This document shows, in pieces, positions 1 through 64,000 of a stretch of 64,000 nucleotides of DNA. Location: the NCBI GenBank assembly GCA_002269645.1, contig NIVC01001364.1, forward strand, positions 124,001 through 188,000, given 5' to 3'. The notes beneath the pieces are model-generated. The model did not search any database, was not told where the DNA came from, and saw only the letters and a program-made list of their open reading frames with translations. Within the stretch, counting starts at the first letter, position 1; the number at the start of each line of letters is the position of its first letter. This stretch comes from Macrostomum lignano (lineage: Eukaryota). The position numbers and the translations under genes are program-made.

Positions 1-325
1 AACTGATCAATTCGCCGATATGTAGCGTAGGAAACTATCGGGCAATCCATTTTTGTTGCTACCCAAATGCTTTTTTTATAGCTGATAAGCTGAAGAAAAA
101 CAATAAAAAGCTTCAATTTTAGATCGCCTCGTTCAATATATGAGTTGTCGGGGTGATGGGATTCCCTATGTGTCCACCGATATGTAGCGTAGAAAACTTT
201 ATCAGGCAATATCGAAAAAACGTTACAATCGTATCTATGGCAACCGATTTGTTGCTATGCAAATAGCTATGGACAAAAAATGTTGCCATGCGGATGTAGC
301 TTAAGAGAACGGGTGCACATCCGGT

Positions 326-1346
326 TCACTTAAACAGCTCCCGCTTAGCCCGGAAGTTCTCCTGCCGGATCCGGTCCTCTTCCTCCTTCTTCTGACGCTG
401 GCGCTGCTCCTCGCGCAGCTCGGCCTCGTACTGGCCGCCAGCCGCGTGGATGCCGATCTTGGCCTCGAAGAAGTCCTTGGCGCCGCGCACGCCGACTTCG
501 TCGACGCTGACAGCCTCCACGCCGACGTATTCGGCGTACCAGGCCAGCAGGTTCTTGTGCGAGTCCAGCTGGCCGGCAGCGGCCCGCCTGAACATGCTGA
601 GGAAGCCGCGAAAGTCCAGCCGGTTCGAGCCGGCCGGGGGAGCCTCGAAGTCGCGCATCAGCGCCTTCAGGCCCAGGTAAGTCTGCGGCGCGCCCAGCCG
701 CTCCATCATGCGGGTCAGGTCCTCGCGGCCAAGGTAACCGTCTCTGTCGGGAGGGGTTGGCGCCGCAAGCTGATTGCCTGCCGTCTCATTCTATTTGTTC
801 TACTTCTCAATCTACCTTTTCTACTTTTTAATCTACCTGTTCTACTTCTTAATCTACCTGCTCTACTTCTCAATCTACCTGTTCTATTTCTCACTCTACC
901 CGCTCTACTTCTTGATCTAGCTACTTCTTAGTCTACTTGCTCTACTTCTTACTCTACTTCTCAATCCACCTCTCTAATTTCTAATCTATCTGCTTTAATC
1001 ATCACTCTACTTCTCAATCCACCTGTTCTAATTCTTAATCTACCTACCTCCTAGTCTACCTGCTCTACTTCTCAATGTACCTGTTCGACCTCTCACTCAA
1101 CCTGTTCTACTTCTCATTCTACCCCTTAATCTACCTGATCTACCTTTCACTCTACCTATCTTCTCAACTAATCTATCTACTCTACCTACTCTTACAGTAG
1201 CGACCCCGCATCAATTCAACTTCTTGTCATTCACCCCCTCACCTGTCGCCATCGAACTCGTCGAAGGCCTCCTTCAATTTGACCACACCTTTGCGGCCAA
1301 ACTCGGGGAACTCGGCGTAGGCGTTGAACTTCTTTGAGACGGGCAT
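326..1346 (-). CDS. EFHD2: EF-hand domain protein, EFHD1/EFHD2 (swiprosin-1)-like; exons 1346-1243 and 743-326; 5' end uncertain
   Basis: Splicing AG|GTGAG (donor after 1243) to ccctcccgacag|A (acceptor before 743) joins ...FNAYAEFPEF..AFDEFDGDR to DGYLGREDLTRMMERLGAPQTYLGLK..LDFRGFLSMFRRAAAG.. and a C-terminal coiled coil ending ELFK. This matches the EFHD2 pattern (FNPYTEF, MEKLGAPQTHLGLK, SFREFLLIFRKAAAG). First in-frame ATG is at 1346, but the frame is open to about 1576. Confidence 0.9.
780..1200. repeat. Degenerate intronic tandem repeat (ctacttctcaatctacctg-like)
   Basis: Recurrent ctact/ctacct motifs filling the EF-hand gene intron. Confidence 0.7.
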
Positions 1347-1599
1347 TCGCTTCCAAGTGACCTCGCCATTGGGCCCGACGGACTCGATGTCGCAGCCGGC
1401 AGGCAGAGCTGCAGGCGTCGAGCTTGAGCTTCGCCTACTAGACGAGCCAGACGATGTCAATTCAGCTGGTCGCGCCTCCTGCTGCTGCTGCTGCTGAGCC
1501 TCCAGCAGCTCAGTCGGCGACTGCGGTTCCGGAGAATGGGCCAGCTTGGCTACCGCGGCCTGGAACAGCGGGGCTGCTGCGGGTGAGCAAACTCTACAC

Positions 1600-2090
1600 A
1601 GTCTTCTGCTTTGGGTCTTCTACTACTAAGAGTCTTCTGCCTTGGGTCTTCTACTACTAAGAGTCTTCTGCTTTGGGTCTTCTACTACTAAGAGTCTTCT
1701 GCTTTGGGTCTTCTACTACTAAGAGTCTTCTGCTTTGGGTCTTCTACTTCTCAGTCTTCTGCTTTGAGTCTTTTACTTCTCAGAGCCTTCTGCTTTGGGT
1801 CTTCTACTACTAAGAGTCTTCTGCTTTGGGTCTTCTACTTTTCAGTCTTCTGCTTTGGGTCTTCTACTGCTAAGAGTCTTCTGCTTTGGGTCTTCTACTT
1901 CTTAGAGTCTTCTGCTTTGGATCTTCTACTTCTCAGAGTCTTCTGCTTTGGGTCTACTACTGTTTCTGCTTTGGATCTACTAATGTTTCTACTTTGGGTC
2001 TTCTACTTCTTAGAGTCTTCTGCTTCGAGTCTTCTGCTTCGGGTCTTCTACTTCTCAGAGTCTTCTGCTTTAAGCCTTCTACTCTCGGTA
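1600..2090. repeat. Minisatellite, ~31-34 bp unit (gagtcttctgctttgggtcttctactactaa)
   Basis: Direct tandem copies visible, degenerating to the right. Confidence 0.9.
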
Positions 2091-2964
2091 ATCCAGAAAT
2101 GATCTACAGTCACCCTAGTCCCCTCTACCTAAAATCCCCAAAAAAACAAACTTACGTTAAACGACAACGAAAGAAAACTCAAGAACAAGGAAGCTTAATT
2201 AGCTTGCGGATGGCTTGGGGGCTCCTATGCAAAACGCACACAATAACAGGAACAGATTATTTATAGACGCACACACTCGCTCCGAGAGACACTGCATCCA
2301 AGCTACGCAGAGCAAGTTCCTATTTATATACTTCTGGCTGTGTACAACTAACTAAACTGCCCGTGGGCAGGGTGTGTGTGGGTGAGATACTGAGGAAGGA
2401 AGGCTTAGCCGAAGTTCTGAACACACAGGGCGCCCCCACTAACTTCTAGACCGTATAAAGCCTCAAAACCATATCAACGTGTTTATAGATATATAGGCAT
2501 AGCCGCACATAGCACGCCGGCTATTAAACCAATAACCAAAAGATTTAGCAAAACCGGAAACGGCAAGATTAATTATGAACCATAACTGGCCAGCTCGCAT
2601 GACAGAAAGTTAATTTCTAATGGATTATCAATTGTTAAAATCTGTTCACACACGTGAACAGGCCGGAACACACTGGCAAAAGCAAATTCAACAGTAAACA
2701 GAAAAGAAATAAACTTCACCTACTATAAGGCTATAGCGAAACTGTTTCTAAGATAGATTTATAACACAAATGATCAAGCAAAAATTTAATTCAATTTCAC
2801 ATCGATCGATCGAGCATACATTTTAACTCCTCTATGAAGTTTTTAACGGATCGATAACAGGATATTGTATTTACATTTTAATTCTGACATTTACTCGATA
2901 AAAGCAGCAACTAAAACCATCGAGTTATACGTGAAAATATTCTTTGCCAGTGAAAGATCGGGAA

Positions 2965-3470
2965 TCCAACTGTGATGTCTGGGAGATTTGGAAGATCTGG
3001 AAGTGACTTTTGTGGGATTTGGGAAGTGAGATGCGTGGGATTTGGGAAGTGAGATTTGTGGGATCTGGAAATGAGATTTGTGAATTGTGGGATCTGGAAA
3101 TGAGATTTGTGAATTGTGGGATCTGGAAATGAGATTTGTGGAATCCGGAAAATGAGATTTGGGGGATCTGGAAGTGATATTTGGGGATCTGGAAGTGATA
3201 TTTGGGGATCTGGAAGTTAGTTTGGGAGATCTGGGAAGTGATATTTGGGAGATCTGGAAGAGAGATTTGGGAGATCTGGGAAGTGAGATTTGTGGGATCT
3301 GAAAGTGAGATTTGGGAGATCTGGGAAGTGAGATTTGTGGGATCTGGAAATGAGGTTTTTGGGAGCTGGAAGAGAGATTTGGGAGATCTGGGAAGTGAGA
3401 TTTGTGGGATCTGGAAATGAGATATGCGAGATCGTTGGGGACCTGAGTGTGGAATTTGTGGATCTAGATT
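2965..3470. repeat. Degenerate G/A-rich minisatellite (gagatttgtgggatctggaa)
   Basis: Tandem ~20-30 bp variants between the F-box stop codon and the EF-hand gene. Confidence 0.85.
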
Positions 3471-3525
3471 GAATGGGGATGCAGAAGTACCTCGCCTAGA
3501 AAGCAGTCAGCGAAGCCTCATCATG

Positions 3526-3942
3526 TCAGGCCGCACTGCTTGACCCCTCGGCAGCGCAGTGCACAAAGTCGGAGCGCACGCAAATTTTCTCAACGGCCTC
3601 CTCAGAGTCGATCTCCTGACAGTCCCTGTCATCGGAGGGCGGCGCTTCAAACCGCCAACTGAGCAGCAGGTGGCCGCGGGTGCCCGTAGCCAGCAGTAGC
3701 AGCGGCTGACGGCGACACGGCGAGGCGTCGAGGCCGTCGTCAAACCAGCTTGGCGCGGCCCAGGGCGCCGGCAGGGGCACGCAGAGCGGCTCCAGCAGCA
3801 CCATCTGGAGCAGGCTGGACAGCCCGATGACTGACAGCGGCCTGCGCCAGCCGGGCCTGTGCAGGGCGAGGCCCAGTCCCACCGAGGCGGAGATGCCCAA
3901 AATGGCGAAGAATTTGGCTCCGTAGCCGCACAGCAGAATGTC
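3526..3942 (-). CDS. F-box protein, exon 4 (terminal)
   Basis: Acceptor ccccatctcccag|GAC, phase 0, matching the phase-0 donor of exon 3. Open to TGA at 3528-3526 (DILLCGYGAK...GSSSAA*). GC-rich coding-like composition. Confidence 0.75.
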   Translation of the reverse strand, partial: DILLCGYGAKFFAILGISASVGLGLALHRPGWRRPLSVIGLSSLLQMVLLEPLCVPLPAPWAAPSWFDDGLDASPCRRQPLLLLATGTRGHLLLSWRFEAPPSDDRDCQEIDSEEAVEKICVRSDFVHCAAEGSSSAA

Positions 3943-4014
3943 CTGGGAGATGGGGAGTTCGAGTTTACTTTGCGCTTGATTCACAATTTACAATTTTCGG
4001 TGACTGTCTAAAAT

Positions 4015-4360
4015 GTGATAATTGCCTGTCACACTCGTGACCATCAAGTGTGATCGCAATTGGACCTTTAATAATAATGTGACCCTGCAATGTGACCGTC
4101 AAATAAATGGTCACTCTAGTGTGACCGTTAATGTGACCGTCAAATAAATGGTCACTCTAGTGTGACCGTTAATGTGACCGTCAAAAGACAAAAAGACCGT
4201 CATTGTGACCCTTGTGTTAATTTAGGTAGATTTAGGAAAACATAAACGTCAAAAACGAACAAGCTGGTAGGTAGGAGTGACCGTGAGTGACGATAAAATG
4301 ATTTGCCTATTTTGACGGTCACATTAGAGGGTCACAAAGCCAAAATGTGACCGTCCCAGT
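4015..4360. repeat. Cluster of direct and inverted TGTGACCGTCA motifs, possible DNA-transposon relic
   Basis: A ~40-bp tandem duplication at ~4085-4185 and inverted copies (tttgacggtcaca) near 4310-4330. No clear TIR or TSD found. Confidence 0.45.
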
Positions 4361-4433
4361 TTTATCGCATTTAAAAATTGCATTGATTCTAAGAAACACA
4401 TTGCATAATTGGAAATATGGAAAATTCCTTTAT

Positions 4434-5012
4434 TGATTCCCTATCGATTCCAGGAATGGACAATTCCCTATCGATTCCAGGAATGGACAATTCCCTATCG
4501 ATTCCAGGAATGGACAATTCCCTATCGATTCCAGGAATGGACAATTCCCTATCGATTCCGAGAATGGACAATTCCCTATCGATTCCAGGAATGGACAATT
4601 CCCTATCGATTCCAGGAATGGACAATTCCCTATCGATTCCAGGAATGGACAATTCCCTATCGATTCCAGGAATGGACAATTCCCTATCGATTCCAGGAAT
4701 GGACAATTGCCTATCGATTCCAGGAATGGACAATTCCCTATCGACTCCAGGAATGGACAATTGCCTATCGATTCCAGGAATGGACAATTCCCTATCGACT
4801 CCAGGAATGGACAATTCCCTATCGACTCCAGGAATGGACAATTCCCTATCAATTCCAGGAATGGACAATTCCCTATCGATTCCAGGAATGGACAATTCCC
4901 TATCGATTCCAGGAATGGACAATTCCCTATCGATTCCAGGAATGGACAATTCCCTATCGATTCCAGGAATGGACAATTCCCTATCGATTCCAGGAATGGA
5001 CAATTGCCTTTC
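4434..5012. repeat. 27-bp minisatellite (ttccctatcgattccaggaatggacaa), ~21 copies
   Basis: Near-perfect tandem copies. They explain the 9-aa-periodic ORFs in five frames and lie in F-box intron 3. Confidence 0.97.
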
Positions 5013-5076
5013 GATTTTAGGAACCGCAGACAGCCAGGGGGAGCCAGGGTAATCAATGTCAGCGGCGGTAACCTAC

Positions 5077-5619
5077 CTCAGACTGGAAGGTCCTCTCGTA
5101 TTCGAAGGACTCCTCCATCACCAGCTTGCCGGCCTGGTGGTGGTTACCGCCGTCGAGCACGCGGTGCCGGACAACTAGAAGAGACGAGCGGCGCTCTGAC
5201 AAGCCAACGTGCGCCTTAATCGCCATGGTAACCAGCTGGCGGCACTCGGTGGCGGCATCGACGGCCGGCCGGCTCCACCGCAGGAATCCCTTCAAAGGCC
5301 GCTGCCAAGTCAACCGATCGGTTAGTCGGATACTGCGACACCCGACTTCAACGACAGTCACCAGGGATTCACGACGAGTCAGTGCAGCGTAGTAAAACTG
5401 ACGCTGATTGGCCAGCCGTGTCGGGCCGACGGAAATCAGGCGATTGCGGCGGAACAGATCGCCGGCGTCGCTGTGCAGAGTAGCGGCAGCGTCGGGCACT
5501 TGAAGCACCGGCGGCTGAGGCTGCGATTGGCACCATTGAGTTGAGGCGTTTGGCGATGGACGAGGCTGCGGCGGCAGCGACCAGAGCAGCAGACGGTTGA
5601 GGCTTGTGAGAAGCAGCAC
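5077..5619 (-). CDS. F-box protein, exon 3
   Basis: Acceptor aattccccag|GTG at 5619 and donor GAG|GTAGGT at 5077. 543 nt, phase 0-0, open frame. Confidence 0.75.
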
Positions 5620-5649
5620 CTGGGGAATTGTCAGTGAGCAGAACTACAG

Positions 5650-7285
5650 AACTAGGCTCAGCTTCTCCTGACATGGCTCAGCTACTCCTGACATGGCTCA
5701 GCTTCTCCTGACATGGCTCAGCTACTCCTGACATGGCTCAGCTACTCGACATGGCTCAGCTACTCCTGACATGGCTCAGCTACTCGACATGGCTCAGCTT
5801 CTCCTGACATGGCTCAGCTTCTCCTGACATGGCTCAGCTTCTCCTGACATGGCTCAGCTACTCCTGACATGGCTCAGCTACTCGACATGGCTCAGCTACT
5901 CCTGAAATGGCTCAGCTACTCCTGACATGGCTCAGCTACTCGACATGGCTCAGCTTCTCCTGACATGGCTCAGCTTCTCCTGACATGGCTCAGCTTCTCC
6001 TGACATGGCTCAGCTACTCCTGACATGGCTCAGCTACTCGACATGGCTCAGCTTCTCCTGACATGGCTCAGCTTCTCCTGACATGGCTCAGCTTCTCCTG
6101 ACATGGCTCAGCTACTCCTGACATGGCTCAGCTACTCGACATGGCTCAGCTACTCCTGACATGGCTCAGCTTCTCCTGACATGGCTCAGCTTCTCCTGAC
6201 ATGGCTCAGCTACTCGACATGGCTCAGCTACTCGACATGGCTCAGCTTCTCCTGACATGGCTCAGCTTCTCCTGACATGGCTCAGCTTCTCCTGACATGG
6301 CTCAGCTACTCCTGACATGGCTCAGCTACTCGACATGGCTCAGCTACTCCTGACATGGCTCAGCTACTCGACATGGCTCAGCTTCTCCTGACATGGCTCA
6401 GCTTCTCCTGACATGGCTCAGCTTCTCCTGACATGGCTCAGCTACTCCTGACATGGCTCAGCTACTCGACATGGCTCAGCTACTCCTGAAATGGCTCAGC
6501 TACTCCTGACATGGCTCAGCTACTCGACATGGCTCAGCTTCTCCTGACATGGCTCAGCTTCTCCTGACATGGCTCAGCTTCTCCTGACATGGCTCAGCTA
6601 CTCCTGACATGGCTCAGCTACTCGACATGGCTCAGCTTCTCCTGACATGGCTCAGCTTCTCCTGACATGGCTCAGCTTCTCCTGACATGGCTCAGCTACT
6701 CCTGACATGGCTCAGCTACTCGACATGGCTCAGCTACTCCTGACATGGCTCAGCTTCTCCTGACATGGCTCAGCTTCTCCTGACATGGCTCAGCTACTCG
6801 ACATGGCTCAGCTACTCGACATGGCTCAGCTACTCCTGACATGGCTCAGCTACTCGACATGGCTCAGCTTCTCCTGACATGGCTCAGCTTCTCCTGACAT
6901 GGCTCAGCTTCTCCTGACATGGCTCAGCTACTCCTGACATGGCTCAGCTACTCGACATGGCTCAGCTACTCCTGACATGGCTCAGCTACTCGACATGGCT
7001 CAGCTTCTCCTGACATGGCTCAGCTTCTCCTGACATGGCTCAGCTACTCGACATGGCTCAGCTACTCCTGACATGGCTCAGCTACTCCTGACATGGCTCA
7101 GCTACTCGACATGGCTCAGCTTCTCCTGACATGGCTCAGCTACTCCTGACATGGCTCAGCTACTCGACATGGCTCAGCTACTCCTGAGATGGCTCAGCTA
7201 CTCGACATGGCTCAGCTTCTCCTGACATGGCTCAGCTTCTCCTGACATGGCTCAGCTACTCCTGACGGCTCAGCTACTCCTGACC
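5650..7285. repeat. 20/18-bp minisatellite (acatggctcagct[t/a]ctcctg; acatggctcagctactcg) with higher-order structure
   Basis: About 80 tandem units of three main variants, in F-box intron 2. Confidence 0.97.
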
Positions 7286-7840
7286 TACCTTAGACACTCT
7301 TGACATACCTTAGACACTCCTGACCTACCTAGGACACTCCTGACCTACCTAAGACACTCCTGACCTACCTTAAACACTCTTGCCCTACCTTACACACTTC
7401 TGACCTACCTTAGACACTCCTGACCTATCTAAGACACTAATGACTTACCTACCTAAGACACTCCTGACCTACCTTAAACACTCTTGACCTACCTTACACT
7501 CTTGACCTACCTTACACACGTCTGACCTACCTTAGATACTCCTGACCTATCTAAGACACTTCTGACCTATTATAGACACTCCTGACCTACATTAGACGCT
7601 CTTGAGCTACATTAGACACTCCTGACCTATCTAAGACACTCCTGACCAACCTTACTCACTCCTGACCTACCTAAGACACTCCTGACCTACTTTAGGCACT
7701 CCTGACCTGCCTAAGACACTCCTGACCTACCTTAGGCACTCCTGACCTGCCTAAGACACTCCTGACCTGCCTAAGACACTCCTGAACTACCTTAGGCACT
7801 CCTGACCTACCTTAGGCACTCCTGACCTGCCTAAGACATA
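7286..7840. repeat. Degenerate 20-bp minisatellite (acctaccttagacactcctg)
   Basis: Tandem copies contiguous with the previous array and sharing the actcctgac core. Confidence 0.9.
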
Positions 7841-7891
7841 TGACACACGATAAAGTTAATTCAAGCCAGCGCAAGTCCTCGTATTTCCTAC

Positions 7892-8239
7892 CTGAACGCG
7901 ACCGCATTCGCCGCACACGTGGGCGGCCGTAGCTGATACCCTCTCGCCGTCAGTTAGCCGAATAAACGCCAACGGCGTTGCATCAACCGACGCCAGAGTG
8001 GTGCCGGCGTCGGCCAGAGACACTACAGCGTGCAGTCCGCCGCCAGCTGGCCCGGCAACCAGCACGGCCAGCTGGGAGTCCCGACAGTAGCCGTTCGCCC
8101 TGGCGTTGGCGTTGGCCCGGCCGGCCGGGGAAAAGCCGCTCACGTGAAGCCGTCGAAATCGAACCCGCTGAGTCGATGGTTCGAAATAGTCGAGTAGCAG
8201 CTCAGCGTCGGAACTGCTGAATGGGTTCGAGTGCACCGT
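7892..8239 (-). CDS. F-box protein, exon 2
   Basis: Acceptor cctccctcccgccag|ACG at 8239 and donor CAG|GTAGGA at 7892. 348 nt, phase 0-0, open frame. Confidence 0.75.
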
Positions 8240-8434
8240 CTGGCGGGAGGGAGGGGAGACAATGGCATTTGTAATAATGGCGGATTAAAACATATCCAAT
8301 AAAGTCCTTTCTGATTAACATGAAGCATTTCTTTGAAAACCATAAAACGGAGTACAGTTTAAACATTGATTCCTTAAAAACTTCAACTTTCCATTTGATT
8401 GTAACAATGGAAGGTTTATCAATTTTAGAAATAT

Positions 8435-8930
8435 AAAATTCCCCGCCAGTTCTAGGAACAGAAAATTCCCCGTTGATTCTAGGAATGGAAAATTACCCGT
8501 CAATTCTAAGAATAGAAAATTCCCAGTTGATTCTAAGAATAGAAAATTCCCCGTTGATTCTAAGAATAGAAATTCCCCGTTGATTCTAAGAATAGAAAAT
8601 TCCCAGTTGATTCTAAGAATAGAAAATTCCCAGTTGATTCTAAGAATAGAAAATTCCCCGTTGATTCTAAGAATAGAAATTCCCCGTTGATTCTAAGAAT
8701 AGAAAATTCCCAGTTGATTCTAAGAATAGAAATTCCCCGTTGATTCTAAGAATAGAAAATTCCCAGTTGATTCTAGGAAAAAATCACCATCAATTCTAGG
8801 AATAAAAAATCCTTATCGATTCTAGAAATAAAAAATCCCCATCGATTATAGGAATAAAAATTCCCGTCTATTCTAGTCATGGAAAATTCCCCATTGATTC
8901 TAGGAATATAAAAGTTCCACTGATTCTAGT
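8435..8930. repeat. Diverged 27-bp minisatellite (ttccccgttgattctaagaatagaaaa)
   Basis: Tandem copies alignable without gaps to the 4434-5012 unit. Confidence 0.85.
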
Positions 8931-10087
8931 ATACAAAAAGCCACAGGTATTTTTGAATATTTGAAGACTGATTAAAAAAGGAAAAAATGAAGTAAATTAG
9001 TTCATGCAATTAACAGAACACAGAAAAAATGAATTTCTAGAAGCATAGCGAAGCTAAGAAAGTGATGAAAATTTGTAACATCTATTAAGCGCAATAGCAA
9101 GTGAAATGCAATGACAATTATAAAAAAACTGTTTTCTCACCAACTAAACCTAACCACAAAATCACGCAAAAAGAGGCTGGCCTGAATGCTGGCCAAGCTA
9201 AAATGCCGCGCTAGTATAGAGATAGATAGATAATGTAGCCAAGCTGGCTTGCATTCCATGTGGCATAACATACACGCGAATATGCTTTCCACGGGAATAA
9301 TGTGGATAGATTTATCTAACATAAAACTCTGATGCAAAATCAACAAATTAGTTTGATAAGCGTGCAGCCCGGAATGCTGGCAAAAAAGGAAATGGTTATT
9401 AACTCAAGTAGGTAGGCACAGAGGTACCAAATATAGATAAAACAGGCAACGATTTCCTACATTTAAAGTTATTTTGATAAGCAGACAGATTGCGTTGCGC
9501 GCATCATCTACTGCTAGTAGAAATATGAGCATTTTTCTACAAAATATTTCAATTGAAAATTTAAAATACAACTCCCCCCTCAGCCGCTGCTAGTAGGTTG
9601 GGTTTGACAACTGTGGAAGATGGCAACTCGCAACTCAACCATATAGCAGATTGGTCTAGACCTCAGCTTATTCTCTGTACAGCCTCTGAGTGCGTGTGCT
9701 CAGGAGGCATCGGTTAGTTAGTCAGTTAGCAATTGTGCATTGATTGGGGCTTTGGGAGCTGCCGCAAACAAAGGCGACTGTTTTGAAGGATGACGCAAGC
9801 AGCCTATTGACTGATTCAGATACTTCTTTAGTTACAGGCACAGATACTAGAATAACTAGATGGGCCAAATTTACGCGTAAACTACTTTCAGTTCAGTAGT
9901 AAGTTAAACAAAAGCATTTTAATGCATTTTAAAGGCCAAGGCTCATTCATTAGCTCTTACCCCCAGCTTAAACCCTCCAACTGCGCCTTTCCACACTACC
10001 CCCCTCCGCCCCGCCCCAATTTTATTGCCTTTCTCGGAATCCAGCCTAAATCTGCCATGTACACTTCAGAGGACTGGCTAATCTCTA

Positions 10088-12031
10088 TCTCTACCTATAA
10101 AAACCAAAACTCTGTCTGTCTGTCTGTGGACAAATTACTTCGCTATGGACTCCCAAACCACTCAACCAAATGACACCAAACTTTACACCCACCCTAAACT
10201 TACTACGGAGAATGTCTTAGGCTACCTTTAAATTTCCCAGACTCAAGTCTTCCTACCCAAAACTACAAAAAACTGCTCAAAATGCGCGATTTTTTCACTT
10301 AATCCTCCATAGCGCCGCTCCACTTCTACCGATTCTCTTCAAATTTGACACAGATAATCTTTAACTATTTTGGAACAATCATGTAAAATTTCGAGTCTCA
10401 AAGTTAATCCTGAGCGGTGCTGTGCACTTTTAAAGTTAGGCTGTTTTTTTCAGCGTAGCAACCACCCCAACCTCCGCCCGCCTGCCTCTCTTTCTCGATC
10501 CCGATCTGGGCCCAGAAGTGTAAAAAGGTTTCAAGATTGACTAACTTTCAGCTGCCATAAGTTTGCTCTACGTAAAGCGATTGACTTCAAACTTGACACA
10601 ATTCTTCATTGACCCATTCTCTATCTAAATGTAAAGTTTCAACTCTGTAACTCAACCGAAAAAGAAACTGTAAGCATGTGAAGTTTGTCTGCTTTTTCTG
10701 TTGTTTGTGCCACTCACTCACTCATTCCTCCAGAGCCAGACGAAGGGTCAGGCGATAGGACTGAATGTACATAGCAAATGTACAGTGTTTTGGAATAACT
10801 TTATTTATAGCCTTCTCTGCAACCCGAGAGTGGAGAGGCTACGTTTAGCCATAACAGTTTAGTGAGAAATTCTAACCACTGCCCTCCCCTCTGTATTGGC
10901 AAACTCTGCAGCAGTTTAACACTGGATGGCAATTGGCAATTGGCAATTGGCAAATCGAGGGAATCCACTATCCAGCATGGTTTGTAAAAGCGAAAGATTT
11001 ATGAAAAGGCGATGCGATGCAATGCAATACAACCCTACTAAATTAGGCACACCATGGAAATTTTAGGTTTCTTTTAAAGGTACTGTGTAAATTTTAAATA
11101 GCCTCCTAAGAAATGCGTATTTCCTTGGTTGTTAGACTGATGCAGACTGCAGTGGAGCTGAAGATACACAAATTCCTTGAAGGGCTGCAAATTGGCAAGA
11201 AAGATGACGTGATCAAAGCATGAGAACAACCATGAGAGTACTACGTCCCACAAACTGGCTTTCCAAGCAGGGATGGGCAGACTTTTACCTCAAAGGCCAG
11301 ATAAAGAATCCAGCTCATAGCTGAGGGGCAGATGAAAGTGGAAAGAAGAAGGAATAGACGATTCGAAGAGAGGAGAGGCGACAAAGGGGATAAAAGAAAA
11401 GATAAAAGATAATAGGAGAGATGAGGGGGTGAGGACGATGAGAGAAGAGGGGAGAGAGGAAAAGCGAGAGGAGAGAGTAGAGATGAGAGAGCAGAGAGCT
11501 GCAGATGAGAGGAGAGAGGAGACAGCAGAGAGGAGAGCAGAAAGGAAACAGGTGAAAGAAGAGATGAGAGAGTAAAGGGAAGAGAGAAGAGATAAAGATA
11601 CATCTCTACATCTCTAAGGTTGTAGAGATGAGAGAGGTGGAAGGAGAGATGAGAAATGAGAGATGAGAGATAAAGGAGAGAGGAGAGTGGAGTGAGAGAA
11701 GAGAGGGAGACAGAGTATAGAAAAGGGAAGAGAAGAGAAAAGAAGAAAGTAGAAAGGAAAGTGAGGAGTCAAAAGAGGGGAAAGAAAAGAGTACAGAGGA
11801 GAGAGGTGAGAGAACATATAATACAGAGATGCCAGATTAAAGAGGGGGATGAGAGAGCAGAGACGAGAGTGAACAGATAAAAGATGGGAGAGTAGAGAGA
11901 ACAGAGGAGAGGTTACAGAGACGAGAGGAGAGAGGAGAGACAAAGGTAGAGAAGTGAGTGAGGAGAGAGGAGAGGAAAGAGGAGAATGGAGAGGGGAGAG
12001 AGTAGAGAGAGGAGAGATAAGAGAGAAAGAC

Positions 12032-12112
<81 letters not shown>

Positions 12113-12902
12113 GGGGGAGCAGAGAGAAATGAGAAGAGATAAGAGATAAAAGATAAAAGAAGAGAAAGGAATGATGAGAGAGCAAAGACGAGAGAGAAAA
12201 GAGGTGAGGGAAGAGACGAGAGAAGAGGGGAGAGATGAGAGAGGAGAGGGGGAGAGAGGAGAGAGGAGAGGAGAGAGAAAACGAAAAAGTAGAGAGGAGA
12301 AAGGAGAGGAGAGAGAAACGAAGAGACAAGAGATGAGATAAGAGAGATGAAAGAGAAGAGAGATGAGGGAAGATATGAGAGAATAGGGGAGAGATGAGAG
12401 AGTAGAGGAGAGGGGGAGAGAGGAGAGAGGAGAGGAGAGAGAAAACGAAAAAGTAGACAGGAGAAAGGAGGGGAGAGAGAAACGAAGAGACAAGAGATGA
12501 GATAAGAGAGATGAAAGAGAAGAGAGATGAGGGAAGATACGAGAGAAGAGGGGAGAGAGGAGAGAGGAGAGACGAGGGACGAGAGAGATGAGAGGAAACA
12601 AAGAGACGATAGAAATTTTAAAGGATCCAAGGGAAGTAGGGAGAGTCAGGGAGAGACCAGAGTTTAGCAATATATGCTTTTAGAGTCAGACAGACATTGC
12701 CTGACATTCTGCGCAGTACCCCAGCCAACAATGTCTCAAACCTTAATTTTACACGAATGTGCTCCATTTTATGTCTACCTCTATCCTACTAACTATTAAC
12801 AAGTTTTTGTTTGTGTATGGCCTTAGATTTCAGAATACATGCAAAAGTAGTTCCGGGTATTGGAATTCCCCGGGTTCAAAATCCGCGGGTTTCAACAGCT
12901 TG
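10088..12902 (+). mobile_element. Non-autonomous Helitron-like element, copy 1 (2815 bp)
   Basis: 5' A|TCTCTACCTATAAAAA followed by a (TCTG)n tract; 3' GC hairpin cccggg-ttcaaaa-tccgcggg then tttcaacagCTTG; internal GA-rich cargo with (GA)n; no transposase ORF. Confidence 0.7.
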
Positions 12903-19140
<6,238 letters not shown>

Positions 19141-20721
19141 TCTCTAACTATAAAAATCAAAACTCTGTGTGTCTGTGTGTGTGTGTGTGTCTGTGTGTGG
19201 ACAATTTTGATCGCTATGGACTCCCAAACCGCTCAACCAAATGACACCAAACTTTACACCCACCCTAAACTTACTACGGAGAATGTCTTAGGCTACCTTT
19301 TAATTTCCTAAATTTGAGTCTTCCTACCTAAAAGTGCAAAAAACTGCTCAAAATGCGCAATTTTTTCACTAAATCCTCCATAGCGCCGCTCCACTTCTAT
19401 GGATTCTCTTCAAATTTGACACAGATAATTTTCAACTATTTTGGCACAATCATGTAAAATTTCGAATCTCAAAGTTAATCCTGAACGGCGCTGTGCACTT
19501 TTAAAGTTAGGCTGTTTTTTTCAGCGAGGCAGCCACCCCAACCTCCGCCCGCCTGCCTCTCTTTCCCGATACCGATCTGGGCCCAGATGTGCAAAATGGG
19601 TTTCAAAATTGACTAACTTTCGACTGCCATAAGTTTGCTCCACGTAAAGCGATTGACTTCAAACTTGACACAATTCTTCATTGACTCATTCTCTGTCTAA
19701 ATGTAAAGTTTCAACTCTATAACTCAATCAGAACAGAAACTGTAAGCATGTGAAGTTTGTCTGCTTTTTCTGTTGTTTGTGCCACTCAATCACTCATTCC
19801 CCCCAGAGCCAGACGAAGGGTCAGGCGATAGGGCTCAATGTACATAGCGAATGTACAGTGTTTTGGAATAACTTTTTAATAGCCTTCTCTGCACCCCGCG
19901 AGTGGAGAGGCGTGGAGAGGAGAGACAGTTTCAGCGAGAGATTCAAACCACTGTCCTCTGTATAGACAAGTCTGCAGCAGTTTAACAGTAGATACAGTAG
20001 ATGGCAAACAGGCAAATTAAGGCGACGCGGGATGGTTTGTAGAAATAGCGAAAAATTAATGAATAACTTATTACAATGCAATCCTACTAAATTAGTTACA
20101 CCATGAAGCTTTTAACATTAAGTTTCGCATAGAGTAACTTTAAATTTTAAATGACTCCTAAGAAATGCGCATTTCCTTGGTTGTTAGACTGCTGCAGAGT
20201 GCAGACTGTGGTGGTGGAGCTGGAGATACACAAATTCCTCTCAGGGCTGCTAATTGGCCAGAAAGGTGACGTGATTAAAGCATGAGAAATGATAACCATG
20301 ATAGTACCGTCCCACAAACTGGCTTTCGAAGCAGGGATCGGTAGATTTTTAACTCAAAGGCCAGATAAAGAATCCAGCTCATGGCTGTGGGCCAGATGAG
20401 AGTGAAAAAGAAAAGGAATAGACTATTAGAAAGAGAGGAAGGGCGAGAGGGGGGTAAGAGAAAAGATATAAGATGAGTGGGGAGAGACGAGTGGGGTGAG
20501 GACGAGGAGAGAACAGAGAATATGGGAGGAGGAAGCGAGAGGAGGGGAGACAGGAGGGAGAGGAAAGAGTAGAGGAGAGAAGAGGAAGAGAGAAGAGGGG
20601 AGAGATGAGACAGAGGATCGATGAGAGAGGAGAGTAGAGAAGAGTGAGAAGAGAATAGAGAACAGAGAGGAGATAGGAGGGGAGAGAGAGGTAGAGAGGA
20701 GTGAGAAGAGAGGAGATAAGA

Positions 20722-20783
<62 letters not shown>

Positions 20784-22131
20784 GAGAAAGAAGAGAGGAG
20801 AAAGGAGAGATGATAGAGTAAAGGGAAGAAGAGGAGAGAGGAAAGAGATGAGATTGTGGAGATGAGAGAGATGAAAGGAAAGATGAGAGAGTAGAGATGA
20901 GAGATGAAGGAAGAAAGAGCAGAGTGCAGAGACAAGAGAAGAGAGTATAGAAGAGGGAAGAGAAGAGGAGTAAGAAGAGAGGATTCAGTAGAGGGGAAAG
21001 AGAAGAGTACACAGGAGAGTGGAGAGTAAAGATGACAGAAGAAAGAGGGGGTAGAGAGCAAAGATGAGAGTGAACGCGATATATGAGAGGAGAGAGGAGA
21101 GTGAAGAGAGAAGAGAGAAGACAAGAGAGGGAGAGAATAGAAGAGGGAAGAGAAGAGAAGGGAAAAAGGAGAAAGGAAAGAGAGGAGTCAAAAGAGGGGT
21201 AAGAGAAGAGTACAGATGAGAGAGGTGAGAAAACATACGAGTATAAGAGAGTAAAGATGGCAGATGAGAGAGGGGAGATGAGAGACCAGAGACGAGAGTG
21301 AACAGACGAGAGATGGCAGAGTGGGGAGAGAAAAGGATAGAAATAAGAGATGAGAGGTGAGACAAAGGGAGAGAGAAGTGAGTGAGGAGAAAAGAAGGGG
21401 AGGGAAGAGAACCGAGACGACAGGGGAAAGAGAGAAAGGACGAGAGAGGAGAGGAAACAGGGGAGAGATTAGAGGAGAAAGAGAGATGGGACAGGAGAGA
21501 GCAGAGAGATGAGAGGAGAGAGAGGGAGAGAGAGAAAGGAGAGAGAGAGGGAAAGAGAGAGGAGAGAACATGCAGAAAGAATGAGAAGAGAGAAGAGAGA
21601 AAAGATAAAAGAAGAGAAAGAAGAGATAGATAAGAGAGCAAAGACGAGAGAGAAGAGAGGTGAGGGAAGAGACGATAGAAGAGGGGAGAGAGGAGAGAGG
21701 AAAGAAGAGAAGAGATGAGAGGAGAGAGAGGAGAGAGTAGAGAGTAGAGAGGAGGGAGGAGAGGAGGGATAAAAGAATAGAAGGGAGAGGGAATAGACGA
21801 GAGAATAGGGGATAGAGGAGAGAGAGAAGAGACGGAGACGAGAGAGAGGAGAGGAAACAGAAGAGAAGATCGAAGTTTCTAAGGATCCAAGGGACATAAG
21901 GAGAGGCAGAGGCCAGAGTTTGCCTGTTCGCAGCACCCCAGCCAACAATATAAATGTTTGCCTCAAATCCTAATTTTTCACGAATGTACTCTATTTTATG
22001 TTTAATTCTAACCTAACTATTAACAAGTTTTTGTTTGAGTTTGACCTCAGATTTTAGAATATGAGTACATGCAAAATAGTTCCAGGGATTGAAATTCCCC
22101 GGGTTCAAAATCCGCGGGTTTCAACAGCTTG
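19141..22131 (+). mobile_element. Non-autonomous Helitron-like element, copy 4 (2991 bp)
   Basis: Junction cagcttg|tctctaactataaaa; ends hairpin-...cagCTTG|T at 22131, after which unique sequence resumes. Confidence 0.7.
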
Positions 22132-22618
22132 TGTACATTATTTCTGAACCAATTAGCAAGTTGTTTACGCCAGCAAGATTGGGCTTCTAAACTTATCGAA
22201 GTCATTTCAGCTGCCTTTATTTCTATAAAATAGCGCATGAATTCTTTTTTGATACTGAGCTTACATTAGAAATCTGTTTTACTAAGTATATGTAGCTGAG
22301 TGGCTCATCTAGTTATTCTAGTATCTGTGGTTACAGGCAGTAGGGCCCTGTGCACCCTAGCGCACCTTAAGCGACATTGTCCCACAGCCCATTCCGCCGA
22401 CTCCCCCGAGCAGGCACACACTCACACAGGAGTGTACAGCGGCCCTAACTTTATTTATCGTTAGGCATGTACACTTCACTGTGCCTTGGGGGTTGGTCTT
22501 CAAGGCCGTTAATTGCACGAGCAGAGCCAAGCTGAGATTTTAATTTAGCGCCAATGTGACTGCACTTAGGAATCGAGCCTGGGCCGCTGGCACATCAGAG
22601 AGCTTACTAACTGCTTAC

Positions 22619-23116
22619 CAGGCCAACCAGCGTCCGCTCATGGTCTTCATCAGTTTCAGAGGCGCCATCGCTGGCAACGGCGCCAAGATCGGGGCCGAAC
22701 GCCACCTCAGAGCAGGTCAGGTGGCTGTCGCCAAGCAGCCGGGCAACCCGCCGCCTAGCCACCTCGGGCTTCTCTGCCGCACTGCCGTCAGCATTGCCTG
22801 GCGGATCCCGCAGGCCGAGCCGCCGGCCCAGCCGCAGCCAGAGCCCGTCGTCCTCGTCAATACGCCGGCGCCATCGGCTGCAGACCAGCCGACAGTTTGC
22901 CAGATCGCCGGGCGCCAGCAGGCCAAGCAGGCGATCCTGCAGCTCAGGCGGCAGCCGGGTGCCGCACAGCGGATCGAGCAGGCGGCTCAGCCGGGCGGAG
23001 CAGCTGTTGAACAGCTGTTGAAGCCCGGCTATGGACAGCTGGTCAACCGCTGCCAGCGCCTGCGACAACAGTGCCGCATTGCTGTTGACGTCACTGGAGG
23101 CGTTGTGATTGATCAT
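22619..23116 (-). CDS. F-box protein, exon 1 (contains the F-box motif)
   Basis: ATG at 23116 with A at -3; F-box motif LPPELQDRLLGLLAPGDLANCRLVCSRWRRRIDEDDGLW; strong donor CTG|GTAAGC at 22619, phase 0. Confidence 0.85.
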
Positions 23117-23443
23117 TCTTGCCCAGCTGCAACAGGAGCCGATCTGGGATGCTTGCAGTGCTGCCTCTTGCAGAATCTAATTATTCGCGACTCACCCACT
23201 AGGAGATGAAGCGATTTTACTGGGGCATGGGGATACCACATGCGCAACACCCAGCCGATCCAGTCAAACCGAAAGGCGTAGAACTAATTATATGACGAGG
23301 CATTTAGCCTTAATAATACAGTTAAAGCTATTCCTGCCGTTTACCCAGTCAATTTTTGCGGTTTTCTTTCATTGATAAGCCACATTTTAGGTCAAAAAGT
23401 AAGTCGCACGGCCGGTGTAAACTAGGGGGTTGCGCATGTATGA

Positions 23444-24660
23444 TGAGGATTGAGGGGCGATTCTACTGGGGCATGAGGATTGAGGGGTGATTCTACTGGG
23501 GCATGAGGATTGAGGGGCGATTCTAATCGGGCATGAGGATTGAGGGGCGATTCTAATCGGGCATGAGGATTGAGGGGCGATTCTAATCGGGCATGAGGAT
23601 TGAGGGGCGATTCTAATCGGGCATGAGGATTGAGGGGCGATTCTAATCGGGCATGAGGATTGAGGGGCGATTCTAATCGGGCATGAGGATTGAGGGGCGA
23701 TTCTAATCGGGCATGAGGATTGAGGGGCGATTCTAATCGGGCTGAGGACTGAGGGGCGACTCTAAGTGGGCATGAGAATTGAGGGGCGATTCTACTGGGG
23801 CATGAGGATTGAGGGGTGATTCTAATCGGGCATGAGGATTGAGGGGTGATTCTAATCGGGCATGAGGATTGAGGGGTGATTCTAATCGGGCATGAGGATT
23901 GAGGGGTGATTCTAATCGGGCATGAGGATTGAGGGGCGATTCTAATCGGGCATGAGGATTGAGGAGCGATTCTAAGTGGGCATGAGAATTGAGGGGCGAT
24001 TCTACTGGGGCATGAGGATTGAGGGGCGATTCTAATCGAGCTGAGGATTGAGGGGCGATTCTAATCGGGCTGAGGATTGAGGGGCGATTCTAATCGGGCT
24101 GAGGATTGAGGGGCGATTCTAATCGGGCATGAGGATTGAGGGGCGATTCTAATCGGGCATGAGGATTGAGGGGCGATTCTAATCGGGCTGAGGATTGAGG
24201 GGCGATTCTAATCGGGCTGAGGATTGACGGGCGATTCTAATCGGGCATGAGGATTGAGGGGCGATTCTAATCGGGCATGAGGATTGAGGGGCGATTTTAA
24301 CTGAGGATTGAGGGGCGATTCTAACTGAGGATTGAGGGGCGATTCTAACTGAGGATTGAGGGCGATTTTAACTGAGGATTGAGGGGCGATTCTAACTGAA
24401 GATTGAGGGGCGATTCTAACTGAGGATTGAGGGGCGATTCTAACTGAGGATTGAGGGGCGATTCTAACTGAAGATTGAGGGGCGATTCTAACTGAGGATT
24501 GAGGGGCGATTCTAATTGGGCATGGGGATCGAGGGGCGATTCTAATTGGGTATGAGAATTAAGGGGCGATTCTAATTAGGCATGAGGATTGAGTGGCTAT
24601 TACTAATTGGGAATGACAATTGAAAGGTCATTTTAGGGGGGCATGAGGATTGAGAGGCAA
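23444..24660. repeat. 30-bp minisatellite (gaggattgaggggcgattctaatcgggcat) with 28- and 24-bp variants
   Basis: About 40 tandem units directly visible. Confidence 0.95.
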
Positions 24661-27619
24661 TTCTAGATGGGCTTTAGGACATGAGTTATGAAGTCTAAAG
24701 GAGATTCTAGTCCCATTAGTTTAGTAAGTATTTATTACTATATTCAATTCATTTTAATAGAATACAATTATAATATATTACAAAATGAAACTTATATAGC
24801 TCTTTCTTTATATACAAAATATTCCCTAATTTTTCTGCTCTATTTGATTATTCATAGAATATATATATATATTATTTTAACAATTGTATAATATCATATT
24901 AGGCAAAGAATAAAATGATGAAGTATTAGTTCAAAATGTAATGCATAATAAGCATTGAGTGATACTATATGATCTACATATAAGTTTTGCATTCGAGTTG
25001 GCAGCTATCTAGGAGGAAATATGCATTAAACCTGGCCTACTGGTTAATCCACTTAGCTTTAGATATACTATTATATTTTTATTATATAAAGTCATATAAA
25101 TCAATTTTTATTTAAATATATATAATTCTAGGTATAATCAATTGTATTAGGCCTATCATTTTATCGTTTTCTAAGTTTACAAAAAGAATATTAACAAATG
25201 TTTATTTGCAATTGAGTAGCTTTTTATTAATATAATAAAATGTTAAGCTCTTCTTAATATTAATACTAAGGACAAGGTAATTAGGCCCTAGAGTTCTACT
25301 TATAGCTATAGGCCTTAGCTATAACCATAGGAAATTAATAGATATCAAGGTTTTTAGGCAAAACAAAATATTTACAATTATCTATAATGGCTAAAAGATT
25401 AAGTTATAAAAATACATATTCTAAATATAAAATAGGCCCTAGCAGACAAATGATCTTTCTAGTATATATTGCCAAAAGCTGGTGGCACTCATTATTTGTA
25501 CATGTGCAAATAGTATTATCATTATTTACATAGTAGCTAACTAAAATAAATACTAGTTTTATGTATTGTATAGTACTCATAGCTATATTCTAATTACATT
25601 TGACCTCAAGTCAAATCCATCTTTTTGATGGCAAATGAGTTCCATTCACATTCTTTTCTTTTGAAATACCTTTTATACTTTACTTTACTAATAGTAATAT
25701 TAATAATATTTCATATGATACTAAGACTAAAAGCTAATAAAAATTAAGGCCTAAGCTATGAACATATGAATTATACCTAAACTTCATTTATTGGCTTTAG
25801 TTAGTTTGTTATTAAATAGGGGTGGGAGGAGAAGCGCTGCCTATGGATCAGCCCTAGGGGGGCTCTGCCACATGGATCTTGCTGTGGGCCATATTACCAA
25901 GGGCTTAGAGCCTAAGAGACTACTATGAGAACCAGAGCTCAGGACTCTGGGGAGAGCATGGAGCATTGGAGCTACTAACCTAAACCTATGGACTAAGACA
26001 CCACCAATCCAAAAGTGGAAATCAGGGACAGTGCTAGGACTGAGTCCACCTAGACCACCCCCCCAGCAGACAAGTCTTTGGGTATGCGCAAAAAATTGGA
26101 ATTGAAAAAATCTTGGGTTACTACTAAAAGTGTTCCAAGAGCAGGAAGACCTTGAAATCTATGGAAATGGCTTAAATTAATTGGAGCGAGTCTTGGGCAG
26201 CTTATTTACCAAGGGCAAGTCTCCTATCAGACGGCCAAGAACCTCTCCTATAGGGCTACGAGCCTCAAGGCTTTTTTATTGCCTAGCTCTAAACAATTGG
26301 AGCATTGCTAAAGCAAAGCTAGCTATTGGAGTGAATCTAGAAGGCTTGTATCCAAGGGCAAGTCTCCTATCAGGCAATATATAGCAACAACCTATAGGGC
26401 TGCAAGCCACAAGGGCATCACCTATCCAGCTTTATATCGAAGGCCAGGCCAAGGGGTCGGGAAGGGGGCACCCAGGGCAACAGGACCTGGACTCAGCTGG
26501 TATCCCTAGTATAGGATAAACATCTAACCCAGGACTCTATTCCACTGTCAAGATGAGAGCAGGGAACTTCCAGAGGAGCCAGTAGGTGGACCAAGGCTAT
26601 GGAGCATGCTCATCGAGGCAAGATTGATAAACTTTAGAAAATTAAGGTGGCTTGAGTGCCAGGCTAAAACCGGGGAATAAAACATTGGAAATCAAACTTA
26701 GAGGATCATACAACCTCAGGGGCTCAGCCTTAGGGTTGGCATGCTACTGGGCTCTACTGTACATCTTTGTGAATAGTCATTTCTTTCCTACAGGGCAGGT
26801 GCAACCGGGGGGGCTTAAGTCTTGTCTTAGCCACACTGCAGTCCAAAGATCATACTCACTCTGGGCATACCCCCTAAACCAAGGCCGAGAGCCAAAAAAA
26901 CTAATTGGAATGAAAAAGGATTATTTTTAGAACAGGCACCTAGCCTTCCAGGGCGGACCCTTAGAAAATTGGGCTAGCTAGAACTAGGCCAATCGGATTG
27001 TGCACAACCCTTGGACAAGCCACCAAGGAGGCAGCCAGGGCAAAAATAGTCAAAGACCATCTTTATGTTTAAAGATAATTTAAAAATTCATTATGAAATT
27101 AAAATATATAAAGATAATATTGAGTAGACTAGTCCTTGATAAGATTATTTATAAGGCATTTATTTTATGTACTGTGTAAATAATACTTGCAACTTAGTAA
27201 ATAATGATTGACTAATAGTAGACAAAATGATTTAATACTTGTGAGGCTGTGACAGATTATTAAATTTAATATTATGTAAATAATTAATAGGCCTCAGACC
27301 TATGTTTTGTATTTTGTATCATTTATAGCTTGCCTATAGCAATAAGGATACTAGTTGTACCTGTACCAGAACCAGGGTACCAAGCCCTAACAAAAATGGC
27401 CACTTATAGTTATATTTGGATAATTACCACAAATTAGACCTACCACAATAGTATAGGCCTAATACTAGATAGGGTAGGCTAGGCTGGAGTAGGTCCTAGG
27501 CTAGCCAAAAATAGGGTTTGGGATTTGGGTACATTTCTACCATAGGCCTAGGCAGTAGGCCTAATTTCTAAAAAAAACTTTTTAATATATAGAATAGAAC
27601 TAGGCCCTAGTAGGCTCTA

Positions 27620-27645
27620 TTATATTATATATTATATATATTATA

Positions 27646-27700
<55 letters not shown>
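27620..27700. repeat. (TA)n microsatellite
   Basis: Run of TA dinucleotides. Confidence 0.95.
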
Positions 27701-27705
<5 letters not shown>

Positions 27706-28575
27706 TTTTTAATTGTTAATATAACACACATTTTACCAAAAGGCATTAAGCTTTGGACTTCGATTAGAAGTTGAACTATTAGTCTTAGGTCTAGGATTTA
27801 GAATAGGCCTAGCCTATTATAGGGGATTAGACTAGACCTAGCATGCACTAGCACCAATGATGCTGCAGCTGCAATGATGATGCTGATAAGCATGAACCAC
27901 ACGTGATACAGTAGCGCAGTTACGGGACACTGGCCCTAGGGACCTAGGGTTTCACGAGTGAGTGTGACTCATTCCTTTTTTATCAGGGTCAGCGCACTAT
28001 CAACTTAAGGATTAAACTGAGAGATTATGTATAAAAAATCACTCAGCGTTTTAAAAATAAAAGTTTATATCCGTTTATATCCGTGATAACTTTGCCTCAA
28101 TTTAAAAAAATGTTGTTTTAGTTTGCACGTACGGTCATTTGAATTAGCAATCGAGAATGGAGAAATTAGGATTTCACAGCCTAGCACAACAGAAAGACAG
28201 CTTGTTCATTCCCAACTTGAAAGTTTCTATAATAAGTCTAGCCACAATTGCTTCTCAATCGATGCAATTTAAAAACCGTGAAGTTCATCAGTTGACAATA
28301 ACTTTATATACGAGCTATGATGGGAGTACGAAAGTTGCTCATCGGAAATTTTCATAGACCCTTATATGGTATCTGATATATTGGTTTAAAACAATTTACT
28401 TAATTGCGTAATTTTGTTCTTCATACTGTTAATCAATGTTATGGCTATTAGATTCAAAAAACGAATACATGCATAGTGTACATAGAAGTTACAAATTTAG
28501 AGCGGGGAGGATTTTAATAGGCATACATAAGTCATGTCATCGACAGTGTGCCAGCCGTTAATTGACATACCGCAC

Positions 28576-28875
28576 TCAAAAGTGCGTTATTGGCTCGGTC
28601 TGCAAGCCCGTCAGCTCTGGCTCCGGCTTTTCGCCCTTCTCAGTTGGCAACGGTTGGAACACGCGCAGGTGAATGAACTCCGAGTCGCCAATGCGCACCT
28701 TGGCAAAATAATTGGTGCCAGCAACTACCTGGCTGGCGAGCAGAACCGGTTCGAACTGGTCCACGGATCGGCCAAGGCGGCTCTTGACCTCGGCTTGCAT
28801 GGCTGTCAGTAGAGTAACTTCCTCCTTTGTAGGCTTCCTTGGTTCGCTAACTCCACCGCTGAGTTGTGTGGCCAT
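28576..28875 (-). CDS. Type-1 cystatin (stefin; cystatin A/B-like), 99 aa, single coding exon
   Basis: N-terminal GG, reactive-site QVVAGTNYFAKV, then HLRVFQPLP and terminal ITHF; no signal peptide. Probable 5'UTR intron at 28901-29111 (GTAAGT...ttgttgcag) and ATTAAA about 60 nt after the stop. Confidence 0.95.
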   Translation of the reverse strand: MATQLSGGVSEPRKPTKEEVTLLTAMQAEVKSRLGRSVDQFEPVLLASQVVAGTNYFAKVRIGDSEFIHLRVFQPLPTEKGEKPEPELTGLQTEPITHF

Positions 28876-29656
28876 TTTTTCAGTGGCTGGGGATCAGGAA
28901 CTGCAACAAGAGGCAATGGAGTCGATGTATGCAGTTTACAATACAATAATCTGAATCGACACACTGCACACATTTAGAGCCATACAAAATGAGGCTAAAA
29001 TTTCTCCTGATCACCATTCTTTTTGAACATCAGTTGCGTAAACTGATGTCTCATTTGATGGGTCTTAGTTCATCAACATGAAAATTATCTGCTGCTATTG
29101 ACGCAACTTACCTTAATGCTGGGCGTCAAGAATTCAAATCAGCTGGCCGTTCCGCAGCCACTTCAATTGCTAATCTATTAAGTTGCTTTATATTTATACA
29201 GAACTTTCATGTCCGTCAGCGTGGGCGAATGGAGCCAGTTGAAATTTCGATTGAAATCAGCATGTCTTGACTGAATGCTGCTGCGACTAAGCCTAAGAGT
29301 CAGAATTCAACTATTAGCACACAGCTACATTGATCTGTCACAGCATCTCAGTGTCAATGCAAGCTGCAGTGCTACTGTAATTTCTCTTTCAAAGCTTCGC
29401 GGGGTTAAACGCTGCCTGACCCCAAATTAGGTAAAATTGACGTGTTGATATCAGAGGTTGCAATTTCCGGTTAGTTGGAAAGGATAGAAAATTGCAAGCT
29501 AATAAAGTTAATCAGTGTTTACGGATGCGATTGGATTTTTTTTGGCATATTCGACTTCCAATAAATGCTAAAGTCACACTTTCCTGGCTGATGCCTGAAT
29601 CAGCGAATACCTGAGGCAATTTAGTTAACAGCCGCGTTTGATTTGAACTCATTCAA

Positions 29657-29935
<279 letters not shown>

Positions 29936-30379
29936 AGTCGTACTAAAATGCTGCCCTTTTATCCAACATCTTTATTTTCTCATGCTGACTGCAGTGCAGT
30001 TTCAGGCAGCATAATAATAATATGTAAGCCGGTTTGGCACTTCACACTGCACCGATGGACAGAAAAAATCGCATGCAGCGGAGCTGACTGAAATCGATAC
30101 TCAGACACATCTACAAGACAGAAGACGGGCAAGAAAGACAGGCATGGCGAGAAACGAGCATATCAAGCGTTATTGAAGAAATTTTTGTCATTTCCCTGAT
30201 TCCCGATGTGTTTATTCGTCAGGGCAGTCGTGAATACAGTATCCTGTAGGATGCTGGAGTGCAGCACCGTGTGAGCCAGACGAAGCCGAATCCGTCTGAT
30301 TAGGATGTACAGGAAAGCCTAGCATTGGATAAAAAAATCTCGTGCCCTTTGCTTCGCTAAATTCTACGTAAAACAAAAT

Positions 30380-31488
30380 GCAACTGGTCCGTACCCACAA
30401 TCCCAACCAACTTTATTACCCAATGTACGCACAATCCCAACCAACTTTATTACCCAATGTACGCACAATCCCAACCAACTTTATTATCCAATGTACCCAC
30501 AATCCCAAACAACTTTATTACCCAATGTACGCACAATCCCAACCAACTTTATTATCCAATGTACCCACAATCCCAAACAACGTTATTACCCAATGTACGC
30601 ACAATCCCAACCAACTTTATTACCCAATGTACGCACAATCCCAACCAACTTTATTACCCAATGTACGCACAATCCCAACCAACTTTATTACCCAATGTAC
30701 CCACAATCCCAAACAACTTTATTACCCAATGTACGCACAATCCCAACCAACTTTATTATCCAATGTACCCACAATCCCAACCAACTTTATTACCCAATGT
30801 ACGCACAATCCCAACCAACTTTATTATCCAATGTACGCACAATCCCAACCAACTTTATTACCCAATGTACGCACAATCCCAACCAACTTTATTACCCAAT
30901 GTACGCACAATCCCAACCAACTTTATTATCCAATGTACCCACAATCCCAAACAACTTTATTACCCAATGTACGCACTGAAACCCCAACCAACTTTATTAC
31001 CCAATGTACGCACTGAAACCCCAACCAACTTTATTACCCAATGTACGCACTGAAACCCCAACCAACTTTATTACCCAATGTACGCACTGAAACCCCAACC
31101 AACTTGATTACCCAATGTACGCACAGAAACCCCAACCAACTTTATTACCCAATGTACGCACTGAAACCCCAACCAACTTTATTACCCAATGTACGCACAG
31201 AAACCCCAACCAACTTCATTACCCAATGTACGCACAGAAACCCCAACCAACTTTATTACCCAATGTACGCACAGAAACCCCAACCAACTTTATTACCCAA
31301 TGTACGCACAGAAACCCCAACCAACTTTATTACCCAATGTACGCACAGAAACCCCAACCAACTTTATTATCCAATGTACGCACAGAAACCCCAACCAACT
31401 TTATTACCCAATGTACGCACAGAAACCCCAACCAACTTTATTACCCAATGTACGCACAGAAACCCCAACCAACTTTATTACCCAATGT
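30380..31488. repeat. Minisatellite: 34-bp unit (cccaatgtacgcacaatcccaaccaactttatta) switching to a 37-bp unit near 30975
   Basis: Tandem copies directly visible. Confidence 0.97.
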
Positions 31489-32734
31489 AAGCAAAGATTT
31501 TGCCCGCAACCAATCATGTGCTGCAATGTGCTGCAATGTGCTGCTGTGTGCTGCTGTTATACTTTACGCATTAAAATCGACCAAACTCCTTACCACTGAA
31601 GCAACACAAAAAATTGGATGTACAATTTACACTCGAACTCTAGACTGCTAACAATGTACTCCAGTCTTTACATTTCACCCCATATCTAATATTCATGCTC
31701 ATGCGTAGATCATGCTACCCTCATGATGAAGGTTCTTGGAATCTAGTTCTGCATTTTATTATCTTTGGATTTAATTTTCCGTGACCGCCAGCCAGGACTT
31801 GTTTTGAAAAGATTGAAAGAGCATAGCAACTCAGGAGCAGAGCAACTCAGGAAATTAATTCGCTAATGGGTCACGCTTCAATGTGGGCGTGAGGATTTTC
31901 AGTTTTTTATTAATAAATATACATAATCTTGGAGATCCGCGTCCAATTTGAGCCACTTCTAGGCCCCGTTTTTTCTCACAACTCCTTCCTTTTATCGCTT
32001 CCCAACTTTCTCGGGGAAAAATAATAATTTTAATAGCAGCTGGCGGCCCAAGCTAGTCCTGAACAGATTTATAATGAACAGCAGCGGGAGGGGGCAATGA
32101 ATCTTGATCAGCCCAAACCGAAGGGGATATTTCTTTGCAAGGCAATTTCCAATCTTAAGCAGACCTGCTCGTATATTTGATGAAGCGCAGGTAAGCGCCA
32201 AGGCTAACAATATGGTGGCATAATCTGTCATTTTGCACCGGGCCACTTGCAGTATATATAGTCTGGCTTTTAATTTCTTGCCTGCATGGCTTATTCAAAC
32301 TTTTTTCTTCTCTTCTCTCTTCTCTTTAATAGACATTCAGCTGTAAACAGAGGAGATTATAGGACCGAAACGACCGCCATTGGGCTGTAGTTCTCCTAGC
32401 CTCTGCCTGCTTTCTCCTCTAACTCTCATTTATTCTGCAGTGCTTCTGTCGTTGCGCCAGTGATTGATAATCTGCTTCCTGCTGCTATACTAGGGGGTAG
32501 CGTGCTAATTTTACTTCATCATGAGCTAATTTTTTACGACCGGGAATGCCCGGAGAATGGAGTCGAGAAAATTCAAAAGCAGCTGCTAGCTGTAGAAGCG
32601 GGGTTGGTTTCAGTGTTTATTTTTATATGGTTATATGAAAAAATAGTTTGATTTAGCAAAGTTTCAGGTGAAAGTTTGATTGAATAACAAACAGTCAGTG
32701 CTGCAGGTCAAATCAATGTAATGCATGTTTTAGA

Positions 32735-33015
32735 ATATTAGACACACCACTTGGAGGTCGGTGGTTCGATTCCCGATCCTACTCGAAACAATTCGTGTCC
32801 TTGAGCAAGACACTTAACTCTGCATTGCTTCAGTTCACCCAGCTGTAAAATGGGTGCCAGCATTAGCTGGGGCAATTGAGGGTCTGTGTGGCGACCCCCC
32901 AGTCCTTGGACTGAACAGCCGTACGCAGCCTTCAGATGCTCCGCGCAATAGCTGCGGCTGAGCTGTCGGTTGTACATCTGGCCTAGTTGGAGAAGGTGTA
33001 TTATTATATTATGAT
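32735..33015 (+). mobile_element. tRNA-derived SINE with a CORE-like central domain
   Basis: Pol III B-box GGTTCGATTCC (32763-32773); then gtgtccttgagcaagacacttaac...cagctgtaaaatggg, resembling the MIR/CORE consensus; TAT-rich tail. A-box and TSD not identified. Confidence 0.6.
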
Positions 33016-33860
33016 TAGAACATGCATATATTCTACATGCTAAATAGAAAATAATGACTACAGCAGCAAGCACAGAGATATTTTTCCCAAAAATATTTTC
33101 GATGCATTTACAAATAGAGTCAGGCGATCGGAACCGCCAGTTTGATCCGCCCCCCCCTCTCCCCTGGTTGTCAGGGAGTCAGACAATCGTAGAACGCAGA
33201 TGGAAGGAGGAATAGAAAAAAAGCAGTAGTACTCGTAGTTGTTTCAACAAAAAGAGACAATCCAGACCTTGTTGGCAGCTGCAGCAGCTGCGAGCCGAGC
33301 TGTGTAAGCACGCGTGGTAGAAAGAGGATTTCAAAGCTGTTAGCTAATCACCCTGTTTTTCTGCATGGTTGAACTCCACACTGCCTGTTCCTGTTGCGAT
33401 TAACTCTCTGTCTTTCCGTGAAATACGTATATAGGCTTCGTTTCGAATTCAACGGGGTGGCTGGTCCGATGAGAATAACTCGAACTATTTATCCACTGCG
33501 TTAATTATAGGCACATTATCATCCAATCTGAGGAAGTTGAAACTTTCACCTGTGGAACTTCACTGGCACATTAGGTGTATTCACGTGAAACTGCATCGGA
33601 CCGTGAACTGGGAAATGCGTGAATTTGGGGAAAGACAGGGAGGAGTGGACAAGCCAAAGGGCCGAATTTATTTCAGAAGTGCTATCCATTTTCAGTAATT
33701 ATACATGCACCTGTTAGGTAAGGGTCACTTAACAGTATTCATATCTTCCTCGCTTCTGATATTTCTGATACTCATTTTACGCACGCATTAGCTGATAGAA
33801 AATTCAATTTTGCTCCCTCTGCCTCCTCCCGGGCTCATCACTCCATCCTCCTTACATCAT

Positions 33861-34288
33861 AGTGTACGTAGGTCGTTTCTTTCCTTTCCATTGACACACC
33901 ACCCCACTCCGCTTTCTCACTGTGCAGTGTACATAGGTTGTTTATTTCCTTTCCATTGACACACCACCCCACTCCGCTTTCTCACTGTGCAGTGTACATA
34001 GGTTGTTTATTTCCTTTCCATTGACACACCACCCCACTCCGCTTTCTCACTGTGCAGTGTACATAGGTTGTTTATTTCCTTTCCATTGACACACCACCCC
34101 ACTCCGCTTTCTCACTGTACAGTGTACATAAGTTGCTTATTTCCTTTCCATTGACACACCACCCCACTCCGCTTTCTCACTGTACAGTGTACATAAGTTG
34201 CTTATTTCCTTTCCATTGACACACCACCCCACTCCGCTTTCTCACTGTACAGTGTACATAGGCCGCTTATTTCTTTTCCATTGACACC
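33861..34288. repeat. 65-bp minisatellite, ~6.5 copies
   Basis: ttccattgacacaccaccccactccgc recurs every 65 bp. Confidence 0.95.
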
Positions 34289-35492
34289 ATTGTCTACTGT
34301 AGGGCGTATGCCGATTATTAACAGATAGTCCAATAGACGTGTCTAAGCTGATATCTAAATTTACAAAAAGCAGACAATTGAAAAAATGGATTCAATAATG
34401 AAATTCTAAAAATAAGTGCATTAAATTATCAATACGAGTAAAACTCAAACTCAAAGCATTGTTCTCCAGACATGATTATTATTGGGTGTGAAACTGTACT
34501 ATGACCCAGTGTATATTCCCACTGTATATTCTCAAAGCGTTAAAAAGGCTCAACTAAAAGTCCTAGGCAGATGGGATAGAAACAAGTTACTTTTATTAAT
34601 ATTCCAAGACTACTATTCCCCAGCAGACACAGGACACAGGGAGATTACAGCTGAAAGATTAGGGAATAAACTTTGTTTTACTCATAGTCCGCCATAAAAT
34701 TGATTGAAGAATAATAATCCGCGCAATCTGCCTGCCGGTTTTGGAAAATGAATTTAGTCAAGAGCTCCCCGACCCATCCAAGCGGTAAGTAAGACTTCCG
34801 TCTTCAAAGGTCTTAAGGTCTGGGGGGAGCTGCGGGAAAGCTAGAGCAAAGAGATGTTGCGTGTCGCAATGGTCTAGTTAGTTAAAGTCAATTAGCCGCT
34901 ATTGAGGACCCCTGACGAAAATACTGCACATATCTTTAGCCCTGTGTGGGAGGTTGGAAGCCGAAACTATGCCAAAAGTTCCATATTTCGAAAAATTAAT
35001 TTTGGATCCGATTCTATTCTTCATCAAGCACAGGGGCCGCGTGTTCTATCTTGGGGACATGTTGTCAAAAAATCCTTCTAAAGGAGATTAAAGAAAAAGA
35101 CAAAGAGAAGCCGAGTCAAAGCAAAGAGCGAGGATATTCCGAGACGGTCGCACTTCCGCTGCCCCAGAGTGTAGGGACAATCTCCATCTACTTATACCCC
35201 TGATTAGATCCGCAATTCTTCTTGGGTTCCTGGAGTTCTCGAATGTGGCAAGTCCTGGGCGAGTCCGAAATCGAATAATACGCCAATTCCCTGGGCGGCT
35301 CCTCAAATGCTCGAATGGAATGAACGCCTGTTCAGTGTATGCAGAAGAAATGTATGACAGTTCGTTTAGATAATACTATATACACAGTTGAGCCCTATCA
35401 GTGCGTTTCACGAATGATTGTTGCTTGTACATACAAGCTAGTAAAAGTACAATTGCGCAAGCTGCAAAACAACAACAACAACAACAACAACA

Positions 35493-35830
35493 AGTCGCTT
35501 GGACGGACCAGGCCGGCGCGGTGATACAAAGCCGCGTTGGTCACTCGCTCGTAGCCGATCTTGAAGGCGGCGCGCAGCAGGCCAGCGTGCACCGCGTCAA
35601 CTTGTTGCTCGAGCGACTTTGTCGGCGTCCAGGTCTCGGCGTTGTACAGCAGAACGGTCTCGATCACCGCCTGGAACAACGCCGCCCTCTGGCGGTCAGG
35701 TAAGGCCTCGGACTGCAGGACTGCCCTCACAGAACGAAAGGCAGCCCAGGCAAGCCCGCGGCGACGCCGCAAATCCTCGCGGACGCCGGGAACCAGACCG
35801 CCGAGGTAGACGAACTGCTGATAACGCGGA
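35493..35830 (-). mobile_element. Fragment of a non-LTR retrotransposon (RTE-like) ORF2, end of RT and downstream region
   Basis: FVYLGG...RRRRGLAWAAF...VIETVLLYNAETWT...LLRAA matches the FxYLG and LLYxxETW motifs C-terminal to LINE RT domains. Truncated, and abuts a (CAA)n run. Confidence 0.8.
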
Positions 35831-36458
35831 AGCTGTAAAAAGAACGATTGTAACGTTCCATCAACGTCATCGGTCATGGCATGTGGCCACGACCACGAGG
35901 CATGTGGAGCTGTAGTAGGCATGTGGATGATGTGGCGGGCCAGCTGGTGTGGTACAGCTGGTCGCTTGAACTGATCAGGCGATTGATCAGGACTGAGTAT
36001 GCGTCACACTACCCAGAAGATAAAATTATTTCTAATACATTCTGCAGCGCGAAACAAATGTCTGTCCTAGTACGCACTAGCGCATTTAATTCAGCGAAGA
36101 ACAATAGTGGAAAATGTGGCGTCTGCTTGCTCACTGTCAATAAGAACAGGGAGAGACAAGTGCTGGCGTACTTGCTTTGCAAATACTCGAATTAGGAATC
36201 TTACTCCGCGCAAGGGAGAAACAGATAGCATCCGACGTGTCGTATTATCAGAGCTGAAAAAACCTTCATAAGTGCAACTCAATGCACTCATCTTGAACCC
36301 TTTGCACGCAGAAACAATGGGTCTACATACTTCCCACAGCCCTTTTTCTCTTTAAATAACTTAGGAACTCATTTCTTCCTGCTTGCGAAGCTGATACTTC
36401 AATCCTTATCTAACCCTTGTCTCCAATTTTGTCGATAGCCTAACAATCGCAGCACCCT

Positions 36459-36795
36459 AATCTACTCCTTTCCTCCAGTTGTGTCTATGGTCTTACTCTC
36501 ACCACCCTGATCTACTCCTTCCCTCCAGTTGTGTCTATGGCCTGACTCTCACCATCCTGATCTACTTCTTCCCTCCAGTTGTGTCTATGGCCTGACTCTC
36601 ACCACCCTGATCTACTTCTTCCCTCCAGTTGTGTCTATGGCCTGACTCACCACCCTGATCTACTTCTTCCCTCCAGTTGTGTCTATGGCCTGACTCTCAC
36701 CACCCTGATCTACTCCTTCCCTCCAGTTGTGTCTATGGCCTGACTCTCACCACCCTGATCTACTCCTTCCCTCCAGTTGTGTCTATGGCCTGACA
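36459..36795. repeat. 50-bp minisatellite, ~6.5 copies
   Basis: gtgtctatgg recurs at 36481, 36531, 36581 and onward. Confidence 0.95.
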
Positions 36796-37080
36796 AAATT
36801 TGCTAGCATCCGAAAGGTCATTAAGGTCAGCTCGCAGACAAACCAACAAACCAGTTGCTTTTTAGCGCTTGAGGAATGGAACTAAATGTTTACTATGCCT
36901 TAATGATCAGAGTTTAAATCACTACAAAGTACGTCATTCACGCGACGGTATCAGCTTTATATTTTTGTACTTATTAAGGTTTAAAAAACCTTGTAATTTC
37001 GTGTTTACAGTAGGTTAATCGGGTATTACGTATTTTCAATACTGGTTGGTAATATATGGGAGTTTTTTTATGTTCTCAGC

Positions 37081-38629
37081 CAGTGTTGGGCAAGTTACTC
37101 AAAAAAAGTAACTTGCGTTACTGTAACTTAAGTTACCAATTTTTAAAAAGTAACTTACGTTAGCCTAGTAACTTTAGACAAAAACCTGGTAACTTTTAAG
37201 TTACTGTCCGTTACTCACTTCCGTTACCCATGTTATTAACAAAATTTTCTGCTTTTTTCACATTGCACATTTTTTCACATTGTTGTTACCGAAATTTGCC
37301 ATTGGGCATTGGGATTAACCGATTAACAGACAGAGACAGGAATTGGCGACACGATGTGAGGCAAGTAGAAGGACCAATGGGCAATGGCAATCAATAATTA
37401 AAATTATAAATGATAAAATAAACGAATATCAAAAATTCAATAGAGTAAAATAAATAGAACTGTATAAAATGGTCTAGTGTACTGCACAAGGACGACTTAA
37501 GTAGAAGGACGGGAAACCTCGTTTCCTAGAAAAGTTCTGAAGGCACTTTTTCCCGAAAAAATACACTACGGAGATAGGAAGTTTTCATTTTTTCAGCACA
37601 AAAATTGTTATTGCGTTTGATAGGAGGCAGATCCAGTGTTCATCTTTTGATATGTTGTGCCTTTTTTATTGCTCTATCGATATTTTTAAAGCTTTTCGTT
37701 CAGAAAATTAGGATTCTATGTTAATTTTTTATTCTACGTATATTTCCTGTATCTAAAAATCACAAAAATGCATGACACAGCTCCAATATTTGGTTTTATG
37801 AACCTATTTTATCATCTCTGTTACAAATATTTGCTACACAGTCGGGTAAGAATTATAAAAAAGACTCATGAAGCTAAAGAGCCGAGCCGTGGCATTCTAA
37901 TGTATTTCAAGCACAAGACACGCGAAAATATACGTAGAATAAAAAATTAACATAGAATCCTAATTTTCTGAACGAAAAGCTTTATAAATATCGATAGAGC
38001 AATAAAAAAGGTACAACATATCAAAAGATGAACACTGGATCTGCCTCCTATCAAACGCAATAACAATTTTTGTGCTGAAAAAATGAAAACTTCCTATCTC
38101 CGTAGTGTATTTTTTCGGGAAAAAGTGCCTTCAAAACTTTTCTAAGAAACGAGGTTTCCCGTCCTTCTACTTAAGTCGTCCTTGGTACTGCAGTGCCAGT
38201 GGAGGGACTTGTGGAGGCTACAGATGAATTTCTTTCTTTGGTTTTTTGTTTGAATCAAACCTAGAAAATTTTTAGTAACGATCGAAAATGAAAGGCGAAA
38301 ATATTTTACGGAAATTAACAAAGTAAAACATGTTTCAAGTATTTCTTCAATAATTAAGCGCAATACCATATGATACTATTACTTAATTTTGAATTTAGGA
38401 ATGAAAAATGCAAAAACATGTGACAACCGGCGTACTAGCTAAGAATTTCAGTTTTAAATTTAAATATGGCGATTGTTGAAAAGTAACTGTAACGGACTTC
38501 CGAAATTTGAGTAACTTACCGTTACTCCGTTACTAAAATAAAAAAGTAACTTGCGTAAGGAACGCTTTACGAAAAAGTAACTTGCGTTACCATTTGCAAG
38601 TTACTCGGTAACGGAAGTGCCCAACACTG
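37081..38629. mobile_element. Non-autonomous hAT-type DNA transposon
   Basis: Perfect 12-bp TIR CAGTGTTGGGCA; 8-bp TSD TTCTCAGC (37073-37080 and 38630-38637); many subterminal GTAAC/GTTAC motifs; no transposase. Confidence 0.9.
37487..38184. mobile_element. Nested 698-bp MITE with ~260-bp terminal inverted repeats
   Basis: 37487-~37747 is the reverse complement of ~37924-38184 with few mismatches; 8-bp TSD GTACTGCA (37479-37486 and 38185-38192); ends CAAGGACGAC. Confidence 0.92.
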
Positions 38630-39201
38630 TTCTCAGCACAGACAGGTATTTTACAAGCAAAATAGTTTTGCCGATTCTTTCTACTCAGTAGGCAAATCTT
38701 CCGTCTCGAAATCAGTCTCTATGCGCCGCGTGCTGCAGAATACGGACTGGCGGATTAACCCCGCTATCTGGCAGTCTGCGACCCGCGCACCTGACGTTAT
38801 TTAATGCCGCTAATCCCACTTGTCAGCCGGTCCGACGCCCTCGCCTACTTCCAAATGAAATTTAAAAATTGATTTTTTGTCGAGTCAGCGACTGTGAAAT
38901 CAGACTCGGGTCAGGTTGAGCCAGAAAAGCTTCTTCGAGCGTCACCGGGAGGCCACTCGAATAGGTGCGTTGTCTCAATTATTCCCCATCCCTGAGAGGC
39001 CGCCCAATCCCAAAGCGCTGGCAACCCATCCAGGCTTGACAATCCTTATTGGTTGTGCCTTGAAGCCAGCCCCTCTCGCCTCTGCGGGGATAAAACAGAT
39101 CGACTTGGCTGCAATCCGACCCCCTCTTCGCTAGATCATCAGTCCCCTATATCCCTTAACGCACAGATTCATCCGGTAGAGACTCGACCTCGGCAGCAAA
39201 A

Positions 39202-40039
39202 ATGCAATGCAGCGTTCTGGCGCCAATGCTGGCGCTTCTGATGGCGGCGCTTATCTGTGCATCGTCCACTCGAGCTGACGTGAGTCACTTCTGACCTCTC
39301 ACTTTTGTCTTTAATATTCTTACCAGTGAATGCCAAGTTGCACCGGTTCGATACTGCCTGATCACCTTTGTAGTCGCTTCATCACCACGGTGCGTCAGAC
39401 CAGGAGCTTCAAGATCAAACCGAAAAGAGGGCCTACTTTGATCCGATGGGATACGGCAAGAGGGCCTACTTCGATCCCATGGGATACGGCAAGAAGAAGA
39501 GGGCCTACTTCGATCCCATGGGATACGGCAAGAAGAAGAGGGCCTACTTCGATCCCATGGGATACGGCAAGAGGGCCTACTTCGATCCCATGGGATACGG
39601 CAAGAGGGCCTACTTCGATCCCATGGGATACGGCAAGAAGAAGAGGGCCTACTTCGATCCCATGGGATACGGCAAGAAGAAGAGGGCTTACTTTGATCCC
39701 ATGGGATACGGCAAGAAGAAGAGGGCCTACTTTGATCCCATGGGATACGGAAAGAAGAAGAGGGCCTACTTTGATCCCATGGGATACGGAAAGAAGAAGA
39801 GGGCCTACTTTGATCCCATGGGATACGGAAAGAAGAAGAGGGCCTACTTTGATCCCATGGGATACGGCAAGAAGAAGAGGGCCTACTTTGATCCCATGGG
39901 ATACGGAAAGAAGAAGAGGGCCTACTTTGATCCCATGGGATACGGCAAGAAGAAGAGGGCCTACTTTGATCCCATGGGATACGGCAAGAAGAAGAGGGCT
40001 TACTTTGATCCCATGGGATACGGCAAGCGCAGTACTTAG
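39202..40039 (+). CDS. Multi-copy neuropeptide precursor (247 aa; 16 x AYFDPMGY-amide); exons 39202-39279 and 39374-40039
   Basis: Exon 1 (aaaATG) encodes the signal peptide MQCSVLAPMLALLMAALICASSTRA(D) and ends GAC|GTGAGT. The 94-bp intron ends ctttgtag|. Exon 2 reads SLHHHGASDQELQDQTE-KR, then 16 AYFDPMGYG units separated by KR or KKKR, ending KRST*. Confidence 0.93.
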
Positions 40040-40971
40040 CAAAATCATCATTTGAGACAGCAAATTTGAATTTATTCAGCTTGTCAACCAACAAACACAA
40101 AAATGTCCAGATATTGACTTCGTCCTTGAAACTGTTAGAAGCGAGGAGCGACGAGCCGTGAAAGACTCTGACTCGTCTTTGTTTCTGGCTCAACAAAGAC
40201 TTCTCTAAGTTGCGCCACAGTTTTCTAGCTCTTTGTTCAGAGTGTATTAAACCAATGAAAGATTTCGAAATATAAAAAACAACAAGGCACTTTTATGTAG
40301 CACAAATAAGCCTTGATGGCTTGATCCTCAAGTGTGCACTGTAAAAATGCAATTAAGGGTTCAGTTAGTTAATCATGGCATTGATGTCGTTTGCATATGC
40401 CTGACGATTAGAAAGTTAGATTAACATTCTATGCTACTCAAGACCAGTAGTATTTCAACAACTGTGTTAAAAGTATCGACAAGAAGCTTATCTCGTATTA
40501 ATATTTTACTGAGCAGCATCAGAGATTCACAAGTAACCAAATCTTGCACGAAAAAGCAGAAAGTCGTTCCGTTTTGAAGATTTTTTAAAGTAACTTGATG
40601 AAGCCAAATCTGTAGCAATTTCTTGACTTGAAATCGCTTTCAACTTTTCTTCTTTGGCTTTGTCTTTTCTGTGCGTCTTTCTGCCAGCTGCACGAAGTGT
40701 TTTCGCCTTTGTGTCCTCAGTTGATGTCGCCCTTTCTGGGTACATCTTTAGGCAATCCTGGCATTATGGGTATTAAAGGCTTAGAGTGGGCTGAAACACG
40801 CCAGTTTGTCTCTAAGGTGCGGAACAGAGAGGCTAAACAGGATTACCTATTGCCAATCAAAATGATTGACACTTCCCTGCGTGTCTGACAGTAACCTGGC
40901 GGACAACTGCTTGAAGTGCGATGGTTCATTAATCCAGAAATTAATGAATTTCTCTCTAGTTTTAGTTCCTC

Positions 40972-41184
<213 letters not shown>

Positions 41185-42314
41185 GTTAGTGTATGTGTGT
41201 TTGCGTAGACTCTCCGTCGGTTTAAAAGCCTCGTTAGCGGGACCTTTCGATTACATGGACCCTTTAAGTGGACCACTTTAAATTTCCTTGATGGGAAGTA
41301 CAGAGAGGGTTTATCTTGACTGACTGCATAGTCTGAAAGGCCAAAGTGTGGCCAAAGTCCCTCTACTTAAATTAGTTTAGATTTTAAGTATTGAGTATTT
41401 TAGTTTACAAGGACCTTTTAGCACAGTCCACCCAAACCACATCGCTGAGGTCCACCTAACCCGAAAACAGACAAATTTCACACATACATAGTGTATGTTT
41501 TGTTTGTATGAAAACTTATTTTTTTATGATATAGCTCTTTAAAATGCGTGTTTAAGCACATTGGGGCATTTTTGAGTTGCAGAAGCAAGCTTTCTAAACA
41601 GGCCGAAGTGATTGGAATGTAAAATAAAATTGAAGTTTCTGCTACAAACGAAGCTCCGATGTAGCCCATAATAACTAAAAATTCACGAGATGGTTTTATT
41701 TATTACTTGTGGTTTCTGAAACAAAACTGTTCACTAATATTCCTGTCGCTATCATGCTTGGAATAAATGCTTCATCAAGTGTTGATTTTAGAGAACCTAG
41801 ATTGAAGGCTATGCATGCTATGCATTTCTCATGCTGCATTTGCAGCATTGCTTAATTTAAGGAGACATAAAGACAAGAGCCCTGCTTACAGCACGGACTC
41901 CTAAAATAGTTTGTGTGCTTTATATTCAAACGTTTACAGCTTCGGCAACCGATAGGATAGGGCTGAATAATGAAACTTTAAAAGCCGAACCATCCTGACT
42001 GAGGTCCAAGCAAACCCCAAAGCTCATCAGCCAATCCTGTGCTTAAACGGACAGTCAAGAATGGGGTGGTTTAACTTTCATTCCTTACTGTCCGTCCGTT
42101 TGAACGTTGGTCATTTCCCTCTCTCCCTCCGAAGGGCTCTTATTGGTCTGTAGCTGGCTTAATCATCAAGGTCGAGGGTCTGAAATAGAGGGTCAACGTA
42201 AACATCTTCCTAATCACAAAAACAGACCAATTTCCAACCTCAAACAAGACTTCAACTTGAATTAGTTGGCCTCACAAGTTGGTTCTGCCAACTGGTTGTC
42301 CTTAACACGCCAGC

Positions 42315-43659
42315 ATGCAGAAAAAAAAGCCCCAAGCTAGTAGGCGTTTCTACGTTGAAAGGATTATCAAGTGCACGAAAAAGAAGCTCTACATAAAGTG
42401 GAAAGGATATTCTAGGTGAGTTTCAAAAGATTTATTCATCACTGCACTCTATTTATTATATATACTAAGAGTTGTTTCCATACGGCCATATCGGTTCGGC
42501 TAATAAACAGTGCTTCCATATTTTAGCAATCAAAATTCTTGGGAGCCACGAAGCAACATACCAACAAGTGTGATTCAAAGTCTGCATTCATCTTGCGGTA
42601 AGAATTTTTAGTTATCACGTGTAATAATCTTATTAAATAATTGACCGTCTAACTTCTGTGTCAGAAAAAAATGACAATCTAACTCTCTTTAAAAATCTAC
42701 CAAATTCAAAACATTCCAGAAAAATGCTTCCCGCCGAACGAGCAGCAGAAAACGATGACGGTAGGAACTCCTGACTTAACTGTTACTTAGATGTATGCCA
42801 CTTCATTCCGCAATCGAATCTTAAGGCACGATTTCATTCGAAAGCATTCCAATCTGAGAGGTGGGGTCCAGCTAAACCCTCATTGAATGTCGTTCACATT
42901 GACTGTGGGTGCTTCAAGCATCGACTGCCAAACATACTTTCAGACATGGGGTCCAGCTAAACCCTCATTGAATGTCGTTCACATTGACTGTGGGTGCTTC
43001 AAGCATCGACTGCCAAACATACTTTCAGACATGGGGTCCAGCTAAACCCTCATTGATTGTCGTTCACATTGAGTGTGGATGCTTCAAGCACCGACTGCCA
43101 AACATACTTTCAGACATGGGGTCCAGCTAAACCCTCATTGATTGTCGTTCACATTGAGTGTGGATGCTTCAAGCACTGACTGCCAAACAGACTTTCAGAC
43201 ATGGGATCCAGCTGAATCCTCATTGAGTCATAATATGTTTACATTAGTTCATCAAAATCAATCATTGTGCAGATGGGCAGCGACGTGACCATCCCACAAG
43301 CAGAGGGATCTTCTGCTGATGCTGACGCTGGCGACAGCGAACCGTGTGCATCTCGCGATGAGTCGAGTGTAGAGAAGGCGGCTACGAAGAAGACGACTTC
43401 CGTTCATAAGTCGCGTGAACAGCTCTCAGCATCGGCCAGGGTGTCGAGAGCTACTCAAGAGGCAGCGGCTGCTGGACAAACCCGGAAAAACCATCCTGGA
43501 GACAAGAAGAGCTCTCCTAGTACCTTGGCGCTCCAGTCATCGAAGGAGAATGCTATGGTTGAGGAATGCGACTCAAGTGCTGCTGATCTCATGATCACGT
43601 CATCTGCTAACAAAATACAAGACCGGAAACCGTCACCACAGCGTCAGCATTTTGAATCG
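42315..43659 (+). CDS. Chromodomain-containing protein, copy 1 (partial); exons 42315-42415, 42527-42597, 42665-42760, 42791-42860, 43248 (or 43273)-43659
   Basis: Exons 1+2 splice (AG|GTGAG...ttttag|C) to give FYVERIIKCTKKKLYIKWKGYSSNQNSWEPRSNI, a chromodomain with F, W and Y at the aromatic-cage positions. Downstream exons join in frame with phases 1, 1, 2. Exons 3-4 are less certain because intron 3 would be only 30 nt. Confidence 0.75.
42861..43247. repeat. 85-bp minisatellite monomers forming the predicted intron 4
   Basis: ggggtccagctaaaccctcattg... starts at 42863, 42948, 43033 and 43118. Confidence 0.95.
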
Positions 43660-46600
43660 GTGAGCATTGCTGAGTTGAGTTACACTAACGCTGGAAAAGT
43701 GCATTCGCTTTACTTAATGAATATCATTTTTATTGGGCCAAAAATATGCTGCAGCTTTCAATGTCTTAGTTTCGATTGTAAAAAAGCAAACTTTATCATG
43801 ACGTATGCCAAGTCAGCACAATCAATCAAATTTCAGCATATTTGTCGCGGGTCCAGCTAAACCCTCATTGAATGTTTCACATTGACTGTGGGTGCTTCAA
43901 GCATCGACTGCCAAACATACTTTCAGACATGGGGTCCAGCTAAACCCTCATTGAATGTTTCACATTGCCTGTGGGTGCTTCAAGCATCGACTGCCAAACA
44001 TACTTTCAGACATGGGGTCGTCCAGCTAAACCCTCATTGATTGTCGTTCACATTGAGTGTGGATGCTTCAAGCATCGACTGCCAAACATACTTTCAGACA
44101 TGGGGTCCAGCTAAACCCTCATTGAATGCTTCACATTGACTGTGGGTGCTTCAAGCATCGACTGCCAAACATACTTTCAGACATGGGGTCCAGCTAAACC
44201 CTCATTGATTGTCGTTCACATTGAGTGTGGATGCTTCAAGCACCGACTGCCAAACATACTTTTAGACATGGGGTCCAGCTAAACCCTCATTGAATGTTTC
44301 ACATTGACTGTGGGTGCTTCAAGCACCGACTGCCAAACATACTTTCAGACATGGGGTCCAGCTAAACCCTCATTGAATGTTTCACATTGACTGTGGGTGC
44401 TTCAAGCACCGACTGCCAAACATACTTTCAGACATGGGGTCCAGCTAAACCCTCATTGATTGTCGTTCACATTGAGTGTGGATGCTTCAAGCACTGACTG
44501 CCAAACAGACTTTCAGACATGGGATCCAGCTGAATCCTCATTGAGTCATAATATGTTTACATTAGTTCATCAAAATCAATCATTGTGCAGATGGGCAGCG
44601 ACGTGACCATCCCACAAGCAGAGGGATCTTCTGCTGATGCTGACGCTGGCGACAGCGAACCGTGTGCATCTCGCGATGAGTCGAGTGTAGAGAAGGCGGC
44701 TACGAAGAAGACGACTTCCGTTCATAAGTCGCGTGAACAGCTCTCAGCATCGGCCAGGGTGACGAGAGCTACTCAAGAGGCAGCGGCTGCTGGACAAACC
44801 CGGAAAAACCATCCTGGAGACAAGAAGAGCTCTCCTAGTACCTTGGCGCTCCAGTCATCGAAGGAGAATGCTATGGTTGAGGAATGCGACTCAAGTGCTG
44901 CTGATCTCATGATCACGTCATCTGCTAACAAAATACAAGACCGGAAACCGTCACCACAGCGTCAGCATTTTGAATCGGTGAGCATTGCTGAGTTGAGTTA
45001 CACTAACGCTGGAAAAGTGCATTCGCTTTACTTAATGAATATCATTTTTATTGGGCCAAAAATATGCTGCAGCTTTCAATGTCTTAGTTTCGATTGTAAA
45101 AAAGCAAACTTTATCATGACGTATGCCAAGTCAGCACAATCAATCAAATTTCAGCATATTTGTCGCGGGTCCAGCTAAACCCTCATTGAATGTTTCACAT
45201 TGACTGTGGGTGCTTCAAGCATCGACTGCCAAACATACTTTCAGACATGGGGTCCAGCTAAACCCTCATTGAATGTTTCACATTGCCTGTGGGTGCTTCA
45301 AGCATCGACTGCCAAACATACTTTCAGACATGGGGTCGTCCAGCTAAACCCTCATTGATTGTCGTTCACATTGAGTGTGGATGCTTCAAGCATCGACTGC
45401 CAAACATACTTTCAGACATGGGGTCCAGCTAAACCCTCATTGAATGCTTCACATTGACTGTGGGTGCTTCAAGCATCGACTGCCAAACATACTTTCAGAC
45501 ATGGGGTCCAGCTAAACCCTCATTGATTGTCGTTCACATTGAGTGTGGATGCTTCAAGCACCGACTGCCAAACATACTTTTAGACATGGGGTCCAGCTAA
45601 ACCCTCATTGAATGTTTCACATTGACTGTGGGTGCTTCAAGCACCGACTGCCAAACATACTTTCAGACATGGGGTCCAGCTAAACCCTCATTGAATGTTT
45701 CACATTGACTGTGGGTGCTTCAAGCACCGACTGCCAAACATACTTTCAGACATGGGGTCCAGCTAAACCCTCATTGATTGTCGTTCACATTGAGTGTGGA
45801 TGCTTCAAGCACTGACTGCCAAACAGACTTTCAGACATGGGATCCAGCTGAATCCTCATTGAGTCATAATATGTTTACATTAGTTCATCAAAATCAATCA
45901 TTGTGCAGATGGGCAGCGACGTGACCATCCCACAAGCAGAGGGATCTTCTGCTGATGCTGACGCTGGCGACAGCGAACCGTGTGCATCTCGCGATGAGTC
46001 GAGTGTAGAGAAGGCGGCTACGAAGAAGACGACTTCCGTTCATAAGTCGCGTGAACAGCTCTCAGCATCGGCCAGGGTGACGAGAGCTACTCAAGAGGCA
46101 GCGGCTGCTGGACAAACCCGGAAAAACCATCCTGGAGACAAGAAGAGCTCTCCTAGTACCTTGGCGCTCCAGTCATCGAAGGAGAATGCTATGGTTGAGG
46201 AATGCGACTCAAGTGCTGCTGATCTCATGATCACGTCATCTGCTAACAAAATACAAGACCGGAAACCGTCACCACAGCGTCAGCATTTTGAATCGGTGAG
46301 CATTGCTGAGTTGAGTTACACTAACGCTGGAAAAGTGCATTCGCTTTACTTAATGAATATCATTTTTATTGGGCCAAAAATATGCTGCAGCTTTCAATGT
46401 CTTAGTTTCGATTGTAAAAAAGCAAACTTTATCATGACGTATGCCAAGTCAGCACAATCAATCAAATTTCAGCATATTTGTCGCGGGTCCAGCTAAACCC
46501 TCATTGAATGTTTCACATTGACTGTGGGTGCTTCAAGCATCGACTGCCAAACATACTTTCAGACATGGGGTCCAGCTAAACCCTCATTGAATGTTTCACA

Positions 46601-47710
46601 TTGCCTGTGGGTGCTTCAAGCATCGACTGCCAAACATACTTTCAGACATGGGGTCGTCCAGCTAAACCCTCATTGATTGTCGTTCACATTGAGTGTGGAT
46701 GCTTCAAGCATCGACTGCCAAACATACTTTCAGACATGGGGTCCAGCTAAACCCTCATTGAATGCTTCACATTGACTGTGGGTGCTTCAAGCATCGACTG
46801 CCAAACATACTTTCAGACATGGGGTCCAGCTAAACCCTCATTGATTGTCGTTCACATTGAGTGTGGATGCTTCAAGCACCGACTGCCAAACATACTTTTA
46901 GACATGGGGTCCAGCTAAACCCTCATTGAATGTTTCACATTGACTGTGGGTGCTTCAAGCACCGACTGCCAAACATACTTTCAGACATGGGGTCCAGCTA
47001 AACCCTCATTGAATGTTTCACATTGACTGTGGGTGCTTCAAGCACCGACTGCCAAACATACTTTCAGACATGGGGTCCAGCTAAACCCTCATTGATTGTC
47101 GTTCACATTGAGTGTGGATGCTTCAAGCACTGACTGCCAAACAGACTTTCAGACATGGGATCCAGCTGAATCCTCATTGAGTCATAATATGTTTACATTA
47201 GTTCATCAAAATCAATCATTGTGCAGATGGGCAGCGACGTGACCATCCCACAAGCAGAGGGATCTTCTGCTGATGCTGACGCTGGCGACAGCGAACCGTG
47301 TGCATCTCGCGATGAGTCGAGTGTAGAGAAGGCGGCTACGAAGAAGACGACTTCCGTTCATAAGTCGCGTGAACAGCTCTCAGCATCGGCCAGGGTGACG
47401 AGAGCTACTCAAGAGGCAGCGGCTGCTGGACAAACCCGGAAAAACCATCCTGGAGACAAGAAGAGCTCTCCTAGTACCTTGGCGCTCCAGTCATCGAAGG
47501 AGAATGCTATGGTTGAGGAATGCGACTCAAGTGCTGCTGATCTCATGATCACGTCATCTGCTAACAAAATACAAGACCGGAAACCGTCACCACAGCGTCA
47601 GCATTTTGAATCGGTGAGCATTGCTGAGTTGAGTTACACTAACGCTGGAAAAGTGCATTCGCTTTACTTAATGAATATCATTTTTATTGGGCCAAAAATA
47701 TGCTGCAGCT
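43248..47710 (+). repeat. Macrosatellite block 1: 4 copies of a 1318-bp unit (387-nt exon, ~200-bp unique intron, 83-86-bp monomers); last copy truncated
   Basis: Identical 197-aa ORFs at 43267, 44585, 45903 and 47221. Confidence 0.97.
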
Positions 47711-47737
47711 ATGAGATGGTTTTATTTCACGAGAATC

Positions 47738-49793
47738 GAGATGGTTTTATTTATTACTTGTGGTTTCTGAAACAAAACTGTTCACTAATATTCCTGTCGC
47801 TATCATGCTTGGAATAAATGCTTCATCAAGTGTTGATTTTAGAGAACCTAGATTGAAGGCTATGCATGCTATGCATTTCTCATGCTGCATTTGCAGCATT
47901 GCTTAATTTAAGGAGACATAAAGACAAGAGCCCTGCTTACAGCACGGACTCCTAAAATAGTTTGTGTGCTTTATATTCAAACGTTTACAGCTTCGGCAAC
48001 CGATAGGATAGGGCTGAATAATGAAACTTTAAAAGCCGAACCATCCTGACTGAGGTCCAAGCAAACCCCAAAGCTCATCAGCCAATCCTGTGCTTAAACG
48101 GACAGTCAAGAATGGGGTGGTTTAACTTTCATTCCTTACTGTCCGTCCGTTTGAACGTTGGTCATTTCCCTCTCTCCCTCCGAAGGGCTCTTATTGGTCT
48201 GTAGCTGGCTTAATCATCAAGGTCGAGGGTCTGAAATAGAGGGTCAACGTAAACATCTTCCTAATCACAAAAACAGACCAATTTCCAACCTCAAACAAGA
48301 CTTCAACTTGAATTAGTTGGCCTCACAAGTTGGTTCTGCCAACTGGTTGTCCTTAACACGCCAGCATGCAGAAAAAAAAGCCCCAAGCTAGTAGGCGTTT
48401 CTACGTTGAAAGGATTATCAAGTGCACGAAAAAGAAGCTCTACATAAAGTGGAAAGGATATTCTAGGTGAGTTTCAAAAGATTTATTCATCACTGCACTC
48501 TATTTATTATATATACTAAGAGTTGTTTCCATACGGCCATATCGGTTCGGCTAATAAACAGTGCTTCCATATTTTAGCAATCAAAATTCTTGGGAGCCAC
48601 GAAGCAACATACCAACAAGTGTGATTCAAAGTCTGCATTCATCTTGCGGTAAGAATTTTTAGTTATCACGTGTAATAATCTTATTAAATAATTGACCGTC
48701 TAACTTCTGTGTCAGAAAAAAATGACAATCTAACTCTCTTTAAAAATCTACCAAATTCAAAACATTCCAGAAAAATGCTTCCCGCCGAACGAGCAGCAGA
48801 AAACGATGACGGTAGGAACTCCTGACTTAACTGTTACTTAGATGTATGCCACTTCATTCCGCAATCGAATCTTAAGGCACGATTTCATTCGAAAGCATTC
48901 CAATCTGAGAGGTGGGGTCCAGCTAAACCCTCATTGAATGTCGTTCACATTGACTGTGGGTGCTTCAAGCATCGACTGCCAAACATACTTTCAGACATGG
49001 GGTCCAGCTAAACCCTCATTGAATGTCGTTCACATTGACTGTGGGTGCTTCAAGCATCGACTGCCAAACATACTTTCAGACATGGGGTCCAGCTAAACCC
49101 TCATTGAATGTTTCACATTGACTGTGGGTGCTTCAAGCATCGACTGCCAAACATACTTTCAGACATGGGGTCCAGCTAAACCCTCATTGATTGTCGTTCA
49201 CATTGAGTGTGGATGCTTCAAGCACCGACTGCCAAACATACTTTCAGACATGGGGTCCAGCTAAACCCTCATTGATTGTCGTTCACATTGAGTGTGGATG
49301 CTTCAAGCACTGACTGCCAAACAGACTTTCAGACATGGGATCCAGCTGAATCCTCATTGAGTCATAATATGTTTACATTAGTTCATCAAAATCAATCATT
49401 GTGCAGATGGGCAGCGACGTGACCATCCCACAAGCAGAGGGATCTTCTGCTGATGCTGACGCTGGCGACAGCGAACCGTGTGCATCTCGCGATGAGTCGA
49501 GTGTAGAGAAGGCGGCTACGAAGAAGACGACTTCCGTTCATAAGTCGCGTGAACAGCTCTCAGCATCGGCCAGGGTGTCGAGAGCTACTCAAGAGGCAGC
49601 GGCTGCTGGACAAACCCGGAAAAACCATCCTGGAGACAAGAAGAGCTCTCCTAGTACCTTGGCGCTCCAGTCATCGAAGGAGAATGCTATGGTTGAGGAA
49701 TGCGACTCAAGTGCTGCTGATCTCATGATCACGTCATCTGCTAACAAAATACAAGACCGGAAACCGTCACCACAGCGTCAGCATTTTGAATCG
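47738..49793 (+). repeat. Second copy of 41687-43659 (tandem segmental duplication, offset 6051 bp)
   Basis: Sequence from gagatggttttatttattac onward repeats essentially identically, with one extra 83-bp monomer. Confidence 0.97.
48366..49793 (+). CDS. Chromodomain-containing protein, copy 2; exons 48366-48466, 48578-48648, 48716-48811, 48842-48911, 49382 (or 49407)-49793, then repeated exons
   Basis: Same sequence and splice signals as copy 1. The 3' end lies beyond the window. Confidence 0.75.
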
Positions 49794-52700
49794 GTGAGCA
49801 TTGCTGAGTTGAGTTACACTAACGCTGGAAAAGTGCATTCGCTTTACTTAATGAATATCATTTTTATTGGGCCAAAAATATGCTGCAGCTTTCAATGTCT
49901 TAGTTTCGATTGTAAAAAAGCAAACTTTATCATGACGTATGCCAAGTCAGCACAATCAATCAAATTTCAGCATATTTGTCGCGGGTCCAGCTAAACCCTC
50001 ATTGAATGTTTCACATTGACTGTGGGTGCTTCAAGCATCGACTGCCAAACATACTTTCAGACATGGGGTCCAGCTAAACCCTCATTGAATGTTTCACATT
50101 GCCTGTGGGTGCTTCAAGCATCGACTGCCAAACATACTTTCAGACATGGGGTCGTCCAGCTAAACCCTCATTGATTGTCGTTCACATTGAGTGTGGATGC
50201 TTCAAGCATCGACTGCCAAACATACTTTCAGACATGGGGTCCAGCTAAACCCTCATTGAATGCTTCACATTGACTGTGGGTGCTTCAAGCATCGACTGCC
50301 AAACATACTTTCAGACATGGGGTCCAGCTAAACCCTCATTGATTGTCGTTCACATTGAGTGTGGATGCTTCAAGCACCGACTGCCAAACATACTTTTAGA
50401 CATGGGGTCCAGCTAAACCCTCATTGAATGTTTCACATTGACTGTGGGTGCTTCAAGCACCGACTGCCAAACATACTTTCAGACATGGGGTCCAGCTAAA
50501 CCCTCATTGAATGTTTCACATTGACTGTGGGTGCTTCAAGCACCGACTGCCAAACATACTTTCAGACATGGGGTCCAGCTAAACCCTCATTGATTGTCGT
50601 TCACATTGAGTGTGGATGCTTCAAGCACTGACTGCCAAACAGACTTTCAGACATGGGATCCAGCTGAATCCTCATTGAGTCATAATATGTTTACATTAGT
50701 TCATCAAAATCAATCATTGTGCAGATGGGCAGCGACGTGACCATCCCACAAGCAGAGGGATCTTCTGCTGATGCTGACGCTGGCGACAGCGAACCGTGTG
50801 CATCTCGCGATGAGTCGAGTGTAGAGAAGGCGGCTACGAAGAAGACGACTTCCGTTCATAAGTCGCGTGAACAGCTCTCAGCATCGGCCAGGGTGACGAG
50901 AGCTACTCAAGAGGCAGCGGCTGCTGGACAAACCCGGAAAAACCATCCTGGAGACAAGAAGAGCTCTCCTAGTACCTTGGCGCTCCAGTCATCGAAGGAG
51001 AATGCTATGGTTGAGGAATGCGACTCAAGTGCTGCTGATCTCATGATCACGTCATCTGCTAACAAAATACAAGACCGGAAACCGTCACCACAGCGTCAGC
51101 ATTTTGAATCGGTGAGCATTGCTGAGTTGAGTTACACTAACGCTGGAAAAGTGCATTCGCTTTACTTAATGAATATCATTTTTATTGGGCCAAAAATATG
51201 CTGCAGCTTTCAATGTCTTAGTTTCGATTGTAAAAAAGCAAACTTTATCATGACGTATGCCAAGTCAGCACAATCAATCAAATTTCAGCATATTTGTCGC
51301 GGGTCCAGCTAAACCCTCATTGAATGTTTCACATTGACTGTGGGTGCTTCAAGCATCGACTGCCAAACATACTTTCAGACATGGGGTCCAGCTAAACCCT
51401 CATTGAATGTTTCACATTGCCTGTGGGTGCTTCAAGCATCGACTGCCAAACATACTTTCAGACATGGGGTCCAGCTAAACCCTCATTTATTGTTTCACAT
51501 TGCCTGTGGGTGCTTCAAGCATCGACTGCCAAACATACTTTCAGACATGGGGTCCAGCTAAACCCTCATTGATTGTCGTTCACATTGACTGTGGGTGCTT
51601 CAAGCATCGACTGCCAAACATACTTTCAGACATGGGGTCCAGCTAAACCCTCATTGATTGTCGTTCACATTGAGTGTGGATGCTTCAAGCACCGACTGCC
51701 AAACATACTTTTAGACATGGGGTCCAGCTAAACCCTCATTGAATGTTTCACATTGACTGTGGGTGCTTCAAGCACCGACTGCCAAACATACTTTCAGACA
51801 TGGGGTCCAGCTAAACCCTCATTGATTGTCGTTCACATTGAGTGTGGATGCTTCAAGCACTGACTGCCAAACAGACTTTCAGACATGGGATCCAGCTGAA
51901 TCCTCATTGAGTCATAATATGTTTACATTAGTTCATCAAAATCAATCATTGTGCAGATGGGCAGCGACGTGACCATCCCACAAGCAGAGGGATCTTCTGC
52001 TGATGCTGACGCTGGCGACAGCGAACCGTGTGCATCTCGCGATGAGTCGAGTGTAGAGAAGGCGGCTACGAAGAAGACGACTTCCGTTCATAAGTCGCGT
52101 GAACAGCTCTCAGCATCGGCCAGGGTGACGAGAGCTACTCAAGAGGCAGCGGCTGCTGGACAAACCCGGAAAAACCATCCTGGAGACAAGAAGAGCTCTC
52201 CTAGTACCTTGGCGCTCCAGTCATCGAAGGAGAATGCTATGGTTGAGGAATGCGACTCAAGTGCTGCTGATCTCATGATCACGTCATCTGCTAACAAAAT
52301 ACAAGACCGGAAACCGTCACCACAGCGTCAGCATTTTGAATCGGTGAGCATTGCTGAGTTGAGTTACACTAACGCTGGAAAAGTGCATTCGCTTTACTTA
52401 ATGAATATCATTTTTATTGGGCCAAAAATATGCTGCAGCTTTCAATGTCTTAGTTTCGATTGTAAAAAAGCAAACTTTATCATGACGTATGCCAAGTCAG
52501 CACAATCAATCAAATTTCAGCATATTTGTCGCGGGTCCAGCTAAACCCTCATTGAATGTTTCACATTGACTGTGGGTGCTTCAAGCATCGACTGCCAAAC
52601 ATACTTTCAGACATGGGGTCCAGCTAAACCCTCATTGAATGTTTCACATTGCCTGTGGGTGCTTCAAGCATCGACTGCCAAACATACTTTCAGACATGGG

Positions 52701-55700
52701 GTCCAGCTAAACCCTCATTTATTGTTTCACATTGCCTGTGGGTGCTTCAAGCATCGACTGCCAAACATACTTTCAGACATGGGGTCCAGCTAAACCCTCA
52801 TTGATTGTCGTTCACATTGACTGTGGGTGCTTCAAGCATCGACTGCCAAACATACTTTCAGACATGGGGTCCAGCTAAACCCTCATTGATTGTCGTTCAC
52901 ATTGAGTGTGGATGCTTCAAGCACCGACTGCCAAACATACTTTTAGACATGGGGTCCAGCTAAACCCTCATTGAATGTTTCACATTGACTGTGGGTGCTT
53001 CAAGCACCGACTGCCAAACATACTTTCAGACATGGGGTCCAGCTAAACCCTCATTGATTGTCGTTCACATTGAGTGTGGATGCTTCAAGCACTGACTGCC
53101 AAACAGACTTTCAGACATGGGATCCAGCTGAATCCTCATTGAGTCATAATATGTTTACATTAGTTCATCAAAATCAATCATTGTGCAGATGGGCAGCGAC
53201 GTGACCATCCCACAAGCAGAGGGATCTTCTGCTGATGCTGACGCTGGCGACAGCGAACCGTGTGCATCTCGCGATGAGTCGAGTGTAGAGAAGGCGGCTA
53301 CGAAGAAGACGACTTCCGTTCATAAGTCGCGTGAACAGCTCTCAGCATCGGCCAGGGTGACGAGAGCTACTCAAGAGGCAGCGGCTGCTGGACAAACCCG
53401 GAAAAACCATCCTGGAGACAAGAAGAGCTCTCCTAGTACCTTGGCGCTCCAGTCATCGAAGGAGAATGCTATGGTTGAGGAATGCGACTCAAGTGCTGCT
53501 GATCTCATGATCACGTCATCTGCTAACAAAATACAAGACCGGAAACCGTCACCACAGCGTCAGCATTTTGAATCGGTGAGCATTGCTGAGTTGAGTTACA
53601 CTAACGCTGGAAAAGTGCATTCGCTTTACTTAATGAATATCATTTTTATTGGGCCAAAAATATGCTGCAGCTTTCAATGTCTTAGTTTCGATTGTAAAAA
53701 AGCAAACTTTATCATGACGTATGCCAAGTCAGCACAATCAATCAAATTTCAGCATATTTGTCGCGGGTCCAGCTAAACCCTCATTGAATGTTTCACATTG
53801 ACTGTGGGTGCTTCAAGCATCGACTGCCAAACATACTTTCAGACATGGGGTCCAGCTAAACCCTCATTGAATGTTTCACATTGCCTGTGGGTGCTTCAAG
53901 CATCGACTGCCAAACATACTTTCAGACATGGGGTCCAGCTAAACCCTCATTTATTGTTTCACATTGCCTGTGGGTGCTTCAAGCATCGACTGCCAAACAT
54001 ACTTTCAGACATGGGGTCCAGCTAAACCCTCATTGATTGTCGTTCACATTGACTGTGGGTGCTTCAAGCATCGACTGCCAAACATACTTTCAGACATGGG
54101 GTCCAGCTAAACCCTCATTGATTGTCGTTCACATTGAGTGTGGATGCTTCAAGCACCGACTGCCAAACATACTTTTAGACATGGGGTCCAGCTAAACCCT
54201 CATTGAATGTTTCACATTGACTGTGGGTGCTTCAAGCACCGACTGCCAAACATACTTTCAGACATGGGGTCCAGCTAAACCCTCATTGATTGTCGTTCAC
54301 ATTGAGTGTGGATGCTTCAAGCACTGACTGCCAAACAGACTTTCAGACATGGGATCCAGCTGAATCCTCATTGAGTCATAATATGTTTACATTAGTTCAT
54401 CAAAATCAATCATTGTGCAGATGGGCAGCGACGTGACCATCCCACAAGCAGAGGGATCTTCTGCTGATGCTGACGCTGGCGACAGCGAACCGTGTGCATC
54501 TCGCGATGAGTCGAGTGTAGAGAAGGCGGCTACGAAGAAGACGACTTCCGTTCATAAGTCGCGTGAACAGCTCTCAGCATCGGCCAGGGTGTCGAGAGCT
54601 ACTCAAGAGGCAGCGGCTGCTGGACAAACCCGGAAAAACCATCCTGGAGACAAGAAGAGCTCTCCTAGTACCTTGGCGCTCCAGTCATCGAAGGAGAATG
54701 CTATGGTTGAGGAATGCGACTCAAGTGCTGCTGATCTCATGATCACGTCATCTGCTAACAAAATACAAGACCGGAAACCGTCACCACAGCGTCAGCATTT
54801 TGAATCGGTGAGCATTGCTGAGTTGAGTTACACTAACGCTGGAAAAGTGCATTCGCTTTACTTAATGAATATCATTTTTATTGGGCCAAAAATATGCTGC
54901 AGCTTTCAATGTCTTAGTTTCGATTGTAAAAAAGCAAACTTTATCATGACGTATGCCAAGTCAGCACAATCAATCAAATTTCAGCATATTTGTCGCGGGT
55001 CCAGCTAAACCCTCATTGAATGTTTCACATTGACTGTGGGTGCTTCAAGCATCGACTGCCAAACATACTTTCAGACATGGGGTCCAGCTAAACCCTCATT
55101 GAATGTTTCACATTGCCTGTGGGTGCTTCAAGCATCGACTGCCAAACATACTTTCAGACATGGGGTCCAGCTAAACCCTCATTGATTGTCGTTCACATTG
55201 ACTGTGGGTGCTTCAAGCATCGACTGCCAAACATACTTTCAGACATGGGGTCCAGCTAAACCCTCATTGAATGTTTCACATTGACTGTGGGTGCTTCAAG
55301 CATCGACTGCCAAACATACTTTCAGACATGGGGTCCAGCTAAACCCTCATTGATTGTCGTTCACATTGAGTGTGGATGCTTCAAGCACCGACTGCCAAAC
55401 ATACTTTCAGACATGGGGTCCAGCTAAACCCTCATTGATTGTCGTTCACATTGAGTGTGGATGCTTCAAGCACTGACTGCCAAACAGACTTTCAGACATG
55501 GGATCCAGCTGAATCCTCATTGAGTCATAATATGTTTACATTAGTTCATCAAAATCAATCATTGTGCAGATGGGCAGCGACGTGACCATCCCACAAGCAG
55601 AGGGATCTTCTGCTGATGCTGACGCTGGCGACAGCGAACCGTGTGCATCTCGCGATGAGTCGAGTGTAGAGAAGGCGGCTACGAAGAAGACGACTTCCGT

Positions 55701-58700
55701 TCATAAGTCGCGTGAACAGCTCTCAGCATCGGCCAGGGTGTCGAGAGCTACTCAAGAGGCAGCGGCTGCTGGACAAACCCGGAAAAACCATCCTGGAGAC
55801 AAGAAGAGCTCTCCTAGTACCTTGGCGCTCCAGTCATCGAAGGAGAATGCTATGGTTGAGGAATGCGACTCAAGTGCTGCTGATCTCATGATCACGTCAT
55901 CTGCTAACAAAATACAAGACCGGAAACCGTCACCACAGCGTCAGCATTTTGAATCGGTGAGCATTGCTGAGTTGAGTTACACTAACGCTGGAAAAGTGCA
56001 TTCGCTTTACTTAATGAATATCATTTTTATTGGGCCAAAAATATGCTGCAGCTTTCAATGTCTTAGTTTCGATTGTAAAAAAGCAAACTTTATCATGACG
56101 TATGCCAAGTCAGCACAATCAATCAAATTTCAGCATATTTGTCGCGGGTCCAGCTAAACCCTCATTGAATGTTTCACATTGACTGTGGGTGCTTCAAGCA
56201 TCGACTGCCAAACATACTTTCAGACATGGGGTCCAGCTAAACCCTCATTGAATGTTTCACATTGCCTGTGGGTGCTTCAAGCATCGACTGCCAAACATAC
56301 TTTCAGACATGGGGTCCAGCTAAACCCTCATTTATTGTTTCACATTGCCTGTGGGTGCTTCAAGCATCGACTGCCAAACATACTTTCAGACATGGGGTCC
56401 AGCTAAACCCTCATTGATTGTCGTTCACATTGACTGTGGGTGCTTCAAGCATCGACTGCCAAACATACTTTCAGACATGGGGTCCAGCTAAACCCTCATT
56501 GATTGTCGTTCACATTGAGTGTGGATGCTTCAAGCACCGACTGCCAAACATACTTTTAGACATGGGGTCCAGCTAAACCCTCATTGAATGTTTCACATTG
56601 ACTGTGGGTGCTTCAAGCACCGACTGCCAAACATACTTTCAGACATGGGGTCCAGCTAAACCCTCATTGATTGTCGTTCACATTGAGTGTGGATGCTTCA
56701 AGCACTGACTGCCAAACAGACTTTCAGACATGGGATCCAGCTGAATCCTCATTGAGTCATAATATGTTTACATTAGTTCATCAAAATCAATCATTGTGCA
56801 GATGGGCAGCGACGTGACCATCCCACAAGCAGAGGGATCTTCTGCTGATGCTGACGCTGGCGACAGCGAACCGTGTGCATCTCGCGATGAGTCGAGTGTA
56901 GAGAAGGCGGCTACGAAGAAGACGACTTCCGTTCATAAGTCGCGTGAACAGCTCTCAGCATCGGCCAGGGTGACGAGAGCTACTCAAGAGGCAGCGGCTG
57001 CTGGACAAACCCGGAAAAACCATCCTGGAGACAAGAAGAGCTCTCCTAGTACCTTGGCGCTCCAGTCATCGAAGGAGAATGCTATGGTTGAGGAATGCGA
57101 CTCAAGTGCTGCTGATCTCATGATCACGTCATCTGCTAACAAAATACAAGACCGGAAACCGTCACCACAGCGTCAGCATTTTGAATCGGTGAGCATTGCT
57201 GAGTTGAGTTACACTAACGCTGGAAAAGTGCATTCGCTTTACTTAATGAATATCATTTTTATTGGGCCAAAAATATGCTGCAGCTTTCAATGTCTTAGTT
57301 TCGATTGTAAAAAAGCAAACTTTATCATGACGTATGCCAAGTCAGCACAATCAATCAAATTTCAGCATATTTGTCGCGGGTCCAGCTAAACCCTCATTGA
57401 ATGTTTCACATTGACTGTGGGTGCTTCAAGCATCGACTGCCAAACATACTTTCAGACATGGGGTCCAGCTAAACCCTCATTGAATGTTTCACATTGCCTG
57501 TGGGTGCTTCAAGCATCGACTGCCAAACATACTTTCAGACATGGGGTCCAGCTAAACCCTCATTTATTGTTTCACATTGCCTGTGGGTGCTTCAAGCATC
57601 GACTGCCAAACATACTTTCAGACATGGGGTCCAGCTAAACCCTCATTGATTGTCGTTCACATTGACTGTGGGTGCTTCAAGCATCGACTGCCAAACATAC
57701 TTTCAGACATGGGGTCCAGCTAAACCCTCATTGAATGTTTCACATTGACTGTGGGTGCTTCAAGCATCGACTGCCAAACATACTTTCAGACATGGGGTCC
57801 AGCTAAACCCTCATTGATTGTCGTTCACATTGAGTGTGGATGCTTCAAGCACCGACTGCCAAACATACTTTCAGACATGGGGTCCAGCTAAACCCTCATT
57901 GATTGTCGTTCACATTGAGTATGATGCTTCAAGCACTGACTGCCAAACAGACTTTCAGACATGGGATCCAGCTGAATCCTCATTGAGTCATAATATGTTT
58001 ACATTAGTTCATCAAAATCAATCATTGTGCAGATGGGCAGCGACGTGACCATCCCACAAGCAGAGGGATCTTCTGCTGATGCTGACGCTGGCGACAGCGA
58101 ACCGTGTGCATCTCGCGATGAGTCGAGTGTAGAGAAGGCGGCTACGAAGAAGACGACTTCCGTTCATAAGTCGCGTGAACAGCTCTCAGCATCGGCCAGG
58201 GTGTCGAGAGCTACTCAAGAGGCAGCGGCTGCTGGACAAACCCGGAAAAACCATCCTGGAGACAAGAAGAGCTCTCCTAGTACCTTGGCGCTCCAGTCAT
58301 CGAAGGAGAATGCTATGGTTGAGGAATGCGACTCAAGTGCTGCTGATCTCATGATCACGTCATCTGCTAACAAAATACAAGACCGGAAACCGTCACCACA
58401 GCGTCAGCATTTTGAATCGGTGAGCATTGCTGAGTTGAGTTACACTAACGCTGGAAAAGTGCATTCGCTTTACTTAATGAATATCATTTTTATTGGGCCA
58501 AAAATATGCTGCAGCTTTCAATGTCTTAGTTTCGATTGTAAAAAAGCAAACTTTATCATGACGTATGCCAAGTCAGCACAATCAATCAAATTTCAGCATA
58601 TTTGTCGCGGGTCCAGCTAAACCCTCATTGAATGTTTCACATTGACTGTGGGTGCTTCAAGCATCGACTGCCAAACATACTTTCAGACATGGGGTCCAGC

Positions 58701-61700
58701 TAAACCCTCATTGAATGTTTCACATTGCCTGTGGGTGCTTCAAGCATCGACTGCCAAACATACTTTCAGACATGGGGTCCAGCTAAACCCTCATTGATTG
58801 TTTCACATTGAGTGTGGTGCTTCAAGCATCGACTGCCAAACATACTTTCAGACATGGGGTCCAGCTAAACCCTCATTGAATTGCTTCACATTGACTGTGG
58901 GTGCTTCAAGCATCGACTGCCAAACATACTTTCAGACATGGGGTCCAGCTAAACCCTCATTGATTGTCGTTCACATTGAGTGTGGATGCTTCAAGCACGA
59001 CTGCCAAACATACTTTTAGACATGGGGTCCAGCTAAACCCTCATTGAATGTTTCACATTGACTGTGGGTGCTTCAAGCACCGACTGCCAAACATACTTTC
59101 AGACATGGGGTCCAGCTAAACCCTCATTGAATGTTTCACATTGACTGTGGGTGCTTCAAGCACCGACTGCCAAACATACTTTCAGACATGGGGTCCAGCT
59201 AAACCCTCATTGATTGTCGTTCACATTGAGTGTGGATGCTTCAAGCACTGACTGCCAAACAGACTTTCAGACATGGGATCCAGCTGAATCCTCATTGAGT
59301 CATAATATGTTTACATTAGTTCATCAAAATCAATCATTGTGCAGATGGGCAGCGACGTGACCATCCCACAAGCAGAGGGATCTTCTGCTGATGCTGACGC
59401 TGGCGACAGCGAACCGTGTGCATCTCGCGATGAGTCGAGTGTAGAGAAGGCGGCTACGAAGAAGACGACTTCCGTTCATAAGTCGCGTGAACAGCTCTCA
59501 GCATCGGCCAGGGTGACGAGAGCTACTCAAGAGGCAGCGGCTGCTGGACAAACCCGGAAAAACCATCCTGGAGACAAGAAGAGCTCTCCTAGTACCTTGG
59601 CGCTCCAGTCATCGAAGGAGAATGCTATGGTTGAGGAATGCGACTCAAGTGCTGCTGATCTCATGATCACGTCATCTGCTAACAAAATACAAGACCGGAA
59701 ACCGTCACCACAGCGTCAGCATTTTGAATCGGTGAGCATTGCTGAGTTGAGTTACACTAACGCTGGAAAAGTGCATTCGCTTTACTTAATGAATATCATT
59801 TTTATTGGGCCAAAAATATGCTGCAGCTTTCAATGTCTTAGTTTCGATTGTAAAAAAGCAAACTTTATCATGACGTATGCCAAGTCAGCACAATCAATCA
59901 AATTTCAGCATATTTGTCGCGGGTCCAGCTAAACCCTCATTGAATGTTTCACATTGACTGTGGGTGCTTCAAGCATCGACTGCCAAACATACTTTCAGAC
60001 ATGGGGTCCAGCTAAACCCTCATTGAATGTTTCACATTGCCTGTGGGTGCTTCAAGCATCGACTGCCAAACATACTTTCAGACATGGGGTCCAGCTAAAC
60101 CCTCATTTATTGTTTCACATTGCCTGTGGGTGCTTCAAGCATCGACTGCCAAACATACTTTCAGACATGGGGTCCAGCTAAACCCTCATTGATTGTCGTT
60201 CACATTGACTGTGGGTGCTTCAAGCATCGACTGCCAAACATACTTTCAGACATGGGGTCCAGCTAAACCCTCATTGAATGTTTCACATTGACTGTGGGTG
60301 CTTCAAGCATCGACTGCCAAACATACTTTCAGACATGGGGTCCAGCTAAACCCTCATTGATTGTCGTTCACATTGAGTGTGGATGCTTCAAGCACCGACT
60401 GCCAAACATACTTTCAGACATGGGGTCCAGCTAAACCCTCATTGATTGTCGTTCACATTGAGTGTGATGCTTCAAGCACTGACTGCCAAACAGACTTTCA
60501 GACATGGGATCCAGCTGAATCCTCATTGAGTCATAATATGTTTACATTAGTTCATCAAAATCAATCATTGTGCAGATGGGCAGCGACGTGACCATCCCAC
60601 AAGCAGAGGGATCTTCTGCTGATGCTGACGCTGGCGACAGCGAACCGTGTGCATCTCGCGATGAGTCGAGTGTAGAGAAGGCGGCTACGAAGAAGACGAC
60701 TTCCGTTCATAAGTCGCGTGAACAGCTCTCAGCATCGGCCAGGGTGACGAGAGCTACTCAAGAGGCAGCGGCTGCTGGACAAACCCGGAAAAACCATCCT
60801 GGAGACAAGAAGAGCTCTCCTAGTACCTTGGCGCTCCAGTCATCGAAGGAGAATGCTATGGTTGAGGAATGCGACTCAAGTGCTGCTGATCTCATGATCA
60901 CGTCATCTGCTAACAAAATACAAGACCGGAAACCGTCACCACAGCGTCAGCATTTTGAATCGGTGAGCATTGCTGAGTTGAGTTACACTAACGCTGGAAA
61001 AGTGCATTCGCTTTACTTAATGAATATCATTTTTATTGGGCCAAAAATATGCTGCAGCTTTCAATGTCTTAGTTTCGATTGTAAAAAAGCAAACTTTATC
61101 ATGACGTATGCCAAGTCAGCACAATCAATCAAATTTCAGCATATTTGTCGCGGGTCCAGCTAAACCCTCATTGAATGTTTCACATTGACTGTGGGTGCTT
61201 CAAGCATCGACTGCCAAACATACTTTCAGACATGGGGTCCAGCTAAACCCTCATTGAATGTTTCACATTGCCTGTGGGTGCTTCAAGCATCGACTGCCAA
61301 ACATACTTTCAGACATGGGGTCCAGCTAAACCCTCATTTATTGTTTCACATTGCCTGTGGGTGCTTCAAGCATCGACTGCCAAACATACTTTCAGACATG
61401 GGGTCCAGCTAAACCCTCATTGATTGTCGTTCACATTGACTGTGGGTGCTTCAAGCATCGACTGCCAAACATACTTTCAGACATGGGGTCCAGCTAAACC
61501 CTCATTGATTGTCGTTCACATTGAGTGTGGATGCTTCAAGCACCGACTGCCAAACATACTTTTAGACATGGGGTCCAGCTAAACCCTCATTGAATGTTTC
61601 ACATTGACTGTGGGTGCTTCAAGCACCGACTGCCAAACATACTTTCAGACATGGGGTCCAGCTAAACCCTCATTGATTGTCGTTCACATTGAGTGTGGAT

Positions 61701-64000
61701 GCTTCAAGCACTGACTGCCAAACAGACTTTCAGACATGGGATCCAGCTGAATCCTCATTGAGTCATAATATGTTTACATTAGTTCATCAAAATCAATCAT
61801 TGTGCAGATGGGCAGCGACGTGACCATCCCACAAGCAGAGGGATCTTCTGCTGATGCTGACGCTGGCGACAGCGAACCGTGTGCATCTCGCGATGAGTCG
61901 AGTGTAGAGAAGGCGGCTACGAAGAAGACGACTTCCGTTCATAAGTCGCGTGAACAGCTCTCAGCATCGGCCAGGGTGACGAGAGCTACTCAAGAGGCAG
62001 CGGCTGCTGGACAAACCCGGAAAAACCATCCTGGAGACAAGAAGAGCTCTCCTAGTACCTTGGCGCTCCAGTCATCGAAGGAGAATGCTATGGTTGAGGA
62101 ATGCGACTCAAGTGCTGCTGATCTCATGATCACGTCATCTGCTAACAAAATACAAGACCGGAAACCGTCACCACAGCGTCAGCATTTTGAATCGGTGAGC
62201 ATTGCTGAGTTGAGTTACACTAACGCTGGAAAAGTGCATTCGCTTTACTTAATGAATATCATTTTTATTGGGCCAAAAATATGCTGCAGCTTTCAATGTC
62301 TTAGTTTCGATTGTAAAAAAGCAAACTTTATCATGACGTATGCCAAGTCAGCACAATCAATCAAATTTCAGCATATTTGTCGCGGGTCCAGCTAAACCCT
62401 CATTGAATGTTTCACATTGACTGTGGGTGCTTCAAGCATCGACTGCCAAACATACTTTCAGACATGGGGTCCAGCTAAACCCTCATTGAATGTTTCACAT
62501 TGCCTGTGGGTGCTTCAAGCATCGACTGCCAAACATACTTTCAGACATGGGGTCCAGCTAAACCCTCATTTATTGTTTCACATTGCCTGTGGGTGCTTCA
62601 AGCATCGACTGCCAAACATACTTTCAGACATGGGGTCCAGCTAAACCCTCATTGATTGTCGTTCACATTGACTGTGGGTGCTTCAAGCATCGACTGCCAA
62701 ACATACTTTCAGACATGGGGTCCAGCTAAACCCTCATTGATTGTCGTTCACATTGAGTGTGGATGCTTCAAGCACCGACTGCCAAACATACTTTTAGACA
62801 TGGGGTCCAGCTAAACCCTCATTGAATGTTTCACATTGACTGTGGGTGCTTCAAGCACCGACTGCCAAACATACTTTCAGACATGGGGTCCAGCTAAACC
62901 CTCATTGATTGTCGTTCACATTGAGTGTGGATGCTTCAAGCACTGACTGCCAAACAGACTTTCAGACATGGGATCCAGCTGAATCCTCATTGAGTCATAA
63001 TATGTTTACATTAGTTCATCAAAATCAATCATTGTGCAGATGGGCAGCGACGTGACCATCCCACAAGCAGAGGGATCTTCTGCTGATGCTGACGCTGGCG
63101 ACAGCGAACCGTGTGCATCTCGCGATGAGTCGAGTGTAGAGAAGGCGGCTACGAAGAAGACGACTTCCGTTCATAAGTCGCGTGAACAGCTCTCAGCATC
63201 GGCCAGGGTGACGAGAGCTACTCAAGAGGCAGCGGCTGCTGGACAAACCCGGAAAAACCATCCTGGAGACAAGAAGAGCTCTCCTAGTACCTTGGCGCTC
63301 CAGTCATCGAAGGAGAATGCTATGGTTGAGGAATGCGACTCAAGTGCTGCTGATCTCATGATCACGTCATCTGCTAACAAAATACAAGACCGGAAACCGT
63401 CACCACAGCGTCAGCATTTTGAATCGGTGAGCATTGCTGAGTTGAGTTACACTAACGCTGGAAAAGTGCATTCGCTTTACTTAATGAATATCATTTTTAT
63501 TGGGCCAAAAATATGCTGCAGCTTTCAATGTCTTAGTTTCGATTGTAAAAAAGCAAACTTTATCATGACGTATGCCAAGTCAGCACAATCAATCAAATTT
63601 CAGCATATTTGTCGCGGGTCCAGCTAAACCCTCATTGAATGTTTCACATTGACTGTGGGTGCTTCAAGCATCGACTGCCAAACATACTTTCAGACATGGG
63701 GTCCAGCTAAACCCTCATTGAATGTTTCACATTGCCTGTGGGTGCTTCAAGCATCGACTGCCAAACATACTTTCAGACATGGGGTCCAGCTAAACCCTCA
63801 TTTATTGTTTCACATTGCCTGTGGGTGCTTCAAGCATCGACTGCCAAACATACTTTCAGACATGGGGTCCAGCTAAACCCTCATTGATTGTCGTTCACAT
63901 TGACTGTGGGTGCTTCAAGCATCGACTGCCAAACATACTTTCAGACATGGGGTCCAGCTAAACCCTCATTGATTTTCACATTGACTGTGGGTGCTTCAAG
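49382..64000 (+). repeat. Macrosatellite block 2: 12 copies of the exon-plus-minisatellite unit (1149-1318 bp), running off the window
   Basis: ORF copies at 49401, 50719, 51951, 53183, 54415, 55564, 56796, 58027, 59339, 60570, 61802 and 63034. Confidence 0.97.

What the first reader, a model, noticed from the sequence alone, without database searches (positions are those of the whole stretch)
39202..40039. Neuropeptide precursor releasing 16 identical AYFDPMGY-amide peptides; its signal-peptide exon is missed by the ORF track
Seen: a 25-26-aa signal peptide exon, a canonical 94-bp intron, an acidic His-containing spacer, then 16 AYFDPMGY-G units bounded by KR or KKKR. Differences between peptide units are all synonymous (TTT/TTC, GCC/GCT, GGC/GGA, one CCG), and length changes remove exactly two Lys codons. 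Known: prohormone convertase cleavage at basic sites, carboxypeptidase E trimming and PAM amidation of C-terminal Gly would give AYFDPMGY-NH2. Inference: a functional, highly amplified signalling peptide. The F-D-P-hydrophobic core recalls pedal-peptide/orcokinin-type and planarian FDPxx(F/Y)amide peptides, but I cannot assign it, and this exact peptide may be undescribed.
Basis: partly seen in the sequence, partly recalled or inferred. Interest (0 to 1): 0.75.

Follow-up and report, generated by a model that had tools for sequence, protein, structure and literature searches.

The report
Flatworm FDP-amide neuropeptide precursor gene
This is a real two-exon gene of the flatworm Macrostomum lignano that encodes 16 identical copies of a small secreted signalling peptide (AYFDPMGY-amide). 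It belongs to a neuropeptide family already known from planarians and blood flukes, so it is a solid but fairly ordinary find.

Summary
Exon 1 (39202-39279) encodes a signal peptide. A 94-nt GT..AG intron follows. Exon 2 (39374-40039) encodes an acidic His-rich spacer and 16 copies of AYFDPMGY-G, each followed by KR (4 copies) or KKKR (12 copies).

All six variable DNA columns in the array are silent in this frame only. Four other minisatellites in the same window vary mostly non-synonymously in every frame.

A public Macrostomum lignano protein model (UniRef A0A1I8ITX1) contains exactly the predicted exon-exon junction. That model is truncated after 4 copies, carries a spurious 5' extension and is misnamed "Allatostatin". 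The window is therefore M. lignano or a very close relative.

The peptide fits the flatworm spp-15/npp-26 family:
- Planarian FDPIQF-amide and FDPIMF-amide, confirmed by mass spectrometry and expressed in brain and nerve cords.
- Schistosome SYFDPILF and SYFDPIIY, confirmed by mass spectrometry and marking one neuron cluster.

M. lignano has at least two paralogues: 15 copies of AYFDPINY-G, and at least 5 copies of QVYFDPIDN.

Verdict: a genuine neuropeptide precursor and a new member of a known family. Expression, processing and receptor in M. lignano are untested. Interest is modest.

The parts
39090..39095 (+). TATA-like ATAAAA, 112 nt upstream of the ATG. This is a candidate core promoter element only.
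   Evidence: Pattern scan. Not tested further.
39202..39279 (+). Coding exon 1, 26 codons: MQCSVLAPMLALLMAALICASSTRAD, which is the signal peptide. The Kozak context is GCAAAAATGC.
   Evidence: The uncharged hydrophobic core runs V5-C19, with 9-residue Kyte-Doolittle means up to 3.0. Small residues sit at -3/-1 for cleavage after S22 or A25. An in-frame stop lies 14 codons upstream. The same sequence is found in M. lignano protein P0088.
39280..39373 (+). Intron of 94 nt, phase 0: GTGAGT donor, CTGAT branch-like site, pyrimidine tract and TAG acceptor.
   Evidence: Retaining the intron gives a stop after 30 codons. Intron GC is 0.44, against 0.53 for the exons. tblastn of P0088 skips exactly this stretch.
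39374..39430 (+). Start of exon 2: the acidic, His-containing spacer SLHHHGASDQELQDQTE plus the first KR cleavage site.
   Evidence: Identical in P0088.
39431..40030 (+). Array of 16 units AYFDPMGY-G-(KR or KKKR). Each is predicted to give AYFDPMGY-NH2.
40031..40039 (+). C-terminal Ser-Thr and the TAG stop codon.
40246..40251 (+). ATTAAA, a candidate polyadenylation signal 207 nt after the stop codon.
   Evidence: Pattern scan. Not tested further.

Best explanation
This is the Macrostomum lignano member of the flatworm spp-15/npp-26 neuropeptide family.

Shown from the sequence: the two coding exons, the 16 identical units, the basic sites and the Gly residues.

Inferred steps, all following the established metazoan amidated-peptide pathway:
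1. The two exons are spliced into a 247-aa preprohormone.
2. The signal peptide (cleaved after about residue 22-25) takes it into the secretory pathway.
3. A prohormone convertase (PC2 type) cuts after each KR or KKKR.
4. A carboxypeptidase E-type enzyme trims the basic residues.
5. Peptidylglycine alpha-amidating monooxygenase converts the exposed Gly into a C-terminal amide.

The result is 16 molecules of AYFDPMGY-NH2 ([M+H]+ 962.408) per precursor.

By analogy with planarian spp-15 and schistosome npp-26, the peptide is most likely released by a small set of neurons in the brain, nerve cords and pharynx. It probably acts on an as yet unidentified G-protein-coupled receptor.
For: 1. Coding signature. 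All 6 variable columns are silent only in the frame that joins the signal-peptide exon, and the length variants are whole Lys-Lys codon pairs. Silent-only variation has a probability of about 2e-4 by chance. In four control minisatellites in the same window (two with enough in-register units to count), variation is mostly non-synonymous in all six frames.

2. Independent gene model. UniRef A0A1I8ITX1 of M. lignano (P0088) carries ...MQCSVLAPMLALLMAALICASSTRAD|SLHHHGASDQELQDQTEKRAYFDPMGYGKR..., which is the predicted junction.

3. Paralogues in the same species with the same architecture. P0087 has a signal peptide, an acidic spacer, EKR and 15 copies of AYFDPINYGKKR. P0125 has a signal peptide and at least 5 copies of QVYFDPIDN flanked by RKR. 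The peptide core is conserved while the signal peptide and spacer are not, as is typical of neuropeptide precursors.

4. Family relatives.
- Smed-spp-15 has a signal peptide, 8 copies of FDPIQFG flanked by KR, and FDPIMFGR. FDPIQF-amide, FDPIMF-amide and the Gly-extended intermediate were detected by mass spectrometry. Expression is in cerebral ganglia, ventral nerve cords, sub-epidermal cells and pharynx (PMC2953531).
- Sm-npp-26 peptides SYFDPILF, SYFDPIIY and EHFDPIIY were detected by LC-MS/MS (PMC9495596). NPP-26 is the unique marker of the 'Neuron 3' cluster in the miracidium (PMC11349301).
- Unit-by-unit alignment to the Trichobilharzia precursor scores 65 bits, E = 4e-18 pairwise.
- A profile search returned only flatworm proteins.

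5. Processing machinery. A PC2 homologue expressed in the M. lignano nervous system is documented (PMC4490696).
Against: - I examined no RNA reads, peptidomics or in situ data for M. lignano. The public protein model may be partly ab initio, so splicing is corroborated but not directly observed.
- The signal peptide was judged by hydropathy and the -3/-1 rule only, because no SignalP was available. Its n-region also lacks a basic residue.
- Position 6 of the peptide is Met, where every other family member has Ile (the paralogue has Ile).
- HMMER and BLAST E-values between repeat precursors are inflated by the shared KR periodicity. Unrelated repeat precursors from Lingula and Branchiostoma scored better than true family members. 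Homology therefore rests on the motif, not on the E-values.
- Near-identity of the units means the array is young or homogenised, so purifying selection had few mutations to act on.
- The count of 16 copies depends on correct assembly of a 600-bp tandem array. An older assembly's model shows only 4 copies.
Confidence: 0.85

Rival explanations
1. The array is a non-coding minisatellite that happens to be open in several frames, and the upstream 'signal peptide' ORF is a coincidence.
For: The window is packed with minisatellites of period 20-85 bp, some with periods divisible by 3 and open in all six frames. The 39-bp array itself is open in two + frames and two - frames.
Against: Variation is silent in one frame only, and that is the frame which joins in phase to a signal-peptide exon across a canonical intron. 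The control minisatellites lack this pattern. The same protein and two paralogues exist as M. lignano protein models, and the peptide core is conserved in planarians and flukes.
Confidence: 0.02
2. The gene is real and its product is secreted and processed, but the peptide is mainly an exocrine or non-neuronal product. Examples would be a secretion of gland, epidermal or pharyngeal cells, a pheromone, or a defence peptide, rather than a neuropeptide.
For: Planarian spp-15 is also expressed in unidentified sub-epidermal cells and pharynx. S. mansoni NPP-26 shows weak signal in apical gland cell nuclei. High copy number suits bulk secretion. No expression data for M. lignano were available.
Against: In both species studied, the dominant expression of the family is neuronal: cerebral ganglia and nerve cords in the planarian, and a neuron cluster co-expressing complexin and 7B2 in the schistosome. 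A short amidated peptide with dibasic processing is the classic neuropeptide design.
Confidence: 0.08
3. It is an allatostatin (as the UniRef entry is named) or an orcokinin/pedal-peptide-type precursor, not an spp-15/npp-26 member.
For: UniRef names A0A1I8ITX1 'Allatostatin'. The FDP start resembles the start of mollusc pedal-peptide-type units such as PFDPLGSGFIS in Elysia (P0098).
Against: There is no Pfam allatostatin hit for the window protein or for P0088, even at E <= 10. The Y/FxFGL-amide ending of allatostatin A is absent. Orcokinin and pedal peptides are longer (11 residues in the Elysia unit; 13-15 in those I recall), are not amidated, and end in GF-type motifs. The present peptide has 8 residues, ends in Tyr-amide, and matches the flatworm FDPIx(F/Y) peptides in both length and register.
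Confidence: 0.04

Closest known systems
Schmidtea mediterranea secreted peptide prohormone-15 (Smed-spp-15, GenBank BK007013; Collins et al. 2010, PMC2953531)
   Same: Both have a signal peptide, a short non-conserved spacer, and then many tandem copies of one short peptide with the core F-D-P-(I/M)-x-(F/Y). Each copy is followed by Gly and a basic site, so the peptides are amidated. The planarian peptides, including the Gly-extended intermediate, were seen by mass spectrometry. Both animals are free-living flatworms. Planarian expression is neuronal.
   Different: The planarian peptide is a hexapeptide (FDPIQF-amide or FDPIMF-amide) without the N-terminal Ala-Tyr, and it ends in Phe rather than Tyr. 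It has 8+1 copies against 16. The spacers are KR only, whereas here most are KKKR. Position 4 of the core is Ile, against Met here.
Schistosoma and other trematode npp-26 (Smp_071050; also the Trichobilharzia, Clonorchis, Opisthorchis and Paragonimus proteins found here)
   Same: These are octapeptides in the same register: x-(Y/H)-F-D-P-I-x-(F/Y), for example SYFDPIIY, TYFDPIMY and AYFDPIMF. They are multi-copy, flanked by KR or RKR, and lie behind a signal peptide. They were confirmed by MS in cercariae and mark a specific neuron cluster.
   Different: The trematode units have no Gly before the basic site, so the peptides are free acids. There are 4-7 copies, often of several variants. The present gene has 16 identical amidated copies.
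M. lignano paralogues A0A1I8IE52 (C-terminal part; 15 copies of AYFDPINYGKKR) and A0A1I8HWB0 (QVYFDPIDN, at least 5 copies)
   Same: They come from the same species and have the same architecture. AYFDPINY differs from AYFDPMGY at 2 of 8 residues.
   Different: They have different signal peptides and spacers and lie at different loci (not in this window). The third paralogue lacks the amidation Gly and starts with Gln, like planarian spp-16 (QFDPIMY).
Orcokinin / pedal-peptide family
   Same: The units have an N-terminal x-F-D-(P/S/E)-(I/L) start, and the precursors are multi-copy and flanked by KR.
   Different: Those peptides are longer (11 residues in the Elysia unit seen here; 13-15 in those I recall), are not amidated, and end in G-F-type motifs. 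Flatworms have a separate pedal-peptide-like gene (ppl-1 in PMC2953531). This is a resemblance only.

Membership tests
Flatworm spp-15 / npp-26 (FDPIx[F/Y]) neuropeptide precursors | Tandem copies of a 6-8-residue peptide ending in F-D-P-(I)-x-(F/Y), in trematodes preceded by x-(Y/H) | tested here: met
   There are 16 copies of A-Y-F-D-P-M-G-Y. The length and register match SYFDPIIY, TYFDPIMY and AYFDPIMF. The one deviation is Met for Ile; the M. lignano paralogue has Ile.
Flatworm spp-15 / npp-26 (FDPIx[F/Y]) neuropeptide precursors | Every copy flanked by basic cleavage sites, in a small precursor with an N-terminal signal peptide and a non-conserved spacer | tested here: met
   The sites are EKR, KR and KKKR. 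The hydrophobic core and -3/-1 residues fit a signal peptide. This was judged heuristically; no SignalP was run.
Flatworm spp-15 / npp-26 (FDPIx[F/Y]) neuropeptide precursors | Amidation signal (Gly before the basic site), as in planarian spp-15 but not in trematode npp-26 | tested here: met
   16 of 16 units have Gly. The spp-15 units are FDPIQFG-KR. The trematode units lack Gly.
Flatworm spp-15 / npp-26 (FDPIx[F/Y]) neuropeptide precursors | Occurs in Platyhelminthes | tested here: met
   The signal peptide and spacer are 100% identical to M. lignano A0A1I8ITX1. The profile search hits were all flatworms. Among the 216 fetched proteins, KR-flanked multi-copy FDP[IM]x[FY] occurs only in flatworm entries.
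Flatworm spp-15 / npp-26 (FDPIx[F/Y]) neuropeptide precursors | Detectable sequence similarity to family members | tested here: inconclusive
   Scores were phmmer E = 4e-7 (Opisthorchis), 7e-6 (Paragonimus) and 8e-8 (M. lignano P0125), and BLASTP E = 4e-18 against Trichobilharzia. However, unrelated KR-repeat precursors scored as well or better (Lingula 1e-30, Branchiostoma 4e-20), so the E-values alone do not show homology.
Flatworm spp-15 / npp-26 (FDPIx[F/Y]) neuropeptide precursors | Neuronal expression and mature peptides detectable by mass spectrometry | not testable with these tools
   This is known for Schmidtea and Schistosoma. No M. lignano data were reachable.
Allatostatin A (the name given to the UniRef entry) | Peptides ending in (Y/F)-x-F-G-L-amide, and a match to the Pfam allatostatin model | tested here: not met
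   The peptide ends in P-M-G-Y-amide. No allatostatin model appears in Pfam scans of the window protein (E <= 0.1) or P0088 (E <= 10).
Orcokinin / pedal peptide | Non-amidated peptides of 11 or more residues, with an N-terminal xFDxI/L and a C-terminal G-F-type motif | tested here: not met
   The peptide has 8 residues, is amidated, and ends in Tyr. Only the FDP start is shared with, for example, Elysia PFDPLGSGFIS.

The most novel reading that the evidence does not exclude
The FDPxx(F/Y) peptides may be older and wider than the planarian and fluke records suggest.

Two ancient lineages. Macrostomum sits on the earliest branch of rhabditophoran flatworms (my own knowledge). It already has both an amidated type (AYFDPMGY-amide, AYFDPINY-amide, like planarian spp-15) and a Gln-initiated non-amidated type (QVYFDPIDN, like planarian spp-16 QFDPIMY). 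Two paralogous lineages would then predate the split of Macrostomorpha from all other rhabditophorans. The free-acid peptides of flukes would be a secondary loss of amidation.

Possible members outside flatworms. Unidentified eukaryotic transcripts in Logan and ENA encode KR-flanked ALPFDSMNY-G, QLPFETLNY-G and RLPYEVMGF-G units (P0109, P0115, P0150). These hint that the family extends beyond flatworms, or links to a wider bilaterian family such as orcokinin/pedal peptide.
Probability: 0.2. Interest if true: 0.45.

Novelty: new member of a known kind. Interest (0 to 1): 0.25.

Why it matters
- **Corrected gene model.** This gives a complete model for a M. lignano neuropeptide gene. The public entry is truncated after 4 of 16 copies, fused to antisense retrotransposon sequence, and misnamed 'Allatostatin'.
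- **Family age.** It places the spp-15/npp-26 family at the base of rhabditophoran flatworms and suggests that amidation is the older state.
- **Practical use.** M. lignano is transgenic-tractable, and npp-26 peptides are considered as targets in schistosomes. A free-living model with a highly expressed orthologue could help find the receptor.
- **Limits.** None of this overturns current views, because the design and the family are standard.

Tried and rejected
- **Homology search with the full spliced precursor.** It found only two bacterial copper-chaperone (PF04314) proteins with Gly/His/Met-rich tails that contain 'FDPMGYGHG'. I rejected these as low-complexity coincidence: they have no KR sites and no repeat register.
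- **Pfam hits.** The hits were Tal-1A_2A (11-residue model) and OmdA. No single stretch passes on its own, so I rejected them as repeat artefacts.
- **Exact look-ups.** The 197-aa in-window ORF was not on record.
- **Rfam and tRNA scans of the window.** Both found nothing.
- **Identifying the organism from the EFHD2-like exon at 326-709.** The best hits were only 45-54% identical (insects, abalone, crinoid), so this was uninformative. The organism came instead from the representative search.
- **Literature searches.** Searches for AYFDPMGY, FDPMGY, FDPINY and related strings returned no relevant paper.
- **Papers I could not read.** McVeigh et al. 2009 (PMC2749192) is not held, and I did not read Koziol et al. 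2016. I therefore cannot exclude that the M. lignano gene is listed in one of them or in their supplements.
- **Best-scoring non-flatworm hits (Lingula LSMDPFNM-G, Branchiostoma DPLSPIVNGQ-G, a fungal repeat protein).** I read these as generic KR-repeat similarity, not homology.

Full report
**What is in the sequence.**
- An ATG at 39202, in the context GCAAAAATGC, opens 26 codons: MQCSVLAPMLALLMAALICASSTRAD.
- A 94-nt intron follows at 39280-39373. It has a GTGAGT donor, a CTGAT branch-like site, a pyrimidine tract and a TAG acceptor.
- Exon 2 (39374-40039) continues in phase with SLHHHGASDQELQDQTE-KR, 16 units of AYFDPMGY-G, and then Ser-Thr-stop.
- Units 1, 4, 5 and 16 are followed by KR and the other twelve by KKKR. 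All length variation is therefore exactly two Lys codons.
- The spliced product has 247 residues.
- TRF reports a 39-bp period, 15.9 copies and 95% matches.
- A degenerate back-translation of YFDPMGYG hits 16 times, against 0.03 expected.

**Why the ORF list misses the gene.** A prokaryote-type ORF list splits the gene into a 30-aa ORF and an ORF that starts at the Met inside peptide 1.
- The exon-2 frame is closed by the TAG that ends the intron.
- Retaining the intron stops translation after 30 codons.
- An in-frame stop lies 14 codons upstream of the ATG.
- Splicing is therefore the only way to place a signal peptide in front of the array.

**Is it more than one more minisatellite?** The question matters because the window is full of tandem arrays with periods of 20-85 bp. 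Some have periods divisible by three and are open in all six frames. The 39-bp array itself is open in four frames, so openness proves nothing. The pattern of variation does.
- The six variable columns are GCC/GCT, TTT/TTC, CCC/CCG, GGC/GGA and the double change AGG to CGC in the last unit.
- All are silent in the proposed frame. In the other two + frames they change the amino acid at 6 of 6 and 5 of 6 columns.
- Only 18% of random single changes to the unit are silent, so five independent silent changes have a probability of about 2e-4.
- I ran the same count on four control minisatellites in the window. Two kept enough in-register units to be informative, and both show mostly non-synonymous variation in every frame (for example 1-3 silent of 5, and 4-7 of 20).
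- The caveat is that the units are nearly identical. The array is therefore young or homogenised, and few mutations are available to judge.

**Signal peptide.** No SignalP was available, so this part is heuristic.
- The uncharged hydrophobic core runs from V5 to C19, with 9-residue Kyte-Doolittle means up to 3.0. That is too short for a membrane anchor.
- A polar c-region follows, with small residues at -3/-1 for cleavage after S22 or after A25.
- The n-region has no basic residue, which is unusual but tolerated in eukaryotes.

**Independent evidence and the organism.**
- A word-indexed search with the whole precursor found only two bacterial copper-chaperone proteins with Gly/His/Met-rich tails. 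I reject these as coincidence.
- The exhaustive HMMER search of 1.84 billion representatives with exon 2 found two strong hits. Both turned out to be Macrostomum lignano proteins from UniRef.
- P0088 (A0A1I8ITX1, 452 aa) contains ...AAKMQCSVLAPMLALLMAALICASSTRADSLHHHGASDQELQDQTEKRAYFDPMGYGKR.... This is the predicted start, signal peptide, exon junction and spacer, all without a mismatch.
- tblastn places its residues 327-364 on 39175-39288 and residues 362-428 on 39374-39574, skipping the intron.
- The window is therefore M. lignano or something extremely close, and an independent annotation used the same splice.

**Defects of the public model.**
- It breaks off after four peptide copies into unrelated sequence.
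- It has no start Met.
- Its first ~320 residues map to 35111-35835. That stretch is antisense to a LINE reverse-transcriptase fragment, and in this window it is cut off from the ATG by a stop codon.
- Its name, 'Allatostatin', has no support in current Pfam.
- I could not establish whether the model was built from RNA. Splicing is therefore corroborated rather than observed.

**Paralogues.**
- P0087 (A0A1I8IE52) is a 2405-aa fused model. It ends in a second precursor: a signal peptide (MASRNFSTSPLLLLLLLLLGCTAFA), an acidic spacer, EKR, and 15 copies of AYFDPINYG followed by KKR or NKR.
- P0125 (A0A1I8HWB0) has a signal peptide and at least five copies of QVYFDPIDN flanked by RKR, without Gly.
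- The peptide core is conserved between the paralogues while the signal peptides and spacers are unalignable. This is the usual way neuropeptide precursors evolve.

**Which family.** The exact peptide and its fragments occur in none of the 8.3 million full texts searched. A search for YFDP together with planarian terms led to Collins et al. 2010 (PMC2953531).
- Table 3 of that paper pairs Schmidtea spp-15 (FDPIMF-amide, FDPIQF-amide, FDPIQFG; MS-confirmed) with Schistosoma npp-26 (SYFDPILF, SYFDPIIY, EHFDPIIY, TYFDPIAF, and others).
- The supplement gives the spp-15 prohormone: a signal peptide, a spacer, 8 copies of FDPIQFG flanked by KR, and FDPIMFGR. Expression is in cerebral ganglia, ventral nerve cords, sub-epidermal cells and pharynx.
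- The supplement also gives a second gene, spp-16, with non-amidated QFDPIMY units.
- The schistosome peptides were later seen by LC-MS/MS in cercariae as free acids (PMC9495596).
- NPP-26 is the unique marker of a neuron cluster in the miracidium (PMC11349301).
- A profile built from the window protein, the two paralogues and two fluke proteins retrieved only flatworm proteins: Clonorchis, Opisthorchis, four Paragonimus species, Trichobilharzia and M. lignano. Their units include ASHFDPIMF, SHFDPIMF, SYFDPIMF and TYFDPIMY.
- The window protein aligns to the Trichobilharzia precursor unit by unit.

The HMMER and BLAST E-values should not be over-read. Unrelated KR-repeat precursors from Lingula and Branchiostoma scored better than the true relatives. 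The assignment rests instead on four things: an identical octapeptide register, x-(Y/H)-F-D-P-(I/M)-x-(F/Y); the shared architecture; the amidation signal shared with the planarian gene; and the taxon.

**Mechanism.**
- Shown from the sequence: the two exons, the signal-peptide-like N-terminus, 17 basic cleavage sites and 16 Gly residues.
- Inferred from the established secretory peptide pathway: signal peptidase cleavage, convertase cleavage after KR or KKKR, carboxypeptidase trimming and amidation. These steps would give 16 AYFDPMGY-NH2 per precursor ([M+H]+ 962.408).
- A PC2 homologue expressed in the M. lignano nervous system, and essential for post-embryonic development, has been published (PMC4490696).
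- Inferred by analogy with spp-15 and npp-26: release from a limited set of neurons and action on a GPCR. No receptor for any family member turned up in the literature searched.

**Rivals.**
- The minisatellite reading is excluded for practical purposes.
- An exocrine or non-neuronal role cannot be excluded. Relatives also label sub-epidermal, pharyngeal or gland cells, and there are no M. lignano expression data.
- The allatostatin and orcokinin/pedal-peptide labels fail their defining features: C-terminal motif, length and amidation.
- The copy number of 16 depends on correct assembly of a 600-bp array.

**Novelty and value.** The design is textbook and the family is known, so a specialist would not be surprised. 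Three things are new.
- First, a complete, correct model for the M. lignano gene.
- Second, the peptide sequence itself, which I could not find in the literature available to me. McVeigh 2009 is not held, and I did not read Koziol 2016.
- Third, the observation that Macrostomum already carries both an amidated type and a Gln-initiated non-amidated type, mirroring planarian spp-15 and spp-16. This suggests two old lineages and a secondary loss of amidation in flukes.

Unidentified Logan and ENA transcripts encode KR-flanked ALPFDSMNY-G and QLPFETLNY-G units (P0109, P0115, P0150). They hint at relatives outside the sampled flatworms, but I could not trace their source.

Noticed in passing
window 42862-64000 (+): A large tandem array with a unit of about 1.15-1.32 kb (one ORF gap of about 2.2 kb), at least 16 copies, running to the window end. 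Each unit has a ~600-nt segment holding a 197-aa GTG-started ORF (MQMGSDVTIPQAEGSS...; no Pfam hit), followed by 4-8 copies of an 83-85-bp sub-repeat. The copies differ by an S/T replacement, among others. It could be a satellite or a gene family; this is undecided.
   Followed up: partly
window 326-709 (-): The last coding exon of an EF-hand domain D2 (EFHD2/swiprosin)-like gene. The best database hits are only 45-54% identical (insects, Haliotis, crinoid). No M. lignano orthologue came back from the protein collection, even though that collection holds other M. lignano proteins.
   Followed up: partly
window 35111-35922: A fragment of a non-LTR retrotransposon reverse transcriptase on the - strand (ORF 35398-35922). 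The public M. lignano model A0A1I8ITX1 reads through its antisense strand as a spurious 5' extension of the neuropeptide gene.
   Followed up: yes
window 22607-23116 (-): A 169-aa ORF with a clear F-box domain (Pfam F-box-like, E = 1.3e-9). It is probably an exon or a single-exon gene.
   Followed up: no
window 11200-21970 (-): Four copies of a ~3 kb repeat rich in (GA)n/(CT)n, each giving long Ser/Leu-rich pseudo-ORFs, three of which start MDPLKFLSSL. This looks like low-complexity DNA rather than genes.
   Followed up: no
window 784-8928, 23443-24665, 29657-31493, 33861-34287, 36453-36794, 40972-41184: A very high density of minisatellites and microsatellites (periods 4, 20-34, 50, 65 bp). 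Several have periods divisible by 3 and are open in all six frames, for example 27 bp at 4436-5023. They served as controls for the coding test.
   Followed up: yes
proteins P0109, P0115, P0150 (Logan/ENA, source organism unknown): Small precursors with KR-flanked amidated units ALPFDSMNY-G, QLPFETLNY-G and RLPYEVMGF-G, plus a conserved C-terminal ...IPDGYIMG. The C-terminal hexapeptide FDSMNY-amide resembles FDPINY-amide of the M. lignano paralogue. They may be relatives of the family outside the sampled flatworms.
   Followed up: partly
protein P0125 = UniRef A0A1I8HWB0 (M. lignano), not in the window: A third family member with at least 5 copies of QVYFDPIDN flanked by RKR and no Gly. UniRef names it 'AMIN domain-containing protein', which looks like another automatic misnomer.
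   Followed up: partly

Follow-up and report, generated by a model that had tools for sequence, protein, structure and literature searches.

The window, that is, the whole 64,000-nt stretch of DNA that we analyzed, carries on its forward strand a gene that begins with three short chromodomain-encoding exons (the head) and continues into tandem units with one 387-nt exon each. Positions 32315-64000 matched contig NIVC01001364.1 of the Macrostomum lignano assembly Mlig_3_7 with 0 mismatches, at a locus annotated as gene Mlig016835g3, an identifier of which we found no mention in the literature or its supplements. The sequence taken for the full locus runs past the window end and has its own numbering (L002), in which this part is L002 1-31686. 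The full locus comprises 2 identical heads, 24 units with an intact open reading frame (ORF) and, beyond the window, two terminal exons that encode amino acids 201-1184 of the protein. All of these lie in a 38,420-bp segment (L002 8870-47289), one copy of what is here called the element, and the window covers the 5' two-thirds of that copy. Scanning the window for Rfam families and tRNAs gave no matches. The features are as follows.

40972 to 41183, + strand: (TCTG)53 microsatellite adjoining the left element end, a motif found on both sides at three of three loci
41184 to 64000, + strand: window portion of the 38,420-bp element copy, including its 5' non-coding region
41187 to 41199, + strand: left 13-bp terminal inverted repeat (TIR), TAGTGTATGTGTG
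42315-42415, 42527-42597 and 42720-42760, + strand: head 1, three exons with GT-AG introns, giving an in-frame 71-aa peptide
42862 to 43226, + strand: minisatellite of intron 3, with 4.3 copies of 85 bp
43273 to 47613, + strand: block 1, four units with exons at 43273-43659, 44591-44977, 45909-46295 and 47227-47613
47711 to 47736, + strand: breakpoint of a 6,051-bp internal duplication
48366 to 48811, + strand: head 2, three identical exons (48366-48466, 48578-48648 and 48771-48811), with a second ATG at 48366
49407 to 63426, + strand: window part of block 2, twelve unit exons starting at 49407, 50725, 51957, 53189, 54421, 55570, 56802, 58033, 59345, 60576, 61808 and 63040; a further eight units and then the two terminal exons lie past the window end
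L002 47272-47284, about 15.6 kb past the window end: right TIR, CACACATACACTA

The repeated exon was as regular as an earlier sequence-only reading of this DNA had described it: all 16 exon starts given for the window were exact, and every copy is preceded by tgtgcag and followed by gtgagc, measures 387 nt, has phase 0-0 and contains no stop. Copies differ from copy 1 by at most one mismatch (0-1), the sole variable site being nonsynonymous (S/T, 5 vs 11 copies). Only frame 0 is open, with 3-10 stops in each of the other five frames, and it stayed open in 60 of 20,000 shuffles of the exon. The GC content is 0.537 in the exon, and 0.36 and 0.28 in the unique intron parts on either side of it; this is not just an ORF left open by chance. 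It encodes a 129-aa linker that is disordered by composition, as the earlier reading had supposed, and this assignment does not count an AlphaFold2 (AF2) model of the N-terminal 410 aa, which lacked alignment depth. An exact-ORF look-up with the unit ORF and its read-through gave no match, and with the head plus two units a word-indexed protein search missed the annotated proteins that an exhaustive HMMER search found. That the frame is intact in all copies is uninformative: exon and intron are equally identical, with no difference between intact units in the single-copy intron sequence either, and intact frames therefore show recency rather than selection.

Neighboring exons are spaced by 1318, 1232 or 1149 bp, within the 1.15-1.32 kb range claimed earlier, except for one spacing of 2180 bp that falls outside it. 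The spacing differences correspond to whole copies of an 83-85-bp minisatellite, the same one as in intron 3, which fills every unit intron, flanks the linker exon on both sides and whose copy number the unit length follows (7, 8, 9, 11 and 17 copies for 1149, 1232, 1318, 1477 and 1981 bp). This intronic minisatellite is likely the substrate of unequal exchange, which would duplicate the exon in steps of 1.15-1.32 kb while keeping the frame. An 'ECD' variant occurs in 22 of the 24 units at this locus and in none at the other two loci, which points to amplification in situ; no source of the 3' part of the unit was found within the element. The 24-unit copy also carries a separate internal duplication of 6 kb that added a second promoter and head: it starts at 41686, inside the 5' non-coding region, its breakpoint joins unit intron position 97 to the equivalent of 41686 via a filler of about 26 nt for which sequence close by served as template, and a comparison of heads 1 and 2 over 1176 nt gave 0 differences. 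Near this breakpoint there is an AATAAA, at 47813.

The number of units varies strongly among three paralogous element copies of the one assembly (2, about 10 and 24). Varying copy number accords with the sequence-only reading, which counted at least 16 copies where the full array has 24, and which missed the two identical heads. We considered whether the array size could itself be an artefact, with noisy long reads mis-assembled into 24 units and a second head. Mlig_3_7 was built with Canu from 2017 PacBio RSII reads, no more than 64% of its bases were rated free of error by REAPR (PMC5730564), and the units are about 99.9% identical, hence the exact count and the head duplication could be wrong. 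An artefact of this kind is nonetheless quite improbable, given that the three loci have arrays of different size, each with its own variants, that units of 1149, 1232 and 1318 bp, like the S/T variants, follow one another irregularly and not as a simple stutter, that templated filler at the head-2 junction is typical of a real rearrangement, and that a unit is likewise joined to head exon 1 in P0087, an independent ML2 gene model.

The 71-aa head matched the Pfam Chromo model (PF00385) at 35.3 bits against a cut-off of 25.1, and at 29.2 bits inside the full-length protein, which bears out the N-terminal chromodomain with an aromatic cage that had been proposed from the letters. Its residues F12, W29 and Y32 align with the cage positions Y24, W45 and Y48 of HP1 (structures 6asz and 1kna), and its best sequence match is Drosophila HP1 (E about 2e-6). 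The head thus resembles HP1/CBX proteins in having an HP1-like chromodomain with aromatics at three cage positions, whereas its beta1-beta2 hairpin is four residues shorter and the remaining protein is unrelated. Pfam identified Chromo only, with no chromoshadow domain found in the 1184-aa protein, and because of this absence membership in the HP1 family was ruled out.

Behind the chromodomain and the disordered linker, the 1184-aa protein contains two C2H2-like fingers, a helical domain, a predicted tyrosine-recombinase-fold domain and, at its C-terminus, a small helical domain. An AF2 model of aa 560-1000 reached a pLDDT of 87.7, and in a Foldseek search with it the top 7 PDB matches were all tyrosine recombinases (XerA, integron IntI; probability 0.99-1.0, TM up to 0.52), while the top matches in a viral library were XerC, other integrases and VLF-1 (best E = 5.5e-4); the Foldseek E-values are modest overall (5e-4 to 3e-2). 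This segment was used instead of the full-length protein, half of whose model is disordered and whose Foldseek matches were weak (E 0.03-0.17). The family alignment keeps NRRR, GK (G838-K839), TxLRK (R911), GH (H937/H942) and Y-R (Y946) in the expected order, the catalytic residues being assigned by motif order rather than by residue-level structural alignment, and the H of H-x-x-R is seemingly replaced by T or K (T-K-L-R). Together, predicted fold and motifs indicate a two-domain tyrosine-recombinase fold with a core-binding and a catalytic part. Neither the protein itself nor the profile or consensus of its family matched a curated recombinase model (PF00589, DUF3504, DUF3435), and searches of Pfam, NCBIfam and PDB (phmmer), of the family profile against PDB and of the consensus against Pfam returned only weak zinc-finger matches for the C-terminal domain. 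For this domain, the comparison of folds alone was informative. One of 34 relatives matched Pfam Phage_integrase (PF00589; E = 1.1e-3). Relatives with 30-35% identity have a scattered occurrence, in fish, beetles, a firefly and environmental contigs, and their N-termini vary, with a SET domain in zebrafish and none in an M. lignano paralog. No reverse transcriptase domain was found in protein P0236 or in the element.

Upon comparing the three loci, we found one common segment, 98-99.7% identical, with flanks that are unrelated right up to identical ends. At all three loci these ends read (TCTG)n-TGT-TAGTGTATGTGTG...CACACATACACTA-GTATG-(TCTG)n, and the 13-bp TIRs are perfect at both ends of all three copies. 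The copies measure 8,786, 15,894 and 38,420 bp, the basic element being about 8.8 kb (overall roughly 9 kb) with one multi-exon gene; in the L003 copy the head and one unit are frameshifted. A segment with perfect 13-bp TIRs and (TCTG)n on both sides at three unrelated loci is best read as a DNA transposon. We hold it probable (roughly 70%) that the region is one copy of a Crypton-like M. lignano DNA transposon that acquired an N-terminal chromodomain and whose linker exon was amplified 24-fold. The recombinase would move the element through a circular intermediate, and genomic (TCTG)n tracts would be the recombination partners of the joined ends of that circle (arm, TCTG spacer, arm). We know of no circular or excision product of the element. 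Only three copies were seen, and no empty site was recovered; the contigs of distant homologues (L004-L006) showed no inverted repeats or microsatellite flanks.

Unlikely, in our estimate, is a domesticated or otherwise immobile family of transposon-derived genes, spread by segmental duplication or polyploidy, with the array grown neutrally. Such a family would fit the mere 3-4 near-identical copies known (g1-g4), the multi-intron and transcribed gene, the non-conserved H of H-x-x-R, and a host that is a hidden tetraploid, 180-312 Mb of whose genome is duplicated (PMC5730564), whereas it accounts poorly for unrelated flanks that reach up to identical ends, for perfect TIRs with the same microsatellite at three of three loci, and for catalytic-type residues (R, K, R, H, Y) conserved across the family. 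The element gene has at least 5 introns, which is odd for an active transposon.

The GenBank gene models at this locus were derived from RNA-seq (PMC5730564), and they contain the unit-to-unit junctions (HFES joined to MGSD) whose presence the sequence-only reading had left to be checked. The array is, as a structural description, indeed a satellite and a coding array at once. The annotated mRNAs hold 1-2 units only and skip the others, rather than the 12 or more repeats per product that had been envisaged, where short-read assembly may have collapsed repeats. These models also bear on the idea of a host chromatin-reader gene whose disordered length is set by exon copy number or skipping and whose array is under selection, which was the original, tunable-reader interpretation. 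Its appeal lies in the significant chromodomain with aromatic cage positions, the phase 0-0 exon for a compositionally disordered linker, the unit-to-unit junctions in RNA-based models, and the spliceosomal introns of a gene that stayed in a 'coregenes' set filtered against repeat annotation (PMC5730564). We regard it as very improbable, as the chromodomain is the N-terminus of an 1184-aa protein that runs on into the tyrosine-recombinase-fold domain, the gene with its chromodomain exons sits inside a TIR-bounded segment at three unrelated loci (membership of these exons in a transposon being a refutation that the sequence-only reading had itself named), the equal identity of exon and intron gives no hint that the array is under purifying selection, and the models contain 1-2 units only.

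The preferred reading, a Crypton-like transposon, can be placed against known systems. Cryptons are tyrosine-recombinase-only DNA transposons (Goodwin et al., Kojima & Jurka, PMC3212892), and the element resembles them in its single recombinase-type gene without reverse transcriptase, in a short 4-bp motif (TCTG) at both ends that fits microhomology recombination with the target, and in the patchy distribution of its family across animals. It differs in that TCTG forms long microsatellites rather than the single-copy 4-6 bp terminal direct repeats of Cryptons, that it has perfect 13-bp TIRs while Cryptons are described as lacking TIRs, that Pfam gives neither a DUF3504 nor a Phage_integrase match for it, that it adds the chromodomain, the C2H2-like fingers and the C-terminal helical domain, and that it is multi-intron with an internal exon macrosatellite. 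Plain Crypton membership was ruled out by the TIRs and the absent DUF3504 match. Chromoviruses are Ty3/Gypsy retrotransposons in which the integrase is fused to a chromodomain that presumably steers insertion to methylated chromatin. The element shares with them the fusion of a chromodomain to an integration-type enzyme and, by analogy, its chromodomain might bias it to methylated chromatin; it is, however, no retroelement, its enzyme has a predicted tyrosine-recombinase fold instead of a DDE integrase, and its HP1-like chromodomain lies at the N-terminus and is interrupted by introns. For the array, the closest comparison is the human LPA kringle IV-2 repeat, a 5.5-kb unit with two exons that encodes a folded kringle and of which all copies enter the protein (PMC4378929, PMC11515395). 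Both are kb-scale tandem units with complete in-frame exons, near-identical copies and variable number, whereas the unit described here spans 1.15-1.32 kb, has one exon for a disordered linker, lies inside a probable transposon, and is known to vary between paralogous copies of one assembly.

In the literature searched, we found no recombinase-type element of eukaryotes that combines short inverted repeats flanking a microsatellite core with an apparent (TCTG)n preference and an N-terminal chromodomain. The element would extend the range of Crypton-like elements known so far, and it would unite three things that are normally studied apart: a DNA transposon of the tyrosine-recombinase type, a chromatin reader as targeting module, and a macrosatellite that is coding. 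It also offers a clean natural example of an intronic minisatellite that amplifies a symmetric exon and leaves the gene unbroken, the exon expansion probably being tolerated as a by-product rather than tuned to a function. If the array were fully spliced, macrosatellite dynamics would drive the evolution of this transposon's targeting module, and different copies of the element would make chromodomain-recombinase proteins of about 1,300 to 4,150 aa in which exon copy number sets the length of a disordered tether. Head 2, which has a cryptic acceptor (atgcag) at 48371/48372 whose use would keep the frame, could then yield a two-chromodomain protein, or else a chromodomain-only product could arise from block 1, and either product might control whether the element integrates, or at which sites; we consider this whole scenario speculative and improbable. 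A caution for annotation follows from the deposited record, in which what is probably a transposon gene appears as an ordinary gene for a 'hypothetical / chromo domain-containing protein', and in which an annotated 30-kb 'intron' is really 23 skipped exon copies.

The repeat structure noticed in the window is accurate as observed, real and striking, and our main reading is that the locus represents the targeting end of a putative transposon recombinase gene, which exon amplification driven by a minisatellite has inflated. The starts of the 16 exon copies assigned in the sequence-only reading were all exact. Each 387-nt exon has an open frame, tgtgcag on its 5' side and gtgagc on its 3' side (16/16 window copies), and differs from copy 1 at 0-1 base, the sole variable site being a nonsynonymous S/T change. 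Start-to-start spacings are 1318, 1232 and 1149 bp, differing by integral numbers of 83-85-bp intronic minisatellite copies. The exon carries its own coding statistics: frame 0 alone is open, with 3-10 stops in each of the other five, and stays open in 60 of 20,000 shuffles; GC content is 0.537 versus 0.36 and 0.28 in the unique intron parts on either side, and codon position 1 is G-rich. Its product is S/A/E/K/D/T-rich with one aromatic residue and falls under the charge-hydropathy boundary, a composition that suggests disorder, in agreement with the earlier proposal of a probably disordered segment. The frame is indeed intact in all 16 copies, but this fails as a signal of selection: over the 5' single-copy stretch of the intron (189 nt), 15 of 15 intact units have the same sequence, and its 3' flank is identical except for an indel shift in two. 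Because these parts of the intron are equally identical, the exon is conserved no better than its intron, and the intact frame therefore reflects recency or homogenisation.

The array is preceded by a three-exon head, which is present twice:

42315-42415, 42527-42597 and 42720-42760: head 1 exons, with GT-AG introns and an in-frame splice giving a 71-aa peptide
47711-47736: duplication junction, unit-intron position 97 fused to upstream sequence via ~26 nt of locally templated filler

The proposed N-terminal chromodomain with an aromatic cage was borne out, as the 71-aa head passed Pfam Chromo (35.3 bits versus a cut-off of 25.1), aligned best with Drosophila HP1, and has F12, W29 and Y32 in cage positions. 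A 6,051-bp stretch from 41686 recurs from 47737, with 0 differences between the two head-bearing copies (1,176 nt compared), so that in the window head 1 with 4 units is followed by head 2 with 12. The junction looks like a genuine rearrangement breakpoint.

A word-indexed protein search gave no matches for the array gene, missing the annotated proteins; it twice missed P0085 and P0236 despite at least 200 identical residues, and exhaustive search returned both, so that word-index negatives are untrustworthy for low-complexity queries. Exhaustive HMMER search returned three close matches, all from Macrostomum lignano by exact look-up, and further gene models are deposited in UniRef:

P0085: PAA76011.1, Mlig016835g4
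P0236: PAA68901.1, Mlig016835g3
P0235: PAA73455.1, Mlig016835g2
P0086 and P0087: the further UniRef gene models

Window positions 32315-64000 correspond to L002 1-31686 (the g3 locus in Mlig_3_7) with zero mismatches, which places the window on contig NIVC01001364.1. At L002, the full array has 24 complete units (4 + 20), every one open with uniform splice sites, the exact number being provisional as it comes from an older long-read assembly. On its 3' side follow a long exon, unit-like for the first 240 nt and then divergent, and a final 2.2-kb exon; the two terminal exons jointly encode residues 201-1184, a C-terminal part that lies entirely outside the window.

On the full protein, sequence methods returned Chromo and weak C2H2/Ros-type fingers, and nothing else. 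Full-length relatives of the C-terminal 556 aa, 30-35% identical, occur in teleosts, beetles, a firefly and many environmental contigs, and a paralog in M. lignano itself is 55% identical. The N-terminus varies within the family, with a SET domain in one zebrafish member and no reader domain in the paralog. The M. lignano element has therefore acquired its chromodomain and 129-aa linker as additions specific to it. The family alignment conserves NRRR, G838-K839, T908-x-L-R911-K, G936-H937, H942 and Y946-R947. With a confident AlphaFold model of aa 560-1000 (pLDDT 87.7, pTM 0.70), the best seven PDB fold matches were all tyrosine recombinases, namely XerA and the Vibrio integron integrase (probability 0.99-1.0, TM up to 0.52, ~380-400 aligned columns), the eighth reaching a probability of only 0.23. 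A separate test against a viral structure library had the same outcome, with phage XerC and other integrases, a hytrosavirus Tyr-recombinase protein and nudivirus VLF-1 (best E = 5.5e-4). A tyrosine-recombinase fold is thus supported by the predicted structure, and the catalytic residue set is plausible but not proven. The 55% identical paralog (P0239) has another short coding tandem repeat, KSEPGPGQEDPQKD x4, close to its C-terminus, and proteins of this recombinase-like family may commonly gain in-frame repeats in their disordered parts.

One discrete segment is common to three loci in M. lignano, at 98-99.7% identity and between unrelated flanks:

L001: 8,786 bp, 2 units
L003: 15,894 bp, ~10 units
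L002 (window locus): 38,420 bp, 24 units

At all three, unique sequence begins (TCTG)n-TGT-TAGTGTATGTGTG and finishes CACACATACACTA-GTATG-(TCTG)n, and 10-90 TCTG repeats border the element on either side. TAGTGTATGTGTG and CACACATACACTA form a perfect 13-bp terminal inverted repeat (~21/24 when extended); by our own arithmetic, the probability of an inverted 13-mer match lying no more than ~30 nt from either end is ~5e-6. The gene had been proposed to encode a chromatin reader with a tunable repeat array, chromodomain exons belonging to a transposon being named as the counter-case. The three loci fit the counter-case, and we read the gene as part of a transposon encoding a predicted recombinase, not as a host gene for such a reader. 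The recombinase call depends on the predicted fold, and the mobile-element reading on three copies, no empty site being recovered. If the element ends were joined, the two 13-bp arms would lie inverted on either side of a spacer containing TCTG, and inverted arms around a spacer are the usual substrate layout of tyrosine recombinases (PMC3212892). Published Cryptons carry only a recombinase and have 4-6-bp terminal direct repeats without inverted repeats (PMC3212892), and animal Cryptons match DUF3504. The M. lignano element is likewise recombinase-only with short terminal direct repeats (TCTG), but differs in its inverted repeats and in giving no DUF3504 match; we rejected plain Crypton identity on these two grounds and call it Crypton-like. 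The L003 copy contains frameshifts, which may be decay or sequencing error. At L001 (1331-26587), the 8.8-kb copy lies within an Ank/ARM gene model (1454 aa) on the same strand, and is probably an intronic insertion.

The same minisatellite lies on both sides of the linker exon, in intron 3 and in the unit's own intron; 7, 8, 9, 11 and 17 copies give unit lengths of 1149, 1232, 1318, 1477 and 1981 bp, the unique parts of the units all being identical. Judging from this anatomy, unequal exchange or slippage inside the minisatellite would make the array grow, and any unit number preserves the frame, the exon being phase 0-0 and part of a probably disordered linker between reader and enzyme. The 'ECD' variant occurs in 22 of 24 units at L002 and is absent at L001 and L003, so the expansion took place in the L002 copy, later than the divergence of the copies.

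The head exons and the HFES|MGSD junctions are RNA-supported at the family level, since the GenBank annotation of M. lignano combines genome-guided RNA-seq assembly with mapped de novo transcripts (PMC5730564). The TCG|ATG unit-to-unit splicing foreseen earlier thus appears in RNA-based models, but with few units in each: P0235 splices together two neighbouring L003 units with a rare variant in common and skips the following unit, P0085 skips one of two units, and P0236 uses one 'ESD' unit of 24, with ~30 kb of array as annotated intron, counts to be read knowing that repeats of this kind collapse in short-read assembly. The 'ESD' unit suggests that the transcript mapped to L002 derived from another element copy; given this choice and the repeat collapse, RNA support is not direct for the window's own units. 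In P0087, a gene model from a UniRef/WormBase-type set, a unit is spliced to a cryptic AG in head-2 exon 1, a route that would keep the frame (95 + 71 + 41 = 207 nt); exons 2 and 3 of head 2 alone would disrupt it. Were all exons included, the 24 units would give a product of 4,151 aa, and head 2 with its 20 units one of 3,635 aa. Every unit exon and the terminal exon open with ATG at the acceptor (tgtgcag|ATG), e.g., at window position 43273. Spliced-leader trans-splicing is widespread in M. lignano (PMC5730564), and mRNAs that start at these ATGs and lack the chromodomain might in principle arise from each acceptor. The deposited gene models P0237 and P0086 begin at such an ATG.

Two minus-strand ORFs elsewhere in the window gave matches:

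326-709, minus strand: EF-hand ORF, C-terminal two-thirds of an EFHD2/swiprosin-type protein
22607-23116, minus strand: GC-rich F-box-like ORF, 169 aa, Pfam 38.1 bits (significant)

The best matches of the former reached only 45-54% identity (insects, molluscs, echinoderms), M. lignano's own EF-hand protein being absent from the word-indexed search results; the latter is probably a host gene exon. An ORF at 35398-35922 (minus strand) was considered as a non-LTR reverse transcriptase tail but is left unassigned, as Pfam gave no confirmation. A second macrosatellite occupies 10088-22000, where a unit of 2.8-3.2 kb is repeated four times in tandem; the copies are 85-97% identical in their unique part, and each contains a long GA-rich tract. 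Since 1.8 kb of it recurs at ~90% identity at L001 24780-26587, adjoining the element copy, it is a dispersed repeat family. Positions 1-41000 show an exceptional density of 20-85-bp minisatellites and tetranucleotide microsatellites, including (ATCT)70 and (TCTG)53, in agreement with the 15% of the M. lignano genome made up of simple and tandem repeats (PMC5730564).
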